DNA from: an uncultured archaeon
GTDB lineage: Archaea > Asgardarchaeota > Lokiarchaeia > Sigyniarchaeales > SOKP01
Length of the DNA: 64,000 nt
Assembly: GCA_964409945.1 (NCBI GenBank)
Contig: CAYPFJ010000007.1
Span: 18,635 to 82,634, forward strand
Reading direction: 5' to 3'
Part shown: positions 1 through 64,000 of the stretch, one piece after another
Layout of the letters: each line of letters opens with the position of its first letter
How positions within the stretch are numbered: the stretch's first letter is position 1
Made by a program: the position numbers and the translations under genes
The notes under the pieces: generated by a model
The model's database searches: none
The model's input: only the letters and a program-made list of their open reading frames with translations
Told to the model about the DNA's origin: nothing

Positions 1-28
1 AAACTGAATATAAAAACAAAAAATAAAA

Positions 29-943
29 ATGAAACAAGTGATAAAAAAGCAAATGAATTCTAATCCTGAAAAAGAAAAAATTGATGATAGCAAAGTAGAT
101 TATACAATCGATTTTGTAACTACAAGTGCAATAAGTAAAATTGGTTATAAATTTCTTGTTTTATATCTCCCAATTCTATGGCTTTCTGGATATATGACTG
201 TTGCTGTATTTTTTGATGTATCAAGTTATATTCCGTGGTATATAAATATGTTTTTAATCCCTGTGTGGTTATTTGTATTATATTTTATTTTCGTATTTGG
301 AATCGCAATTTTTACAAAAGCGTTTATTCTTATAATAAATATGCTTCATAAGCCAAAAGAGGGAGTCTTCAGAGCCGAAGAAGGGGATCGAGACTATGAG
401 TTTTGGAGATTAAGAGTAGAGTTGAAGAAGATAGTTTTTTGGTTTATGAATAATGGCCCTTTAACATGGATAGTAATGTGGGGCTTCAGATGGATGGGTA
501 TTAAGGTAGACTTTTCAAGCCATGCTCAAGATTCTTGGGTGGATGAAAGATTTATTGAATTCGGGAGAAATGTTACTGTGGGCCAAGGAGCTGTTGTAAT
601 GAGCTCTCAGATCGTCGGAAGATATTTGATAATCAAAAAGATTTTTCTTGGAGATCACACGGTTGTAGGTGGACTATCACTTATATCTCCCGGCACAATT
701 ATGGGTAAGGAATCTGTGATTGGAGCATTTTCTGCGACAATTCCAAACCAAAAAATAGAAACTGGTTGGATTTACTTAGGCCCACATTTTGCTAGGAAAT
801 TAAAACCAAATAAATATGCAGAACAAAGACGAGATGTTATATACGAAGTCCGTGTAGATGATGAAATAAAATATGAAGTTAAACAAGAAGTCAATATAGA
901 TGAAGATAAGAAAAAGCTCTTAAACAATAATATAGAGGATTAA
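29..943 (+). CDS. Integral membrane protein with C-terminal left-handed beta-helix (hexapeptide-repeat) domain; 'type A' module of a TM+LbH paralog family (Pls/PosA C-terminal-domain-like)
   Basis: Hydrophobic segments (YKFLVLYLPILWLSGYMTVAVFF; FLIPVWLFVLYFIFVFGIAIF), then INMLHKPKEGVF..DYEFW and hexapeptide-like GQGAVVMSSQIVG / LGDHTVVGGLSLISPGTIMGKESVIGAFS. Collinear with the C-terminal halves of 9250..11079 and 11632..13512, including the tail EVNIDEDKK. Stop overlaps the next start (TAATG, 941-945). Confidence 0.6.
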   Translation: MKQVIKKQMNSNPEKEKIDDSKVDYTIDFVTTSAISKIGYKFLVLYLPILWLSGYMTVAVFFDVSSYIPWYINMFLIPVWLFVLYFIFVFGIAIFTKAFILIINMLHKPKEGVFRAEEGDRDYEFWRLRVELKKIVFWFMNNGPLTWIVMWGFRWMGIKVDFSSHAQDSWVDERFIEFGRNVTVGQGAVVMSSQIVGRYLIIKKIFLGDHTVVGGLSLISPGTIMGKESVIGAFSATIPNQKIETGWIYLGPHFARKLKPNKYAEQRRDVIYEVRVDDEIKYEVKQEVNIDEDKKKLLNNNIED

Positions 944-1818
944 TGAATATGTCAGTACCTTCGAGTTTAAAAGTAGGACCAAATACAACTCTTATCTTAG
1001 CCAAGAAAAGATATTTAATCTTTTATATCTTTTTAATTTGGATTAGTATTTTTACAATACAGTTTGAATTTTGGTTGTATTGGAATTGGCTGTACGGTCC
1101 TACACTTACTGAACCGAAAGTATTCATTCATTTCTTACTTTTGTTACCTTTTTTAGTTTTTGTTATGTATCTAACCTCAATTTTAGTATCATTATTCTTT
1201 GCCAAAGTGATTCTAGTAATCATTAATCTTATTCATAAACCACGAGAAGGAGTGTTCTTAAGACATCACTCAGATAAAGATTATAGATATTGGAGTCTTA
1301 GAAGTACTATAAAAAAATGGCCATTATGGCTATCACACAAGTTTCCTTTTCCTTTTATGAATAATATATGTTCCAAAATGTTTGGTATAAAAACTAACTA
1401 CTCCAACTCTTTATTTGAAGGATGGGTTGATACAGAATTCATTGAATTTGGAAAAAATATTGTAGTTGGACAGGGGGCTATAGTCCAGTCATCCGTTATT
1501 TTTGGAAATTTATTTATCATAAGAAAAACCATCATTGAAGATAATGTTATGATTGGTACCCAAAGTGTTGTTATGCCTGGAACGTATATGAAAAAAAATT
1601 GTATTTTAGGGGGTCATTCAATGACCACCGTAGGTCAAGAATTAGAAGAGAATTGGATTTATTTAGGGGCTCCAGCAAAAAAGTTTAAAAAAAATGTATT
1701 CTATGAAGATGGATTGGAAGAGATTATTAAAAATCAAGGAATAGGTGAAATTAAAACAGAAGCAAGATTTGAAGGATTATATACTGTGCGTAAGGATAAA
1801 GAGATTAATAGTGATTAA
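943..1818 (+). CDS. Integral membrane protein with C-terminal LbH domain; 'type B' module, paralog of 13509..14459
   Basis: INLIHKPREGVFLRHHSDKDYRYWSLRSTIKKWPLWL..FEGWVDTEFIEFGKNIVVGQGAIVQSSVIFGNLFIIRKTII aligns nearly residue for residue with the 316-aa ORF at 13509. There are two long hydrophobic segments N-terminally. Confidence 0.6.
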   Translation: MNMSVPSSLKVGPNTTLILAKKRYLIFYIFLIWISIFTIQFEFWLYWNWLYGPTLTEPKVFIHFLLLLPFLVFVMYLTSILVSLFFAKVILVIINLIHKPREGVFLRHHSDKDYRYWSLRSTIKKWPLWLSHKFPFPFMNNICSKMFGIKTNYSNSLFEGWVDTEFIEFGKNIVVGQGAIVQSSVIFGNLFIIRKTIIEDNVMIGTQSVVMPGTYMKKNCILGGHSMTTVGQELEENWIYLGAPAKKFKKNVFYEDGLEEIIKNQGIGEIKTEARFEGLYTVRKDKEINSD

Positions 1819-1820
1819 AA

Positions 1821-2621
1821 ATGAAAATTGGATATATCCAAACATCTCCACTATTTGGAGATAAAAAATATAATTTTGAAGAAATTGAAAAACTGATATC
1901 TGGCATAAAAGCAGATTTAATTGTATTACCAGAATTGTTTGCGACAGGTTATACTTTTGTTTCTAAAAAAGAAGCAGTATCATTAGCAGAAAGTCAAGAG
2001 GGTGAAACTGCTCAATTTCTCATAAATATTGCTCAATCGACTGGAGCAATAGTTATTGGCGGATTTATCGAAAAAGAAGGAGAAAAAATATACAATGCTG
2101 CAATAATAGTCTCAAATAAAGGAGTAATCGGCTCATATCGGAAAATACATCTATATTATAAGGAAAAACTTTGGTTTTCTCCAGGAAACAGACCCCTAAA
2201 AGTATATGGTATAGATGGAGTTAAATTAGGTATTATGATTTGTTTTGATTGGATTTTCCCAGAAACAGCGCGGATCCTTGCCCTTTTAAACGCGGATATT
2301 ATTGCTCATCCAGCAAATTTAGTACTTCCCTATTGCCAAAAGGCGATGATTACGAGATGTTTAGAAAATCGGGTATTTGCAATAACTTCAAATAGAATTG
2401 GTGAAGAAAAACGAGGAGATGATCATTTTAAATTTACTGGCAAAAGTCAAATAACTTCTTATAATGGTGAAATTTTATCATCTGCACCTGAGGATAAAAA
2501 TTATGTTGATATAATTGATATTGATATTCAAAAAGCTAGAAATAAAAAACTAAATGAGTTCAATAATTTATTTGAAAACCGACGTGTAGAATTTTATGAT
2601 ACTATTGTAAAAATAAAATAA
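1821..2621 (+). CDS. Carbon-nitrogen hydrolase (nitrilase superfamily)
   Basis: Glu-Lys-Cys triad context is present: LIVLPELFATGY, YRKIHLY, GIMICFDWIFPE. Length is 266 aa. Start lies 2 nt after the stop of 943..1818. Confidence 0.8.
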   Translation: MKIGYIQTSPLFGDKKYNFEEIEKLISGIKADLIVLPELFATGYTFVSKKEAVSLAESQEGETAQFLINIAQSTGAIVIGGFIEKEGEKIYNAAIIVSNKGVIGSYRKIHLYYKEKLWFSPGNRPLKVYGIDGVKLGIMICFDWIFPETARILALLNADIIAHPANLVLPYCQKAMITRCLENRVFAITSNRIGEEKRGDDHFKFTGKSQITSYNGEILSSAPEDKNYVDIIDIDIQKARNKKLNEFNNLFENRRVEFYDTIVKIK

Positions 2622-2638
2622 AAGTTCTTTTTTATTAT

Positions 2639-2905
2639 ATGAAAATTGAATATCCTTGTATATGTCCTTGTATAAATCTACCAATTGTGCATTATAGTTC
2701 TGAACACCTATTTAAGGGTAAATATAAACATGCTGATGAGATTGATATAAATCATTTTAAGAATTTCTTAAAAAAAACTATTAATTTCAATTTTGATCTA
2801 ATGTTAGAAATTAAAAATAAAGAAAAAAGTGCTTTAAGTGCCATAAAAATTCTAATTAATGATATTCGATTTATGCAAATTCTAGCAGAATTTTCAAATA
2901 ATTAG
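2639..2905 (+). pseudogene. uvdE: 5'-truncated remnant of UV damage endonuclease (UvdE), C-terminal ~75 aa only
   Basis: IVHYSSEHLFKGKYKHADEIDINHFKNFLKK..NFDLMLEIKNKEKSAL matches the UvdE C-terminus as I recall it (KVHLSSPK..RSHADYVD..F..L..IDFMIEAKQKDKAL). Full-length UvdE is about 300 aa. Only 17 nt separate it from the upstream gene. Confidence 0.55.
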
Positions 2906-2942
2906 CAATATATTTTTTAAAGTAAAAAAGCTGTGATTATTG

Positions 2943-3413
2943 ATGAGTGTTATTAAATTACCAAAAATGGAAGAAAAGGAAATAAAAGAAGCAATTAATT
3001 CCCATAACTTATGTAGAATAGCGTTTATTGATGATGAATATCCTTATATTTCACCTTTTCAATATATTTCTATTGAGGATATTTTATATTTTCATTTTAC
3101 TGATTATGGTAAAAAGAAAGAAATTCTTTCGAAGAATCCCAATGTATGTATTTCAATAGAAAATTTTGAACCCAATTTAAGTAGTTATTATTTTATTTCA
3201 ATGCAGGGCAAATTAGAATTAGTTGAAGATAATGAACTTAAGAAGGAAGTTATTAATCAAATGGCAAAGTCCGCGAGGAGCAAATATTCAAAGAATTTTT
3301 TATCCGCCCATGGCTTTGAAAAGAACAAAGGATGGGAGATATTTGCCCAAAAAAATCAACTTATTTATAAATTCAAACAAGTAGGACCTCCAATTGGATT
3401 AAAATCTATTTAA
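2943..3413 (+). CDS. Pyridoxamine 5'-phosphate oxidase-like FMN-binding split-barrel family protein
   Basis: 156 aa from ATG 2943. LCRIAFIDDEYPYISPFQYI..LYFHFTDYGKKKEIL..NPNVCISIE..YFISMQGKLELVED is the typical pattern of Pyridox_ox_2-type proteins. Confidence 0.55.
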   Translation: MSVIKLPKMEEKEIKEAINSHNLCRIAFIDDEYPYISPFQYISIEDILYFHFTDYGKKKEILSKNPNVCISIENFEPNLSSYYFISMQGKLELVEDNELKKEVINQMAKSARSKYSKNFLSAHGFEKNKGWEIFAQKNQLIYKFKQVGPPIGLKSI

Positions 3414-3480
3414 AAATATCCAGATGTGTCTATTTAATCTAGTTATAATATATGAATTTATTTTAATAAAAACTAAAATT

Positions 3481-3550
3481 TGATTTGGTAAAGTGTGGCT
3501 AACTTAATAGAATAAAATCTCATTTTTGTTATTTTATTCCCACCAAATCA
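3481..3550 (-). other. Extended RNA hairpin starting immediately after the stop of the redoxin gene (convergent intergenic region)
   Basis: Minus-strand transcript: UGAUUUGGUG pairs with UACCAAAUCA (10 bp including one G-U). The inner stem GAAUAAAAU/AUUUUAUUC (9 bp) has a 12-nt A-rich apical loop AACAAAAAUGAG and a 19-nt 3'-side bulge. Confidence 0.5.
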
Positions 3551-4027
3551 TTATATTTTATTAATTTTTTCAAGAACTTGTAAAATTTCCTCGTTTTCGG
3601 GAATATCATGCATATTTTTTCCATAATATGCGTATCGAATTATCCCTTTCTTGTCAATTATTAATAATCCAGGCATACGCCCAAGTTTTATCCACCTTTT
3701 TTCTTGTTTTAACATTGTAGCTACGTTTTCGGATTCATCATAAAAGACAGCATACTTTCTTGCATATTTTTGTTCCATTTTTTGAGCATTTTTTTCATTA
3801 TCTACTAAGATTGGATACAAAATCCCATCTAATTTTTCAAATTTTTCAATGTCTCTTCTTAATCTAGCAGCATGCCATCGACAGAAAGGTCAATTGATAT
3901 CTCTAAATAGCACAATTATTACATTTTTTTTATTTTCAAAATCTCTGATGTTGATTGTTTCACCTCTAGAGTTTGGCAAACTAAACTCAACGATCTTACT
4001 ACCAACTAAATTGAATTTATCTTTCAA
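3551..4027 (-). CDS. Thioredoxin-fold PRX_like2/AhpC-TSA family redoxin with in-frame TGA (3890..3892) at the first Cys of the CxxC motif; candidate selenoprotein (UxxC) or nonsense pseudogene; TTG start
   Basis: Own translation of the minus strand: (TTG)KDKFNLVGSKIVEFSLPNSRGETINIRDFENKKNVIIVLFRDIN[TGA]PFCRWHAARLRRDIEKFEKLDGILYPILVDNE.., continuing in frame into track ORF 3551..3820 (..GRMPGLLIIDKKGIIRYAYYG..). Family consensus is F.RG.WCP(F/Y)CR. Total length is 158 codons. Confidence 0.55.
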
Positions 4028-4144
4028 TTTGTTCTCACTTTAGTTTTTATTTATATTTTAAATAAAAAATAAATAAATATTGTTTAATTATTTAGTTCTT
4101 TAAAATTATAAATCTAATTTGAAAATCAATTTTATGGTGAAGAA

Positions 4145-4551
4145 ATGGCTCTTGATATAAATTGGTTAGCCGTTGCAGTTGTTACATTGATATATTATTT
4201 TGCAATCCATTTTTTTTAGTACTTTCCTTCGGCATTCGGTAATTTATGGCTTAAATTAGTTGGAAAAGAAAGTGAACCTAAATCTAAAATTATTCGAGAT
4301 ACAATGTTACTGATTCCAACTACTAGTTTTATAACTGTTATTTTCATCGCGATAATGATGGAATTAACGGGCATTAACGATATTGTTTCTGCATTGCTAA
4401 TTTAACCCTTTTATGGATTAGATTTGTTGCTACAATCGCTATAAACCAAACTAATTTTAATGATAGAGGATTAAAACTTTTTCTATTGGAATATAGTTTT
4501 TATCTTGTAGGTTTTATAATTGCTAGATTAATATTAGCAGTTTGGGGATAA
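4145..4551 (+). pseudogene. DUF1761-family membrane protein, disrupted (TGG->TAG at 4217..4219 plus at least one frameshift near 4390-4400)
   Basis: MALDINWLAVAVVTLIYYFAIHFF[TAG]YFPSAFGNLWLKLVGKE.. fits the DUF1761 N-terminus (..W-Y....FG..W). The C-terminal part, NDRGLKLFLLEYSFYLVGFIIARLILAVWG*, is in another frame. The span is 407 nt, not a multiple of 3. Confidence 0.5.
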
Positions 4552-4674
4552 ATTAGTAATTAATTTATAATTTATTAATCAACAAATTTTTTTTTTTTCG
4601 TTTAATGTATTTAAATAATAAATTTATAATTTTTAGACATACAAGTTAAAAACTAATTTATAATATTTTAAACT

Positions 4675-5514
4675 ATGAACTCTATAGAAAAATCAGAAGA
4701 AGGTTGGTTAATACCAAAATCTCCAATTGCATTTGAGTACCTAAAAAGATTCAATCGAAATATGGGTATTTTACATTTAGTACAAGGATTGCTAATGGTT
4801 TTATTTGGATTTTTACCTCAACTTGCTTTTTCCAGAGACATTTACACATTTTACCTAAAGTTTGAACTTGTTGGGCCAGATTTTGTTATTTCACCTAATC
4901 CTGCAGTACTTTTCGTCTTTAGCGCTTTAGGTGCATTTGTTGGATCCTTTTTATTGATGTCTGCTATTGCCCATCTATTAATTGCTTACCCACTTAATAA
5001 AAGTTACGTCAAGAATTTAAAAAGAGGAATAAATAAGGTACGTTGGTTTGAGTACGCTTTTTCAAGTTCAGTGATGATTTTCTTAATCGCTATTTTCTTT
5101 GGAGTGTGGGATTTCTGGTCATTGTTTATGATTTTTGTCTTAAATGCTCTGATGAATATGTTTGGTTTAATGATGGAATCATACAATGTATATACGAGAG
5201 AAAAAAATGAGAAGGTTAAATGGGGTCCATTTTATCTAGGTGTTATTGCCGGAGCCGTTCCTTGGATTGTTATTACTGCGTACTTTATAAGTACTGAAAC
5301 GATTGGAGGAGAAGTACCACTATTTGTCTACCTAATATACGGAATTGAATTGTTCTTCTTTAATACATTCGCTATCAACATGATATTGCAATATAAAGGA
5401 GTAGGAAAGTGGAAAGATTATCTATACGGTGAAAAAGTGTATCAACTTTTGAGTCTTGTATCTAAAACATTTCTAGCATGGTTAGTATTTGCAGGAGTAT
5501 TTAGTCCAGCTTAA
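4675..5514 (+). CDS. Heliorhodopsin
   Basis: Blocks are collinear with heliorhodopsin 48C12 as I recall it: LKRFNRNMGILHLVQ (LQNFNRIAGVFHLLQ), RWFEYAFSSSVMIFLIA (RWVEYSLSSSVMIVLIA, counterion Glu), GAVPWIV, LQYKGVGKWKDYLYGEKVYQLLSLVSKTFLAW (LQYKGKGKWSNYLRGERAYIVLSLVAKSALAW, retinal Lys). 279 aa with a 7-TM-like profile. Confidence 0.85.
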   Translation: MNSIEKSEEGWLIPKSPIAFEYLKRFNRNMGILHLVQGLLMVLFGFLPQLAFSRDIYTFYLKFELVGPDFVISPNPAVLFVFSALGAFVGSFLLMSAIAHLLIAYPLNKSYVKNLKRGINKVRWFEYAFSSSVMIFLIAIFFGVWDFWSLFMIFVLNALMNMFGLMMESYNVYTREKNEKVKWGPFYLGVIAGAVPWIVITAYFISTETIGGEVPLFVYLIYGIELFFFNTFAINMILQYKGVGKWKDYLYGEKVYQLLSLVSKTFLAWLVFAGVFSPA

Positions 5515-5558
5515 TTATCCAAAATAATATAGAAAAAAGATTATTTTTTTTTTTTTAT

Positions 5559-7199
5559 TTATGCTTCTACTATATACAACGGCCATTTTTTTAAAATTCC
5601 TTTAGGATTTTTACCATTTCGAACTTTTTCTAAGATTTCTGAACGCGTTGCTAAAAAATCTACTGGATTCTCATTTATTAATTCGATTTTAATTTCATTA
5701 TTTAAGAGAGCTTCTTTAAAGTTATCATTTGCACTGCAATCAAGTAATATTTTACTATAATTCTTCAAATTATAACAGTTTTTCTTACCATTTGAATAAA
5801 GAAACAACGTCCATGGTTTATCTGAAATCGAATTTTTTCTAACTAATAAAAGTGAATCAAGATCTAAACCACATTTCTCTTTTAAACAATTTAATAGAAG
5901 TCGTGGACTTTGAACTTCAAAATTAGAATAAGTAAAATAATCACCAGCAAATACCTTATAATGCGATTGTATAACGATTTCTTTTGATATATTTATTGGA
6001 TATTTTAATAGAAAACTTGAACGTAAAATTTTTCCATCTATTTGAGGGAGACCTTCCTGATTTTTAATAGAGATAACATCACCCAAATCAATATTAATTA
6101 AAACTCCTGAGTTATTAAGCCGAGAAACATAAAGCTTACCACATTTATTTTTAGTTCTTGAAACTGCTTCTTTCTTTCCTTTATGTTCTATTACGGGAAG
6201 AGTTAATGGAAAAATATACATTTTATTTAAACGTGAAATTTCATAATCTCCCTTATTTATACTTGCAGCAAACGGACCAATTTCAGAAGCTACATAAAGG
6301 TTTGTAAATTTTTCTTTCCCCACCTCCCATTTCATAAAATTACGAATTAATTCCCAATCTGATTTTGATAATGAACTTATACTAAAAACCAAAGTTGCTT
6401 TAGAAATTTTATTAGATAATTCTTTTTGAATTTCTTTTGAAGCATTAACTAACCCATTATTTTCAATTTTTAATAGAAGGTCTTCAAATTTTGGATTTTG
6501 GTTTTTGTGTATTAATTCAAGTGATCTTTTTATCCCCTCTTGGAGTCTAATAATATCTGCCCATCCCAAAATTGTTATCGCTGGTGCAGAAATGACTGAG
6601 ATATTATCCATCGTTAAGATTTTAGATATAATCTCTAGATTTCTTGAATTTTTATATTCATAAAACAGATATGATTTTGGTTTAATAACGGATAACATGA
6701 TTCGTTGAGAAAATTCTGAAGAGTAAAGTGAAATATATTTCTTATCTCCATATGATCTAATCCCATCGAATTTTAACCTAGAAGGAACAAAAATTATAGC
6801 AGATGAATTTGAATCTAATCCACTCGATTCAAAGATTGCTTGCATGCCAGGAGCCCATTGCCTCTTTACAATATCGTTTGCCATATGGAACCATTTTAAC
6901 ATCGACAATCTGCTATTTGTAGTCCCCGAAGTATGGCAAAAAATTAATGGATCAGATACATTATCGTTATTTAGATAATCATCTAAATCAATTGAGAAAG
7001 TTCTTGAATCAGTTGTTTCAGATTTTATTCTAATAAAAAGATCTTCAACAGACAATAACCCCGAAAGTTTTAATGATAATTCTTCATATTCCTTTTTAGA
7101 ACTTATTTTAAGCCAATGTTTCCAATTTATTCTTTCTATATTTGAAAAAGATTTATTGACGTATTTTTGGACTTTAATATCAAAATCAAATGACTCCAA
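5559..7199 (-). CDS. Hypothetical protein with ANL/GH3/LuxE-like TSGTT motif; possible divergent adenylate-forming enzyme
   Basis: 546 aa. LIFCHTSGTTNSRLSMLKW resembles the A3 P-loop (T/S-S-G-T-T). YVASEIGPFA, DLGDVIS and a C-terminal KGILKKWP are loosely A5/A8/A10-like. No confident family assignment. Confidence 0.35.
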   Translation of the reverse strand: MESFDFDIKVQKYVNKSFSNIERINWKHWLKISSKKEYEELSLKLSGLLSVEDLFIRIKSETTDSRTFSIDLDDYLNNDNVSDPLIFCHTSGTTNSRLSMLKWFHMANDIVKRQWAPGMQAIFESSGLDSNSSAIIFVPSRLKFDGIRSYGDKKYISLYSSEFSQRIMLSVIKPKSYLFYEYKNSRNLEIISKILTMDNISVISAPAITILGWADIIRLQEGIKRSLELIHKNQNPKFEDLLLKIENNGLVNASKEIQKELSNKISKATLVFSISSLSKSDWELIRNFMKWEVGKEKFTNLYVASEIGPFAASINKGDYEISRLNKMYIFPLTLPVIEHKGKKEAVSRTKNKCGKLYVSRLNNSGVLINIDLGDVISIKNQEGLPQIDGKILRSSFLLKYPINISKEIVIQSHYKVFAGDYFTYSNFEVQSPRLLLNCLKEKCGLDLDSLLLVRKNSISDKPWTLFLYSNGKKNCYNLKNYSKILLDCSANDNFKEALLNNEIKIELINENPVDFLATRSEILEKVRNGKNPKGILKKWPLYIVEA

Positions 7200-7330
7200 A
7201 ATGAGGTTCCACTATTTTAATTTTATGTTACTTAATTAAATACTTAAAAATATGAAATTTTAAAAATCTAATAGAATAAATAAGGAAAAAAAGAATTATA
7301 TTATTTTACGAAAAAATTTTATATTTTAAA

Positions 7331-7885
7331 TTAAATATATGCTAAAATACCATATAACCCTGTTTCAGAATCTTGGAATATAGGCAAATGTGGAGGCAAA
7401 TAGGTAAAGATTATTAAAGAGAATCCCAAACTAATAAGAATTATCCATGAAGTAATAGTCAACCATCGTGGTAGTTCTTTTAAAGTCATAATCTTATAAC
7501 TTACAAATTGACCTATAATCACACCAATAAAGAAACTCATAATGTCAATAATAAGAAGTTCTGTTCCAAGAATAGCTGTATATGAATAAAAAACAATTAG
7601 AATCGTACCAATACTTATTATTGCCGCAAAACTTTTTCCAATAATAATATTTTTTGCGTTTTCTTTTATAAATTTATATTCGATTAATGAAAATATTATA
7701 AGCGGCCAATAGGGGAGTTTCAGATGTTCCCACACACTTTCATTAACTGCTGTAATTGCTCCAATAGGCGGCCAAGAAAAAAGCCATTCAAATAAGAAGT
7801 GGAATAAAGTTCCAACGATAATGATAAATATCATACCGAAAATTTCCCATCGTAATAATTTGTTCTTCATTTTTTCACCTTTCAC
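7331..7885 (-). CDS. Uncharacterised multi-pass membrane protein (VNESxWEHxKL motif)
   Basis: 184 aa with about 5 hydrophobic helices. Alternative start MKNKLL at 7870. Confidence 0.55.
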   Translation of the reverse strand: MKGEKMKNKLLRWEIFGMIFIIIVGTLFHFLFEWLFSWPPIGAITAVNESVWEHLKLPYWPLIIFSLIEYKFIKENAKNIIIGKSFAAIISIGTILIVFYSYTAILGTELLIIDIMSFFIGVIIGQFVSYKIMTLKELPRWLTITSWIILISLGFSLIIFTYLPPHLPIFQDSETGLYGILAYI

Positions 7886-8109
7886 TTATTATAAAGTATT
7901 TTAATTAGTTTTGAATAAATTGAAAATAAAAATAGTGTATATTTTTATTAAAATTAGCAGATCAAATTTTAAAATAGTTTTGTTTAGATCCTATAACTTT
8001 ATTCTAATTTTTCACTAATCTTTATCAGAACTTATATTAATTTCTTTATTATTTCTAGATTGGAATTTATTAATATTAAGTATCAAAAAATGAATTTTTG
8101 TGGTTTTAT

Positions 8110-9117
8110 ATGAAAGCAGCTGTATATGATGGAAGTAAAATAACAATAAAAGATATATCAGATCCAGAAATAAAAGAATCTCAAGCTTTAGTTCGAGTCA
8201 AAAGGGTTGGTATTTGTGGAACAGATTTAGCAATCGTAAATGGACATTTACCAACACCTACTCCTATTATACTGGGGCATGAATTTGCTGGAGAAGTTGT
8301 AAAAGTAGGTGAACAAGTTGATCATTCTTGGTTAAATAAGAGAGTCACTTCAGAAATTAATAGCAATATTGATTTTAATTGTTATTACTGTAAAAAGGGG
8401 CAATATACTCAATGCGTATCTCGTAAAGCTATTGGGATTGATATAGATGGGGCTTTAGCAGAATACATTGCATTAGATTCTTATTTATTGCATGAAATTC
8501 CTGATACAATCCCTTACGATGAGGCTACATTTATCGAGCCTCTCGCTGCAGCTTATCAAACATTTGAAATGATGCCAATTGATAAAGATGATAAAAATAT
8601 TGCATTATTTGGTCTTGGAAAGTTAGGATTATTAATCACTCAAGTAGTATTATCTAAAGGATTAATATTAATAGCTATAGATGGTTCTGATAAAAAACTT
8701 AATCTTGCAAAACAATTTGGGGCTCATCATCTAATCAATAGGGTGACATGTAAAGATGTTCCCAATGAGATCATAAATCTGACTAATAATTTAGGCGCTG
8801 ATATTGTAATTGATACAACTGGTAATCCTAATGCACTAAGGGAGATTGTTGCTTCTTGCAGAACTCGAGGAAAAATTCATGTAAAGAGCACTCATGGACT
8901 TGAAACACCAATTAATCTCACTGATATTGTTGTCCGCGAACTAACGCTTTATAGCAGTAGATGTGGACCATTTGAAAAAGCAATTGATGGTTTAAAATCT
9001 GGTAATATACAAGTTAGGCAATTAATTTCGAAGAAGGTCAAATTAGATGAAATAACTGAAGCTTTTAACTCTTATAAAATGAGTAATGATCATATTAAAA
9101 CTATAGTTCAAATATAG
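8110..9117 (+). CDS. Zinc-dependent alcohol/threonine-type dehydrogenase (MDR superfamily)
   Basis: GICGTDL, GHEFAGEV, structural-zinc Cys cluster CYYCKKGQYTQC, Rossmann motif FGLGKLGLL. ATG at 8110 is preferred over TTG at 8098. Confidence 0.8.
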   Translation: MKAAVYDGSKITIKDISDPEIKESQALVRVKRVGICGTDLAIVNGHLPTPTPIILGHEFAGEVVKVGEQVDHSWLNKRVTSEINSNIDFNCYYCKKGQYTQCVSRKAIGIDIDGALAEYIALDSYLLHEIPDTIPYDEATFIEPLAAAYQTFEMMPIDKDDKNIALFGLGKLGLLITQVVLSKGLILIAIDGSDKKLNLAKQFGAHHLINRVTCKDVPNEIINLTNNLGADIVIDTTGNPNALREIVASCRTRGKIHVKSTHGLETPINLTDIVVRELTLYSSRCGPFEKAIDGLKSGNIQVRQLISKKVKLDEITEAFNSYKMSNDHIKTIVQI

Positions 9118-9249
9118 AGCTGTTTTATTTATCAAAACTCAAGAATAAATAAGATATTTTCAAAAAACAATGAATATTTTAGAAAATAAATTTTAATTAA
9201 TACCTATACCTTTAAAATTATAAATTGTTTCTTTTAAGGAAAAGTATTT

Positions 9250-11079
9250 ATGGATACTACAGAATTACCATCGATTGAAAGTGTTTCAGAGAATAAAACC
9301 ATTAAAGAAGAAATTAAAAATCAATATTTTTGGTATCTTTTTGTCCTTTTCACAATATTTTTGGCTTCATTAGTTATTCCCGCAATTGTGTTTCTAATGT
9401 ATGTATTTTTCTTTTTTTTACCTAATTTTTTAGATACTACTAGTTTTTTAGCCCTTTTTACAGAATTTAAACCTATGATAGCATTGATCTCTATGCCTTT
9501 AGTCCTCATTGGTTGTTATCTTATTCGACTATTCTTTATAGGTTTAATTACACGTGGTTTTTGGTATCTAACTGAAAAAAGATCCCCTAGTAAAGATGGT
9601 ATTATACCAAGAAATTTTCCTAGTAAAACATTAAATTATTATCAAATTAGAGGTTTCATGATTAAATATGGAAAGAATGCCTTTATGAAAGGTTCTTTTC
9701 CTTGGCTTAGCAACTGGTATTTTAATTTTATAGGCGCAAGCAAAATTGGAAAGGGTACTACCTTAGAGGAATCTGTCAGTAGTGACAAATTTATTGAAGT
9801 AGGGCGAAATTGTTATATAGGAGTTAACTCTGCGTTAGCTAGCCATGTTATTGAGGGAATTTTTGGAAATATCTCCTATTTTAAAGTAAAAACAGGAAAT
9901 AATTTTACCGCAGCAGCTAGTAATATTTTAGGACCCGGTTCTGAAGCGTATGATAATTCTTATTTACTTCCTTTAGCCTCAACTACCAAACATAGCGTAA
10001 TTAAAGGAAATAATTATTACTGGGGCATGCCATTAAGAAAAATTTTCAGAAAGAAGATTATGAAATTTTTAAGAATATCGCCAAAGGATTTAGAGAAAGG
10101 TGAAAATATTGGAGGTTATAAAGATAAGAAATTGTTTAAAAAATTGAGAGCTCAGAAACGTTCGAAGCAAACTGAAGCTGAACCCAAGATAGTATTAGAT
10201 AACGGAGACTTAAAGAAGGAAAATATTAATCTAAATGATATTGATAAAAAAGAATTAAGAATTGATTTTACCACTAGTAGTGCGATTTCAAGGATAAATA
10301 TAAAATTTTTAGTAGTTTATATCCCAATTTTTTGGTTGTCTGGCATGACAGATACCGTGATCTTTTACTCTTTCACTCATTACGTGCAAAATTGGGTATT
10401 AATGGCATTTTTTTTACCAGCAATATTAATTATTATGTGGTTTATATTTATTTTAGGATGTTTTTTCTTTAGCAAACTCTTCTTGATACTAATTAATTTA
10501 ATACATAAGCCAAAAGAAGGGATATTCAAAGCTGAAAAAGGAGATGCTGATTTTGAATTTTGGTGTTTACGAACTGAATTAAAAAAAGTAGCTTTTTGGT
10601 TTATTAGAAATTGGCCCCTTCCTTGGATGGATATTTTGGCTTTTAAATGGTTCGGCACCAAAATGAGTTTATCAAGCACGTTATGGGACTCATGGTGCGA
10701 TGGAGAATTTATTAAATTTGGACGTAGGGTAATAATAGGGCAAGGTGCTACTGTTATGTCCTCTATGGTCGTCGGAAAATATTTATTAATTAAAAAAGTC
10801 ATTCTAGATGATTATGTTGTTATTGGAGGTCAGAGCATTGTAGCTCCAGGAACGATCGTTGGTAAGGATTCAGTAGTCGGTGCTCTTAGTACAACTAACT
10901 ATGATCAGATCCTTGAGCCGGGATGGATTTATTTTGGAATTCCTGTCATTCAATTAAAGAAAAATAAATATTCCGAAGAACGTCGAGATATACTTATGAA
11001 ACGGGATGTTGATGAAGAAAAGAAGTATGAAATTAAACATGAAGTCAATATTGATGAAGATAAAAAAGAATTTGCATAA
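9250..11079 (+). CDS. Double-module membrane protein: two tandem (2 hydrophobic segments + LbH) units, types N+A; paralog of 11632..13512
   Basis: N unit: SPSKDGIIPRNFPSKTLNYYQIRGFMIKYGKN..WYFNFIGASKIGKGTTLEESV..IGVNSALASHVIEG. A unit: INLIHKPKEGIFKAE..FEFW..GQGATVMSSMVVG..VIGGQSIVAPGTIVGKDSVVGALS, with tail EVNIDEDKK. 609 aa. Confidence 0.6.
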   Translation: MDTTELPSIESVSENKTIKEEIKNQYFWYLFVLFTIFLASLVIPAIVFLMYVFFFFLPNFLDTTSFLALFTEFKPMIALISMPLVLIGCYLIRLFFIGLITRGFWYLTEKRSPSKDGIIPRNFPSKTLNYYQIRGFMIKYGKNAFMKGSFPWLSNWYFNFIGASKIGKGTTLEESVSSDKFIEVGRNCYIGVNSALASHVIEGIFGNISYFKVKTGNNFTAAASNILGPGSEAYDNSYLLPLASTTKHSVIKGNNYYWGMPLRKIFRKKIMKFLRISPKDLEKGENIGGYKDKKLFKKLRAQKRSKQTEAEPKIVLDNGDLKKENINLNDIDKKELRIDFTTSSAISRINIKFLVVYIPIFWLSGMTDTVIFYSFTHYVQNWVLMAFFLPAILIIMWFIFILGCFFFSKLFLILINLIHKPKEGIFKAEKGDADFEFWCLRTELKKVAFWFIRNWPLPWMDILAFKWFGTKMSLSSTLWDSWCDGEFIKFGRRVIIGQGATVMSSMVVGKYLLIKKVILDDYVVIGGQSIVAPGTIVGKDSVVGALSTTNYDQILEPGWIYFGIPVIQLKKNKYSEERRDILMKRDVDEEKKYEIKHEVNIDEDKKEFA

Positions 11080-11094
11080 AAAGACATAAATATT

Positions 11095-11520
11095 TTAAAT
11101 TTTATTTATTTTTAATTGCTCTTTTAAAAATCTCTTTAAACTACCACACATCTCTTTCAAAACCTGTTTATCTTGATAGAATAGATTAGTTCTAGGGCAA
11201 TCCTTATCAAATATACACTTTTTCCTGTGAAAATCGAATACTAAAGGGTAAAATCTGCAACCTTGAGGACGAAACTCATAAATAGTACAAATTTTTAAAA
11301 GCTTGTCAAAAAAGACACAATATCCTTCAACATTTTTTAGTTGAAAAAGATCATCCTTGTTTTTAACAATAAATTCTCGCTTTCTTTTATGATTTTGGCA
11401 TTTTCTCATTATCAAATCAATATCTTGTTCGGAAACAATCATCTCTGTCTCTATACAACACTTTCCACAATTTTCGCAATCATTGGACATGGTTGTTTTT
11501 TCTTTTTGCCTAAGACTCAT
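11095..11520 (-). CDS. YkgJ-family cysteine-cluster protein (CxxCxxCC zinc/iron-chelating domain)
   Basis: CENCGKCC near the N-terminus and GYCVFFD..CTIYEFRPQGCRFYP, the typical second half of the PF03692-type domain. Confidence 0.7.
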   Translation of the reverse strand: MSLRQKEKTTMSNDCENCGKCCIETEMIVSEQDIDLIMRKCQNHKRKREFIVKNKDDLFQLKNVEGYCVFFDKLLKICTIYEFRPQGCRFYPLVFDFHRKKCIFDKDCPRTNLFYQDKQVLKEMCGSLKRFLKEQLKINKI

Positions 11521-11631
11521 AACTTTAAAAGAAAAAAAAAATAACTATTAAAGTATAATAAGTATCAATTGTTTTTTAATGAAGAAAAAATTAACGAAAT
11601 TTATAAATCGTAATAAGAATCAATAGTAAAA

Positions 11632-13512
11632 ATGAGTGAAGAAGGAAAAGAATCTGAGCTTTCTGATTCCGATGATTCTAATAACAAAGTTATAAAAGAA
11701 GAAATCAGTCTTCAATTTCATTTATATATTATTATTTTTGCTATTATTTATTATATTTCATGGATTATACCGGGATTTGTATTTTGGTTATATTTTTTCT
11801 TCCCTTTTCGAATATTCTTTTTAGAAAATCTCGATTTTTTATCTCTTTTTACTAATTTAAGTTCTCTAATAACGTTGTTAATTATGCCTTTAGTTATTAT
11901 TGGCTGTTATTTAATCCATTTAATGCTGATTGGATTAACAACACGATTTATTTGGGGAATTACTGAAAAAATTTCACCATCAAAATCAGGTATCATTCCA
12001 AGAAATATTAGAAGTAGGGTAGCGAATTATTACCATATTAGAAGTTTTATGATAAAATACGGAAAAAATACATTTATAAAAGGTATGTTTCCATGGTTAT
12101 CTAATTGGTTTTTTAATTTTGTTGGGTCAAACAAAATTGGTAAAGGAACAACCTTGGAGGAGTCTGTAGGGAATGATAAATTTATTAACATCGGGGAGAA
12201 CTGTTATATTGGTGTTAATTCTACATTAGCGAGTCATCTAATTCAAGGAATCTTCGGAAATATCTCATATTTCGAAATTGTAGTTGGTAATAATGTAACC
12301 TCTTCTGCTTTTGGTAATATTGGTGCAGGAAGTGAAATTTATGAAGATGCATATCTATTACCTCTAGCATCTACACCAAAACATAGTATACTAAAAGGTA
12401 ATAACTCATATTATTTTGGAATTCCAATGAGGAAAATCTTTAGAAAGAAACTAATGAATTATCTAAATGTAACACCAAAAGATTTGGAGATGAATGAGAA
12501 TATTGAAGGGTACTCAGATAAAAAATTATTAAAAGAAATAAAAGAGAAGAAGAGTTATCATGAAAAAGATGATGAAAATATTGATAAAGAGCAGATTCTG
12601 GGTGATCTACAAGAAGTTAAAATAGCATTGGATAAATTAACCGCAGAAGATTTAGCGATTGATTTCACAACAAGCTCTGCAATAAGTAGGGTAAATGTAA
12701 AGTTTTTAATTGTATATATACCAATTTTTTGGCTTTCGGGCTTAATCGTAACTATAATTTGGTACTGGTATTCTAAATCTCAAGTTTCATCGAACTTCCA
12801 ATGGTCATTTTTCTTTTTCTTCCCAATTGTTTTGTTCGGATTATTATATATCTTTAATGCGGGATGTCTTCTTTTTAGTAAGCTGTTTTTAATTTTAATA
12901 AATTTAATTCATAAACCTAAAGAGGGCGTGTTTAAAGCAGAGATTGGAGATACTAATTACGAATTTTGGATGATGAGAACTGAACTAAAGAAAATTGCTT
13001 TATGGTTATTTCGAAATTCACCATTTCCGTGGACCGATGCTTTAGCTTTTAAACAGTTAGGGATTAATATGGATTTTTCAAGCCATTTAGCTGATACTTG
13101 GTGTGATTCTGAATTTATTAAATTTGGGCGTAAAGTATTGGTTGGTCAGGGAGCTACAATTATGTCCAGTATGGTAATAGGTAAATATTTACTAATTAAA
13201 AAAGTATTTTTTGATGACTATGTAATGGTTGGAGGTCATACGACGATTGCTCCGGGAACGATAATAGAGAAAGAATCGGTTATCGGTGCGATAAGTTCAA
13301 CAACCTATGATCAAGTTCTAAAACCTGGTTGGATTTATTTTGGGATACCTGCGAGGGAATTAAAAGAAAATAAATATGCTGAAGAGAGAACAGATATAAT
13401 AATTAAACGCCAAGTAGCTGAAGCCAAAAAATTTGAAACGACACTTGAAGTTAATATTGATGAAGATAAGAAAGAATTAATTAAAATAAAAAAAAAGAGG
13501 AAAGAAAAATGA
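11632..13512 (+). CDS. Double-module membrane protein (types N+A), paralog of 9250..11079
   Basis: 626 aa with the same block order as 9250..11079: GIIPRNIRSRVANYYHIRSFMIKYGKN..FNFVGSNKIGKGTTLEESVG; INLIHKPKEGVFKAE..YEFW..GQGATIMSSMVIG; EVNIDEDKK. ATGA overlap with the next gene. Confidence 0.6.
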   Translation: MSEEGKESELSDSDDSNNKVIKEEISLQFHLYIIIFAIIYYISWIIPGFVFWLYFFFPFRIFFLENLDFLSLFTNLSSLITLLIMPLVIIGCYLIHLMLIGLTTRFIWGITEKISPSKSGIIPRNIRSRVANYYHIRSFMIKYGKNTFIKGMFPWLSNWFFNFVGSNKIGKGTTLEESVGNDKFINIGENCYIGVNSTLASHLIQGIFGNISYFEIVVGNNVTSSAFGNIGAGSEIYEDAYLLPLASTPKHSILKGNNSYYFGIPMRKIFRKKLMNYLNVTPKDLEMNENIEGYSDKKLLKEIKEKKSYHEKDDENIDKEQILGDLQEVKIALDKLTAEDLAIDFTTSSAISRVNVKFLIVYIPIFWLSGLIVTIIWYWYSKSQVSSNFQWSFFFFFPIVLFGLLYIFNAGCLLFSKLFLILINLIHKPKEGVFKAEIGDTNYEFWMMRTELKKIALWLFRNSPFPWTDALAFKQLGINMDFSSHLADTWCDSEFIKFGRKVLVGQGATIMSSMVIGKYLLIKKVFFDDYVMVGGHTTIAPGTIIEKESVIGAISSTTYDQVLKPGWIYFGIPARELKENKYAEERTDIIIKRQVAEAKKFETTLEVNIDEDKKELIKIKKKRKEK

Positions 13513-14459
13513 GTGTACCAAATACAATGCGTGTTGGTCCTTTCACCTCAAATGTGCTCGTGCGGAAACGTTATTTATTTTTTTACATCTTGCTTATTTG
13601 GGCAAGTGTAATTCCAATCCTCTTAGAATTTTGGGTTTATTGGCGTTTTTTATGGCACCCGATAAGACCAGTTCATTTCTATACATTTCTTCCACTTTTA
13701 GCTTTCTTAATGTATATTACTTTAGTTTTTTCTTCAATACTTTTTGCTAAGATCTTATTAATTATAATTAATGCATTCCATAAGCCTCGAGAAGGTGTTT
13801 TCTTACGAATTCCCGCAGATCGAGATTATCGAAATTGGAGTCTTCGGAATACTATCAAAAGGTGGCCAACTTGGCTTGCCCACAGATTTCCTTTCCCTGG
13901 CTTTTTAGATAATGTATGTTTTAAAATGTTTGGAGTGAAAACCAAAATTTCGAATTCCTTATTTGAGGGTTGGGTGGATACTGAGTTCATCGATTTTGGT
14001 AGAGATGTAGTTATTGGACAAGGAGCAATTGTTCAATCTGCTGTAATTATAGGGAATCTCTTAATAATTAGGAAAACAATTATCGGAAATGATGTTAGAA
14101 TAGGTTCACATGCCATAATTATGCCAGGTACCCATATCGAACATAATTGTATTTTAGCTGCTAATTCTGTAACTACGGTAGGACAGGTTTTAGAAAGTGG
14201 ATACGTTTATGCTGGTATTCCTGCAAAAAAGTTTAAAAGGAACTATTTTTTTGAGGATGGGTTGGAGGATAAGATAGGTCATGTTGAGGATGTTGAGGCG
14301 TTAAGAGAAAAATATGAACAGATTTATACTAAAAGATATGATAAATTGAAACTTAAAGAGCGTCGTGAGTTAAAGAGAGAAAAGAAAGAAGAGGAAAAGA
14401 AGAGATTTGACTATGCGGCTGATGAATGGGAAGAATTTGACGATGGTTTCAATATTTAA
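13509..14459 (+). CDS. Single-module membrane LbH protein, type B (paralog of 943..1818), with highly charged C-terminal tail
   Basis: INAFHKPREGVFLRIPADRDYRNWSLRNTIKRWPTWL..FEGWVDTEFIDFGRDVVIGQGAIVQSAVIIGNLLIIRKTII. 4-nt overlap with the upstream gene. Confidence 0.6.
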   Translation: MSVPNTMRVGPFTSNVLVRKRYLFFYILLIWASVIPILLEFWVYWRFLWHPIRPVHFYTFLPLLAFLMYITLVFSSILFAKILLIIINAFHKPREGVFLRIPADRDYRNWSLRNTIKRWPTWLAHRFPFPGFLDNVCFKMFGVKTKISNSLFEGWVDTEFIDFGRDVVIGQGAIVQSAVIIGNLLIIRKTIIGNDVRIGSHAIIMPGTHIEHNCILAANSVTTVGQVLESGYVYAGIPAKKFKRNYFFEDGLEDKIGHVEDVEALREKYEQIYTKRYDKLKLKERRELKREKKEEEKKRFDYAADEWEEFDDGFNI

Positions 14460-14498
14460 CAAAAATTATTATATTCCAGTTAATTTAGCATCCTTATT

Positions 14499-15206
14499 TT
14501 ATGTTAAAATAAAATACATTCTTCTATTACTTTTTCCTTTATTAACGGTCTTAGTCACTTCAATTTTACCAATTTCTTTTAGATGATTGACATGAGTACC
14601 ACCATCTACTTGCTCGTCGATATCTCCTATTCTAACAATGCGAAATTCCTTAATATTCTTGGGTAATCCTACAGCTAAACGTGCTAATTCTGGTTTTCCT
14701 AAAACTTCATCTTTAGTCATGTAATCAATAGTAATTGGTAAATCCTTCTCAATGATATTATTTGCTTCCTCCACAAAATCTCGCAATTTTTCAGGAGAAT
14801 AATCTAGCATTGAGAAATCCATTCTTGTTTTATCTAATTCGATTTGATTTCCCGTAATTTTGGCATCAGCTCTTTTATAGAGGATATTACTTATTAGATG
14901 CGAAGCAGTATGATATCGCATAAATGTATATCGTCGTTCCCAATCAAGTTCACAACTAACAGCATAACCCTCCTTCAACCCTGGTTTATCTACTTCATGA
15001 CTTATTTTTCCTGAGAACTTTCCAACGTAAACTACTTTAAATTTTTGATTATCTTTTATAATAAAACCTTCGTCCCAAGGTTGACCACCTCCTTTAGGAT
15101 AGAAGGCAGTGTTATCAAGAACGACAAATTTATCATCTGTGACATTTAGAACTTTTGCATTCCAGCTTTTAAGGTAAGAATCATCCATATAGAGTGATCT
15201 AGCCAT
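14499..15206 (-). CDS. alaX: Alanyl-tRNA editing protein AlaX (AlaX-M type)
   Basis: LDNTAFYPKGGGQPWDEG, zinc-motif RYHTASHL, and VDGGTHV near the C-terminus. 235 aa. Confidence 0.85.
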   Translation of the reverse strand: MARSLYMDDSYLKSWNAKVLNVTDDKFVVLDNTAFYPKGGGQPWDEGFIIKDNQKFKVVYVGKFSGKISHEVDKPGLKEGYAVSCELDWERRYTFMRYHTASHLISNILYKRADAKITGNQIELDKTRMDFSMLDYSPEKLRDFVEEANNIIEKDLPITIDYMTKDEVLGKPELARLAVGLPKNIKEFRIVRIGDIDEQVDGGTHVNHLKEIGKIEVTKTVNKGKSNRRMYFILT

Positions 15207-15237
15207 ATAAAGAAAAAGAATATTTTACCTTATAACT

Positions 15238-15390
15238 TTAATCCTTTTCATGAATTTCAGAAGGTTTTGCGCCATCAAATAATTCTAATTTTAAAAATTT
15301 AACCTTTTTTTTACATTGAGGGCAATGGTAATATCCTGGTTCCTTGTTTTCAAAATGAAAACCACATTCTTTACAAACAGCGTAAAACAT
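15238..15390 (-). CDS. 50-aa zinc-ribbon mini-protein (CxxC..CxxC), paralog 1; absent from the ORF track
   Basis: Own translation: MFYAVCKECGFHFENKEPGYYHCPQCKKKVKFLKLELFDGAKPSEIHEKD*. It shares 27/50 identical residues with the neighbouring 15417..15569 product. Same strand as alaX, 31 nt upstream of it. Confidence 0.6.
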   Translation of the reverse strand: MFYAVCKECGFHFENKEPGYYHCPQCKKKVKFLKLELFDGAKPSEIHEKD

Positions 15391-15416
15391 ATAATAAAGA
15401 AAATTTAATTTAGTAT

Positions 15417-15569
15417 TTAATTTATTTCATGAAGTTCATTAGGCTTAGCACCACAAAAAGCTTCAAACTCAATAAACATCACTTCTTTGGAGCAATTAGG
15501 ACAAAAATATTTCCCTGGTTCCTTAATTTGGAAGGAATATCCACAATCTTTACATACTACGGCTTTCAT
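15417..15569 (-). CDS. 50-aa zinc-ribbon mini-protein, paralog 2; absent from the ORF track
   Basis: Own translation: MKAVVCKDCGYSFQIKEPGKYFCPNCSKEVMFIEFEAFCGAKPNELHEIN*. Same length and same Cys spacing as paralog 1. The track ORF 15429..15629 (+) is its antisense artefact. Confidence 0.6.
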   Translation of the reverse strand: MKAVVCKDCGYSFQIKEPGKYFCPNCSKEVMFIEFEAFCGAKPNELHEIN

Positions 15570-15752
15570 ACTATAAATTACTTTAATAAACTTTTAAAAA
15601 ATTCTTATTATGAATTAGAAACTGGATAAATATTAGTTAAATTTATAATAGGTCTATCGTAAAAAAAATGAATAAATAATAAGTCTTATATAATTATTTA
15701 TACGGATTTAGTATAACTTCGTAAATTTAGAAAGTTAAATAAGGGAAAATAT

Positions 15753-16790
15753 ATGAAGTTTGTTGAAGTAGCGGGTACTAAATTTGAAGTCAAAAATGGA
15801 TTTCTTGATTTAGTTCTTTTAGAAATAAAAGATATTAATGAAATACAAGGATTATCAAAACTAAAAGATTTAAAGAATTTAGAATTAAGCTCAAATGAAA
15901 TTGCGGTAATTAGAGGGTTAGATAACTTAACTGAGTTAGAAGTTTTAAATTTAGGGAATAATAAAATAGTTGAAATAAAAGGATTAGAGAATTTAGAAAA
16001 CCTCAAGATTCTACATCTTATAAGTAACCAGTTAACAGAGATAAAAGGTTTAGATAATTTAAGAAATTTAGAAGAATTATATTTAAGGGGAAATCAGATA
16101 ACAGAGTTAAAAGGTTTAGATAATTTAACCTCATTAAAAAGGCTTGATCTTTCTTGGAATCACATAACAGAAATCAAAGGTTTGGACGCTTTAACAAATC
16201 TTGAAGTAGTATGGATTGCGGGAAATAAAGTGGAAAAAATCAAAAATTTTGAAAAGTTAGAGAAACTGAAAGTATTAAATCTTGCTGGAAATCAGATTAA
16301 GAGTATTGAAGGGTTGGAGAACCTAAAGTGTCTCAAATCTCTTTATTTAAATAATAATTTAATTCAAGATATCCGTGGTCTAAATACTTTGGAAAACATG
16401 GAGACACTATGGCTTAACACTAACCAAATTTCAAAAATTGGAGGATTGGACAATTGTAAAGCTTTAAGAATTCTAAATTTAAAACAAAACAATATAACCC
16501 AGATAAAAGGATTATATTCTTTAAATGGATTAGAAAATCTCTTTCTTTCAGAGAATAATATTGGAGAAATTAAAGGTCTTGAAACGCTATCTAAGTTGGA
16601 AACTCTCGATTTAGGTCAAAATCGTATAATTCAGATTAAAGGATTAGAGGCTCTAATGAGTTTAAAGGATTTATGGTTAGCAGACAATCTAATTCCTCAG
16701 AAAATATTAGACCAATTAGGAGGATTAGATTCGGGGGGATGTGCAAACGATGCATTGAAATTTGTTCAGTATAGTCTTGTTAATTTATAA
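15753..16790 (+). CDS. Leucine-rich repeat protein, about 13 tandem 22-residue SDS22/internalin-type repeats, no signal peptide evident
   Basis: Repeats fit LxxLxxLxLxxNxIxxIxGLxx, e.g. LEVLNLGNNKIVEIKGLENLEN / LKILHLISNQLTEIKGLDNLRN / LEELYLRGNQITELKGLDNLTS. Confidence 0.85.
   Translation: MKFVEVAGTKFEVKNGFLDLVLLEIKDINEIQGLSKLKDLKNLELSSNEIAVIRGLDNLTELEVLNLGNNKIVEIKGLENLENLKILHLISNQLTEIKGLDNLRNLEELYLRGNQITELKGLDNLTSLKRLDLSWNHITEIKGLDALTNLEVVWIAGNKVEKIKNFEKLEKLKVLNLAGNQIKSIEGLENLKCLKSLYLNNNLIQDIRGLNTLENMETLWLNTNQISKIGGLDNCKALRILNLKQNNITQIKGLYSLNGLENLFLSENNIGEIKGLETLSKLETLDLGQNRIIQIKGLEALMSLKDLWLADNLIPQKILDQLGGLDSGGCANDALKFVQYSLVNL
15870..16730 (+). repeat. Diverged tandem 66-bp coding repeats (LRR units)
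   Basis: Periodic ..aaaggtttagataattta.. motifs recur every 66 nt inside the LRR gene. Confidence 0.7.
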
Positions 16791-16892
16791 CAATATTTTT
16801 AGAAATTTTTTAAATGTTAAAAAATAATAATACAAATTATATTTCATATTCAAATTTAACTTAAAAATAGAATTTTAAAAAGGTAAATAATT

Positions 16893-18143
16893 ATGGCATT
16901 GACTCCATTTGAAATAGCAAAAAAGCAAATCGATATTGTTGCTGAAGAAATGGGATTAGATCCTAATATAGCGAAATATCTTAAGAGAGTTGAGAGAGCA
17001 TTAATAGTTACTATCCCTATTAGAATGGATAATGGATCTATGGAGATTTTCGAAGGTTATAGGGTTCATCATAGCACAGTTAGAGGTCCTGGAAAAGGGG
17101 GTATAAGATATTCTCCAGAAGTTAATTTAGATGAAATCAAAGCATTAGCTACATGGATGACATGGAAGTGTAGCCTTTTGAATTTACCATTAGGTGGTGC
17201 TAAAGGGGGTGTTTGTGTAGACCCTAGAAAGTTATCTAAAAATGAATTAGAACGCCTTACGAGAAGGTATACTTCTGAAATAATTAACATAATTGGGCCT
17301 GATATTGACATCCCTGCTCCAGATGTTAATACTAATGCTCAAGTCATGGCTTGGATTATGGATACCTATTCAATGAATAAGGGAAGGTCTATCCCTGGAG
17401 TTGTTACTGGTAAGCCTATTGAAATAGGAGGTTCTGTTGGTAGAGAACCTGCTACGGGAATGGGATTATTTTTCGTATTAGAAGCTCTATGTGAAAAGTT
17501 AAGTATAGACTTGAAATCACAAAAAATAGTAATTCAAGGGTTTGGTAATGTAGGTGGAACCATTGCTGGATTATTATATAATGAAGGATGCAAGGTAATG
17601 GCTATTTCGGACATATCTGGTGCTCTATATTTTTCTGAAGGATTGGAAATTGATAAATTACTAGAATGGACTCAACAAGGAAATTATTTAAAAGATTATA
17701 AAGATAAGAGATATAAATTAATTACAAATGAAGAATTACTTGCTTTAGAATGCGATATTTTGATTCCAGCTGCTCTTGAAAATCAAATAACATATAAAAA
17801 TGCTGATAATATCAAATGTAAAATTATATTGGAAGGAGCTAATGGCCCTGTTACACCTGAAGCAGATAGAATTCTGTTTGAAAAAGAGATTCGTGTATTA
17901 CCAGACATTCTTGCTAATGCTGGTGGTGTTTGTGTTTCTTATTTTGAATATGTTCAGGATATCAGAGCTTATTTCTGGGAATTAGATAGAATTAACAAGG
18001 AATTAAAAAAGATAATTTTAAGGGCTTTTGAAGAAGTATATATGCTTTCGAAAGAAAGAAAAATCTCTCTTCGTACAGCTGCTTACATTATTGCCGTCAG
18101 TAGGATTGCTAGAGCGATTGAACTTAGAGGAATATTTCCTTAA
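16893..18143 (+). CDS. gdhA: Glutamate dehydrogenase
   Basis: GPGKGGIRY, catalytic-Lys motif LPLGGAKGGV, Rossmann motif GFGNVGG, EGANGP. 416 aa. Confidence 0.9.
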   Translation: MALTPFEIAKKQIDIVAEEMGLDPNIAKYLKRVERALIVTIPIRMDNGSMEIFEGYRVHHSTVRGPGKGGIRYSPEVNLDEIKALATWMTWKCSLLNLPLGGAKGGVCVDPRKLSKNELERLTRRYTSEIINIIGPDIDIPAPDVNTNAQVMAWIMDTYSMNKGRSIPGVVTGKPIEIGGSVGREPATGMGLFFVLEALCEKLSIDLKSQKIVIQGFGNVGGTIAGLLYNEGCKVMAISDISGALYFSEGLEIDKLLEWTQQGNYLKDYKDKRYKLITNEELLALECDILIPAALENQITYKNADNIKCKIILEGANGPVTPEADRILFEKEIRVLPDILANAGGVCVSYFEYVQDIRAYFWELDRINKELKKIILRAFEEVYMLSKERKISLRTAAYIIAVSRIARAIELRGIFP

Positions 18144-18299
18144 AAATAATTTTATTCTTCTTTTTAGCATTTCCTAATTTAATAACAATTCTAAATTTCA
18201 GATATTCTTCTATTGCTATTATTTAGATTTAAAATAGAAAAATTAATAAAAAATTTATAGTTTAATGTTTAGATTATAGTTTTTTATCTTAAAGGATTA

Positions 18300-18728
18300 T
18301 TACTCTCCAAGTTCTTTTAAAACGTCTCCAACCATTCCATTAATTTCACCATATGCTATTGCATCTTGAAGATTCCCTTCAATCTGCAAGTCTCCACTCA
18401 TATAAGCACTAGTAGCATCAATATCACCAGAACCCATACCCGCCCAAGTAGCACTTGTTGCTTTCATGGTAACAGATGGGTCTTCAGCTTCACCTTCAGC
18501 ATACTCTACTTGCCCTTCTCCAAATTTTACCCAATATTTATAACCAACATCAGTCCATACAAATTGAACAAGAGTAAGATCCATATCTTCTACTTCTTCT
18601 TTTATATCTTCATTTTCAATAGCAAGTTGTTTAAAAGCTTCACATAATAAAAGAGCATCAGATGGCTTTCTTTCACCAGTCCCATCTCTCATATCTTTTA
18701 AATTTTTAAGTAAGTCATCACTAACCAT
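18300..18728 (-). CDS. SCP2 sterol-carrier-like domain protein
   Basis: ..VTMKATSATWAGMGSGDIDATSAYMSGDLQIEGNLQDAIAYG.. is the typical SCP2 C-terminal pattern. 142 aa. Confidence 0.65.
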   Translation of the reverse strand: MVSDDLLKNLKDMRDGTGERKPSDALLLCEAFKQLAIENEDIKEEVEDMDLTLVQFVWTDVGYKYWVKFGEGQVEYAEGEAEDPSVTMKATSATWAGMGSGDIDATSAYMSGDLQIEGNLQDAIAYGEINGMVGDVLKELGE

Positions 18729-18948
18729 TTTTTAAAACCACTTTTTTTTTTAATTTTGTCGAACATCTTTGATTAAAAGATAATTAATTATATTTGGAAT
18801 ATTTTAAAAGTTTTTATTTATTCAATAACGCTTTATTTGCGTTATTCAATACTATAGATTGATCCGAGGGGGAAATTATACTTTTTTAAAAAAAAATCTA
18901 CTTAAATATGAGGATTAATAGAAAAAAATAAAAATAAAGATTTGAAGA

Positions 18949-20034
18949 TTATATACTTTGGCCTAGCAATTCTATGCTACCAGTTGAAGTAGAAACACCA
19001 AATGTGTACTTATTAGTTGCATCACCATAATCTCCAGAAGATATCACTCCACCTACCTTACTCATTCCACCAGTTCCTAAGGGAGTGTATATAATAGAGC
19101 CCGTACTTACTGAACATGTAAATCGGGATCCTATACTACTTAAAGAATCATCATATTTTACATCAACACTCCCAGTAGATGTTCCTATTGTTCCTGTAAT
19201 GTTAGCATTCATTTCTATATATTGTAAAATTTCGATATCAATACTTCCCGTATTTGTATGAATATTCCAATTACAATCTTTCACGTATCTCATGTTATAA
19301 CTTTTAACTGTTATTGAACCAGTTGATACAGTTCCTTTTAAATTATCACCAATAATGCATTGCGAAAAATTTAAAATAAGAGACCCTGTTGATGTGTAGG
19401 CCGTTAATCCATGAGTAAAATTGGCTTGTTTAGCATAAATATTAATTGATCCCGTACTAGTACTTATTCCTAGAGTTCCTTGAAAAGTTGTATTTTTCGC
19501 AGAGTTTAGTACTAATGATCCCGTAGATGTACTTAAAGAAGTATTATTAATAATTATATTATCTGGCACATTCATATTTATCGCTCCTGTACTACTAAAT
19601 GCATTTATATTATAAACTACATCAGTTCTAAGAGTAACATTTAATGTAATTCGGTGTGAAAGTCCAAAAATAAACACTGGATTGGCCTTCGCATCAAGTT
19701 CGAATGATATTGGAGTACTAATATTTACCCATTCAATAGGATAAAAAAAATCTGAAAATATTTTGCCCTCAACAAAACCACCTACAATTTTAATATCTAA
19801 ATCAACTTGCACATAATAGTCAGTTGGTGTAGTATTATATTTAACATTTATTTTTCCGATATCACAGATTAGATTTAATCTCTCTATTGGCAAAGGAGCT
19901 CCGGGTTTATAGTAATAAGAATCTGCATATTCATATTCTCCCCATGTAGTAGCTATTACAACTCCAAATGCCGTCCCTCCATTAACTATACACGCAGCCA
20001 CAATCATCAAAACAATATTAGTTTTCTTTTTCAA
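18949..20034 (-). CDS. Membrane-anchored beta-helical repeat protein (DUF4097/'putative adhesin'-like, recurring STGS(I/L) motif)
   Basis: N-terminal hydrophobic anchor IVLMIVAACIVNGGTAF. At least 8 repeats of (S/N)TGS(I/L/V)x(I/V/L) spaced about 20-25 aa apart (STGSLVLN, STGSINIY, STGSLILN, STGSITVK, NTGSIDIE, STGSVDVK, STGSIIY, STGSIELL). Confidence 0.5.
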   Translation of the reverse strand: MKKKTNIVLMIVAACIVNGGTAFGVVIATTWGEYEYADSYYYKPGAPLPIERLNLICDIGKINVKYNTTPTDYYVQVDLDIKIVGGFVEGKIFSDFFYPIEWVNISTPISFELDAKANPVFIFGLSHRITLNVTLRTDVVYNINAFSSTGAINMNVPDNIIINNTSLSTSTGSLVLNSAKNTTFQGTLGISTSTGSINIYAKQANFTHGLTAYTSTGSLILNFSQCIIGDNLKGTVSTGSITVKSYNMRYVKDCNWNIHTNTGSIDIEILQYIEMNANITGTIGTSTGSVDVKYDDSLSSIGSRFTCSVSTGSIIYTPLGTGGMSKVGGVISSGDYGDATNKYTFGVSTSTGSIELLGQSI

Positions 20035-20172
20035 TCAAATCACCTACTTGTGTAATTTTAACCTATTTTTTAAGTTAATTTAGTTTTAACCAATATTTAA
20101 ATTAACTTTAGTCTGATTTTTATAAAATATAAAAAAGAAAAAATAAATAAAACCAATATAGTTAAATGTGTC

Positions 20173-20685
20173 TTAGAGCTTCTCAACTACTGATCGAGCA
20201 AATTCTTTTGCTTTCTTTAAATCTTCTTCGTTTGGTCTTCCTTTAAGCCATTGCTGATGCTTTTCAGCCTCTTTTCGTTTTTCAAGAGGTAATTTATCTA
20301 ACATTGAATTACGAGTTTCTTCAGGGATACCTAAATTATCTCCACAACAATCAAACTCAGCAATTATCTTCGAAACATTTCCTATTTTTCGTTTCACTAA
20401 TTTGAATCCGTCTTGATAACCAACTAAACTTGCATGAGTAGAGAAAAATACGAAGTTTTGCGGTAATTCTGGAGCAGAATTCACTAATTCTACCAGTGCT
20501 TTATTTACTCGACTTGCATAAATTCCTGAACCTAAAAAGACTAAATCATAATTATTAAAACTCAAAGGGTCTACTTCATTAATAGGTGTTAACTCAACCT
20601 CTTCATCACTTAAGGCTTCCTTAATACTTTTCGCGATTTTTTCTGTGTTCCCCGTATTCGAGAAATATGTAATTAATATTTTCAA
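20173..20685 (-). CDS. Flavodoxin-family protein
   Basis: MKILITYFSNTGNTEKIAKSI FMN-phosphate loop. 170 aa. Confidence 0.75.
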   Translation of the reverse strand: MKILITYFSNTGNTEKIAKSIKEALSDEEVELTPINEVDPLSFNNYDLVFLGSGIYASRVNKALVELVNSAPELPQNFVFFSTHASLVGYQDGFKLVKRKIGNVSKIIAEFDCCGDNLGIPEETRNSMLDKLPLEKRKEAEKHQQWLKGRPNEEDLKKAKEFARSVVEKL

Positions 20686-20739
20686 TTAATTCACCATGGT
20701 AAAAAATATTCAATTCTAATAAAAGCTTATTAAGAGTTT

Positions 20740-21645
20740 TTATTCATTGTTTAAAGTGAAAAAATTTTTTGCATTATTAACCGTTTTTTCACTTACTAGT
20801 TTTTGAGGAACATTATGAGAATAAGCAATAGCAGCAATGGAATATCTTACATTTGAAGGTACATTTATTGGTCCTCTTTTATAGGGATGCTGATAATAAG
20901 AATCAGTTTCAGTAACTAACGATTCTAATGGTGTAAATTTTGTTACCCTACGCCATCTATCGAAACCATAGGCAGAGCTTGGTACAGAAAGTATAAATCC
21001 TTGATTTGGTAAAGAAGTTCCATAATCTTCTGGTCCTGAAAAACAATGCCACATAACCCTTTTCGGACCTATTTTAAAATCCTTTAAAATATTGAGAATC
21101 TCTTTATTTACTCCATCTTTTTTATTAAATCTATGTTTCGGATGTTTTTTATCGAATTCTTGTTCAGCAGCATTTCGAACATGTAAAATATAAGATTTGT
21201 TAAGATCTCTCGTTAATTCTATGATTTTTTTAAACACTTTGACTTGATTGTTTCTTTCCTCTAAGGTTTTGGCATGATGAAAATCTAAACCTATCTCGCC
21301 AATTCCTAGATACTTTTCTGAATTATTTTGAATAAAATCAATCCATTTTTTCCATTCTAAGTTATATTTGTCCTTAGGAGTATATGTAACTGTCTGTGGA
21401 GCCCATCCACATGTAAAACCAAAATTTTTATCGAATTTTTTCATAAAGTCTAAAGTTAAATTCAGTGTCTGCATATCAATTGTGCTTGTTATTAAATATT
21501 GACCCCCCATTTTGAAATAACTTAAATATTGTTCTTTATTTGTTGGTAATTGATCATTTTTGGGACGATGAAAAGGCATATGGCAATGAACGTCAATAAA
21601 TTTTAAACCGCTTTCTGGTTCTGGAACAACTATTTTTTTAGGCAT
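20740..21645 (-). CDS. TatD-family metal-dependent hydrolase
   Basis: IDVHCHM, GEIGLDFHH, ILHVRNA, and a late TETDSYY motif. Confidence 0.75.
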   Translation of the reverse strand: MPKKIVVPEPESGLKFIDVHCHMPFHRPKNDQLPTNKEQYLSYFKMGGQYLITSTIDMQTLNLTLDFMKKFDKNFGFTCGWAPQTVTYTPKDKYNLEWKKWIDFIQNNSEKYLGIGEIGLDFHHAKTLEERNNQVKVFKKIIELTRDLNKSYILHVRNAAEQEFDKKHPKHRFNKKDGVNKEILNILKDFKIGPKRVMWHCFSGPEDYGTSLPNQGFILSVPSSAYGFDRWRRVTKFTPLESLVTETDSYYQHPYKRGPINVPSNVRYSIAAIAYSHNVPQKLVSEKTVNNAKNFFTLNNE

Positions 21646-21789
21646 ATTAGATTTAAGTAAATATAATTATCATATCATTTGAGAAGTTATATTTTTAAAT
21701 AAATTGTTGTATTAAGATTTTATCAATTCAAAAATGTGGTATATTTTTTCAACTAATTCTTTAAATAAGGTCTTTTATTTAACACTATT

Positions 21790-22203
21790 ATGAGTGATCA
21801 GTTAAAATCTAAACTTAAAGAGTTAGAAACAAAGAAAAAGGAATTACAACCCAAAATCGATGAAATTAACGCTAAACGAGAAGAAGAGATTCAAAGAGTA
21901 AATAAAAAATATGATCATTTGATATATGATGTCGATTACACAGCTCGACAACTAGAAGATGATTTTTATAACGATCTAATTAAATCTTTTGTACAGATTG
22001 TTACAAGAGAATTTGATTTAAAAAGAAGCTCAGACATGTATGAATTAACAGACGAATTTAAAGATTATCGACAAACTATTGGTCAATTTGATATGTTCCC
22101 TGAGGAATTAATCAACAAATTACAGAGAGTAATAAATGGAGAGCCAATTGAAAGTATCATGTATGATCTTGAGAATATTCAAAAAAAATATTTAAGATCT
22201 TAG
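21790..22203 (+). CDS. Hypothetical coiled-coil protein
   Basis: 137-aa ORF with a K/E-rich heptad-like N-terminus. No recognisable family. Confidence 0.4.
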   Translation: MSDQLKSKLKELETKKKELQPKIDEINAKREEEIQRVNKKYDHLIYDVDYTARQLEDDFYNDLIKSFVQIVTREFDLKRSSDMYELTDEFKDYRQTIGQFDMFPEELINKLQRVINGEPIESIMYDLENIQKKYLRS

Positions 22204-22492
22204 ACTGTATTATATTTAGAAATAGGTTATATTATTTCTACAGAATTGCTTTTTTAATCTGATTTTTTAAGGTATCATTGAGATATTACTTAGATAAATA
22301 TGTGTTATTCAATCTCTTGGTTTATAGTAAAACTATAATTTTGGTAATTTTAAAATGGAATTATTCGAAGAAGAAGTAGAGATTTACAACTCTAAGATAA
22401 GACAACTAAATTGGCTTTATGAGGAATTACGGCTCCAACCTGAGATTTTGAAGGATCTCATCAATGAAAAAGGGCAAAAATTACCATTAAAT

Positions 22493-23059
22493 TTATAAAT
22501 CCTTCTTAAAATGCGTTTTAAAAATAGCATTTAAAATAATTTTAATCTTTTTAATACCTTCAATTAAAGTACCATTAGCAGGAATATGAACGAAAATTAC
22601 AGGGTACTCTTTATTTGAAAGATAAAGTGCCCAATAGTATAGATAGTTGCATAAATATAATCCAGCATAATTGGAGATATAAAAATTCGATTTATCTTTA
22701 ACAACTGAAAAAACTTTATCTAAATTTATAATGGTTTTAATACATAGATGACGACAAACTTTTATAATGCCAATTTTGAATTTTTTTTCAATATCTTCAC
22801 CCATTTTAAAATTCCACCCAAATTTTTCGAGATAATATTTCTTACTTGAATGAATACCTAGCAAAACCACTAAATCAGGTTTAGATCCTAATTCTAATAA
22901 CAAGTTTTTATAAGAATTTACACTATGTTTCCAACTTACTGGTATTATTCCTCTTTTCAATTGAAAATTTTGATTTTGAAAAGAAAACTTTTTGACAATT
23001 TCACTACTTAAGTTTGATTTGTAAGTTCCATAAGGCCTAAAACCAGTTAAAATTATCAA
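22493..23059 (-). CDS. Pyroglutamyl-peptidase I-like (peptidase C15) protein
   Basis: MIILTGFRPYG N-terminus, nucleophile context AGLYLCNYLYY, and His context VIFVHIP. Confidence 0.55.
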   Translation of the reverse strand: MIILTGFRPYGTYKSNLSSEIVKKFSFQNQNFQLKRGIIPVSWKHSVNSYKNLLLELGSKPDLVVLLGIHSSKKYYLEKFGWNFKMGEDIEKKFKIGIIKVCRHLCIKTIINLDKVFSVVKDKSNFYISNYAGLYLCNYLYYWALYLSNKEYPVIFVHIPANGTLIEGIKKIKIILNAIFKTHFKKDL

Positions 23060-23138
23060 ATTTAAGTCATTTGAATTGATTTTTAATAAAAAATTAAAAA
23101 AATTAATGAAAAATATTAAATCTTCATAATAATTACAC

Positions 23139-23573
23139 TTATTCTTCAGCAGCAGCGGCAGCAGCGGCAGCCTTAGCTTTCTCTTTTTCTATGGCAGCTA
23201 TTTGTTTCTTTAAACTTTTTATTTCAACTTGAACTTCCTTAATCTTGCCTTTCTTGTCATTAGCGATTTCTTTTAACTTAATATTCAAAGCCTTTTCTTT
23301 TCCACTTTTTAATTGAGAAAGAGTTTTATTAGCTTCTTTAGCAGTTGCTATTTTTTCTTTCTTTTTATTCTTCCACTCTTCTGCTTTTTGAATTGCTTCA
23401 TCTCGTAAGACTTCTTCTTGATTTAATTTTGCTTCAGCTGCTTCAATTTTTGGATTATATTCTGTTTCAACCTTGCTTTCTGCTGAAGCTTCTTCCTTGC
23501 TGGCTTCCTCTTCTATGCGAGTAATTTCATCTTCTTTGGCACTAATTTGGCCTCTAATATTTTCTTCGGTCAT
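23139..23573 (-). CDS. Hypothetical K/E/A-rich coiled-coil protein with poly-Ala C-terminal tract
   Basis: 144 aa ending ..KEKAKAAAAAAAAEE, encoded by a GCnGCn run at 23145-23172. Confidence 0.4.
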   Translation of the reverse strand: MTEENIRGQISAKEDEITRIEEEASKEEASAESKVETEYNPKIEAAEAKLNQEEVLRDEAIQKAEEWKNKKKEKIATAKEANKTLSQLKSGKEKALNIKLKEIANDKKGKIKEVQVEIKSLKKQIAAIEKEKAKAAAAAAAAEE

Positions 23574-23830
23574 AAAACATCATTTTTTTTATTTTCTTTT
23601 AAAATTAATTTTTGAATTAAAATAATATTTTCAGTTCTAATAATTCAATTACGTGTTATAATAGTGTTAGGATTGGTATCCTTTTAAACTTTCTATAATC
23701 ATTTTTTTAGAGGCTTTTTAAATTTACTGCTTTTCAGTATCTTTACTATAGTTTTATAATGATCATCGTTTATGGATAGTTCCAACTTACTAATTGATGA
23801 ATTTAATATGACCCATTTCTTTTAGTAGCA

Positions 23831-24361
23831 TCATGCATTCTTTTTTAACGTGAATTCCCAAGCACACCAATAATGTTCAGGGTGAGGTCCTGGAGGACAC
23901 GCAATGCATTTTGTTTCTATTCGAGGATCTATTGTTTTAGCAAATAATCCATATTCTACAACACCAACTTGTTTACAAGGGAAATCTGGAAGTCCTCTCC
24001 CTTTTCTAGCAGATTGCACACGGCAATCATTCATTCTAAAAACACATCGATTATCCGATACATCAAGAACTTCTTGTTTATTAATATTTGCATATACTCT
24101 ATATTTTAAAGCTTTTATAAGAGCTGGAATGCCCCCATTTTGTGGTATTTTAAATCTCTTCATGATTCTCTTCGCTTCAATAATAGTAAATCTTTTCCAC
24201 TGTTTAACATCTAATTCTATAGCTTTATCAAGCCCGTATTCATGTTCAACTGTCTGGAACCATGTTCCATCAATAGCAAGCCAATTTTTTGAAAGATCTT
24301 CGATATAATCCATTAATTCTTCTCTATTGAGTGATTCTAAATCTTCTCTCATCTTGATCAA
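23831..24361 (-). CDS. Conserved hypothetical Cys-rich protein
   Basis: WLAIDGTWFQTVEHEYGLDKAIELDVKQW.. plus C-terminal Cys residues (CRVQSARKG..FPCKQVG..KCIACPPGP..WCAWEF). It resembles small uncharacterised proteins of anaerobes. The family name is not certain. Confidence 0.45.
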   Translation of the reverse strand: MIKMREDLESLNREELMDYIEDLSKNWLAIDGTWFQTVEHEYGLDKAIELDVKQWKRFTIIEAKRIMKRFKIPQNGGIPALIKALKYRVYANINKQEVLDVSDNRCVFRMNDCRVQSARKGRGLPDFPCKQVGVVEYGLFAKTIDPRIETKCIACPPGPHPEHYWCAWEFTLKKNA

Positions 24362-24568
24362 TAATTGAAATTAACAAAATTTAATTTTGAAAATTATTGA
24401 AAATTTAAATAGTTGAACCCACTTGATTATAGAATTGTTAAAGTAACATAGAATAGGAAATAAAAATGGGTGAAACTGAAAAGAAAAATTTAATAATATT
24501 TTAATTTTAATTATTTTAGTATCTATTTTATCCAGAAATACTGGAAATATTAAATCGTGTTGAAAAAA

Positions 24569-26494
24569 ATGGGAAAAACTTTAACTGAAAAAATCTTAGA
24601 ACTACATTTAGTTGAGGGTAAATTAGAAAAGGGAACTGATATTGCCATTAAAATTGACCAAACTTTAACTCAGGATGCTACAGGTACAATGGCTTACTTA
24701 CAATTTGAAGCTATGGGAGTTTCACGTGTTCAAACAGAACTATCCGTAAGTTACGTTGATCATAACACATTGCAGACTGATTTTAAAAACCCTGATGATC
24801 ATCGCTATCTTCAAAGTATTGCTGCGAAATATGGCTTATATTTTTCGCGTCCCGGAAATGGTATTTGCCATCAAGTCCATCTTGAACGATTTGCTCGCCC
24901 TGGCAGAACATTATTAGGTAGTGACAGTCATACTCCTACTGGTGGGGGTGTTGGATCAATAGCAATTGGAGCAGGAGGACTTGATGTAGCTGCTGCTATG
25001 GCTGGTGAATCATTCCGTTTAAAAATGCCTCAAGTTGTAAAAGTATATCTTAAAGGAAAGCTTCCTGATTTTGTATCCGCGAAGGATGTAATATTAGAAA
25101 TCTTGAGAAGAATTGGGGTGAAAGGAGCTGTTAATAAAGTTCTAGAATATACAGGTCCGGGAATAAAGACTCTAACTGTTCCAGAAAGAGGAACAATAAC
25201 GAATATGGGAACTGAAACTGGAGCTACAACCTCAATCTTTCCATCTGATGAGATTACTAAAGAGTTTTTAGAAGCACAAGAAAGAGGAGATCAATGGATT
25301 CAATTAGAACCAGATGAAGATGCTAAATATGATGAAACTATTGAAATTGATCTAAGTGAATTAGAACCATTAATAGCTGAACCCCATAGTCCCGGAAATG
25401 TTAAAACTGTTAAAGAATTGGAAGGATTAAATGTAGATCAAGTGTGTATAGGTAGTTGTACGAATTCTTCTTTGCGAGATCTTAAAATTGTTGCAAATAT
25501 GTTAAAAGGGAAAACAATTAATCTAAATACAGTTTTAACTGTATCGCCTGGTTCTCGACAAGTTGTTGATCATATGATTGATTCCGGAGAAATGGGTTAT
25601 TTAATAAAAGCAGGTGCAAGAATATTAGAAAACGCTTGTGGTCCTTGCATTGGAATGGGATTAGCTCCTAAAAGCGATGCCATTTCTCTTAGGACTTTCA
25701 ATAGGAATTTTCTTGGAAGAACAGGTACAAAAAGTGCTAATGCTTACTTAGTAAGCCCTGAAACTGCTGCTTTTGCTGCTATTAAAGGAAAAATTACAGA
25801 TCCAAGAAAGTTTGGTAGTATACCTAAAATTGATATGCCTAAAAATTTTATGGTAAATGATAATATGATCATTCCGCCACTACCTACCGAAGAAGCAAAG
25901 AATGTAGAAATTATTAGAGGTCCAAATATAAAACCCTTACCTGAATTTAATCCTTTACCGGCTAAATTAGAAGGGGAAGTTCTTTTAAAAGTTGAAGACG
26001 ATATCACAACGGATCACATCATGCCCGCTGGAGCTAAAATCTTACCATTGAGAAGTAATATACCAGAAATTAGCAAATATGTTTTTAACGTAGTTGATGA
26101 ATCCTTTCACGATCGATCTCTCGCAAAAGGAGGGGGCTTTATTGTAGGCGGAGATAATTATGGACAAGGTTCAAGTCGTGAACATGCAGCAATTGCTCCT
26201 AAATATCTTGGAATAAAGGCTGTCATAGTAAAGAGCTTTGCTCGTATACATTTAGCGAACTTAGTGAATTTTGGAATAGTACCTTTGACATTCGTTAACA
26301 AAGATGATTATGACACAATTGAACCGGAAGATAAATTTGAGATTGATTTAACTACAATCAAATCTGGTAAAGTCAAACTAAAAAACATAACAAAAAATCT
26401 TGATCTTGAATTAACTCATTCGCTTAGCGAACAAGATTTAGAGGAATTAATAGTCGGGGGAAAATTAACACGGATAAAACAAAAACATATTTAA
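24569..26494 (+). CDS. acn: Aconitate hydratase (about 640-aa 'short' aconitase type)
   Basis: GSDSHTPTGGG, CGPCIGMG, GSCTNS and GQGSSREHAA motifs. ATG 24569 is preferred over GTG 24557. Confidence 0.85.
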   Translation: MGKTLTEKILELHLVEGKLEKGTDIAIKIDQTLTQDATGTMAYLQFEAMGVSRVQTELSVSYVDHNTLQTDFKNPDDHRYLQSIAAKYGLYFSRPGNGICHQVHLERFARPGRTLLGSDSHTPTGGGVGSIAIGAGGLDVAAAMAGESFRLKMPQVVKVYLKGKLPDFVSAKDVILEILRRIGVKGAVNKVLEYTGPGIKTLTVPERGTITNMGTETGATTSIFPSDEITKEFLEAQERGDQWIQLEPDEDAKYDETIEIDLSELEPLIAEPHSPGNVKTVKELEGLNVDQVCIGSCTNSSLRDLKIVANMLKGKTINLNTVLTVSPGSRQVVDHMIDSGEMGYLIKAGARILENACGPCIGMGLAPKSDAISLRTFNRNFLGRTGTKSANAYLVSPETAAFAAIKGKITDPRKFGSIPKIDMPKNFMVNDNMIIPPLPTEEAKNVEIIRGPNIKPLPEFNPLPAKLEGEVLLKVEDDITTDHIMPAGAKILPLRSNIPEISKYVFNVVDESFHDRSLAKGGGFIVGGDNYGQGSSREHAAIAPKYLGIKAVIVKSFARIHLANLVNFGIVPLTFVNKDDYDTIEPEDKFEIDLTTIKSGKVKLKNITKNLDLELTHSLSEQDLEELIVGGKLTRIKQKHI

Positions 26495-26594
26495 TTAGAG
26501 ATTTCAATATATTTTTTTTTGTGCTTTTAGTATTAAACAAGTATAAATGAAGGAGAATCTTTCTGACTCTAAGCAAAGATTGATCTTTTATTCA

Positions 26595-27071
26595 TTATAC
26601 TCTACCCGGGTAGTCTACCTTTCTAAAAGGCCAATCTGTGCTGACCCAATCTCGTACGGTATTGAATAATACTTCATCCAATCCTTTTTCATATTCAGTT
26701 TGACGCACCCACATGACCACGATAGCATCTGAGCCAGTCACTTCGGATGGGGTGATATAAACACAACCAAGAACTTTTGATTCGTCCAGGGATACGACAG
26801 TATATGTAAATGCCTTACGGTCGAGAAATTCTTGTTGATGCCTTTCTAAGTCGGTCAGATTTTCCTCAATGGTGAAACCTAATCTCGGCCATGGATCGCC
26901 AAACGTAGTATGGAGAAGCTCACGGCTCTCGATAACTGCTTCGTAATCCTTTTCAACATCATCTATAGACAGCATTCGAAGGCGAAAAAGGTCTGTTTCG
27001 AGCAGAAGGGGAACTTCGAAATCATTGGGTACAAAAAGATCTTTGGATATTGAATTTTCCTTATTCGCCAT
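26595..27071 (-). CDS. GNAT-family N-acetyltransferase (RimJ/RimL-like)
   Basis: 158 aa. FRLRMLSIDDVEKDYEAV.. N-terminus and ..LGCVYITP.. core. G+C is elevated (see findings). Confidence 0.5.
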   Translation of the reverse strand: MANKENSISKDLFVPNDFEVPLLLETDLFRLRMLSIDDVEKDYEAVIESRELLHTTFGDPWPRLGFTIEENLTDLERHQQEFLDRKAFTYTVVSLDESKVLGCVYITPSEVTGSDAIVVMWVRQTEYEKGLDEVLFNTVRDWVSTDWPFRKVDYPGRV

Positions 27072-27150
27072 TTTTAGAATGGATAGTGGATATATTATAT
27101 AGGTAGTATTGATTTATATTTATAAAATTGAATCAAATATTAATATTCTC

Positions 27151-27918
27151 ATGTATGACAGAAAGTTCAAACAAGATCCGAAAAAGCGATTTTCATCAAG
27201 GGTAGAGAATTATGTCAAATATAGACCTAGTTATCCCCAGAAGATAATTGAATTCTTAAAAGAAAGTAAAATTTTATCCAATAAATCAAAAATTGCGGAT
27301 GTTGGATCTGGAACGGGAATATTAAGTGAACTATTTTTAAAGGAAGGTAATTTAGTCTATGGAATTGAACCAAATAGAGAGATGAGACAAGCAGGAGAAA
27401 ATTCTTTAAGAGATTATTCACATTTTATAAGTATTGATGGTTCAGCAGAATCTACTACATTACAATCCGAAATGATTGATATAATAACTGCAGGTCAGGC
27501 ATTTCATTGGTTTAATTTAGAAAAAACTAAATTAGAATTTCAACGTATTCTTAAACCTAATGGTTGGGTTATATTAATTTGGAATCGTCGAAAAAAGCAC
27601 ACAAATGAGTTTTTAAAAGAGTATGAAAAATTTCTCTTGAGATATGGAACAGATTATAAAGCTATTGAGAGTAGTAAACTTGATTTTAATAAATTTTTTG
27701 GAGGGATTAATTATAACCTAAAAAAATTTGAGAATTGTCAAATATTTGATTACGATGGTTTAGAGGGTCGGCTCCTTTCTACTTCTTATATACCTTTGGA
27801 TGATCATCCTAAATTTAACGATATGTTACTTGATTTAAAGCAATTATTTAAAAAATATCAAAAAAATGAACATATTCAATTTGAATATGATACCGAGGTC
27901 ATTTATGGTCAACTCTAA
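27151..27918 (+). CDS. Class I SAM-dependent methyltransferase
   Basis: Motif I ADVGSGTGILSE; post-II/III ITAGQAFHWF and ILKPNGWVILIW. Confidence 0.8.
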   Translation: MYDRKFKQDPKKRFSSRVENYVKYRPSYPQKIIEFLKESKILSNKSKIADVGSGTGILSELFLKEGNLVYGIEPNREMRQAGENSLRDYSHFISIDGSAESTTLQSEMIDIITAGQAFHWFNLEKTKLEFQRILKPNGWVILIWNRRKKHTNEFLKEYEKFLLRYGTDYKAIESSKLDFNKFFGGINYNLKKFENCQIFDYDGLEGRLLSTSYIPLDDHPKFNDMLLDLKQLFKKYQKNEHIQFEYDTEVIYGQL

Positions 27919-28057
27919 TTAGATTTTGAATTTCGATGCCATTTTTTATGCCTTATTTTGAGAAAACTTAAATTTACTTTAAAGTAAATTAGGTTTATAT
28001 TTAATTCTAAAACTTTTGAAACATTAGTAATAGAAAATAAAATGCTTATTCGGCATA

Positions 28058-30043
28058 TTATTCTATATCTTTTTGTATCTCATTATTTTCTTCTAATAAT
28101 TTCATAAAAGCTTGGACTTTACTCGGATAAAAAATATGCTGGAACTCTAATGTTAACATTGCACTAATCTCTTTAAGATTTAATGACAAACCAATAAAAT
28201 TTAAAATCTCTTGGGCATCACCTCCCCATACATCTGGAGGTATAGGGACTTTAATCTCCTCATAAGCACTTGACATTAGAATTGGTAAGTAATATTTTAA
28301 ATTTCTTCTCCCTAAAAAACTCAGTTTCCACTTTTGTTTAAAATATTCAGGTTCTTCAATAACATTGACATCAATAGATAAATGTTTGCATAAGTTAGAC
28401 CATTGAGATGGTAAATTTTTCTTTAACTGATCTAATTCAATATTTCTTTCTAAAATTAGTTCTTTAGTTACTGCTGTTAATTCAAATTTATTAATTGAAT
28501 CCAAAATTTTCTTTTCATATTTGAGAAAAGCATTTATTAAAGCTTTTCCCGTTAAAACTTTTTCTTCTTTCGTAATTTTAGAATTGATAGTTTCTTGACT
28601 CAGCGTGCTAAATAGTGTAAACAATGTTTTTTTGGTTTTACCTAATCGCTTGTAGAAGCCTTCTTCTATGAGTGGCCAAATATTAATTAAGAACTTATTA
28701 TCTTGCCTAGCAAAGATATAACTAGTACAGAGTGATATAGTAATTATTCGTTTTAATTCGGTAGAATCACATTTTTCTATAGTATCAAGCGAACTATGCC
28801 AAAAAGGATCATTATGCCCAATCATTACCCCAGGTATACTTATAGGATTTCCAACAAATAAAGTATGGTCACTTCCACCTGAATAGGGAGTAATTCGATA
28901 TCGCATACGATTGGTAGTCCCATTTATTGCTACCCCTTTAGGATGATCTGCAATTACTCTCGTAAAATATTGAATAATATCATTTAAAATTGATGGTCGT
29001 GAATATGGTGCTAAACAGATCTCACATGGTTCCCCAACTTTTAGAGGGTGTTCCCCAATCATGTCTAAGTTTATATTAAAAAGTGCATTTTTAACGATTT
29101 CTTCATGCTCTTTAATCCATGGGTATGTACCATGAAATTCAGCAACCCATAGAAGACGAATTGTTCTTTTAGGGGGTTCTAATCTTTTTTGCTTTATAAG
29201 TACTGATAAAGCACGGGCTAATTCTATTAACCCACCTGATCCACTGGCATTGTCATTTACTCCAGCAGCTGGGTGACAGATATGTGCTGTTAAAATTATT
29301 TCTTCTTGAGGTTTCTCTTTTCCTCGAATAGCCGCGGAGATTACTTCTAATTCTCCATCATATACTTTAGCATCAATCTTCGCATGTAGTTTGACAGAAC
29401 CATTTCTTAATAGCTCCTTTAAATATAATGCTTGCTCAAAGGTAATACTAAATCCAAAGGTGGTTTTTTTTAACTCTTCAGCTATGGCAGGAAATCTATT
29501 ATAAATAGTCATACCCTTATAACTCGCTGCTCTATCAGGTCCTGGATATACTATAACCCCCAATGCTCCTTTTTCTGCATATAATGCAGGAACTATAATT
29601 CTTGGGGCTTCCATTAAAATTATTTTCCCTTTTACGTCTCTTCCATCGAATTCTTCTTCTGTAACACCCTTTCCAATATCAATCAATTCAGCATCAACGT
29701 CACAAGCTTTTGATCTCCCAATAATACACATTGGAATATCTTGAAATCGACACAACATCTCGTTTTTTGGTTCAATTAAACGTAATTCCCCCGATTTAAT
29801 CTCCCAGCTTTGAGTCACTATCCATTCCCATGTTTTAGTTTTTCCATCTGCAGGATATTTATGGAGGCTAATCTCATCTAACCCAAACGAACCTAATTCT
29901 CTCATTACTTTTTCTACAATTTCATGATAATCTTGAGACCCTACTACTCGGTTATATTGTGAGATCCTCGATACCCAATCAAAGGCATATTTCCCGCTAA
30001 CCTCGTTCAACACTTCATCGATAAATTTAGAGATATCTTTCAT
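28058..30043 (-). CDS. M28-family aminopeptidase-like protein with long C-terminal extension (DUF4910-like architecture)
   Basis: AHICHPAAGVNDNASGSGGLIELARAL metal-ligand block and GGSDH. 661 aa. Confidence 0.6.
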   Translation of the reverse strand: MKDISKFIDEVLNEVSGKYAFDWVSRISQYNRVVGSQDYHEIVEKVMRELGSFGLDEISLHKYPADGKTKTWEWIVTQSWEIKSGELRLIEPKNEMLCRFQDIPMCIIGRSKACDVDAELIDIGKGVTEEEFDGRDVKGKIILMEAPRIIVPALYAEKGALGVIVYPGPDRAASYKGMTIYNRFPAIAEELKKTTFGFSITFEQALYLKELLRNGSVKLHAKIDAKVYDGELEVISAAIRGKEKPQEEIILTAHICHPAAGVNDNASGSGGLIELARALSVLIKQKRLEPPKRTIRLLWVAEFHGTYPWIKEHEEIVKNALFNINLDMIGEHPLKVGEPCEICLAPYSRPSILNDIIQYFTRVIADHPKGVAINGTTNRMRYRITPYSGGSDHTLFVGNPISIPGVMIGHNDPFWHSSLDTIEKCDSTELKRIITISLCTSYIFARQDNKFLINIWPLIEEGFYKRLGKTKKTLFTLFSTLSQETINSKITKEEKVLTGKALINAFLKYEKKILDSINKFELTAVTKELILERNIELDQLKKNLPSQWSNLCKHLSIDVNVIEEPEYFKQKWKLSFLGRRNLKYYLPILMSSAYEEIKVPIPPDVWGGDAQEILNFIGLSLNLKEISAMLTLEFQHIFYPSKVQAFMKLLEENNEIQKDIE

Positions 30044-30232
30044 ACATAATCAATCTTGCGAAGTAATATAGTAATTAATTACTTTGATATTACGAACCAT
30101 TAAAATATAAAATTTGCTATTCTAGCAAAATAATTTAAGAAATTAATCTGAAAATACCTTCCGAAGGTATTGGGAAAATATAATATTTATTTATAAGAAT
30201 GAAATTTTTTTTCTTTATGTCTTTTAAAGTTC

Positions 30233-31132
30233 CTAATTATGCGTTTTGTTGCTATTCGCTATTAGTGCTTTTACGATACGTGGTATGACTTCACGAGGAA
30301 AACTATGTCCCATTCCATCTACAAGCAATAATTCAGCTCCAGGTATGGTTGATGCAATCTCTTCACCAGCTTCAACAGAGTTAAATGGATCTTCTTTTCC
30401 ATGAATGACTAAAGTTGGTGCTTTTATTGAAGAGATTAATGGCTGAATATTGCCAGGGACAGCCATTGCTGCCATTTGGCGAGCTATGCCTTCAGGATAA
30501 TAACTTCTATCGTATTCCTTTGTTCGATATTCCCTTCCTTGGATTTCATCATACTCGAATTTACCATAAATTAAACTATCGCGCTTGACCATTTCTTCAA
30601 TATATGCTTCGCGTTCGACAGGAACAGGTGCAAAGAATTGAACCATGACTTCTGGTTTCGCTTGTGGTAAAGCAGGATCCCCCGTCGTACTTATGATTAC
30701 AGTTAAAGATAGCACTCGAGACGGATGTCTATATCCTATAATTTGTGCGATCATACCGCCCATAGAAGCACCGCAAATGTGTGCTTTTTCTATATTCAAA
30801 GCGTCTAAAATACCAATAGCATCGTCCGCCATATCCTCTAAAGTATATGGAAGGTTGGGTATTTCTCCACGTGTATAGGCAGCAGCAATCTCCATCATGT
30901 CTGGTATACCCGCTTCTTCAAATTTTGTTGACAAACCTACATCTCGATTGTCGAATCTGATGATAAAATAGCCATTTTCGGCAAATTTATCACAAAACTC
31001 ATCCGACCAAGCAAGAAGTTGACTTCCCAACCCAGCTATTAACAACAATGGTTTTGAATTAGGATCCCCAATTGTTTCATATTCAATTTCGATATCATTT
31101 ACATATGCTATTGGCATGATATTTAACAACAT
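30233..31132 (-). CDS. Alpha/beta-fold hydrolase
   Basis: Oxyanion block LLLIAGLGSQ, nucleophile elbow GASMGG, C-terminal GMGHSFP. G+C is elevated. Confidence 0.8.
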   Translation of the reverse strand: MLLNIMPIAYVNDIEIEYETIGDPNSKPLLLIAGLGSQLLAWSDEFCDKFAENGYFIIRFDNRDVGLSTKFEEAGIPDMMEIAAAYTRGEIPNLPYTLEDMADDAIGILDALNIEKAHICGASMGGMIAQIIGYRHPSRVLSLTVIISTTGDPALPQAKPEVMVQFFAPVPVEREAYIEEMVKRDSLIYGKFEYDEIQGREYRTKEYDRSYYPEGIARQMAAMAVPGNIQPLISSIKAPTLVIHGKEDPFNSVEAGEEIASTIPGAELLLVDGMGHSFPREVIPRIVKALIANSNKTHN

Positions 31133-31161
31133 TCAATTATTTATTAAAAATTATTTTTTGT

Positions 31162-32217
31162 TTAAACTAAAATATCTGAGGTTATTTCTTGTAATGACTT
31201 ACAGTTTGTCATTCTCATCGCTTTAGCTAAAGTTTTTTGCATATATTCCATATGAATTTGTACACCTTTAATTCCTGCCCCTACAGATGCTCGAATAATA
31301 TCTCGCCCAATTAGAACAGATTCAGCTCCTAGTGCTAGCATTTTCAACACATCGTATCCCGTACGGATACCTCCATCAACGATAATTTTAATCTTTCCTT
31401 TAAGTTCTTCTATTATACTAGGTAAAATTTCAGCAGTTCCAGGAGTATGATCTAAGACTCTTCCACCATGATTTGATACAACAATAGCTGCTGCTCCTGC
31501 TTCTTTAACTACTAAAGCATCTTCAACACACATTATACCTTTAATAATTACTGGAAGATTTGTAGAAGAAATTAATTCTTTAATTTCTTCAATTGATTTT
31601 TTGAAAACGGGTTTATCATGTATTGCCATTGCATATGAACCACATCCATCTACATCTATACCAACAGCAACACATCTAACCTCTTCAGCTTTATTAAAAA
31701 ATTTCATAATAGTTCCCTGATCTCTTGGTTTCACAATTTTAACTCCCCATCCACCAGCTTCAGCAATAGCATTAAGTCCATAAGAATTTTCAAGTGAATA
31801 AGTATAAGTATCTCCTCTCCATCCAATTGTCCCAGCATCTCTACAACCAAGAACTACAGAACGACAAAAATCCTCTTCTGTTATAACTTTATCTCCACCA
31901 AAATTATTAACACCTGCGACACTTGCAGCCATTATTGGCATGGATAATTCCCTTCCAAAAAAATTATATTTAGTATCAGGTTTAAAATCTTCATTGATTA
32001 ATTTCATTTTTAAATTGTATTTTCTTAGAGCTAAGAAATTATTATTAAAACTAGCACCACTACCAATTCCACCAATACCAAGTGCGTTGCCATAACTTTG
32101 CCCTTGACAAAGTCTATGTGGAGCTCCATCACAATCTTTGTAGACCCCACATATTCCTTTCAGTTTTTCCCTAGCACTATTACGTATGTCCTCTACTGTT
32201 TTAATTTCGGGAGTCAT
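31162..32217 (-). CDS. FMN-dependent alpha-hydroxy-acid oxidising enzyme family protein
   Basis: VVSNHGGRVLD, DGGIRTGYDVLKMLALGA. TIM-barrel length of 351 aa. Confidence 0.75.
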   Translation of the reverse strand: MTPEIKTVEDIRNSAREKLKGICGVYKDCDGAPHRLCQGQSYGNALGIGGIGSGASFNNNFLALRKYNLKMKLINEDFKPDTKYNFFGRELSMPIMAASVAGVNNFGGDKVITEEDFCRSVVLGCRDAGTIGWRGDTYTYSLENSYGLNAIAEAGGWGVKIVKPRDQGTIMKFFNKAEEVRCVAVGIDVDGCGSYAMAIHDKPVFKKSIEEIKELISSTNLPVIIKGIMCVEDALVVKEAGAAAIVVSNHGGRVLDHTPGTAEILPSIIEELKGKIKIIVDGGIRTGYDVLKMLALGAESVLIGRDIIRASVGAGIKGVQIHMEYMQKTLAKAMRMTNCKSLQEITSDILV

Positions 32218-32233
32218 GATTTTACTTTTCTAA

Positions 32234-33613
32234 TTAAACCATTTTTTTAGGATCTAATAACTCGTTTAGGTTATCTATTTTTAAGCCCATTTCTAAAATA
32301 ACCACCTTACAACTCTTTCCTTCTTTATATGCTCGCTGTGCTATCTCGGAACATTTATCATATCCAATAATAGGAGTTAAATTTGTAACAAGCATAAGCA
32401 TTTGTTCTAACTGTTTGCTAATTTGTTCAGTGTTAACCTCCAAATTTAATAAACAGTTATCGATAAATGAATTGATACCTCCAATTAATATATTAATAGA
32501 TTCAAGTAAGTTTATAATCATAACAGGTTTACACACATTCAAATCTAATATACTACCATAAGCCTCTCCAAAGGAAACTACAGAATCATTCCCAATCACC
32601 TGGAGACATACCTGAATTAATGCTTCAGATTGAGTGGGATTTATTTTACCCGGCATTAATGATGATCCCGGTTCATTTTGAGGTAATTTTAATTCAGATA
32701 ACCCCGCACGGGGTCCACTCCCCATCCAGCGGATGTCATTTGCCATCTTTAATAATGATAAAGCTAATAAACGTAAATTACTACTAACTCTCACAATTGT
32801 ATTATGTGAAGCAATTCCTTCTGCTTTCACTGGATTAACTTTAAAGGGAAAATTAGTTATGTCTGAGAGATGAGAAACCGTACGTTTAGCGAAGTCTTTG
32901 TGTGCATTTAAACCCGTCCCTAAAGCTGTGCCACCTATTGGAATATAATACAATTCATTGCAAGTTTCTTTTAATCTTTCTAAATTAATTTCGATTTGCT
33001 TTTTATAAACCTCAAATTCTAAAGATAAAGGGATAGGAACTGCATCTTGTAAATGTGTTCTTCCTACTTTAACAATATCTTTAAATTCTTTAATTTTAAT
33101 ATCTAAATGTTCTTTTAATCTTTCTAGCACAGGAAATAAGTTTTGGATCATGTGTAAAGTAGATAAATGCATCGTACTTGGGATCACATCATTAGAAGAT
33201 TGACTTTTATTTACGTGATCATTTGGGTGTACTGGATGTTTTTTACCCATCGGAGATCCTAAGATTTCATTTGCTCGATTAGCTAAAACTTCATTCATAT
33301 TCATATTAGTTTGAGTTCCTGATCCGGTTTGAAATATATCAATAGGAAATTGATCTAGATGTTTATTCTCTTGTATTATTTCATTAACAGCTTCAAGAAT
33401 AGCGTTAGCAATCTGCTTTTCAATCATATTTAAATCTAAATTTGCGAGTAAAGAAGCTTTCTTTAACTGAGCCAATGATTTAATAAATATATTAGGGAAT
33501 CTCTTTCCACTTATTTGAAAGTTCTTAATTGCCCTTTGAGTATTAATGCCCCAATAAACATTACTAGGAACTTCTATCTCCCCTAAAACATCTTTTTCAA
33601 TTCTAAAACTCAA
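32234..33613 (-). CDS. fumC: Class II fumarate hydratase
   Basis: QTGSGTQTNMNMNEVLANRA and the signature GSSLMPGKINPTQSEAL. The TGSGTQ.NMN block favours FumC over aspartase. Confidence 0.8.
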   Translation of the reverse strand: MSFRIEKDVLGEIEVPSNVYWGINTQRAIKNFQISGKRFPNIFIKSLAQLKKASLLANLDLNMIEKQIANAILEAVNEIIQENKHLDQFPIDIFQTGSGTQTNMNMNEVLANRANEILGSPMGKKHPVHPNDHVNKSQSSNDVIPSTMHLSTLHMIQNLFPVLERLKEHLDIKIKEFKDIVKVGRTHLQDAVPIPLSLEFEVYKKQIEINLERLKETCNELYYIPIGGTALGTGLNAHKDFAKRTVSHLSDITNFPFKVNPVKAEGIASHNTIVRVSSNLRLLALSLLKMANDIRWMGSGPRAGLSELKLPQNEPGSSLMPGKINPTQSEALIQVCLQVIGNDSVVSFGEAYGSILDLNVCKPVMIINLLESINILIGGINSFIDNCLLNLEVNTEQISKQLEQMLMLVTNLTPIIGYDKCSEIAQRAYKEGKSCKVVILEMGLKIDNLNELLDPKKMV

Positions 33614-33815
33614 ATTCTCTCACTTTATAAATTAATCTTTAATATTCTAATTAGAAAGAATATATAAAAAAAGTTTATACTAATTTAAAATCAATAACTC
33701 AAAAATCACTTTAATATAAATAAAAAGTGAAAATTTAATATTTATTTTTTATTTTAATTTTTATTCAGTTAGCAAAAATTAAGAATCCTGTACTTGAATT
33801 TTCTATCTGATTCGT

Positions 33816-34622
33816 ATGGTTTATTTTGATAATGATTGGAAAGATATTATTCCTCATATTCCCTCAGGATATGATAAAGCCAAGTATAATGTTGTATTTG
33901 ATCAACATTCACATACAATATTCAGTGACGGGGCACTCACGATTAAGCAAAATGTTGAATGGCATATAGCTATGGGTTATAATGCGTTAGCAATAACTGA
34001 TCATAATAATATGCGTCATTTAGAAAAGATTGATAAAGTAAGAGAGGAGTATTCTAAGAAAAATATCATTATTATAACTGGAATTGAATGGACTACAAGT
34101 AGAATTCATTTGAATTTTGTAGGTGTACCAAAATGGGAAACTAAAATCTCTTATAGAGTTAAGAATGAGAATATAATTGATGCGATTAATAAGGCTCATG
34201 ATCAAGGAGGAATTGTTGTTTGTAATCATATTCCTTGGAGTCTTTACGAATTCAATATGAAAACTCATCCCTCTCGTGAAACTTTATTAGATTGGGGAAT
34301 TGATTATAATGAAATTGTTAATGATGATTGCAAACCTGAAAATGTATTTGATAAAGAATCATATGATTTTTGCATGAAATATAAAGGAAAAATAGATATG
34401 ATTACAGGAACTGATATGCATTCCCCAGATACTCTGGCAAGTGGAGGTGTACATGGATGGACTCTAATGAAAATTAAAGAATTTACCGAAGAAATTTTAA
34501 TGGAAGAATTACGAAGGAAGCATACAGATATCATTTATTCTAAAAAACCTTATTTAGAGCCCAGGATTTCTAAAAAAAATCTCAAAATTCTGTTTATTAA
34601 TAAGATCCCATCTTTTCTGTAA
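33816..34622 (+). CDS. PHP-domain metal-dependent phosphoesterase
   Basis: DQHSHTIFSDGALT, ALAITDHNN, and a late GTDMHS motif. Confidence 0.7.
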   Translation: MVYFDNDWKDIIPHIPSGYDKAKYNVVFDQHSHTIFSDGALTIKQNVEWHIAMGYNALAITDHNNMRHLEKIDKVREEYSKKNIIIITGIEWTTSRIHLNFVGVPKWETKISYRVKNENIIDAINKAHDQGGIVVCNHIPWSLYEFNMKTHPSRETLLDWGIDYNEIVNDDCKPENVFDKESYDFCMKYKGKIDMITGTDMHSPDTLASGGVHGWTLMKIKEFTEEILMEELRRKHTDIIYSKKPYLEPRISKKNLKILFINKIPSFL

Positions 34623-35640
34623 TTGCTTTAGCTATACTTAGGTTTCGAATTGCTAGATATAATGGCTCCCAGGGAACTTCGCATCCCAATGAAAACATAT
34701 AATTCCCTCCTGGTTTTCCAGCTTCAATTGTTTTTATTATTTCTTCAATTACTCTTGATATAGAATATTTTGGACTTCCTAATATTTGTGTATTTGTATT
34801 CCCTCTTATACAGCTATTTTTACCAATTTTTTCTTTAGCTAATTTCAGATCTACTTGATAATCCACATCTAGAATGGCAGCCTTTGTACTTGAAACTAAT
34901 TTTAACATATCTCTTCCTTCTTTATCGACTACGGAATTATCGCCACATATGTGATATAATACAGGCACATCCTTTTGAATACATTCAAAAAGCTCTTTAG
35001 TGGCACCTATACAACACTTTTCATATCTCATAGGCCCAATTTGTGAAATAGCTGAATCGCCTGCACCTATTATATCTGCACCTGCTTCAATCTGTAATTT
35101 AGCGAATTCTTTTTGAATTGGAAGTATTCTAATTATTAACTTCTTTATGATATCAATCCATTCAAGATTTTTACATTGCAAAAGAACATTTACTAATCCG
35201 AATAAACAACAAATCTCGGCGAATGGAGCTTCAATCCAACCTATAATGCATTGCTTTCCACCAATTTTATCTGAAAATTTTTTAACAGCATTAACTCTAT
35301 TCATAATTCTCGGATTTTCGAGTATGGAAGGTGTTTCTATTGATTCAAAATCCTCAATTGAAAGATATGTTTTCGCAACGGGGGTATGGCTCTCCCAATC
35401 TATTTCAACCCCCCACGCATTTGCTTCTCTGTAGGCATCTGTAGACACATTTACATGATCAATGCCAAAAAATTCAGCACATTTAATTTGTAAATCAACT
35501 AAAACATCTGGTTTTTGACAATACTCATGATTATAATCTACATCCGCTAAGGATGCTGCCAAATGCATGATAAAAGGATTAAAAGGAATTTTCTCAGGTA
35601 TTCCTTTAATTGCTGAAAGCGTTAATTCCCTTGAGTTCAT
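34597..35640 (-). CDS. Uroporphyrinogen-decarboxylase-family protein (MtaA/CmuA-like methyltransferase type)
   Basis: 347 aa with a URO-D-like block order (..FNPFIMHLAA.., ..ADIIGAGDSA.., ..LYHICGDN..). The 3' end overlaps the convergent PHP gene by 26 nt. Confidence 0.6.
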   Translation of the reverse strand: MNSRELTLSAIKGIPEKIPFNPFIMHLAASLADVDYNHEYCQKPDVLVDLQIKCAEFFGIDHVNVSTDAYREANAWGVEIDWESHTPVAKTYLSIEDFESIETPSILENPRIMNRVNAVKKFSDKIGGKQCIIGWIEAPFAEICCLFGLVNVLLQCKNLEWIDIIKKLIIRILPIQKEFAKLQIEAGADIIGAGDSAISQIGPMRYEKCCIGATKELFECIQKDVPVLYHICGDNSVVDKEGRDMLKLVSSTKAAILDVDYQVDLKLAKEKIGKNSCIRGNTNTQILGSPKYSISRVIEEIIKTIEAGKPGGNYMFSLGCEVPWEPLYLAIRNLSIAKAITEKMGSY

Positions 35641-35759
35641 TATAATTGTATGATATTGGCTTTTAATTTATGATTTAACTAATACTAAGCTATATTGGTT
35701 AATTAAAATATTTGATCATAATCTTTTTCTAGTACGTATAAACCCATTTCTTTTAGTTT

Positions 35760-36125
35760 TTGCATTATTTCTTGTTCATTTTTACGTTTCAGATCAAGCC
35801 ACTTATAAAAGTTTATTTAAGTAAAAAAGACACGACAATTGCTATTAATGAAATGCATCGTGCTTTAATGATAGGAGGATTATGTTATTTGAATTTCCTT
35901 TCAAAAGATGATGTTAATTTCGATGAAAAAAGAGAATCAAACCCAGGAGAAATCATAAGTATTCACGAAAATCAAGAGTATATTCATAGTTATTATGATG
36001 ACCAACCTGATGAATAATTCAAAAAGCTTGGGATAATTTATAAAGAAAAAAGACTCATTCTAAGTGGAAAATATTATAAAACTGGTCGGAACTGTATCCT
36101 TGATTATATTTTAAAGAAGCAATAA
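35760..36125 (+). pseudogene. Remnant of a class I SAM methyltransferase (5'-truncated, in-frame TAA at 36015..36017)
   Basis: ..AINEMHRALMIGGLCYLNF.. (the E-M-x-R-x-L-x-x-G-G block) followed by ..DDQPDE[TAA]FKKLGIIYKEKRLILSGKYYKTGRNCILDYILKKQ* in the same frame. No motif I is present upstream. Confidence 0.45.
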
Positions 36126-36210
36126 TAAATCATAAATAACAAACATAGATTATTTTTTTCTATAATTTAAAAATATCTACAGTTAAATGTAATTTTAACT
36201 CTAAATAATT

Positions 36211-37320
36211 ATGATTAATACATTTTATGAAAGACTCGCCAAATTAGTAGTCAATTATTCTCTTAATGTTAAGAAAGGAGATCGCGTACTTATTGAAGGT
36301 CCAACTATAGCAAAAGAACTTTTCCAAGCTCTTTTTTTAGAAGTTCTAAAAATGGGTGGCCATCCCTTAGCAATGCCGCGAATTGAAGGTCTCAGTGAAT
36401 TATTATTTAAAAATGCATCTGAAGAACAATTATTATATTTTCACAATCTACTAAAATTAACTAATACAGAATTTGATTGTATAATAACTATTGATGGTGA
36501 ATTTAATACTAGAAATCTAGCATTAATTGATCCAAAAGTATTGGCAACATACCAAGGCTCTCCTGATCGAACAGAATATATCCGAGTTTTTGAGGAACGT
36601 ACTTCTAAAAAAGAATTAAGATGGATCTGTGTTCCTTTTCCATGTCATGCTTTTGCTCAAGAAGCAAATATGGATTTATTTTCTTACTCAAATTTTGTAG
36701 AAAATGCGTTATTTTTAGATAAAGAGAACCCGATTGAAGAATGGCAGAATATGGAAAAAAAACAAGACCAGATAATAGAAAATTTAAATAATGTTAAAAA
36801 TATCCAGATTATTGGTGAAGACACAGAATTAACCTTTTCATTAGAGGGGAGAATATGGGATAATTGTTGTGGGAAAGAAAATTTACCGGATGGAGAGATT
36901 TATACTTGTCCAGTTGAAGATTCTGTAAATGGACATATTAGGCTCAGTTATCCAGGAATTTATATGGGAAGAGTAATCGAAAATATTTTTTTAGAATTTA
37001 AAGATGGAGTGGTTATTAATGCTACAGCTGACAAAGGTCAGGAATTACTAGAAGAGATATTAAAAATAGAAAATGCTGACAAATTGGGTGAATTTGCTAT
37101 TGGGACTAATTACGGAATTACACAATTTACAAAAAATATTGGATTTGACGAAAAAATTGGCGGAACTTTACATATTGCATTAGGACATGGTTTTAAAAAT
37201 ATTGGATCAAAAAATGAAAGTGCTATACATTGGGATATTCTAAAAGATATGAAAATCCCTGGTTCAAAAATTATAGCAGACAAGAAAATAATATATGAAG
37301 AAGGAAAATGGCAGATTTAG
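36211..37320 (+). CDS. Aminopeptidase, peptidase family M29 (AmpS/PepS type)
   Basis: LAKLVVNYSLNVKKGDRVLIEG N-terminus, LPDGEIYTCP, GEFAIGTN, LHIALG. Confidence 0.8.
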   Translation: MINTFYERLAKLVVNYSLNVKKGDRVLIEGPTIAKELFQALFLEVLKMGGHPLAMPRIEGLSELLFKNASEEQLLYFHNLLKLTNTEFDCIITIDGEFNTRNLALIDPKVLATYQGSPDRTEYIRVFEERTSKKELRWICVPFPCHAFAQEANMDLFSYSNFVENALFLDKENPIEEWQNMEKKQDQIIENLNNVKNIQIIGEDTELTFSLEGRIWDNCCGKENLPDGEIYTCPVEDSVNGHIRLSYPGIYMGRVIENIFLEFKDGVVINATADKGQELLEEILKIENADKLGEFAIGTNYGITQFTKNIGFDEKIGGTLHIALGHGFKNIGSKNESAIHWDILKDMKIPGSKIIADKKIIYEEGKWQI

Positions 37321-37509
37321 AGATTCATCTTTAGATTTGTTTTTGTAGATTCCTAAATAATTCTGATAACGTTGGATGAGTATAGATTAAGTTTCTGAAA
37401 ATTAATAATCCATTTGGAATGTGACTTAAAGGAATTATTCTAAGTATCAATTCCCTTTTTTTATGTTTTTAGTAAAAAGATAATTTAACATGTAAGACTT
37501 CATAATATT

Positions 37510-38682
37510 ATGAGAAATGAAATCGAAACTATCGAACTAACTCCTATTCATGTTCCTTTTAAAGATGCTGTAAAAAAAGCAATGGAACAATCCGAAGGGG
37601 GTTTGGGAATGGCTATCCCTGCGGAAGAGACATGGTTAGGTGGTGATTTCGTTATTTGTAAACTTATTACTAAAGAAGGGAGTATTGGTATTGGTGAATC
37701 ATTTCTTTGGCTCCCAGAATCTGGTATGTCTCCTTATCAAGTTATTGATTCTGTTAAGAACTGTTTGGGAAAGTACTTATTGGGTGAAAGTCCTTTTAAC
37801 ATTGAGAAGATTAATTATAGGATGGACATCAATCTTGCTAATAATAATATTGCTAAGGGTCTTTTAGATATAGCTACTTATGACCTAATGGGACAAATTA
37901 CTAATAGATCTGTATGTGAACTAATAGGTGGAAGAAACACAGATGAGATTCCTCTAGCAGCATTAATTCCTCTCGGAGAGCCCATATTGATGAAAGGTAT
38001 TACACGATCTTATTATAAAAAAGGATTCAAAACTTTTAGACTTAAATTAGGAAAAGGGGTACATGAAGATAAGGAGATAATTGAAACAATTCGAAACACC
38101 TTTGGTAATAAAATCAGATTAAGAGTGGATTATAATCAAGCTTATTCTCCTTCTATGGCTGTTAGAGCAATCAAAGAAATTGAACCTTTTGGTATTGATT
38201 ATGCTGAACAACCAGTAAGAGCCGATGATTATTTAGGGATGGCTTATGTTCAAAAGAGAGTTGATACACCATTAATGGCACATGAAGGTTTTTTCTCAAT
38301 AAAAGATTTTATATCATTAGTAGAATTAGGAGCAGTTAAGGTTCTAGGAATTAACTCAGAACGCCCCGGCGGAGTTACAAAAGCATTAAAAGCATTCGAT
38401 TACGCTAAAATGCGAGGTCTTGGAGTTGTGTTGCATAATCAACCCTTAGGAATTGCTTCAGCTATGCATATTCATTTTCACATAGCAAAATTTCATTATA
38501 TTGATTATGCAACTGAATTATTTGGTCAAGAAATGTTAATAGATGACCTTATTCTAAACTCTATTGACTATAGCGATGGTATGGCAAAATTACCAGAAGG
38601 TCCAGGCTGGGGTGTGAAATTAGATGAAAAAGCTTTAGAAAGATATTCTACAGGAGAAACCATAATTTTAGAAAAAACATAA
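37510..38682 (+). CDS. Enolase-superfamily enzyme (mandelate racemase/muconate lactonising/dipeptide epimerase family)
   Basis: FKTFRLKLG, RLRVDYNQAY, IDYAEQP, LMAHEG metal-ligand/base pattern. Confidence 0.75.
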   Translation: MRNEIETIELTPIHVPFKDAVKKAMEQSEGGLGMAIPAEETWLGGDFVICKLITKEGSIGIGESFLWLPESGMSPYQVIDSVKNCLGKYLLGESPFNIEKINYRMDINLANNNIAKGLLDIATYDLMGQITNRSVCELIGGRNTDEIPLAALIPLGEPILMKGITRSYYKKGFKTFRLKLGKGVHEDKEIIETIRNTFGNKIRLRVDYNQAYSPSMAVRAIKEIEPFGIDYAEQPVRADDYLGMAYVQKRVDTPLMAHEGFFSIKDFISLVELGAVKVLGINSERPGGVTKALKAFDYAKMRGLGVVLHNQPLGIASAMHIHFHIAKFHYIDYATELFGQEMLIDDLILNSIDYSDGMAKLPEGPGWGVKLDEKALERYSTGETIILEKT

Positions 38683-38760
38683 CCTTCCTATTAAAGATTA
38701 AATAAACTAAACTCAAAATTAAATTAAATAATCATATTTTAATTAGTGTTTTTTAGAGAG

Positions 38761-40158
38761 ATGACAATATTAATTAATAGTAATAATGTTCAACACTCCT
38801 TAAAAGTCCACATATCTTATTCTCTTGGAAGTTTTTTTGACGATTTTCTTGCAACAGCATTAAGCTTCATGGTCTTTAAATTTTACGAGACAGAAATCTT
38901 TTTACAGGTTACATTACTAACAGCTGCAATTATTATATATGGAATATGGAATATGTTTAATGATCCTTTAGCAGGATATATATCCAACCTCAAAATAAAA
39001 TATATGAGAAAATTTGGTAAACGATTTACTTGGTTTTTAATTACAGGAATCCCTTGTTCAATAATATTTGTTTTAATTTTCTTTCCCCCAATAGGTAATA
39101 ATATTTTGGTTTTTTTCTGGTTAATAATTATTTTATGTGTTTTGGATACATTGTTTTCATTTATGATTATTTCTTATCAAAGTATTTACCCTGATAAATT
39201 TCGTTCTCAAAAGGAAAGAACTAAAGTAGGTGGTGTTCAGATTTTACTTTCTCTTTTCGGTTTAACTCTTGGAACTCTATTACCAACTCTTATAATAACA
39301 AGGGGAACTCCTGGAACAAATATTGAGTCTTACGTAATTGTAGGGGCGATTGTAACTATTACCTGTATTAGTATTTGTCTTTTAATGATATACGGTATGC
39401 GTGAAGATCGACAAATGATTGATAGAACATTCCTCATAGATGATATAAATAAACCTAGAGAAAATTATTTTCTGAAACTCAAACATGCTTTAAAAGAAAA
39501 GAACTATATATCATATCTATTTGCTTATTTAGCTCAAACTACAGTAATGGTTCTCATGCTAGCATCGATTCCTTATTGGGTGCAATATGTTATGCGGGTT
39601 GATCCGTTTTACGAAATGATAATATTAATGGCATTCCTTTTAGCGAGTGTAATTTCTGCTCCATTTTGGATTTATATAGCTAGGAAATTTGGTAACAGAA
39701 TTGGGTATATGTGTGGGACAGGTGGTACTGCTACATTTTTGATTCTTACACTTTTTATTTGGGACTTTCCTCTAGTTATATTTGGATTTCTATTGATTGG
39801 CTTTAGTATGGGCGCAACATGGAGTTTAATTTATGCCACTTTTTCAGATGTTATTGATGAGATCGTTATAAAAACAGGTAAAAGAGAAGAAGGCATTTAT
39901 TATGGATTTAGGACTTTCATTGGACGCTTTTCTATAGTAATTCAAGCCCTAACATTTGGAATAATTCATCCTCTTACATCGTTTGATCCAGCAGCTTCAA
40001 CCCAGACTATACAGGCACAATGGGGGATCAATATTGGCATGTTTGCTGTTCCTGCACTTTTTTATCTTATTGGATTTCTCTTTATGTGGAAAATCTATGA
40101 TTTGAAACCTGATAAAGTATTGTTATATAAACAAAAGCTTGTTGAATTAAATCTATGA
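38761..40158 (+). CDS. MFS/GPH-family cation symporter
   Basis: About 12 hydrophobic helices and the GPH-type motif NMFNDPLAGYISN. Confidence 0.65.
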   Translation: MTILINSNNVQHSLKVHISYSLGSFFDDFLATALSFMVFKFYETEIFLQVTLLTAAIIIYGIWNMFNDPLAGYISNLKIKYMRKFGKRFTWFLITGIPCSIIFVLIFFPPIGNNILVFFWLIIILCVLDTLFSFMIISYQSIYPDKFRSQKERTKVGGVQILLSLFGLTLGTLLPTLIITRGTPGTNIESYVIVGAIVTITCISICLLMIYGMREDRQMIDRTFLIDDINKPRENYFLKLKHALKEKNYISYLFAYLAQTTVMVLMLASIPYWVQYVMRVDPFYEMIILMAFLLASVISAPFWIYIARKFGNRIGYMCGTGGTATFLILTLFIWDFPLVIFGFLLIGFSMGATWSLIYATFSDVIDEIVIKTGKREEGIYYGFRTFIGRFSIVIQALTFGIIHPLTSFDPAASTQTIQAQWGINIGMFAVPALFYLIGFLFMWKIYDLKPDKVLLYKQKLVELNL

Positions 40159-40440
40159 TTTGGAAAGATCTATTTTTTTATATCTTCTTTATTTTTTTCA
40201 TTAAATTATAAATTCCTTTAGAGATTTGAGTTATAATTCGAAAAAAGATTATTACATTACAAAATAATTGAAGAAATTTTTTATTAATCTCATTGTTTTT
40301 TGAGTAATTTAAAATATTACAGAAAATAGGGATCAATTTCTTATATTATTAGACTAAGTAAAATTTATTAGAAAACAGAATCTACATAAATTATCTTTTT
40401 TAATGAAATTTATGTAAAAAACCTGAAGAGTTAGAGAATT

Positions 40441-41730
40441 TTGGCACAGAAAAATATCTTTGAATATGATGCTAAAAAACTATTAGCAAAAGCATTACCA
40501 AAATATTATCCAAACTTTAACTATCATAATAAATTGGCTGTTATTGAAAGTACTACAAATTTAGATAAGTTAGCAGATGAAAATCCTTGGATTAAATCTG
40601 AAAAAGTAGTAGTTAAACCTGATCAACTATTTGGAAAAAGAGGTAAAGCCAAACTTCTATTATTAGATGCTGATCTTAACCAAGTAAAAAAATTCTGTAA
40701 AGAGAATTTAAATAAAGAATTTCTAATCGGTAATGTCAAAGGGGAATTAAATCGATTGTTAATTGAACCTTTTATACCGCATGAAAAAGAATATTATGTA
40801 TCCATCACCTCAGAGAGAGATAATGATGTCATTCACTTTAGTTTTGAAGGAGGTATTTTTATCGAGGAAAATTGGGATAAGGTTACCCACATTAAAGTTC
40901 CAATTAATACAGATATAAATACTTTTGATTTAGGGAACAAATTACCTAATTTAGGCGATTTAAAGACATCTTTAATTCCATTTATAAAAGGATTATATCA
41001 AGTATATGTAGACCAGGATTTTACATTTCTTGAAATAAATCCATTTGCGATTACTAAAAATAAAAAGATTGTTCCTTTAGATGTAAAAGCTCGATTAGAT
41101 GATACTGCTGCGTTTTTGCATGCTGACACTTGGGGCAATCCGGAGCATCCTATTGAATTTCCAGCGGGATTTGGTCAGAAAATGAGTGCTGAAGAAATTA
41201 AAATTAAAGAACTTGATGAAAAAACAGGAGCTTCACTTAAATTGACTATCTTAAATCGAGAAGGTCGTGTCTGGACGATGGTAGCTGGGGGTGGAGCAAG
41301 TGTTATTTATACTGATACTATAGCAGATCTTGGTTTTTCAGAAGAATTGGGTAATTATGGAGAATATTCAGGTAATCCTTCCCAAGAACATACTGAAATT
41401 TATGCTCAAACTGTAATTGACATCATTACAGAAAAACCAGATCCTAAAGGGAGAGAAAAATATTTAATAATTGGAGGAGGAATTGCAAATTTTACTGACG
41501 TGAAGGCTACTTTTGGAGGCATTGTTAGTGTGATAAAGAATTCAGTTGATAAATTAAAGAGAGCAAATGTGAAAATCTTAGTTCGCAGAGGTGGTCCTAA
41601 TGAAAAACAAGGTTTAGAATTAATGAGAAAAGTTGGAGAAGAAACAGGGATTCCTATTGACATTTATGATCGATATAGTAGTATGACGCGTCCTGTATCT
41701 CGAATGATTGAAAAAATGAGAGGTGAATAA
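40441..41730 (+). CDS. aclB: ATP-citrate lyase, small (ATP-grasp/citrate-binding) subunit; TTG start
   Basis: NPWIKSEKVVVKPDQLFGKRGK closely parallels ACLY [22 protein letters not shown]. An in-frame TAG at 40432-40434 forces the TTG at 40441. The large subunit follows. Confidence 0.85.
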   Translation: MAQKNIFEYDAKKLLAKALPKYYPNFNYHNKLAVIESTTNLDKLADENPWIKSEKVVVKPDQLFGKRGKAKLLLLDADLNQVKKFCKENLNKEFLIGNVKGELNRLLIEPFIPHEKEYYVSITSERDNDVIHFSFEGGIFIEENWDKVTHIKVPINTDINTFDLGNKLPNLGDLKTSLIPFIKGLYQVYVDQDFTFLEINPFAITKNKKIVPLDVKARLDDTAAFLHADTWGNPEHPIEFPAGFGQKMSAEEIKIKELDEKTGASLKLTILNREGRVWTMVAGGGASVIYTDTIADLGFSEELGNYGEYSGNPSQEHTEIYAQTVIDIITEKPDPKGREKYLIIGGGIANFTDVKATFGGIVSVIKNSVDKLKRANVKILVRRGGPNEKQGLELMRKVGEETGIPIDIYDRYSSMTRPVSRMIEKMRGE

Positions 41731-41733
41731 TAA

Positions 41734-43569
41734 TTGGAAAGTTATGAGTTATTTAATGAAGATACCCAATCCATAATATATGGCCTTCAAGCTGCGCCCG
41801 TTCAAAGAATGCTTGATTTTGATTATGTTTGTAGACGAAAAAAACCCTCTGTTGCAGCAATGATTCAGCCCACTCAAGAAGCAGCAGTAGCGTATCATAA
41901 AGCTTTTTGGGGAAGCAAAGAAGTTGTTATACCCGTTTATAAAACACTTGAAATGGCAGTTAAAAAGCATCCTAATGCTGATGTCATGATAAACTTTGCA
42001 TCTTTTCGATCTGCTTATGATACAAGTAAAGAAGCACTTGAAGCAGGTAATATTCGAGTAGTGGTTATTATCGCGGAAGGCATGCCAGAAAGACAAAGTA
42101 GACTTTTAATTAAAATCGCTAATGAAAAAAATAAAATCATCATAGGTCCCGCAACAGTAGGCGGTATAAAGGCTGGGGCATTTAAGATCGCTAATACAGC
42201 GGGAACACTTGAAAATATCATTCTTTCAAAGTTATATCGCCCTGGTTCAGTAGGTTTTGTTTCTAAGTCTGGTGGTCTGAGTAATGAAATGAATTTTATG
42301 ATCGCTCAAAATACGGATGGAGTTTATGAATCCATAGCAATTGGAGGAGATCGTTATCCTGGTTCGAGATTAATTGATCATCTTTTTCGTTATGAAATAA
42401 ATCCAAATATCAAAATGTTAGTTTGTCTTGGAGAGATTGGTGGAACTGAGGAATATGAGATCGTAGATGCTTTAAAGAATAAAAAGATTACTAAACCACT
42501 CGTTATATGGGTAACTGGTACAGCAGCTAAAATTTTACCTCAAGGTTTACAATTTGGACATGCTGGTGCTATGGCAGGTACTTCAAAAGAGACTGCTGAT
42601 GCTAAAAATCAAGCCTTAAAGGAAGCTGGAGCACTTGTCCCGGAATCTTATGAAGATTTTGATAAATTGATCAAAAAAATTTATGAAAAGCTAGTAAAAG
42701 AAGGAAAACTTAAACCTGCCAAAGATATTGAGCCTCCTAAGATTCCTACTGATTTTAATGAGGCAATAAGATTAGGAATAGTTAGAAGACCCTCTGATGT
42801 TGTAGTAACTATCAGTGATGATCGAGGAGATGTTCCTACATTCGCAGGGGTTGGATTGGAGGATATAATTAGAGGTAATCGATCAATTGGGTATGTTATT
42901 GGCCTCTTATGGTTTAAGCGAGAGTTGCCGGAGTTTGCTCAACAATTTATTGAAATGGTAATTAAATTAACAGCAGATCATGGTCCTGCAGTATCAGGAG
43001 CACATAACGCTATAATTACTGCTCGTGCGGGGAAAGACCTTATGTCAGCTTTAGCAAGTGGGATTTTAACAATTGGTCCTAGATTTGGGGGCGCAATATC
43101 AGATGCAGCAAAATATGTGAGGGAAGCCTTACAAAATGGAATGAAACCAGCAGAGTTTATAAAATATATGAAAGATGTTATTAAAATTAATATTCCAGGA
43201 ATAGGACATCGAATTAAATCCGTTCAAAATCCAGATGTAAGAGTTGTCTTACTTAAGGAATTTGTATTTAAAAATTTTCAAAAGCATCCACACTTAGATT
43301 TTGCTCTAGAGGTAGAAAAACTAACAACTGCTAAAAGGAATAATCTTATATTGAATGTTGATGGTTGTATAGGGATTACATTTTTAGACTTATTAGAAAA
43401 TTTAGATTTTACACCTGAAGAAATTGAAGATGTGATATATAGCGAAGCATTAAATGGTCTATTCGTCCTTGGACGTTCAATTGGGATGATGGGACACGTA
43501 TTTGATCAGAAGCGACAACGGGCTGGACTTTATAGACAGCCGTGGGATGAAATTTTGTTTTCAGAATAG
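41734..43569 (+). CDS. aclA: ATP-citrate lyase, large subunit (CoA-binding, phospho-His, citryl-CoA lyase domain); TTG start
   Basis: RMLDFDYVC, catalytic His loop LQFGHAGAMAG, citrate-synthase-like C-terminus (ADHGPAVSGAHN, GHRIKS). TAA at 41731-33 immediately precedes the TTG. Confidence 0.85.
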   Translation: MESYELFNEDTQSIIYGLQAAPVQRMLDFDYVCRRKKPSVAAMIQPTQEAAVAYHKAFWGSKEVVIPVYKTLEMAVKKHPNADVMINFASFRSAYDTSKEALEAGNIRVVVIIAEGMPERQSRLLIKIANEKNKIIIGPATVGGIKAGAFKIANTAGTLENIILSKLYRPGSVGFVSKSGGLSNEMNFMIAQNTDGVYESIAIGGDRYPGSRLIDHLFRYEINPNIKMLVCLGEIGGTEEYEIVDALKNKKITKPLVIWVTGTAAKILPQGLQFGHAGAMAGTSKETADAKNQALKEAGALVPESYEDFDKLIKKIYEKLVKEGKLKPAKDIEPPKIPTDFNEAIRLGIVRRPSDVVVTISDDRGDVPTFAGVGLEDIIRGNRSIGYVIGLLWFKRELPEFAQQFIEMVIKLTADHGPAVSGAHNAIITARAGKDLMSALASGILTIGPRFGGAISDAAKYVREALQNGMKPAEFIKYMKDVIKINIPGIGHRIKSVQNPDVRVVLLKEFVFKNFQKHPHLDFALEVEKLTTAKRNNLILNVDGCIGITFLDLLENLDFTPEEIEDVIYSEALNGLFVLGRSIGMMGHVFDQKRQRAGLYRQPWDEILFSE

Positions 43570-43646
43570 AAATCTAGTTGATTAAGAATTAGAAGTATCA
43601 TTAAAATAACAAATCAAAATCTTAAAAATTAAAATTAGAAGTATAA

Positions 43647-43687
43647 AGATTTTATTGGCATCAATAAAATCTCTTTGAATTTTTTCT
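43647..43687 (+). terminator. Perfect 11-bp inverted repeat plus T-run downstream of aclA
   Basis: AGATTTTATTG-gcat-CAATAAAATCT (43647-43672) followed by ctttgaaTTTTTTc. Archaeal termination mainly needs oligo-T, so the hairpin's role is uncertain. Confidence 0.35.
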
Positions 43688-43762
43688 GAGCAATCTTTAT
43701 ATAGTAGTTTGATCTTATTTTTAAATTAACTTTTAATTGTTAGATTAATAGTTTAAGAGGGT

Positions 43763-45490
43763 GTGATTGTTCTGGTTGAATTAAAGGAAGTTCATAAAAA
43801 TATAATTTTCGCAGTTGTTATCTCGTTTGTTATCTTTATCCTTGGCGTGTTCATAAACTTTATAATTGTTCGATTCATACCAGGTGACCCCGCATGGCAA
43901 TATCTCGCTTCTATGGGAATTTTATCTCCCACACCTCAACAATTACAAGATGCTTTACATGAATTAGGATTTGATCAACCGATTATCATCCAATTTTTTA
44001 GATATTTAGGTAATCTATTTACAGGTAATTGGGGAATCTCAATTGCTATAAGTGGAGGCATGCCAGTCACTGAAATGCTTCGAAGGGCGGTTCCTAGAAC
44101 TATTGAAGTTATTTTTATTCCTTTAATAATAGGACTAGTAGTAGGTATTGTACTTGGCAGACTTTCAAGAAAATTTGAAGATCATAAGATTGGAAAATAT
44201 ATTAATATATACGTAGCTGTTGCTATTGCAGTTCCTACATTTGTATTTGCAATGATCTTTCAATTAGTGTTTGGTTATATCTTGAACGTTTTACCAGTAT
44301 TTGGTTATAAGACTCTTTCATACGAAGATCCACCATTATTAACTGGATTTCTCATAATAGATTCTTTAATTGAGGGAAATTTAGCTTTAGCGGTAGATAT
44401 CCTACTGCATTTTATATTGCCAGAATTATGTTTAACTCTTATCATTACTGCACTTGTAACTAGACAATATCGTTCTACTATAGAAAGTAATGCTATCACT
44501 ACTACTAAATCTTTAATATCAAACACAGCAACTATTGGTTATCATTTTGGATTTATTTTTACCTCAATTATTTTAGTAGAAACTACTTTCAATATAGGTG
44601 GTTTTGGTAGTTATTTTCTAAATGCAATAATTCTTGGAGATTTTTTCGTTATAATCGCATTTGTTAATATGATTGTTATCTTTTTAGCTATCACCTCAGT
44701 TGTTTTAAATATCATTTTTAGTGTACGTGAACCGGAGCAGTTTATATCTCCTGGATCTTTTGACGAAACTTATCCGCATTTAAAATGGAAATCTCCTCTT
44801 ACAATCATTGGATTAATAATAATTGGCTTTTTTATTATAGTTGCAGTATACCCTGAAATGATAAGCCAATACTCTCTCACAGAATTAAAAGGTTTTTTTC
44901 CAGGATCATGGCAACCACCATCTTCAGATCATCTTTTAGGAACAGGAGATTCTGGGCGTGATATGCTTAGTCAGATTGTTTGGGGTGTAGCATTCTCAAT
45001 TTTGGTGGGAATTGGAGCTGTTGTTATAGGGATATTAGGAGGATTATTATTTGGACTTATTGCTGGTAGATTAAACGAAAGAGGTAAAAATTTACTTACA
45101 GGATTTACATTAGTTATATATATAATTCCAAGCGTAATTCTGGTTTTTCTGATATCTTTGATCTTTGGAAATAATTTTGTAATTACAATGATACTTATTG
45201 GGATAGTGCTTATTCCGAGCTTTACAAGGATAACTGCTAATGCTTCTACTTTAGAAATTAATGTATTTAAATCAATTATAAAGTATCTACCATTAATGTT
45301 TGGTATCGCAATTATACTTTTTGAATCTATTAACTTTTTAGGATTCTCAGATTCAAATATTATTACTTTAGGACAACTTGTTAATGAAGGGAGATTTCAT
45401 TTGTATGATTATTATGGAGCATCTATTTTTCCAGGAATAGCGATTATCCTTATGGTTACTGGTTTAATTCTTTTATATGAAGGATTATAA
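43763..45490 (+). CDS. Fused ABC-transporter permease (OppB/DppB-like N-half + OppC/DppC-like C-half); GTG start
   Basis: N-half VRFIPGDPA; C-half SSDHLLGTGDSGRDMLSQIVWG. More than 10 hydrophobic helices. No ATPase or binding-protein gene is adjacent. Confidence 0.65.
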   Translation: MIVLVELKEVHKNIIFAVVISFVIFILGVFINFIIVRFIPGDPAWQYLASMGILSPTPQQLQDALHELGFDQPIIIQFFRYLGNLFTGNWGISIAISGGMPVTEMLRRAVPRTIEVIFIPLIIGLVVGIVLGRLSRKFEDHKIGKYINIYVAVAIAVPTFVFAMIFQLVFGYILNVLPVFGYKTLSYEDPPLLTGFLIIDSLIEGNLALAVDILLHFILPELCLTLIITALVTRQYRSTIESNAITTTKSLISNTATIGYHFGFIFTSIILVETTFNIGGFGSYFLNAIILGDFFVIIAFVNMIVIFLAITSVVLNIIFSVREPEQFISPGSFDETYPHLKWKSPLTIIGLIIIGFFIIVAVYPEMISQYSLTELKGFFPGSWQPPSSDHLLGTGDSGRDMLSQIVWGVAFSILVGIGAVVIGILGGLLFGLIAGRLNERGKNLLTGFTLVIYIIPSVILVFLISLIFGNNFVITMILIGIVLIPSFTRITANASTLEINVFKSIIKYLPLMFGIAIILFESINFLGFSDSNIITLGQLVNEGRFHLYDYYGASIFPGIAIILMVTGLILLYEGL

Positions 45491-45685
45491 AAGTATTTAT
45501 ACTTTAAAATTAGAGGATTTAAAAATCCTTATTAAATCTTTTAAATTATATTGTTAAAAGTAAAATTGTAATTATCCAATGGGAAGTATATGGGTAGTAT
45601 TCCATTGAAATTACATAAATCAGAATCAATAAAAGTAATAGAAAATTCAGAAAATAAAAATATTTTATTCGAGGATTAGAAGAAA

Positions 45686-46894
45686 ATGAATGATGTAATC
45701 GAAAATGCTAGAAATCATTTTGAAAAACTTGTGAGAGAACAGTTAAATAGAATTGAGAATTTGAAAAAAGGCGCAGATTGGATAGATTATTCTACTCTGA
45801 AACCAATAATTATCGGTGTTGCTGGTGGTGATGGAATAGGTCCAGAAATCACAGAACACGCAGAAGAGATTCTAAAATTTCTTTTGAAAGATGAAGTTAA
45901 AAACGGAAAGGTAGAATTTAAAGATATTGAAGGGCTCACTATTGAAAATAGAGCAAATCTAATGAAAGCAATTCCCGACGAATCCTTAGAACAATTAAAA
46001 AAGTGTCATATTATTTTAAAAGGTCCTACTCATACACCAAGTTCAGCTGATTTGGCTTCTGGAAAATGGCCAAATCTCGAAAGTGCGAATGTTGCTATGC
46101 GAAGAGAATTAGATTTATTTGCAAATGTTCGTCCAGTAAAAGTTCCTGATCAAGGAATTGATTGGATATTTTTCAGAGAAAATACTGAAGGAGCTTATGT
46201 GTTGGGTTCAAAAGGAATTAGAGTAACTGATGATTTAGCTTTTGACTTCTGTGTGCATACAAAACAGGGAACCGATCGTATTTTAAGATTAGCGTTTGAG
46301 TATGCTAAAAAAACAGGGCTTAATAAGGTTTCATTGGTGACAAAAGCTAATGTAGTCAAAACGACAGATGGAATGTATTTAAACATGGCAAAAGAAATTG
46401 CTAAAAATGATTATCCAGAAGTAAAATTCGATGACTGGTACATTGATATCATGGCAGCAAAATTGATTGACCCAACACGTCAATCAGAATTTAAAGTATT
46501 TGTAGCACCAAATCTATATGGAGATATCATAACTGATGAAGCCGCTCAGATTCAAGGTTCTGTTGGTACTGCAGGTAGTGCAAATATTGGCAAACGATAT
46601 GCAATGTTTGAAGCAATTCATGGTACTGCTCCAAGAATGGTAGAAACAGGTAGAATTCAATATGCAGATCCAACTAGTATTATAAAAGCATCTGCAATGC
46701 TGTTAAATCATATTGGATTTATAGAAAAAGCTAAAAAACTAGAAATGGCGTTGGATATTTGTGCTATTTATGAAAAGAGACTTAAAATTACAGGTAGAGA
46801 TACTGGAGCTACAGGGGAAGAATATGCAAAATATATTATGGAAACATTAAAAGCTCCTAATCTTGAGGAAAAGTGGAAAAGTTTTCAGAAGTAA
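45686..46894 (+). CDS. icd: Isocitrate dehydrogenase (isocitrate/isopropylmalate dehydrogenase family)
   Basis: GGDGIGPEI, SANVAMRRELDLFANVRPV (compare E. coli Icd SLNVALRQELDLY), NLYGDIITDEAAQIQGSVG. 402 aa. Confidence 0.8.
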   Translation: MNDVIENARNHFEKLVREQLNRIENLKKGADWIDYSTLKPIIIGVAGGDGIGPEITEHAEEILKFLLKDEVKNGKVEFKDIEGLTIENRANLMKAIPDESLEQLKKCHIILKGPTHTPSSADLASGKWPNLESANVAMRRELDLFANVRPVKVPDQGIDWIFFRENTEGAYVLGSKGIRVTDDLAFDFCVHTKQGTDRILRLAFEYAKKTGLNKVSLVTKANVVKTTDGMYLNMAKEIAKNDYPEVKFDDWYIDIMAAKLIDPTRQSEFKVFVAPNLYGDIITDEAAQIQGSVGTAGSANIGKRYAMFEAIHGTAPRMVETGRIQYADPTSIIKASAMLLNHIGFIEKAKKLEMALDICAIYEKRLKITGRDTGATGEEYAKYIMETLKAPNLEEKWKSFQK

Positions 46895-46989
46895 AGAAAA
46901 ACCCTATTCAATTTTTATTCAAATTATAAATTTTTTTATATCTTTTACTTTATTGCCATATAACAAGAATATTTAAGGCATAATATTTA

Positions 46990-47280
46990 ATGCAAATTGG
47001 GATTATTGCACCTGGAAGTCAAGGGGATGTTCAACCATTTCTAGCTCTCGGAAAGGGTTTAACAAAAGCTGGAAATACTGTACGTTTGGTAACAAATCAA
47101 GATTATGAAAAACAAGTAAAATCACATGGAATAGAATTCTGGCCAATCGAAGTCAATATGGAAGATATTATCAGAACTGAAAAAATGCGTGAACAGGCAG
47201 CTGAGTTAGGAACTAAAATTCAAGCTGAAGATGGTGTTTCAAGGGCAATCGATATAATAGAAAATTATATTGGGATGTAA
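46990..47280 (+). pseudogene. Internally deleted remnant of a GT1/GT28-N-type glycosyltransferase (96 aa versus about 400 aa)
   Basis: The N-terminal 55 aa, MQIGIIAPGSQGDVQPFLALGKGLTKAGNTVRLVTNQDYEKQVKSHGIEFWPI, is the canonical GS(R/Q)GDVQPF start. It is joined in frame to a C-terminal-type tail ..REQAAELGTKIQAEDGVSRAIDIIE. The donor-binding domain is missing. Confidence 0.5.
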
Positions 47281-47317
47281 TTTGAAAGAAAACCTCGTTT
47301 TGCTATGTCTTAATTTG

Positions 47318-47947
47318 TCATATATCCCTTAATTGCTCGAAAAACTCATCTGGATCATCTATTCCAGATTTTAACAATGCATATTCTCGTTGTATTTCAA
47401 GTTCCTTGCTAGTTAAGCTCAAATATTCCTTGTCTAGTTCATCTTGAAAACGTAACCAACAACCCAAAGCATCAGTATTATCTTGCCAGCCTCCAAATAC
47501 AAGTTTACTTAATATATAGTCCTCTTTCGAGGCAACCCAACACTCTAATCCTCCAAAATTAATTCTAACCCTTCTTTTTAAACCGAGCGGTCCAATTTTC
47601 TTATATTTACTATAGCTTTTTCGATAAATGATATAATTATCAAATTTAATAACTTGCTGCTTATCTAAAAACTGTAATAACTGGAGATCTTTTGCTATCA
47701 TTGAAGCAGAAATCCAGTCTTTTATTGGGTAAAATTCATTCTTTTTTAATAGTTCAATATATGTATATATATTATGATTAACTGAATAGATATCAACAAC
47801 AAAATCAATATCTTGTGTTGTTCAAGTCTCAGAATAAATGCTTACTAAAATTCCTCCAACTAAATAATATTTAATACCAAATTCTTTCTCAATTTTTTCT
47901 AAAAAAGTAATGATTTGAAATAAAGCATTTTCATATCGCACTTCCAT
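47318..47947 (-). pseudogene. Minimal nucleotidyltransferase-fold protein interrupted by in-frame TGA (47822..47824) at the conserved Arg position
   Basis: Own translation upstream of track ORF 47318..47701, same frame: MEVRYENALFQIITFLEKIEKEFGIKYYLVGGILVSIYSET[TGA]TTQDIDFVVDIY... Family pattern is GG.a...yg..R.T.DiDf. Confidence 0.5.
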
Positions 47948-47950
47948 AAC

Positions 47951-48184
47951 TTATTGTCCCCTTTTTATTTTTTTATTGATTTTAATCGTTTCAATGATGA
48001 TTTCTTTAATTGATTTATGTGGATATCTCTCTCTTTCAGTTTTAATATAATTATTTAAATTAAAATTACATAGTTCAAAAAAAAGTGATATGGAAGTTTC
48101 AATTGGAATTTTTTTCATTAGTTCTATTCTTCCTTTAAAATCTCGTGCTCTTTTTCTAAATTTATTGTTTAATTCACTTGTCAT
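47951..48184 (-). CDS. Hypothetical small protein, operonic with the NTase-like gene (3-nt spacer)
   Basis: 77-aa basic ORF. Its stop at 47951-53 lies just upstream of the NTase ATG (47945-47). Confidence 0.35.
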   Translation of the reverse strand: MTSELNNKFRKRARDFKGRIELMKKIPIETSISLFFELCNFNLNNYIKTERERYPHKSIKEIIIETIKINKKIKRGQ

Positions 48185-48408
48185 TTATTTTTCCATTAAA
48201 ATTTTAATTTAATAATATTGGTTCCTTTAAATATAATAATAGGAAACGGATTTATTAATATTTGAGAATCACATATTTTCTAAAAATAATTGAATATAGA
48301 ACTCATAAAGAGAAAGGCTAATTTCAATAAAAAAGCCAATACCTTATGATCTAGTGAGAAAGATTGTGGAGTTTAGAGTAAAGGAAAATTTAGATAAGTA
48401 ATACTTTA

Positions 48409-48726
48409 TTAGTACTCGAATTCATTCACAATTTCGTAATGCTGCGAGAATTTATCGTGTTTCAAAAGAACTTCTTGTGCTTTTTGAGGAACGTAGGATT
48501 TTTCATACTTTTCCCCTGCAAATTCTTTAACAGAACTCAAATTATCAAATATCATTATGGTAATAAATTCAACTTCTTTTTCCAAAGAACGTCTTAAAAG
48601 ACTTATTTTTCTATACCCTTTTATATTTCTATTTTTAATGGATGGAAATATTTCATTTCTAAGTAATTCTTCATAAGTATTAGCATTTTTAAATGAGGTC
48701 CAACCATGCCAGATTCTTGCAATCAT
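48409..48726 (-). CDS. Antibiotic-biosynthesis-monooxygenase (ABM, dimeric alpha/beta barrel) family protein
   Basis: MIARIWHGWT.. start, ..EFITIMIFDNLSSVKEFAGEKYEKSYVP..HYEIV pattern. 105 aa. Confidence 0.6.
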   Translation of the reverse strand: MIARIWHGWTSFKNANTYEELLRNEIFPSIKNRNIKGYRKISLLRRSLEKEVEFITIMIFDNLSSVKEFAGEKYEKSYVPQKAQEVLLKHDKFSQHYEIVNEFEY

Positions 48727-48954
48727 TTCACATCACTTCAGCTAATTAATTATTATTTTTTAAATATAAAAAAATAATTCAAGAACATTAAATGTTATTC
48801 ATAATTTTAATTAACTTCTAAATTGAATATCCGATTCGTAAAACTAAAAATACTATATTTATATTTAAAACATCTAATTAAAGACTGGTGTTCTATAATA
48901 ATTATAATCTAAACATAAATTATTTATCTTTTTTTTAATTTTCTGATATGAATT

Positions 48955-49260
48955 ATGGAAGAAGTTCCAGAAGAGAAAAAAATTGTAAGAATTGATCAAG
49001 TATTTGTGGTCGGAGGAAGTTTTGATGAGCCTTCAGATTTTACAAACAAGGTTAATCGAAATCTTTTACTTTTACATGAAAGCAAAAAATACTATAAAAT
49101 TAAAGATATAAAGTTCAATATTTTTAATGACCAACGCTTTCCTCAATCAACTCCTATATACCTAGCCTTTATTGTTGCTGAAGTAGATGTAGATGTTACC
49201 CCAGAACCAGAAAAAAAAAGAAAGAAGAAAAAGAAGCAAAAGAAAAAGAAGAGAATCTGA
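48955..49260 (+). CDS. Hypothetical protein with poly-Lys C-terminal tail
   Basis: 101-aa ORF ending EPEKKRKKKKKQKKKKRI, encoded by a purine tract at 49206-49257. Confidence 0.3.
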   Translation: MEEVPEEKKIVRIDQVFVVGGSFDEPSDFTNKVNRNLLLLHESKKYYKIKDIKFNIFNDQRFPQSTPIYLAFIVAEVDVDVTPEPEKKRKKKKKQKKKKRI

Positions 49261-49460
49261 TAATATTATTATACTTTTAACTCCTGAAGTTATACCACAG
49301 ATAATAGAGGCTTTAGTTGAGAATAGCAACAAAAGTTCATTAACTTAAAATCTATTTTATAATTACAATTGATACATTTACCTTATTTTTTAAACTAAAA
49401 TTCAATGATGGGTTCCCATTCCCTTAGTAGAATCATTCAATTGTTATTATATGATAATTT

Positions 49461-49988
49461 TTATCTGAATATTGTGTGATAAATTATTCTTTCTATTTTT
49501 CGCAAATGTTCATATAATGCACTCCGAGAAATTTTAAAATGAGTAGAGATTTTCTTTGAATTGATTCTACGAGGTATTTCAAAATATCCATGCTGAATAG
49601 CGTAATACACAATTTCTTTCTGACGGTCTGTTAATTTTAAAAAAAGATTTTCATAGTTAGGATGTATATGAGATATGCTTAGAATCTCCAATTCTCTATT
49701 ATAAAAGTAATTTAGGGAAGCAACAAATTCATCAATATTTTTACTTTCTGTTATAATACTTACTAAAAGACGATCTTGATCTAAAATAATAGGAGGATCG
49801 ATAATCAGATCTAGTTTATCGAGGAATTCTTTGGTTTCCTTAACCCAGTTATGCTTAGAAAAGAAAATAAATGATCTCTTGTTTTCAGCATTTCATGATC
49901 TTTCCCTTTTTTTTTCTTCTTGTGGACTAATAATTATCAATTTCCTCCAAAAAGTCGAATATAAAGGGTGGGTTATCGTTCCCTTCAT
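49461..49988 (-). pseudogene. Bat-type HTH_10 transcriptional regulator; reading frame open for 175 codons but interrupted by one in-frame TGA (49893..49895)
   Basis: The C-terminal LTDRQKEIVYYAIQHGYFEIPRRINSKKISTHFKISRSALYEHLRKIERII is an HTH_10 domain. The frame stays open 67 codons upstream of the track's TTG with no start codon. The only ATG (49986-88) lies beyond the TGA: MKGTITHPLYSTFWRKLIIISPQEEKKRERS[TGA]NAENKRSF... Confidence 0.45.
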
Positions 49989-50064
49989 AGAATTAATAAT
50001 CTTAATAATTTGTCCTAAATTAAGTATGATGATCAATAATGTTAATATTTTCTAGGTACTTAAA

Positions 50065-51405
50065 ATGAAAAAAAAAGTTATTATCATTGGAGCATTAGGT
50101 TATGATTTTCACGTTTTTAACACAGTCTTTAGAGACAATGAAGAATATGAAGTTATAGCGTTTACTATTGCTGGAGAACAAAATGTAGGTACTACTGATG
50201 AGACTGAAAGGAAATTTCCTACCGCATTGGCGGGTAAATTATATCCTAATGGAATTCCGATGGTCTCAGAAGATTTACTTGAAGATTATATAAGAAAATA
50301 TGAAGTAGATGAAGTAGTATTTGCTTATTCGGATGTTTCTCATGAAGAAGTTATGCATAAAGCATCGAGAGCTCTTGCTGCAGGTGCTAATTACCGATTA
50401 ATTTCTGGAAGATTTACTCAACTTAAATCTAATAAACCCGTAGTTGCAATCTGTGCGGTAAGAACTGGATGTGGTAAAAGCCAAGTTTCTCGAGCTACAT
50501 ATCGATATTTACAGAGTAAGGGATATAAAGTTGTAGCAATTCGTGAACCAATGCCTTATGGCGATTTAGTCCAACAAAATGTTATGAGATTTGAGAAATA
50601 TGAAGATCTAGATACATACGATTGCACTATTGAAGAACGTGAAGAATATGAACCATATATTAGACAAGGATTAGTGATCTATTCTGGAGTCGATTACGAG
50701 AAGATAATTAGAGAAGCTGAGAAAGAAGCAGATGTAATTATTTTTGATGGGGGAAATAATGAGATTTCTTTCTATATTACTGATTTATTATTTGTCGTTG
50801 TAGATCCTTTAAGACCTGGACATGAGAATAAATACCATCCTGGAGAAGTGAATGCTAGGTATGCAGATGTTTTTGTAATAAATAAAATGGATAGTGCGAG
50901 ACCAGAAGATGTAAAGATCGTAGAAAAAAATCTGAATGAATTGAATTCAAACGCAATAAGAGTGTATACAAATTCAGTTGTCAAAGCAGAAGATCCTTTA
51001 AAATTAAAAGGAAAGAAAGTTGTAGTCGTAGAGGATGGACCAACATTAACTCATGGAGGTATGTCAATTGGTGCAGCATATGTTGCTGCTAAAAATGCAG
51101 AAGCAAAAATTGTAGACCCGAGAAAATATTTAGTAGGATCTATAAAAGAAATTTTCGAAGATTTCCCTCAAATTACCCAGATTGTTCCTGCTATGGGATA
51201 CACTGACCAACAAATAGATGATTTAGAAAAAACACTCAATAATGTGAAGGCGGACATTATTTTAAATGGAAGTCCTATTGATCTAACCAAATTAATTAAA
51301 GCTAATAAGCCAATTGTGAAAGTATCGTATGATATTGAGTCAATTGGAAGTCCTACGATTGAAGAAGTCCTTGATAATTTTATTAAAAAATTTTTAAAAA
51401 AATAG
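50065..51405 (+). CDS. COG2403-type P-loop protein (predicted GTPase / cyclic 2,3-diphosphoglycerate-synthetase-like family)
   Basis: KVIIIGALGYDFHVFNTVFRDNEEYEVIAFT.., VVFAYSDVSHEEVMH, Walker A-like AVRTGCGKSQV, IREPMPYGD. 446 aa. Family recalled from archaeal homologs. Confidence 0.55.
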   Translation: MKKKVIIIGALGYDFHVFNTVFRDNEEYEVIAFTIAGEQNVGTTDETERKFPTALAGKLYPNGIPMVSEDLLEDYIRKYEVDEVVFAYSDVSHEEVMHKASRALAAGANYRLISGRFTQLKSNKPVVAICAVRTGCGKSQVSRATYRYLQSKGYKVVAIREPMPYGDLVQQNVMRFEKYEDLDTYDCTIEEREEYEPYIRQGLVIYSGVDYEKIIREAEKEADVIIFDGGNNEISFYITDLLFVVVDPLRPGHENKYHPGEVNARYADVFVINKMDSARPEDVKIVEKNLNELNSNAIRVYTNSVVKAEDPLKLKGKKVVVVEDGPTLTHGGMSIGAAYVAAKNAEAKIVDPRKYLVGSIKEIFEDFPQITQIVPAMGYTDQQIDDLEKTLNNVKADIILNGSPIDLTKLIKANKPIVKVSYDIESIGSPTIEEVLDNFIKKFLKK

Positions 51406-51447
51406 TTTATTTTTTTAATTAAATTCTAAAATCTCATCCTCTAATTT

Positions 51448-51654
51448 TTACGTCTTAACCTTTTTCAAGTAATAAATGTAGATAATGAGCCCTACAGCGA
51501 ATACACCAATATCCATTAATAAAGCTCCAAACCAGGTACTATACACTCCAAGTCCTATATTTACAGTATCATCAAAGAGAAGTGGTACTCCAGTAGCGTT
51601 AGGGTCTATTACACTCATTGGCCATCCAATGAAGTCTAAAACCCAATGGCTAAA
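51448..51654 (-). pseudogene. 3' fragment (C-terminal ~68 aa) of a paralog of membrane protein 52792..53301
   Basis: Own translation: (FS)HWVLDFIGWPMSVIDPNATGVPLLFDDTVNIGLGVYSTWFGALLMDIGVFAVGLIIYIYYLKKVKT*, versus FSHWILDFIGWPISAINLNATGVPLLFDDAVNIGLGVYSTWFGALLMDIGVFVVGLGIYIHYAKNKKIK*. Confidence 0.65.
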
Positions 51655-51996
51655 AATAGTGGAGCTACTATCGTTGATCCTAAACCCTATTTATCAGGCA
51701 CAATCAAATCAGTATTTGAAGAATTTCCTCAGATTACTGAAATTGTTCCCGCAATGAGATATAATGACCAACAAATTAAGGATATGGAAGATACTCTAAA
51801 TAATGCTGAAGCTGAACTTATTATTGATGGAAGTCCAATAAATCTTGAAAAATTAATCAAGAGCAATAAACCAATTGTAAGAGTCAGCTACGATATCGAA
51901 GCTATAAAAAGTCCAACAATAGAAGAAGTGCTTGATATTTTTATTGAGAAAAATCTTTACATTTCTTTTTATCTTTTTAAATTTTCTATATTATAA
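51649..51996 (+). pseudogene. 3' fragment (C-terminal ~100 aa) of a paralog of COG2403-type gene 50065..51405
   Basis: AKNSGATIVDPKPYLSGTIKSVFEEFPQITEIVPAMRYNDQQIKDMEDTLNNAEAELIIDGSPINLEKLIKSNKPIVRVSYDIEAIKSPTIEEVLDIF, versus AKNAEAKIVDPRKYLVGSIKEIFEDFPQITQIVPAMGYTDQQIDDLEKTLNNVKADIILNGSPIDLTKLIKANKPIVKVSYDIESIGSPTIEEVLDNF. Confidence 0.7.
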
Positions 51997-52748
51997 TGGT
52001 TAAAAAAAGAAAAAAACAGGTAAAACGTGGTCATCCAATAGCAATTCTCATTGGTCTACATGATAATAATGCTGTATTTTGGAGAATATTTAGTGAGAAT
52101 ATTAGGCTACACTTTAGGATAAAACGTGGAAGGAAGAGAAGGAATCAAGATAAAAAACAATTGTATCATTTTCATGAGGAAATCATTAACATATTAAGAC
52201 CTATAGTTAAAGAAGGTATTAGAAGTGTAATACTGCTCTCCCCACCGAAAGAAGAATATTCTAATGAGTTTCTTAATCACGTTAATAAACATCATTCATG
52301 GCTATTAAAAAAAGGAGATAATCAAGTTGTTTTTTCTAAGATCATAGGTAATCAGGCAAAAACTCAAAAAGATGTATATTACCTAAAAACTCAAAATTAT
52401 TTTAAAGATATCGTTGATAAAACTTCAAATCAAGAGGGGTTGCTGATATTAGAAGAACTGACAGAAATAATTAACAAAAATGAGAAATTCTCAAAAATTC
52501 TTTATACTTGGAGAGAAATCGATACTGAACTAAGACTAATTAAACAAAATCCTAATCTTCCTAAGCCAAATTATATTATCTTAACTGAAGAATATCTAAA
52601 AAATCCAAAAAATAGAAATAAAACACATCGAATTTTACAGATCGCAAAAAATCTTGAAATTAAAACTAAAATTGTCAAGCTAGAATCCAAGGCGGGTGCT
52701 ATCGTAGAACAATTTGGAGGATTAATTTGTTATTTTAGAAAAAATTGA
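51996..52748 (+). CDS. eRF1/Pelota-like protein comprising only the central and C-terminal domains; no GGQ motif
   Basis: HPIAILIGLHDNNAVFWRIF.. (compare YGIVAMDEDEAQIFLI in Pelota), IRSVILLSPPKEEYSNEF (compare IIILGPGFARDRF), C-terminal KAGAIVEQFGGLICYFRK (compare GQIVKKFGGFAGILRYR). The start overlaps the stop of the upstream fragment (TAATG, 51994-51998). Confidence 0.5.
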   Translation: MVKKRKKQVKRGHPIAILIGLHDNNAVFWRIFSENIRLHFRIKRGRKRRNQDKKQLYHFHEEIINILRPIVKEGIRSVILLSPPKEEYSNEFLNHVNKHHSWLLKKGDNQVVFSKIIGNQAKTQKDVYYLKTQNYFKDIVDKTSNQEGLLILEELTEIINKNEKFSKILYTWREIDTELRLIKQNPNLPKPNYIILTEEYLKNPKNRNKTHRILQIAKNLEIKTKIVKLESKAGAIVEQFGGLICYFRKN

Positions 52749-52791
52749 TAATAGTAATTATTTCAACCTTATCTTAAGAAAATTCATCAAT

Positions 52792-53301
52792 TTATTTTAT
52801 CTTCTTATTTTTTGCGTAATGAATGTAAATCCCGAGTCCTACGACAAACACACCGATATCCATTAATAACGCTCCAAACCAGGTACTGTATACTCCGAGT
52901 CCTATGTTTACGGCGTCATCAAAGAGAAGTGGTACTCCTGTAGCATTCAGGTTTATGGCACTTATTGGCCAACCAATGAAGTCTAAAATCCAGTGGCTAA
53001 AAACAAGAAGTCCTATAATCAAGGTAGCATTTAAGTTTACGAGACTACAGCTTATTGATTTGGTTATTTTATCTTGCTCATTCTTTGAGTTTAGACGCAT
53101 TGTAATGAATGCTGTTATTAACATAGCAATAACTGTCCAAATAACTGACATAAAAAGCCCATGCGAAATCCAAATTGCAAATAAAAACATAAAAGACAAG
53201 ATATCGATAAACATGGCTGCTATTAATAATGCCCAAAGGGGTATTTGAGGAGCAAATCGCTTAGTCGCTAAACCAATTCCAATATGAGCAAATGCAGGCA
53301 T
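52792..53301 (-). CDS. Multi-pass membrane protein (DUF457/YdjM-like membrane-bound hydrolase family, tentative)
   Basis: MPAFAHIGIGLA.. start and 4-5 hydrophobic helices. 169 aa. Confidence 0.45.
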   Translation of the reverse strand: MPAFAHIGIGLATKRFAPQIPLWALLIAAMFIDILSFMFLFAIWISHGLFMSVIWTVIAMLITAFITMRLNSKNEQDKITKSISCSLVNLNATLIIGLLVFSHWILDFIGWPISAINLNATGVPLLFDDAVNIGLGVYSTWFGALLMDIGVFVVGLGIYIHYAKNKKIK

Positions 53302-53374
53302 AATATTTGAATAATTTATAATAATAATAAATCTTAACTAGCCAAAATTTTAATAATTGCAATAGGGAAGAAAA

Positions 53375-53953
53375 ATGGAAAAATCCAAAATATTAATTGC
53401 GTATGGCACTCGTTATGGAGCAACAGCTAGTACTGCTGAAGAAATTGCTAAAGTTCTTCGAGATGAAGGATTTGAGGTAAAAGTTGTAAATCTCAAGGAA
53501 GAGAAGGTCAAAGATATCACAGAATATGAACTCGTTATTATTGGAAGTGGAATGAAAATGAATATGTGGACGAGAAAAGCTAAAACATTTTTGAACAAGT
53601 TTAGCTCTGAGCTCAAGAATAAGAAAGTGGCAATCTTTGTATCTTCAGGTGGGCGAGCACTCATGGAATATAAAGGAGAACATGATGAGATTAGTAGAAT
53701 TACTAAAAAATATCTTGAAGATAAAGCTTCTAAATATGATTTGAATCCAATATCGATGACCATGTTTGGAGGTATCTGGGATTATAATCAGATGGGTAAT
53801 ATTTATAGAAAAATCTTAGATTCTGAAAAAGAAAATTTCATTCCAGCAGGTTTTAAGGAAACAGAGCCAGGAGTTTACGATTCAAGAAATTGGGATGAAA
53901 TTCGTAAATGGGCTAAAGATTTAGCGAGTAAGATACGAAACAACCCAAAATAA
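53375..53953 (+). CDS. Flavodoxin-domain protein (Flavodoxin_5/HemG-like)
   Basis: KILIAYGTRYGATASTAEEIAKVLRDEGFEVKVVNL and VIIGSGM. 192 aa. Confidence 0.7.
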   Translation: MEKSKILIAYGTRYGATASTAEEIAKVLRDEGFEVKVVNLKEEKVKDITEYELVIIGSGMKMNMWTRKAKTFLNKFSSELKNKKVAIFVSSGGRALMEYKGEHDEISRITKKYLEDKASKYDLNPISMTMFGGIWDYNQMGNIYRKILDSEKENFIPAGFKETEPGVYDSRNWDEIRKWAKDLASKIRNNPK

Positions 53954-54097
53954 AGTATATTTTTTTAATTTCTTTTTTTCTAATATTTCTATTAAAACTT
54001 AGTTAAATAATATTTAATTCCTAAGTCTCATTAAATCATCCATAGTTTAAAATCATGTTTTAAATTTAATAACTAGAACTTAATTGAGTGAAAATCT

Positions 54098-56278
54098 ATG
54101 ATTCTAGCAGAGAAGAAATATGAAATCCAAGATGTCCAAAAAGGCTATGCAAATCGGACCTTATATATCAATCTTTCTAAAAATGAGATTGTTATAAAAC
54201 CAGTTTCTGATGAAATGAAAGAAAAATTCATCGGGGGGAAGGGTTTTGATTTATGGTTAATGTGGAATTCAATTCCGAAAGATAAAGCAATTAAGTGGGA
54301 TGATCCTGAAAATGAAATATGTATATCCTCTGGACCATTAGGAGGGAGTATTTTTTATCCGGGATCAGGTAAATCATTGGTGACTTCAATTTCTCCCTTA
54401 ACAGGTATAATTGTGGATAGCAATGTAGGTGGTTACTTTGGACCATATCTTAAATTTTCTGGATTTGATGCTATTGAGATTCAAGGAAAAGCTGAACATA
54501 ATGTGATTATATATATCGATGGAATAGAAGGATCAATCCATATAAAAAAAGTAGAATATTCGGATGGATTTTCAGAATATTCCCATGAACTCACTCAACA
54601 ATTAACAGAAAAATATGCGAAAGATGATGCTGAAAAAAGACAAATTTCAGTTGTTAGCTCTGGTCCCGCTGCTAAACACTCAAAATGGGGGATGCTTAAT
54701 TTTTCTTGGTATACAATAACGCGTAAACATGCTTCTGTTAAGCAAGCCGGCAGAGGGGGGATAGGATCTGTATTTAGTGATAAACATATAAGAGCACTAG
54801 TTTGTCGTTCTCCTAGAGTAACAATAAAATCAAATAATCCCGCAGACTTAGAGGCTGCTAGAGAGTTGGGAAGAATTCATAGCAAAGAAATTGTAGAAAT
54901 GGATCCTTCACAAAATGAAATGAGAAGAGTTGGAACGGGTTATTTGCCAGATATAATGAATGTTGTGGATCTTCTTCCAACTGAAAACTTTCGGTATGGA
55001 TCTCATAAAGAGATTAAAGATAAAAATATACCATATAATCGTGAAGAGATGCGTAAAGTTTACCATGTTAAAGAAGGAACAGATGGATGTTGGATTGGAT
55101 GCACAATGAGTTGCTCACATTATACTCTTGGACATAAAGTTATGACTGGTCCATTTAAAGGGCAAGAAGTTATAGTTGAGGGACCAGAATATGAGACAAT
55201 AGCGGGATGTGGGTCAAATTGGGGTGTTTGGGATATAAAATGGGTACTAGAAACAAACTTTTACTGTGACACTTATGGATTAGACACAATTTCAGTAGGT
55301 ACTGGAATTGGTTTTGTGATGGAATGTTATGAAGAAGGCATAATAAATAAAAAGATCACAGGAGGACTTGAACTGAATTTTGGAAATGCTGAAGTTGCGT
55401 TAGAATTAATACACCAAATGGCCTTAGGAAAAGGATTTGGTCTTATAGTTGGTAAAGGAATAAGGGAAATGAAAAAATATTTCGCTGATAATTATGGTGC
55501 AGATCCTCAATTTCTACAGGATATTGGAATGGAACATAAAGGGTTAGAATTCTCAGAATATATAACAAAAGAGTCCCTCGCTCAACAAGGAGGATATGGT
55601 TTAGCACTAAAAGGGCCACAACATGATGAAGCTTGGTTAATTTTTGAAGATATGGTGAGAAACACAATTCCAACTTTTGAGGATAAAGCTAAGGCACTTC
55701 GATGGTTTCCCTATTGGCGTACTTGGTTTGGATTAAATGGTCTATGTAAACTTCCTTGGAATGATGCGATAGGACCTCAAAATAAGGAGCTTCCTGTGAA
55801 AAATCCTAAAACAGGAGAACTCCTACAAGCAAGGATACCTTACCATGTTGAATGGTATGCGAAATATTTTTCAGCGGTTACAGGGAGAAATTCAACTCCT
55901 GATAATCTCATAGTAATGTCGGAAAGAGTATACAACTTCCAAAGAATTTTCAATATAAGATTAGGTCAAGGGTTGCGTGAAGGGGATTCAAATTTCCCTT
56001 ATAGAGCAATGGGACCAGTAACACCATTAGAATATGAGAGTCGCCAAGAAAGATATGATACTCAACTTAAAGAATTAGGATTTGATATATCTGATAAAAA
56101 TACAGATGAAAAGATAAAAATTCTAAGAAAGCATCGTGAGGAACAATATTCAAAACTTCAAGATGCAGTCTATAAAGAACGCGGATGGAATCAAAATGGG
56201 TGTCCAACAATCGATAAAGTTGAAGAGTTAGGAATTGATTATGAAGATGTCGTAAAATTCATAAAACCTCATCAATGA
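54098..56278 (+). CDS. aor: Aldehyde:ferredoxin oxidoreductase family (tungstopterin) enzyme, long 726-aa form
   Basis: GYANRTLYINLSKNEIVIKPV..FIGGKGF N-domain, EGPEYETIAGCGSNWGV, DTISVGTGIGFVMECYEEG. Confidence 0.85.
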   Translation: MILAEKKYEIQDVQKGYANRTLYINLSKNEIVIKPVSDEMKEKFIGGKGFDLWLMWNSIPKDKAIKWDDPENEICISSGPLGGSIFYPGSGKSLVTSISPLTGIIVDSNVGGYFGPYLKFSGFDAIEIQGKAEHNVIIYIDGIEGSIHIKKVEYSDGFSEYSHELTQQLTEKYAKDDAEKRQISVVSSGPAAKHSKWGMLNFSWYTITRKHASVKQAGRGGIGSVFSDKHIRALVCRSPRVTIKSNNPADLEAARELGRIHSKEIVEMDPSQNEMRRVGTGYLPDIMNVVDLLPTENFRYGSHKEIKDKNIPYNREEMRKVYHVKEGTDGCWIGCTMSCSHYTLGHKVMTGPFKGQEVIVEGPEYETIAGCGSNWGVWDIKWVLETNFYCDTYGLDTISVGTGIGFVMECYEEGIINKKITGGLELNFGNAEVALELIHQMALGKGFGLIVGKGIREMKKYFADNYGADPQFLQDIGMEHKGLEFSEYITKESLAQQGGYGLALKGPQHDEAWLIFEDMVRNTIPTFEDKAKALRWFPYWRTWFGLNGLCKLPWNDAIGPQNKELPVKNPKTGELLQARIPYHVEWYAKYFSAVTGRNSTPDNLIVMSERVYNFQRIFNIRLGQGLREGDSNFPYRAMGPVTPLEYESRQERYDTQLKELGFDISDKNTDEKIKILRKHREEQYSKLQDAVYKERGWNQNGCPTIDKVEELGIDYEDVVKFIKPHQ

Positions 56279-56315
56279 ATATTCTTATTCTTAATAATTT
56301 TTAATTAGATTCCAG

Positions 56316-58400
56316 ATGGAATATATAGCAAAACACCCCATTTTAGAAATAACAGAGAAAAAAAAAGTTACTTTTAATTTTGATGGGAAAAAGTTAACTG
56401 GCTTTGAAGGAATGGTTATATCTTCAGCACTTTTCCTAAATAAAATAAAGATTTTTGGCCACCATATAAAAGACAATAGTCCACAAGGTATATTTTGTGC
56501 AAACGGACAATGTGCTCAATGTAATGTAATCGTAAATGGTATTCCAGTAAAAGCATGTATGACTCCTCTTAAGGAAGGTATGATAATAGAAAGTTGTAAT
56601 GGCTTACCAGAATTACCTCCTGAAGATAATGCTGTAACTGTAGGAGATTCTAAAATTGTTGAAACTGAAGTGCTTGTAATTGGTGCGGGTCCAGCAGGAT
56701 TATCAGCTACAAAAATATTAGGTGAGAATAATATTGAGGTGATCCTAATAGATGACAAAGCTGAACTTGGAGGAAAATTAGTGCTTCAGACTCACAAATT
56801 TTTTGGTTCTCAAGAAGAAGTATATGCTGGTAAACGTGGCATAGATATTGCTAAAATTTTGGGAAAATCTGTTGAAGTTATATCAAATGTTCAAGTTTGG
56901 TTGAATAGTGTTTGCCTAGCAGTTTTTAGCGATGGTTTAATTGGTATTTTAATAAATAATGAAGAATATGCATTGATAAAACCTAAGTATTTACTAATTG
57001 CTACTGGTGCTAGAGAAAAAATGTTAGTTTTTCCAGGAAATACATTACCAGGCGTTTATGGAGCAGGAGCCTTTCAAACTCTGGTAAATCGTGATTTAAT
57101 AAAAGCAGCAGATAAAATCTTCATAGTTGGTGGAGGTAATGTAGGTTTGATAGCAGGATATCATGCAATCCAAGCTGATATAGAAGTTGTAGGTTTGATT
57201 GAAGCTTTACCTCATTGTGGTGGATATAAAGTTCATGCGGATAAACTTAGAAGGTTAGGTGTTCCAATCTATACAAGTCATACTATTATTTCAGCTAATG
57301 GTAATGAAGATGTTAAGTCTATAACAATAGCACAAATTGATAAAGATTTTAAGATTATATCTGGAACGGAAAAATCTTTTGCTTGTGATACTATTTTAAT
57401 TGCTGTAGGATTAAATCCTGTTGACGAATTTTATCATAAGGCAAAGGAATTTGGATTTAGAGTTTGGGTAGCAGGCGATGCTCAAGAAATCGCAGAAGCT
57501 TCAGCTGCAATATTTACGGGTAAGATTGAAGCTTTTAAAATTTTAAAAGAAATTGGAGTTAAGTTTTTAGAAAATATTGAGGAGATGGAAGATTTTGCTG
57601 AAGTAATGAAAGCAAAACCACCACAACCTATTGAAACAGAAATTAAATTTAAAGAAGAAGGAGTTTATCCTGTTTTTTATTGTAACCAAGAAATTCCTTG
57701 TAATCCGTGTACTACTGTATGTGATCAAGAGCAGATTGAAACTTTTGATAATTTAATTACCCAATTGCCATATTTTAAGGGTGAAAAAGAATGTTTCGGA
57801 TGTGGAAAATGTGTAGCTGTCTGTCCTGGATTAGCAGTTGTATTAATTGATTATCGAAAAGATAAGGATAATCCATTGGCTACTTTTCCATTTGAACTTA
57901 GTGGAGAGAAATTAGAAAAAGGGCAAAATATTATCGTAGTAAGTAATGAAAAAGAGCTAGGGATATTTGAAATTCATAGATCTCGAATATTAAAAGAATT
58001 TCCTAAAACTCAACTCATAAGCGTTAAATTACCTTCAAATATTGCACAACAAGCTATAGGAATTAAACTTTATAAATCAAAATTCAATGAACCAATTGAT
58101 TTATACCATGAAGCATTAACAGACGATGAAACAATAGTATGTAGATGTGAACGTGTGTCAGTAGGAGAAATTCGAAAGTGGATTCAATCAGGTGTTAGAG
58201 ATTTCAATGAGTTAAAAGCATTGACAAAAGTAGGAATGGGAGCTTGTGGAGGTAAAACCTGTACTCCTCTAATTGAAAGAATATTCAGAGAAGAAGGTAT
58301 ATCAATGGATGAGATTACCCCAGGTACAAAACGCCCTCTCTTTATAGAAGTCCCAATGGGTATTTTTGCTAATACGAAAAATAATAAGGAGGAGCTGTAG
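56316..58400 (+). CDS. Multidomain Fe-S flavoprotein: N-terminal 2Fe-2S (Fer2_4) + FAD/NAD(P) pyridine-nucleotide-disulfide oxidoreductase + 4Fe-4S motif + BFD-like 2Fe-2S; HcnA+HcnB / opine oxidase A / archaeal proline dehydrogenase alpha-like
   Basis: FCANGQCAQCNVIVNG..KACMT; VLVIGAGPAGLSA; FIVGGGNVGL; CFGCGKCVAVCPG; CRCERVSVGEIRKWI..GMGACGGKTC. Confidence 0.7.
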   Translation: MEYIAKHPILEITEKKKVTFNFDGKKLTGFEGMVISSALFLNKIKIFGHHIKDNSPQGIFCANGQCAQCNVIVNGIPVKACMTPLKEGMIIESCNGLPELPPEDNAVTVGDSKIVETEVLVIGAGPAGLSATKILGENNIEVILIDDKAELGGKLVLQTHKFFGSQEEVYAGKRGIDIAKILGKSVEVISNVQVWLNSVCLAVFSDGLIGILINNEEYALIKPKYLLIATGAREKMLVFPGNTLPGVYGAGAFQTLVNRDLIKAADKIFIVGGGNVGLIAGYHAIQADIEVVGLIEALPHCGGYKVHADKLRRLGVPIYTSHTIISANGNEDVKSITIAQIDKDFKIISGTEKSFACDTILIAVGLNPVDEFYHKAKEFGFRVWVAGDAQEIAEASAAIFTGKIEAFKILKEIGVKFLENIEEMEDFAEVMKAKPPQPIETEIKFKEEGVYPVFYCNQEIPCNPCTTVCDQEQIETFDNLITQLPYFKGEKECFGCGKCVAVCPGLAVVLIDYRKDKDNPLATFPFELSGEKLEKGQNIIVVSNEKELGIFEIHRSRILKEFPKTQLISVKLPSNIAQQAIGIKLYKSKFNEPIDLYHEALTDDETIVCRCERVSVGEIRKWIQSGVRDFNELKALTKVGMGACGGKTCTPLIERIFREEGISMDEITPGTKRPLFIEVPMGIFANTKNNKEEL

Positions 58401-59567
58401 ATGGTTGAATATGATGTAGTTATTATTGGAGCCGGTAGTGTTGGAGTTCCTACAGCTTTAGCTACTGCAAATGAAGGATTAAAAACTTTAGTAATTGATT
58501 CATTACCATCAGTAGCACAAGCAGACAACAAACATGCTATTGGTGGTATTAGAGCTACTCACTCCCATAAAGGAAAAATATGGCTATGTCAAAGATCAAT
58601 AGAAATTTTCTCTTCTTGGGAAGAAAAATATGGAGATGATATTTGGTGGTCTCAAGGGGGTTATACATTCTTATCATATACTAAAGAACATGAAATTTTG
58701 TTAAAAGATACTGTAAAACTTCAAAAAAGTTATGGTCTAAATATCAACTACGTTGATGCTGAGAAAATTAAAGAGCTAATACCAGGCATAAATAATGATA
58801 ATTTATTAGGTGGTACATATAGCCCTGAAGATGGAAATGCTTCTCCATTGTTATCATTACATGCTTTTTTTCGCCGATCAAAAGCTTTAGGTGCTAATTA
58901 TCATTTTAATGAAAAAGTTATAGATATTTTAACTCAAAATAATAAAGTTATTGGTATACAAACGACTAAAGGTCAATACAAAACCCAATCAATTATTAAT
59001 GCAGCTGGTGCTCATGCTAAAGAAATTAGTGATATGATTGGTATAAATACAACAATAGAACCAGAATCACATGAAGCGGGAATAACAGAACCAGTAAAAA
59101 ATTTCTTTAAGCCAATGATCGTAGACATTAGATCTTGTTCTGATCCTAAATTTGGAAACTCTAAAAACTATTATTTCTACCAAAATAAAGAAGGTAAAAT
59201 TATTTTTTGTTTGACTCCTGAACCGAATAATCCAGGAATGGATCGTCGCGAAACCAGTTTATTTTTACCTCAGATTTCAAAAAGAATGATACAACTTCTA
59301 CCTCGTTTAAGAAATATAAAGATAAGAAGAACTTGGCGTGGTTTATATCCGATGACTCCTGATGGGAATCCAATTTTAGGTAACGTAAATGAAATTGAAG
59401 GATATATCAATGCTGTTGGGATGTGTGGTCAAGGATTTATGCTAGGACCGGGATTAGGAGAACTTCTCAATCGTATTTTGACAGAAAAAATAAACTTTAA
59501 GGATAAAGAGATTTTAGAAACTCTTTCTTATTCTCGCGATTTTGGTATTGAAGAAGAATTGAAATAA
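58401..59567 (+). CDS. FAD-dependent oxidoreductase, DAO family (sarcosine oxidase beta / HcnC / proline dehydrogenase beta-like)
   Basis: YDVVIIGAGSVGVPTALATA dinucleotide fold. 388 aa. The ATG directly abuts the upstream stop (tagATG). Confidence 0.75.
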   Translation: MVEYDVVIIGAGSVGVPTALATANEGLKTLVIDSLPSVAQADNKHAIGGIRATHSHKGKIWLCQRSIEIFSSWEEKYGDDIWWSQGGYTFLSYTKEHEILLKDTVKLQKSYGLNINYVDAEKIKELIPGINNDNLLGGTYSPEDGNASPLLSLHAFFRRSKALGANYHFNEKVIDILTQNNKVIGIQTTKGQYKTQSIINAAGAHAKEISDMIGINTTIEPESHEAGITEPVKNFFKPMIVDIRSCSDPKFGNSKNYYFYQNKEGKIIFCLTPEPNNPGMDRRETSLFLPQISKRMIQLLPRLRNIKIRRTWRGLYPMTPDGNPILGNVNEIEGYINAVGMCGQGFMLGPGLGELLNRILTEKINFKDKEILETLSYSRDFGIEEELK

Positions 59568-59655
59568 ATATTTCAAAAAAAACCACCTCATTTGATTTAT
59601 ATCTGACCTTTCTTTTTACTATTTAATTATCATCTAAATTTCTAAATGAGTAATA

Positions 59656-60588
59656 ATGGTTCGACATTTATTAAAAGTCTCAGATTTTTCAAAAGAAGAG
59701 TGCGAGAACGTCATTAATAAAGCAATTGAGGTAAAGAAAAATTCTAAAAAATTTAGCTCTGAATTAGAAGGAGAGACATTATTAATGCTATTTGAGAAAC
59801 CCTCTTTAAGAACCCGCATTTCATTTGAAACTGGAATGCAACAATTAGGTGGACATGCTATTTTTTATTCTATAAAAGACTCTCCCTTAGGTAAAAAGGA
59901 AAACATTTCTGATACAGCAAAAGTTGCGTCTAGATTTGTAAATATTATTGCAGCTCGTGTATTTAAACGCCAAGACGTCTGGGATCTAGCTAAATATGCT
60001 GATGTTCCAGTTATAAACATGCTCGATGATTTTGCACACCCCTGCCAAATTCTAGGCGATTTTCAGACTATTAAAGAGAAAAAGAACAATTTAAGAAACA
60101 TGAAACTCTCTTATTTTGGAGATGCTCATAATAATGTTACATATGATTTAATGAGGATGTGTGCCATATTTGGCTGGAGAATGGATGTTGCTTGCCCTAA
60201 TGCTCTGCAATATTCGCCAGAAGAAATAGTGTTAGAGGAAGTTTCAGATCTGTCAAAAGAAACCGGTGCTGAAGTAAAAATTATTCATGATGCTATAGAA
60301 GCAGCTCGAGATGCAGATGTTATATATACTGATAGCTGGATGTCGTATGGGATTCCTCAAGAACAGGAACAACAACGTAAAAAAGCATTTATGCCATTTC
60401 AAGTTACATCATCAGTCATGAAAAAGGCAAAATCAGACGCAGTTTTTATGAATTGTCTACCAGCAATGAGAGAGTATGAACAAACCACAGGAGTAATTGA
60501 TGGTCCTCAATCGATTGTTTTCGATCAAGCAGAAAATAGACTACATATCCAAAAAGCAATTATGTTATTTTTACGTGAGAAATTTTAG
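59656..60588 (+). CDS. argF: Ornithine carbamoyltransferase family protein (divergent ornithine-site motifs)
   Basis: FEKPSLRTRISFE, HPCQILGD, DSWMSYG (canonical D.W.SMG), FMNCLPA (canonical HCLP). 310 aa. Carbamate kinase lies nearby. Confidence 0.7.
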   Translation: MVRHLLKVSDFSKEECENVINKAIEVKKNSKKFSSELEGETLLMLFEKPSLRTRISFETGMQQLGGHAIFYSIKDSPLGKKENISDTAKVASRFVNIIAARVFKRQDVWDLAKYADVPVINMLDDFAHPCQILGDFQTIKEKKNNLRNMKLSYFGDAHNNVTYDLMRMCAIFGWRMDVACPNALQYSPEEIVLEEVSDLSKETGAEVKIIHDAIEAARDADVIYTDSWMSYGIPQEQEQQRKKAFMPFQVTSSVMKKAKSDAVFMNCLPAMREYEQTTGVIDGPQSIVFDQAENRLHIQKAIMLFLREKF

Positions 60589-60625
60589 GATGATATATCA
60601 TTTATTATTTCTATAATTTTTAAAT

Positions 60626-60653
60626 ATGTGTGTGTATGTATATATATATACAT
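60626..60653. repeat. (TG)n/(TA)n low-complexity microsatellite
   Basis: atgtgtgtgtatgtatatatatatacat immediately upstream of the vapB-like ATG. Confidence 0.7.
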
Positions 60654-60902
60654 ATGACTTCTAAAAATATTAGTATAACTGAAGAAGTGTATAAGAAATT
60701 AATGAAAATTAAAGGAAAGAATGAAAGTTTTTCTGAGCTTTTCTTAAGATTATTAAAAATTCAAAAGAGTAAGATGGAAAAAAGCTTTGGAGCATGGAAT
60801 CTTTCAGAAAAGGAGAAAAATGAGATTTGGGATGACATTACAAATCGTCCTGGGCGTATTTGGAAAAAATCTGAATTAAGGGATATAAATGATAATTCTT
60901 GA
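60654..60902 (+). CDS. vapB: VapB-type antitoxin (small archaeal 'predicted antitoxin' family)
   Basis: MTSKNISITEEVYKKLMKIKGKNESFSELFLRLL is the typical N-terminal RHH-like segment. It overlaps the PIN gene by 14 nt. Confidence 0.6.
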   Translation: MTSKNISITEEVYKKLMKIKGKNESFSELFLRLLKIQKSKMEKSFGAWNLSEKEKNEIWDDITNRPGRIWKKSELRDINDNS

Positions 60903-61296
60903 TACTTCTGCATGTATTGAATATTTAAATGGTAATGAAAGAATTAAAAACATTATCTCTAAACAAGAAGATCTAATCCATATTACAGCAATTACGGTTT
61001 ATGAAATTAATATTGGTTTAGAACATACAAAAAGAAAAATTTCTGAAAAAAGATATAGGGAACTTTATAAAATGTGGACGGAATTTATTAGTAGTATGGA
61101 AATCTTCCCTTTAGGATATAAAGAAGCTGAAAAAGCCGCACAAATATGTGATATTCTCGAGTCTAAAGGTCAAATAATCGATGACAACGATATATTAATT
61201 ATTGGTATTATGCTTTCAAATGGTATAAATAAAATTATAACTAAAAATGTTAAACATTTCGGAAAAATCGAGAGTATTGAACTTATTCCATACTGA
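60889..61296 (+). CDS. vapC: PIN-domain ribonuclease toxin VapC
   Basis: MIILDTSACIEYL (first acidic residue), ..TVYEINIG.., ..DDNDILIIG... 135 aa. Confidence 0.75.
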   Translation: MIILDTSACIEYLNGNERIKNIISKQEDLIHITAITVYEINIGLEHTKRKISEKRYRELYKMWTEFISSMEIFPLGYKEAEKAAQICDILESKGQIIDDNDILIIGIMLSNGINKIITKNVKHFGKIESIELIPY

Positions 61297-61425
61297 TACC
61301 GAGAAATTTAAATATTAACCATAATAAATTACAGAATTCTTTTTACGAGCAAAATTTTAAATAATAAGTTAAATATTATTATTTTTTCCATTAGTGTTAA
61401 TTATCTCAATAATAGAGGTTTTTCT

Positions 61426-62343
61426 TTGAAAACTTTAATAGTAGCTCTTGGTGGGAATGCTTTAATAAAGTTTGGGGAAGAAGGTACAACAGAGGAACAA
61501 TTTCGGAATCTTAGAGTTCCTATAAGCCAAATTGCGGAATTAGCAAAAAACTATAATATTATTATAACTCACGGAAATGGTCCACAAGTTGGAAATCTCT
61601 TATTACAACAAGAGGGAACTGAATTTGTATCAAAAAGGCCATTACAAATACTAGTAGCAGAAACTCAGGGCCAGATTGGTTTTATGATTGAAAGTACTTT
61701 AGATGAGGAGCTCATGAAAATAGGGCTGGATGAAGAAAAACTTTTTCTAACAGTTCTAACTTACGTTAAGGTTGATCCAAAAGATCCTGCTTTTATGAAT
61801 CCTACGAAACCAATTGGACCTGCTTATCCTGTCCGTACTAAACATGGTCAAGTGAAAACAACCAAAGGCTGGCGACGAGTTGTACCATCTCCTAAGCCAA
61901 AAAAAATTTATCAATGGCGTGAAATAAAGAAACTCATGGAATTAGGAAGTTGGATTGTAATAGCCTGTGGTGGTGGTGGGATACCTGTTATAAAAGAAGA
62001 GAAGAAGTTATATGGAGTCGAAGCCGTCATAGATAAAGATCTTGCAAGTTCAAAATTAGCTGAGCAAATTGAAGCAGATATTCTTCTTATTGCTACTGAT
62101 ATTGAGAGAGTTGCGATAAATTACGGGAAACCAGATCAAGAAGATTTAGAAAATCTTTCTGTATCTGACGCAAAAAAATATTTAAAAGAAGGCCAGTTTC
62201 CCGTCGGAAGTATGGGTCCAAAAATTCAAGCAGTAATAAATTTTATGGAAGCGGGAGGAGAAAAAGCTATAATTACTTCTATTGAAAAGATAAAAGAAGC
62301 ATTAGAAGGAAAAGCTGGGACTCAAATAATTTTAGATAAATAA
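61426..62343 (+). CDS. arcC: Carbamate kinase; TTG start
   Basis: (M)KTLIVALGGNAL, ITHGNGPQVG, ACGGGGIPV. There is no ATG/GTG/TTG between the upstream in-frame TAA (61309-11) and the TTG at 61426. Confidence 0.85.
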   Translation: MKTLIVALGGNALIKFGEEGTTEEQFRNLRVPISQIAELAKNYNIIITHGNGPQVGNLLLQQEGTEFVSKRPLQILVAETQGQIGFMIESTLDEELMKIGLDEEKLFLTVLTYVKVDPKDPAFMNPTKPIGPAYPVRTKHGQVKTTKGWRRVVPSPKPKKIYQWREIKKLMELGSWIVIACGGGGIPVIKEEKKLYGVEAVIDKDLASSKLAEQIEADILLIATDIERVAINYGKPDQEDLENLSVSDAKKYLKEGQFPVGSMGPKIQAVINFMEAGGEKAIITSIEKIKEALEGKAGTQIILDK

Positions 62344-62345
62344 TT

Positions 62346-63608
62346 TTATTGTTTTACAAACACTTTTTCTATAATATCAATAGCCCAATCAATTTCTTCT
62401 CTTGTTATTACCAACGGAGGAGCAAATCGAATGATAGTAGAGTGAGTATCTTTTGCTAAAATTCCATTGTCCTTTAATTCCTCTACAATCTGTCTGGCAT
62501 CTTCCTCAAATTCAACAGCGATTAATAATCCTTTACCTCTAACTTCTTTAATTGGAATTCTAGTTTTCTTCTCAGCAACTTCCTTTAATCTTTTCAAAAA
62601 ATAAGCACCCATTTTCTTAGCACGTTCTGCTAAATTCTCTCGTAGGTGAATATCTATTGATTTCATACCAATTGCCGCTGCTAAAGGATTACCGCCGAAA
62701 GTACTTCCATGTGTACCAGGTTTTATCACATCAGGACCAATGATCTCTTGTGTACTTACACACGCAGAAACTGGATATACTCCACCTCCAAGAGCTTTAC
62801 CAAGCAATAACATATCTGGTTTCACATCTTCATGATCGCAAGCAAAGAATTCTCCAGTTCTTCCGAATCCTGTTTGAATTTCATCCAGAATCATTAAAAT
62901 TTGATATTTAGAACAAATTTCTCTAACTTTTTTTAAATAACCTTCTGGAGGAATTTTTACACCAGCTTCTCCTTGGATAGGTTCTACTAAAAAAGCAGCA
63001 ATTTTTTCAGGACCAGTTTCTAATATTTTGTGTTCTAATTCTTTAGCATCTCCATAGGGTATAATTATGAAACCAGGTGTATAAGGTCCAAAATTTCCAT
63101 AATATCGAGCTGCAGAAATATCAGAACTAAAACCTACAATAGTAATGGTTCTTCCGTGAAAATTGTCTCTACAGACTATTATTTTCGCTTCATTTTTTGG
63201 AATCTTTTTTTTAATATAACCCCACGCTCGAGCTACCTTTAAACCTGTAGAAACAGCTTCCGTTCCTGTATTCATAGGAATAGACATTATGCCAGAATTT
63301 TTTGGGTCATTAATATGTGGTCCAACAACTTCAGCTAACATTTTTAAAAAAGGTCCCATCATATTATTATGAAAAGCTCGAGATGTTAGTGTTACAATAC
63401 TTGCTTGTTCTTTTAACGTTGCAACAATTTCGGGATGACAATGACCCACATTCTGACTTGAATATGCTGATAAACAGTCTAAATATTTCTTACCTTCCGG
63501 ATCATAAACCCAAACTCCTTCTGCTCGTGAAATTACAACGGGAATTGGGTGATAATTATGAGCGCAATATTTATTATCCATCTCAATAAAGTCTTTTGAA
63601 GTTGGCAT
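62346..63608 (-). CDS. rocD: Ornithine aminotransferase (class III PLP aminotransferase)
   Basis: YHPIPVVISRAEGVWVYDPEGKKYLDCLSAYSSQNVGHCHP, DEIQTGFGRTG, PLP-Lys context LLLGKALGGG. Confidence 0.8.
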   Translation of the reverse strand: MPTSKDFIEMDNKYCAHNYHPIPVVISRAEGVWVYDPEGKKYLDCLSAYSSQNVGHCHPEIVATLKEQASIVTLTSRAFHNNMMGPFLKMLAEVVGPHINDPKNSGIMSIPMNTGTEAVSTGLKVARAWGYIKKKIPKNEAKIIVCRDNFHGRTITIVGFSSDISAARYYGNFGPYTPGFIIIPYGDAKELEHKILETGPEKIAAFLVEPIQGEAGVKIPPEGYLKKVREICSKYQILMILDEIQTGFGRTGEFFACDHEDVKPDMLLLGKALGGGVYPVSACVSTQEIIGPDVIKPGTHGSTFGGNPLAAAIGMKSIDIHLRENLAERAKKMGAYFLKRLKEVAEKKTRIPIKEVRGKGLLIAVEFEEDARQIVEELKDNGILAKDTHSTIIRFAPPLVITREEIDWAIDIIEKVFVKQ

Positions 63609-63729
63609 ATTTTTTCATATTTCTTTCTTTATCTAAAATACTACTTAATAATATGAACAGATTCATTAAAAGGTTAGATGTTCTTTTCTTATATTTGGGA
63701 ATAAAATGGGATTATAGAAAATGAAATTT

Positions 63730-64000
63730 TTAATTGTATCCCTTTCTTCTTACATGTTCTTTAATAAAAAATGACGCGACTATTTCAGCATAGGTTCCTG
63801 GTCCAAATCCAGCATCATATCCTAATTCCTTTGCTAATTCATTATTTATTCTGGCTCCACCGCAAATCAATATAATTTTATCCCTTATACCCTCAGCTTC
63901 TAAGAGATCAACTAATTGAGTTAAATTCTTAATATGTATATCTTTTTGTGTCACTGTTTGTGAGACAAGTAAAACGTCAGCTTTAAGTTCTATTGCTTTT
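63730..64000 (-). CDS. B12-binding (Rossmann) C-terminal part of an aminomutase beta subunit (lysine 5,6-aminomutase KamE / ornithine aminomutase OraE-like); 5' end outside the window
   Basis: The frame is open to the window edge: KAIELKADVLLVSQTVTQKDIHIKNL..IRDKIILICGGARINNELAKELGYDAGFGPGT. Confidence 0.55.
   Translation of the reverse strand, partial: KAIELKADVLLVSQTVTQKDIHIKNLTQLVDLLEAEGIRDKIILICGGARINNELAKELGYDAGFGPGTYAEIVASFFIKEHVRRKGYN

Follow-up and report, generated by a model that had tools for sequence, protein, structure and literature searches.

The island analyzed here lies in a window of 64,000 nucleotides (the whole stretch of DNA that was examined) from a Lokiarchaeal, and thus Asgard, genome of salt-marsh sediment with an estimated completeness of 100%. 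In order, it encodes an ArcE-like protein, a flavodoxin-fold protein, a 726-aa tungsten-type AOR (AOR-726), a 694-aa flavoenzyme subunit (alpha), a DAO-type subunit (beta), ornithine carbamoyltransferase (OTC), a VapB/VapC pair, carbamate kinase and ornithine aminotransferase (OAT), and it is followed by a lysine-fermentation cluster (Table 1). Rechecking the open reading frames reproduced the AOR, alpha and beta genes at the coordinates and lengths given by an earlier sequence-only reading of this DNA, with a gap of 37 nt between AOR and alpha, none between alpha (ending at 58400) and beta (starting at 58401), and the flavodoxin gene upstream of the cluster. The same reading had placed four further enzymes nearby. 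OTC, carbamate kinase and OAT do adjoin the cluster and pass their NCBIfam cut-offs, but GDH is 37 kb away, which makes "nearby" a loose term for it. The VapB/VapC pair is an insertion outside the pathway, and is missing from the corresponding position in loci L004, L005, and L049.

Table 1. Genes of the island and GDH, in window coordinates.
Feature	Position	Strand	Evidence
ArcE-like protein, 446 aa	50065..51405	+	homolog names; Pfam/NCBIfam without match
Flavodoxin-fold protein, 192 aa	53375..53953	+	Flavodoxin_5, 1.7e-19 (Pfam)
AOR-726, 726 aa	54098..56278	+	AFOR_N 5.7e-47 and AFOR_C 5.6e-93 (Pfam)
Alpha subunit, 694 aa	56316..58400	+	Fer2_4, Pyr_redox_2, 4Fe-4S region, Fer2_BFD (Pfam)
Beta subunit, 388 aa	58401..59567	+	DAO, 7e-57 (Pfam)
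OTC, ornithine carbamoyltransferase	59656..60588	+	NF001986, 372.6 vs cut-off 306
VapB/VapC toxin-antitoxin pair	60630..61296	+	PIN domain and VapC models
Carbamate kinase	61426..62343	+	TIGR00746, 381.7 vs cut-off 358
OAT, ornithine aminotransferase	62346..63608	-	TIGR01885, 527.7 vs cut-off 378
GDH	16893..18143		37 kb from AOR cluster

The closest solved relative of the alpha-beta pair is the L-proline dehydrogenase of Pyrococcus horikoshii (1Y56), the alpha4beta4 PDH1 enzyme of Thermococcales built from PH1363 and PH1364. Among solved structures beta matches 1Y56_B at 1.3e-53 over residues 5-362, with the runner-up at 5e-22, and its alignment to PH1364 spans the whole length of beta. An R-T-W stretch in beta aligns with the R-T-W of PH1364, an instance of the R-x-W motif proposed to bind FMN where alpha and beta meet (PMC4575208). 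The predicted model of alpha (pLDDT 86) likewise has 1Y56_A as its top Foldseek match (E 1.9e-30, TM 0.80 by target). Beta is thus predicted to be a DAO-family catalytic flavoprotein of the L-proline-dehydrogenase-like type. Closeness to the L-ProDH subfamily leaves the substrate unfixed, because BjOpnDH2 is near that subfamily yet inactive on proline (PMC4575208).

Sequence motifs divide alpha into a 2Fe-2S domain at the N terminus, Rossmann sites for FAD and for NAD(P), an insert that contains two Cys4 motifs, and a second 2Fe-2S domain of BFD-like type, in agreement with the domains named by the sequence-only reading (Fer2_4 at 16-95, Pyr_redox_2 at 118-375, 4Fe-4S at 460-505, and Fer2_BFD at 607-659 in Pfam). 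All 16 cluster-binding cysteines are invariant across 24 Asgard and bacterial homologs. With PDH1 the subunit shares the gamma-like N-terminal domain, two GxGxxG sites, and the C-terminal CxC...Cx4C domain, the alignment to PH1363 covering alpha residues 10-260, 367-417, and 605-685. Unlike PH1363, which lacks them in the alignment, Lokiarchaeal alpha keeps the four N-terminal 2Fe-2S cysteines, and it carries an additional insert of ~187 aa (residues 418-604) that holds the two Cys4 motifs. This insert may be the counterpart of PdhF, the separate ferredoxin-like subunit of PDH2. The earlier claim that the modules of alpha are separate polypeptides in described systems was therefore too broad: a gamma-like domain is already part of the N-terminal region of PH1363 and SoxA (PMC4575208), and PH1363 includes a BFD-like domain at its C terminus as well, so that, relative to PH1363, the insert and the intact N-terminal cysteines are what is extra. 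A fused alpha of ~690 aa also occurs in many anaerobic bacteria at 52-57% identity. The fusion is widespread and partly precedented, a common, biochemically uncharacterised architecture of anaerobes and no Asgard peculiarity.

Other members of the superfamily fit less well. The PDH2 type (alpha-beta-gamma-delta) was rejected because the cluster has no PdhF or PdhX small-subunit genes and the Fe-S modules lie inside alpha. Heterotetrameric sarcosine oxidase (SoxABGD) was also rejected, since soxG and soxD are absent from the cluster and the 694-aa alpha lacks the C-terminal folate-binding domain of the ~965-aa SoxABGD alpha; against the soxA model, alpha scores 156 bits (cut-off 1164) over positions 163-424 of 996 only. 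HcnABC, the flavin opine dehydrogenase OdhABC, and the D-hydroxyproline dehydrogenase LhpBEF belong to the common superfamily of alpha/beta(/gamma) Fe-S flavoenzymes and share the two 2Fe-2S motifs of alpha (PMC4575208), but in the Lokiarchaeal enzyme gamma is fused, a ferredoxin-like insert is added, and the host is a strict anaerobe; moreover, the products of these systems (HCN, 2-oxo acids) are no AOR substrates. For the Thermococcales enzymes (PDH1, and PDH2 of T. profundus) no AOR partner has been described.

AOR-726 most resembles the AOR and FOR enzymes of Pyrococcus furiosus (WOR Class I), with 1AOR as the best match among solved structures (1e-50). The two-domain fold family, the 4Fe-4S cysteines, and the second-shell residues are shared, and there is no polyferredoxin subunit gene beside AOR-726 in the window. 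C331, C335, C339, and C550, which would bind the cluster, are invariant in 14 orthologs, as are T280, E366, Y488, and H509, which align with Thr243, Glu313, Tyr427, and His448 of PfAOR, the second-shell residues of aldehyde-oxidising WORs (PMC13328260). By alignment, AOR-726 thus keeps all residues typical for aldehyde oxidation. It differs from the P. furiosus enzymes in being ~100-120 aa longer, in having Cx3Cx3C in place of CxxCxxxC, and in its amino-acid-operon context, and it belongs to a distinct clade of tungsten-type AORs, its phmmer E-values against solved AOR and FOR structures being no better than 1e-50 to 1e-45; within the genome, which has 17 AOR-family loci, it is at most 30% identical to its 16 paralogs. 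Membership in the YdhV/BamB clade, which lacks the second-shell residues (PMC12096430), was rejected because these residues are present and the YdhV model (PRK09849) scores 110 bits (cut-off 868) over the N-terminal domain only. The multisubunit WOR Classes II-V, marked by an adjacent WorS polyferredoxin gene with or without WorABC or membrane subunits (PMC13328260), were set aside because no Fer4 gene flanks AOR-726 in the window. In locus L033, a gene for a 130-aa polyferredoxin lies immediately upstream of the AOR-726 ortholog.

The remaining genes of the island point to arginine and ornithine catabolism. The ArcE-like protein probably functions as an arginine synthetase (arginine + ADP + Pi -> citrulline + NH3 + ATP). 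Pfam and NCBIfam searches returned no match for it, and the comparison with ArcE is by name: its homologs are annotated as "predicted GTPase" or "cyclic 2,3-diphosphoglycerate synthase," the same two annotations borne by homologs of ArcE (TK2200), which have been reported in Lokiarchaeota (PMC11032458). The gene lies immediately 5' of the AOR gene in four loci (L052, L054, L062, and L063), which places the AOR between arginine-pathway genes and not at an island edge. OTC is predicted to act catabolically, converting citrulline to ornithine and carbamoyl phosphate; no family match to ADI was found in the genome, nor were ArgG and ArgC. This gene set resembles the arginine synthetase pathway of Thermococcus kodakarensis (ArcE-ArcB-ArcC; PMC11032458, PMC13260591), which also combines OTC and carbamate kinase without ADI, the ArcE-like "putative GTPase" gene of the island being a candidate counterpart of ArcE. 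In the island, unlike in T. kodakarensis, these genes are joined by OAT, by a pair resembling proline dehydrogenase, and by an AOR, an arrangement that would extend the route from ornithine to glutamate.

A search of the genome for enzymes of P5C and proline metabolism found no ProA, ProC, or OCD. The sequence-only reading had proposed that the AOR replaces an NAD-dependent P5C dehydrogenase, and no canonical enzyme of this type was found elsewhere in the genome: there are two generic ALDHs, neither above the NF002852/TIGR01237 cut-off (best P5CDH-model score 307 bits vs cut-off 648). Across the survey sample of 201 Asgard genomes, none holds a protein above the P5CDH-model cut-off. With no ALDH that passes the model, the OAT reaction would be a dead end unless another enzyme acts. 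The two generic ALDHs could oxidise glutamate semialdehyde (GSA). OAT is present in 42 of 44 alpha-positive Asgard genomes, and the two co-occur across Asgard families.

Synteny supports a functional relationship between the AOR and alpha-beta. The AOR and alpha genes are separated by 24-49 nt in ~20 of the 201 Asgard genomes, which belong to four genera of the window's Lokiarchaeal family and, in one case (G165), to its sister family. In bacteria, orthologous AORs (55-62% identity over ~720 aa) adjoin alpha-beta in ~20 Thermodesulfobacteriota loci of Desulfobacterales/Desulfatiglandales in two other gene orders, 18 being GntR-alpha-beta-AOR and two having AOR-GntR divergent from alpha-beta. 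A proC gene (passing TIGR00112) lies beside the bacterial module in 11 loci, at two different positions, and an OCD-family gene lies upstream of it in four; together with the OAT co-occurrence, these neighbors support the proline/GSA theme suggested earlier. In locus L125 the AOR clusters with other bacterial AORs while alpha comes from a different major alpha clade, pointing to a separate pairing event. The module may have travelled between lineages as a unit, and since the AOR-linked bacteria are themselves interrelated, the loci represent three or four linkage events and not twenty. A literature search found no publication describing the AOR and alpha-beta pairing.

The link is nonetheless not obligate, as each partner occurs without the other. 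AOR-726 orthologs are present in 34 of the 43 genomes of family f7, where alpha, beta, and OAT occur in none, and in three genera (g2, g6, and g8) that have neither alpha nor OAT; in other settings they stand beside a varied set of genes (Arf GTPase, MoaE, ferredoxin, PNPOx-like). Conversely, AOR-726 is absent from four of five alpha-beta-holding bacteria checked, and loci of Anaerolineae, Cloacimonadota, Bipolaricaulota, and Saccharicenans have alpha-beta alone. Wherever a locus leaves space for it, beta almost always adjoins alpha. Heimdall-type (f5) and f22 genomes encode the AOR, alpha-beta, and OAT, but at scattered positions. Comparative genomics backs the core of the earlier proposal, proline oxidation to P5C/GSA followed by oxidation of the aldehyde by the AOR, without making the two steps inseparable.

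Gene identities were observed directly, as were cofactor and catalytic motifs in intact form and a synteny that recurs in bacteria. We infer the individual steps from family membership, and inference likewise extends to all substrates, to the carriers of electrons, and to co-transcription. We hypothesize, with a probability of roughly 55%, that AOR-726 is a ferredoxin-linked GSA oxidoreductase, and that the island is an accessory catabolic set with which a Lokiarchaeal fermenter would convert arginine, citrulline, ornithine, and proline to glutamate. Arginine would be converted to citrulline with formation of ATP by the ArcE-like enzyme, and citrulline to ornithine by OTC and carbamate kinase with a second ATP. 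OAT would then form GSA, in equilibrium with P5C, and glutamate from ornithine and 2-oxoglutarate. In parallel, alpha-beta, as an enzyme of the Thermococcales L-proline-dehydrogenase type, would oxidise L-proline to P5C, with FAD bound in beta, FMN between the two subunits, and alpha contributing the Fe-S chain and the NAD(P) site. Finally, the single-subunit AOR-726 would oxidise GSA to glutamate in place of an NAD-dependent P5C dehydrogenase, reducing ferredoxin or the neighboring flavodoxin. This two-step chemistry (proline -> P5C/GSA -> glutamate) is that of PutA or of ProDH with P5C dehydrogenase, but neither Lokiarchaeal enzyme is homologous to its canonical counterpart, and the second step would use a tungsten pterin enzyme and ferredoxin or flavodoxin instead of an ALDH and NAD+. 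FOR, a relative of AOR-726, binds glutarate, and C5 semialdehydes are among its proposed substrates (PMC12096430). If correct, the pathway would yield two ATP at the substrate level together with four reducing equivalents, of which two are low-potential. It would bear on amino-acid use by Lokiarchaeia and by sulfate reducers of the sea, and also on models of how the archaeal partner in eukaryogenesis metabolised. A physiological role has been defined for only 5 of 92 clades of tungsten oxidoreductases (PMC13328260), and a conserved cross-domain operon partner with a specific candidate substrate offers a testable function for one more.

Other readings of the locus were weighed against the GSA pathway. 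The AOR could be coupled to alpha-beta through a different aldehyde, with beta oxidising another secondary amine whose imine is hydrolysed; candidates are sarcosine or N-methyl amino acids (releasing formaldehyde), pipecolate (2-aminoadipate semialdehyde), and D-hydroxyproline (2-oxoglutarate semialdehyde after deamination). SoxA traps formaldehyde with a folate-binding domain that is missing from alpha, so that a free aldehyde would need an oxidoreductase, the OCD-family neighbors could be cyclodeaminases or Pyr2C/Pip2C reductases, and this family of flavoenzymes has repeatedly changed its substrate specificity (PMC4575208). We nevertheless regard this as unlikely, given that beta matches the PDH1 beta subunit (1e-53) far better than it does SoxB or glycine oxidase (about 1e-21), that the OAT and proC neighbors point to P5C, that no proline-racemase/Hyp-epimerase family gene was found in the genome, and that the ORF list and Pfam assign every ORF of the cluster without a DapA-type deaminase among them. 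Similarly improbable is the view that the neighbors share no pathway, AOR-726 being a general aldehyde-detoxifying or acid-reducing enzyme and the block having spread by inheritance and gene transfer. Such a view would accommodate the wide occurrence of AOR-726 orthologs apart from alpha-beta amid varied neighbors, the self-sufficiency of alpha-beta in many bacteria, the number of AOR-family loci in this genome, and the lack of any AOR-alpha fusion among the 150 best representative clusters. It does not sit well with an adjacency kept in three gene orders and two domains of life, with the tight, conserved AOR-alpha spacers, with the mixed clades of L125, or with the position of the AOR between the ArcE-like gene and alpha-beta-OTC-carbamate kinase in several Lokiarchaeal loci.

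The least favored alternative concerns electrons, instead of or besides metabolites. With the P5C/proline couple near -120 mV, passing electrons from proline to NAD(P)+ or ferredoxin would be uphill for a fermenter. The acid/aldehyde couple lies near -500 mV (PMC13328260). Low-potential electrons from the AOR might drive alpha-beta in reverse, from P5C to proline, in what would be a P5C dismutation, or be confurcated with those from proline at the NAD(P) site of alpha. The second Rossmann site and the four clusters indicated in alpha by motifs and cysteine conservation are in keeping with such a role, as are natural fusions that link alpha to a flavodoxin, an MvhD/polyferredoxin module, or a GltD-like module, and the failure to find ProC in this genome. 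ProC accompanies alpha-beta in most genomes of the window's family, which means that alpha-beta is no general substitute for ProC; in addition, many lineages use alpha-beta with no AOR at hand. We accordingly give little credence to redox coupling, and as little to its specific form in which AOR-726 and alpha-beta would make up one confurcating or P5C-dismutating system, with low-potential electrons from GSA and high-potential ones from proline meeting in the Fe-S chain of alpha and leaving together as NAD(P)H. Such a system, if true, would bring proline oxidation within reach of syntrophs that produce hydrogen, among them Asgard archaea.

For the GSA pathway, the flavodoxin-fold protein is a possible electron acceptor. 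Its gene is found upstream of the AOR in L001, L005, and L053 and is missing in L002. In the window, a T-run lies 3' of the flavodoxin gene.

The tungsten-type aldehyde oxidoreductase of the window (AOR-726) and the flavoenzyme encoded behind it, consisting of an Fe-S flavoprotein (alpha) and a DAO-family partner resembling L-proline dehydrogenase (beta), probably share some kind of functional coupling. The most economical reading of the locus is a five-step route from arginine and proline to glutamate. An ArcE-like enzyme would convert arginine to citrulline with a gain of ATP, OTC and carbamate kinase (CK) would convert citrulline to ornithine, again gaining ATP, and ornithine aminotransferase (OAT) would yield glutamate semialdehyde (GSA)/P5C. 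Alpha-beta would feed proline into the same pool, and AOR-726 would turn the semialdehyde into glutamate, with ferredoxin or flavodoxin as acceptor. Drawing on sequence comparisons, we give GSA as the AOR-726 substrate slightly better than even odds (about 0.55), because the linkage recurs in three gene orders, the neighbouring genes are proline- or P5C-related, and the host genome has no other outlet for the OAT product. A precedent exists in FOR, which has been proposed to act on C5 semialdehydes (PMC12096430).

The ORF map of the window agrees exactly with the sequence-only reading: 37 nt separate AOR from alpha, and alpha and beta abut. Beta is followed by OTC, a VapBC pair, CK and, on the minus strand, OAT. 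All three enzymes score above their NCBIfam cut-offs, and the GDH gene is 37 kb distant. The VapBC toxin-antitoxin pair is an insertion between OTC and CK that related loci lack at this position. Just past the right end of the window, on the same strand as OAT, the host genome encodes a complete lysine-fermentation cluster, whose KamA, KamD/KamE (lysine 5,6-aminomutase), KamB reactivase, Kdd and Kce all exceed NCBIfam equivalog cut-offs; a complete cluster of this kind beside the island points to amino-acid catabolism as the setting.

Coordinates of the island genes and of features in flanking and related loci (domains from Pfam/NCBIfam)
Feature	Sequence	Position	Size and content
ArcE-like protein	window	50065-51405	446 aa; no family match
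Flavodoxin gene	window	53375-53953	upstream of AOR
AOR-726	window	54098-56278 (+)	726 aa; AFOR_N, AFOR_C
Alpha	window	56316-58400	694 aa; Fer2_4, Pyr_redox_2, 4Fe-4S region, Fer2_BFD
Beta	window	58401-59567	388 aa; DAO
VapB/VapC (PIN) pair	window	60630-61296	
Lysine-fermentation cluster	L040 (genome C7)	1365-10967 (-)	
ThiC gene	L001	6659-7930	~1.4 kb
OTC and DAO fragments	L002	12051-12804	81 aa (OTC N-terminal domain), 184 aa (DAO)
OTC and DAO fragments	L003	5949-6702	as in L002
Polyferredoxin gene	L033 (genome G089)	8441-8833	130 aa
Two beta paralogs after one alpha	L125	10073-12763	

The solved protein closest to beta is the beta subunit of the P. horikoshii L-proline dehydrogenase PDH1 (1Y56_B, 1.3e-53), followed by glycine oxidase (5e-22), and beta keeps the R-x-W motif (PMC4575208). 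Alpha contains a Cys-x4-Cys-x2-Cys-x11-Cys motif (residues 61-81), two GxGxxG sites, two Cys4 motifs (residues 456-469 and 493-503) and a CxC...Cx4C motif (residues 609-649), and the 16 cysteines of these motifs are invariant across 24 Asgard and bacterial homologs. The PDH1 alpha subunit (PH1363) aligns with residues 10-260, 367-417 and 605-685, and the folds nearest to the AlphaFold model of alpha (pLDDT 86) are 1Y56_A and SoxA. The window's alpha shares the architecture of PDH1 alpha, with an intact N-terminal cluster and a ferredoxin-like insert of ~187 aa. The fusion of small subunits noticed in the sequence-only reading is real, but it is not special, since fused alpha is widespread and its N-terminal part is precedented in L-ProDH alpha, whose first ~120 residues are the counterpart of a gamma subunit that opine and D-hydroxyproline dehydrogenases have as a separate chain (PMC4575208). 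Full-length fused alpha at 42-57% identity occurs in Desulfobacterales, Anaerolineae, Cloacimonadota, Bipolaricaulota, Thermotogae, Acidobacteriota (Ca. Saccharicenans), Thermoplasmatota and Heimdallarchaeia, and species-representative genomes hold more than 575 such stretches. Relatives of alpha also exist as split forms.

AOR-726 has as its best solved matches P. furiosus AOR (1e-50) and FOR (8e-45), and scores 110 bits against the YdhV model (cut-off 868). Its 4Fe-4S cysteines (Cx3Cx3C and Cys550) are invariant in 14 orthologs, as are T280, E366, Y488 and H509, the counterparts of four second-shell residues listed for aldehyde-oxidising tungsten oxidoreductases (PMC13328260). Because of this conservation, its sequence places AOR-726 in the aldehyde-oxidising type and not the YdhV/BamB type (PMC12096430). 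The host genome carries 17 AOR-family loci, and AOR-726 shares no more than 30% identity with any of its 16 paralogs there; in the AOR tree it and its orthologs group tightly at the end of a long stem. A complex prediction of AOR with alpha residues 418-604 scored 0.00 and is not counted as evidence either way.

The arginine branch rests in part on the 446-aa protein upstream of the flavodoxin gene. Homologs of this protein carry the names 'predicted GTPase' or 'cyclic 2,3-diphosphoglycerate synthase', the same terms in which Michimori et al. describe homologs of the arginine synthetase TK2200 (ArcE), which they report in Lokiarchaeota and describe as making up for a missing ADI in holders of carbamate kinase (PMC11032458). 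By the names of its homologs, the protein is a candidate ArcE. The host genome, estimated to be 100% complete, has no ADI gene, and neither ArgG nor ArgC rises above cut-off, which argues that OTC and CK are catabolic and led us to reject a biosynthetic role. The genome also lacks ProA, ProC, OCD and proline racemase. With ProA, ProC, OCD, ArgG and ArgC all missing, the organism may be auxotrophic for proline and arginine or may use unconventional routes. The window has a G+C content of ~30%, every alpha homolog at 76-90% identity belongs to an Asgard MAG (mostly Lokiarchaeota/Promethearchaeota), and the listed runs containing the region are all salt-marsh metagenome DNA, with no RNA run among them.

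Among 201 sampled Asgard genomes, AOR orthologs (identity >=56%) were found in 95, alpha in 44 and OAT in 66, with OAT in 42 of the 44 alpha-positive genomes; these counts are descriptive only, because related genomes are not independent. Close relatives retain the order flavodoxin-AOR-alpha-beta-OTC-CK/OAT, and AOR and alpha are adjacent, with spacers of 24-49 nt, in ~20 genomes, which span four genera of the window's family plus one genome of a sister family (G165). In some close relatives (L001, G132 and L051) the tight spacing is interrupted by a ThiC gene between AOR and alpha, with two cases among the ~20 adjacency genomes. In genera g1 and g4 a genome has either the whole island or none of it, so the island is accessory. 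Two other families, f5 (Heimdall-type, e.g., Ca. Heimdallarchaeum aukensis) and f22, have AOR, alpha-beta and OAT scattered, and family f7 has AOR in 34 of 43 genomes with alpha, beta and OAT in none; no conserved AOR neighbours were found in other Asgard families. Downstream of beta in two loci (L002, L003), fragments of OTC and a DAO protein look like leftovers of island duplication or rearrangement.

The decisive result came from species-representative genomes, which were scanned with the alpha alignment; the 80 loci returned were searched with the window's proteins. In 18 loci (Desulfobacterales, Desulfosarcina, Desulfatibacillum, Desulfatiglandales) a full-length AOR, 55-62% identical to AOR-726, directly follows alpha-beta on the same strand, and in two more it lies upstream on the opposite strand together with a GntR regulator gene; only three adequately flanked loci of this group lack it. 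No locus in other phyla (Anaerolineae, Cloacimonadota, Bipolaricaulota and others) has AOR beside alpha-beta, and four of five such genomes checked have no AOR-726 ortholog at all. Near the bacterial module are an upstream GntR/FCD regulator gene, proC (11 loci, two different positions, passing TIGR00112), an OCD/mu-crystallin family gene (four loci) and sometimes LivK-type amino-acid ABC transporter genes. The alpha tree splits the AOR-linked alphas into a Loki clade, a Desulfobacterales clade and, in another major clade, the Desulfatiglandales locus L125, whose AOR clusters with other bacterial AORs in the AOR tree; this discordance indicates that AOR and alpha became paired separately at least once. 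L125 also encodes one alpha followed by two beta paralogs, which recalls the 'subunit exchange' of opine dehydrogenases (PMC4575208).

We had considered that the AOR-alpha adjacency was an accident of one family, with AOR at the edge of the island. This was overturned by the genome scan and by the ArcE-like gene, which lies directly upstream of AOR in four loci (L052, L054, L062, L063) and so embeds AOR in an arcE-like-AOR-alpha-beta-OTC-CK block. The GSA reading is limited by the solitary occurrence of AOR and of alpha-beta in many lineages, by the labile substrate specificity of the flavoenzyme family (PMC4575208) and by generic ALDHs in the host genome. The latter number two, have lactaldehyde dehydrogenase as best match, reach 307 bits against the P5C dehydrogenase (P5CDH) model (cut-off 648) and pass no model cut-off. 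A ~545-aa ALDH that matches the P5CDH model end to end with 360-400 bits, short of the same cut-off, occurs in some Asgard genomes (G045, G133, G127, G086, G027, G165 and others) and may be a divergent P5C dehydrogenase; none was seen in the window's own family. No complementary pattern of P5CDH and AOR adjacency emerged among the bacterial genomes compared: none passes the P5CDH cut-off, and P5CDH-like ALDHs of ~545 aa are found both with and without AOR adjacency. A hydroxyproline route is disfavoured for the host, whose genome has no gene of the proline-racemase/epimerase family, and the idea that alpha-beta generally stands in for ProC is rejected, as all 16 genomes of genus g4 encode ProC, often in addition to alpha-beta.

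Literature searches combining AOR or WOR with proline dehydrogenase or glutamate semialdehyde, also with Asgard or Lokiarchaeota, returned nothing relevant, and proline, flavodoxin and Asgard archaea all go unmentioned in the 2026 WOR classification. Several loci bear on the electron partners. In a sister family, a polyferredoxin gene directly upstream of the AOR-726 ortholog (G089) fits ferredoxin-type electron transfer. Further fusions among alpha relatives join alpha to beta, to flavodoxin or to MvhD/polyferredoxin, or carry a GltD-like insert; three of them, with an N-terminal flavodoxin domain (P0124), a Fer2/polyferredoxin/FlpD (MvhD-like) module (P0125) and an inserted GltD/NfnB-like module (P0129), hint at low-potential or bifurcation-type partners. 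The flavodoxin domain of P0124 has no specific similarity to the window's flavodoxin. Finally, transcriptome data of Cantina marsupialis, an anaerobic protist, include a full-length alpha homolog (P0126, 711 aa, ~48% identity), which could reflect gene transfer to a eukaryote or contamination with prokaryotic sequence.
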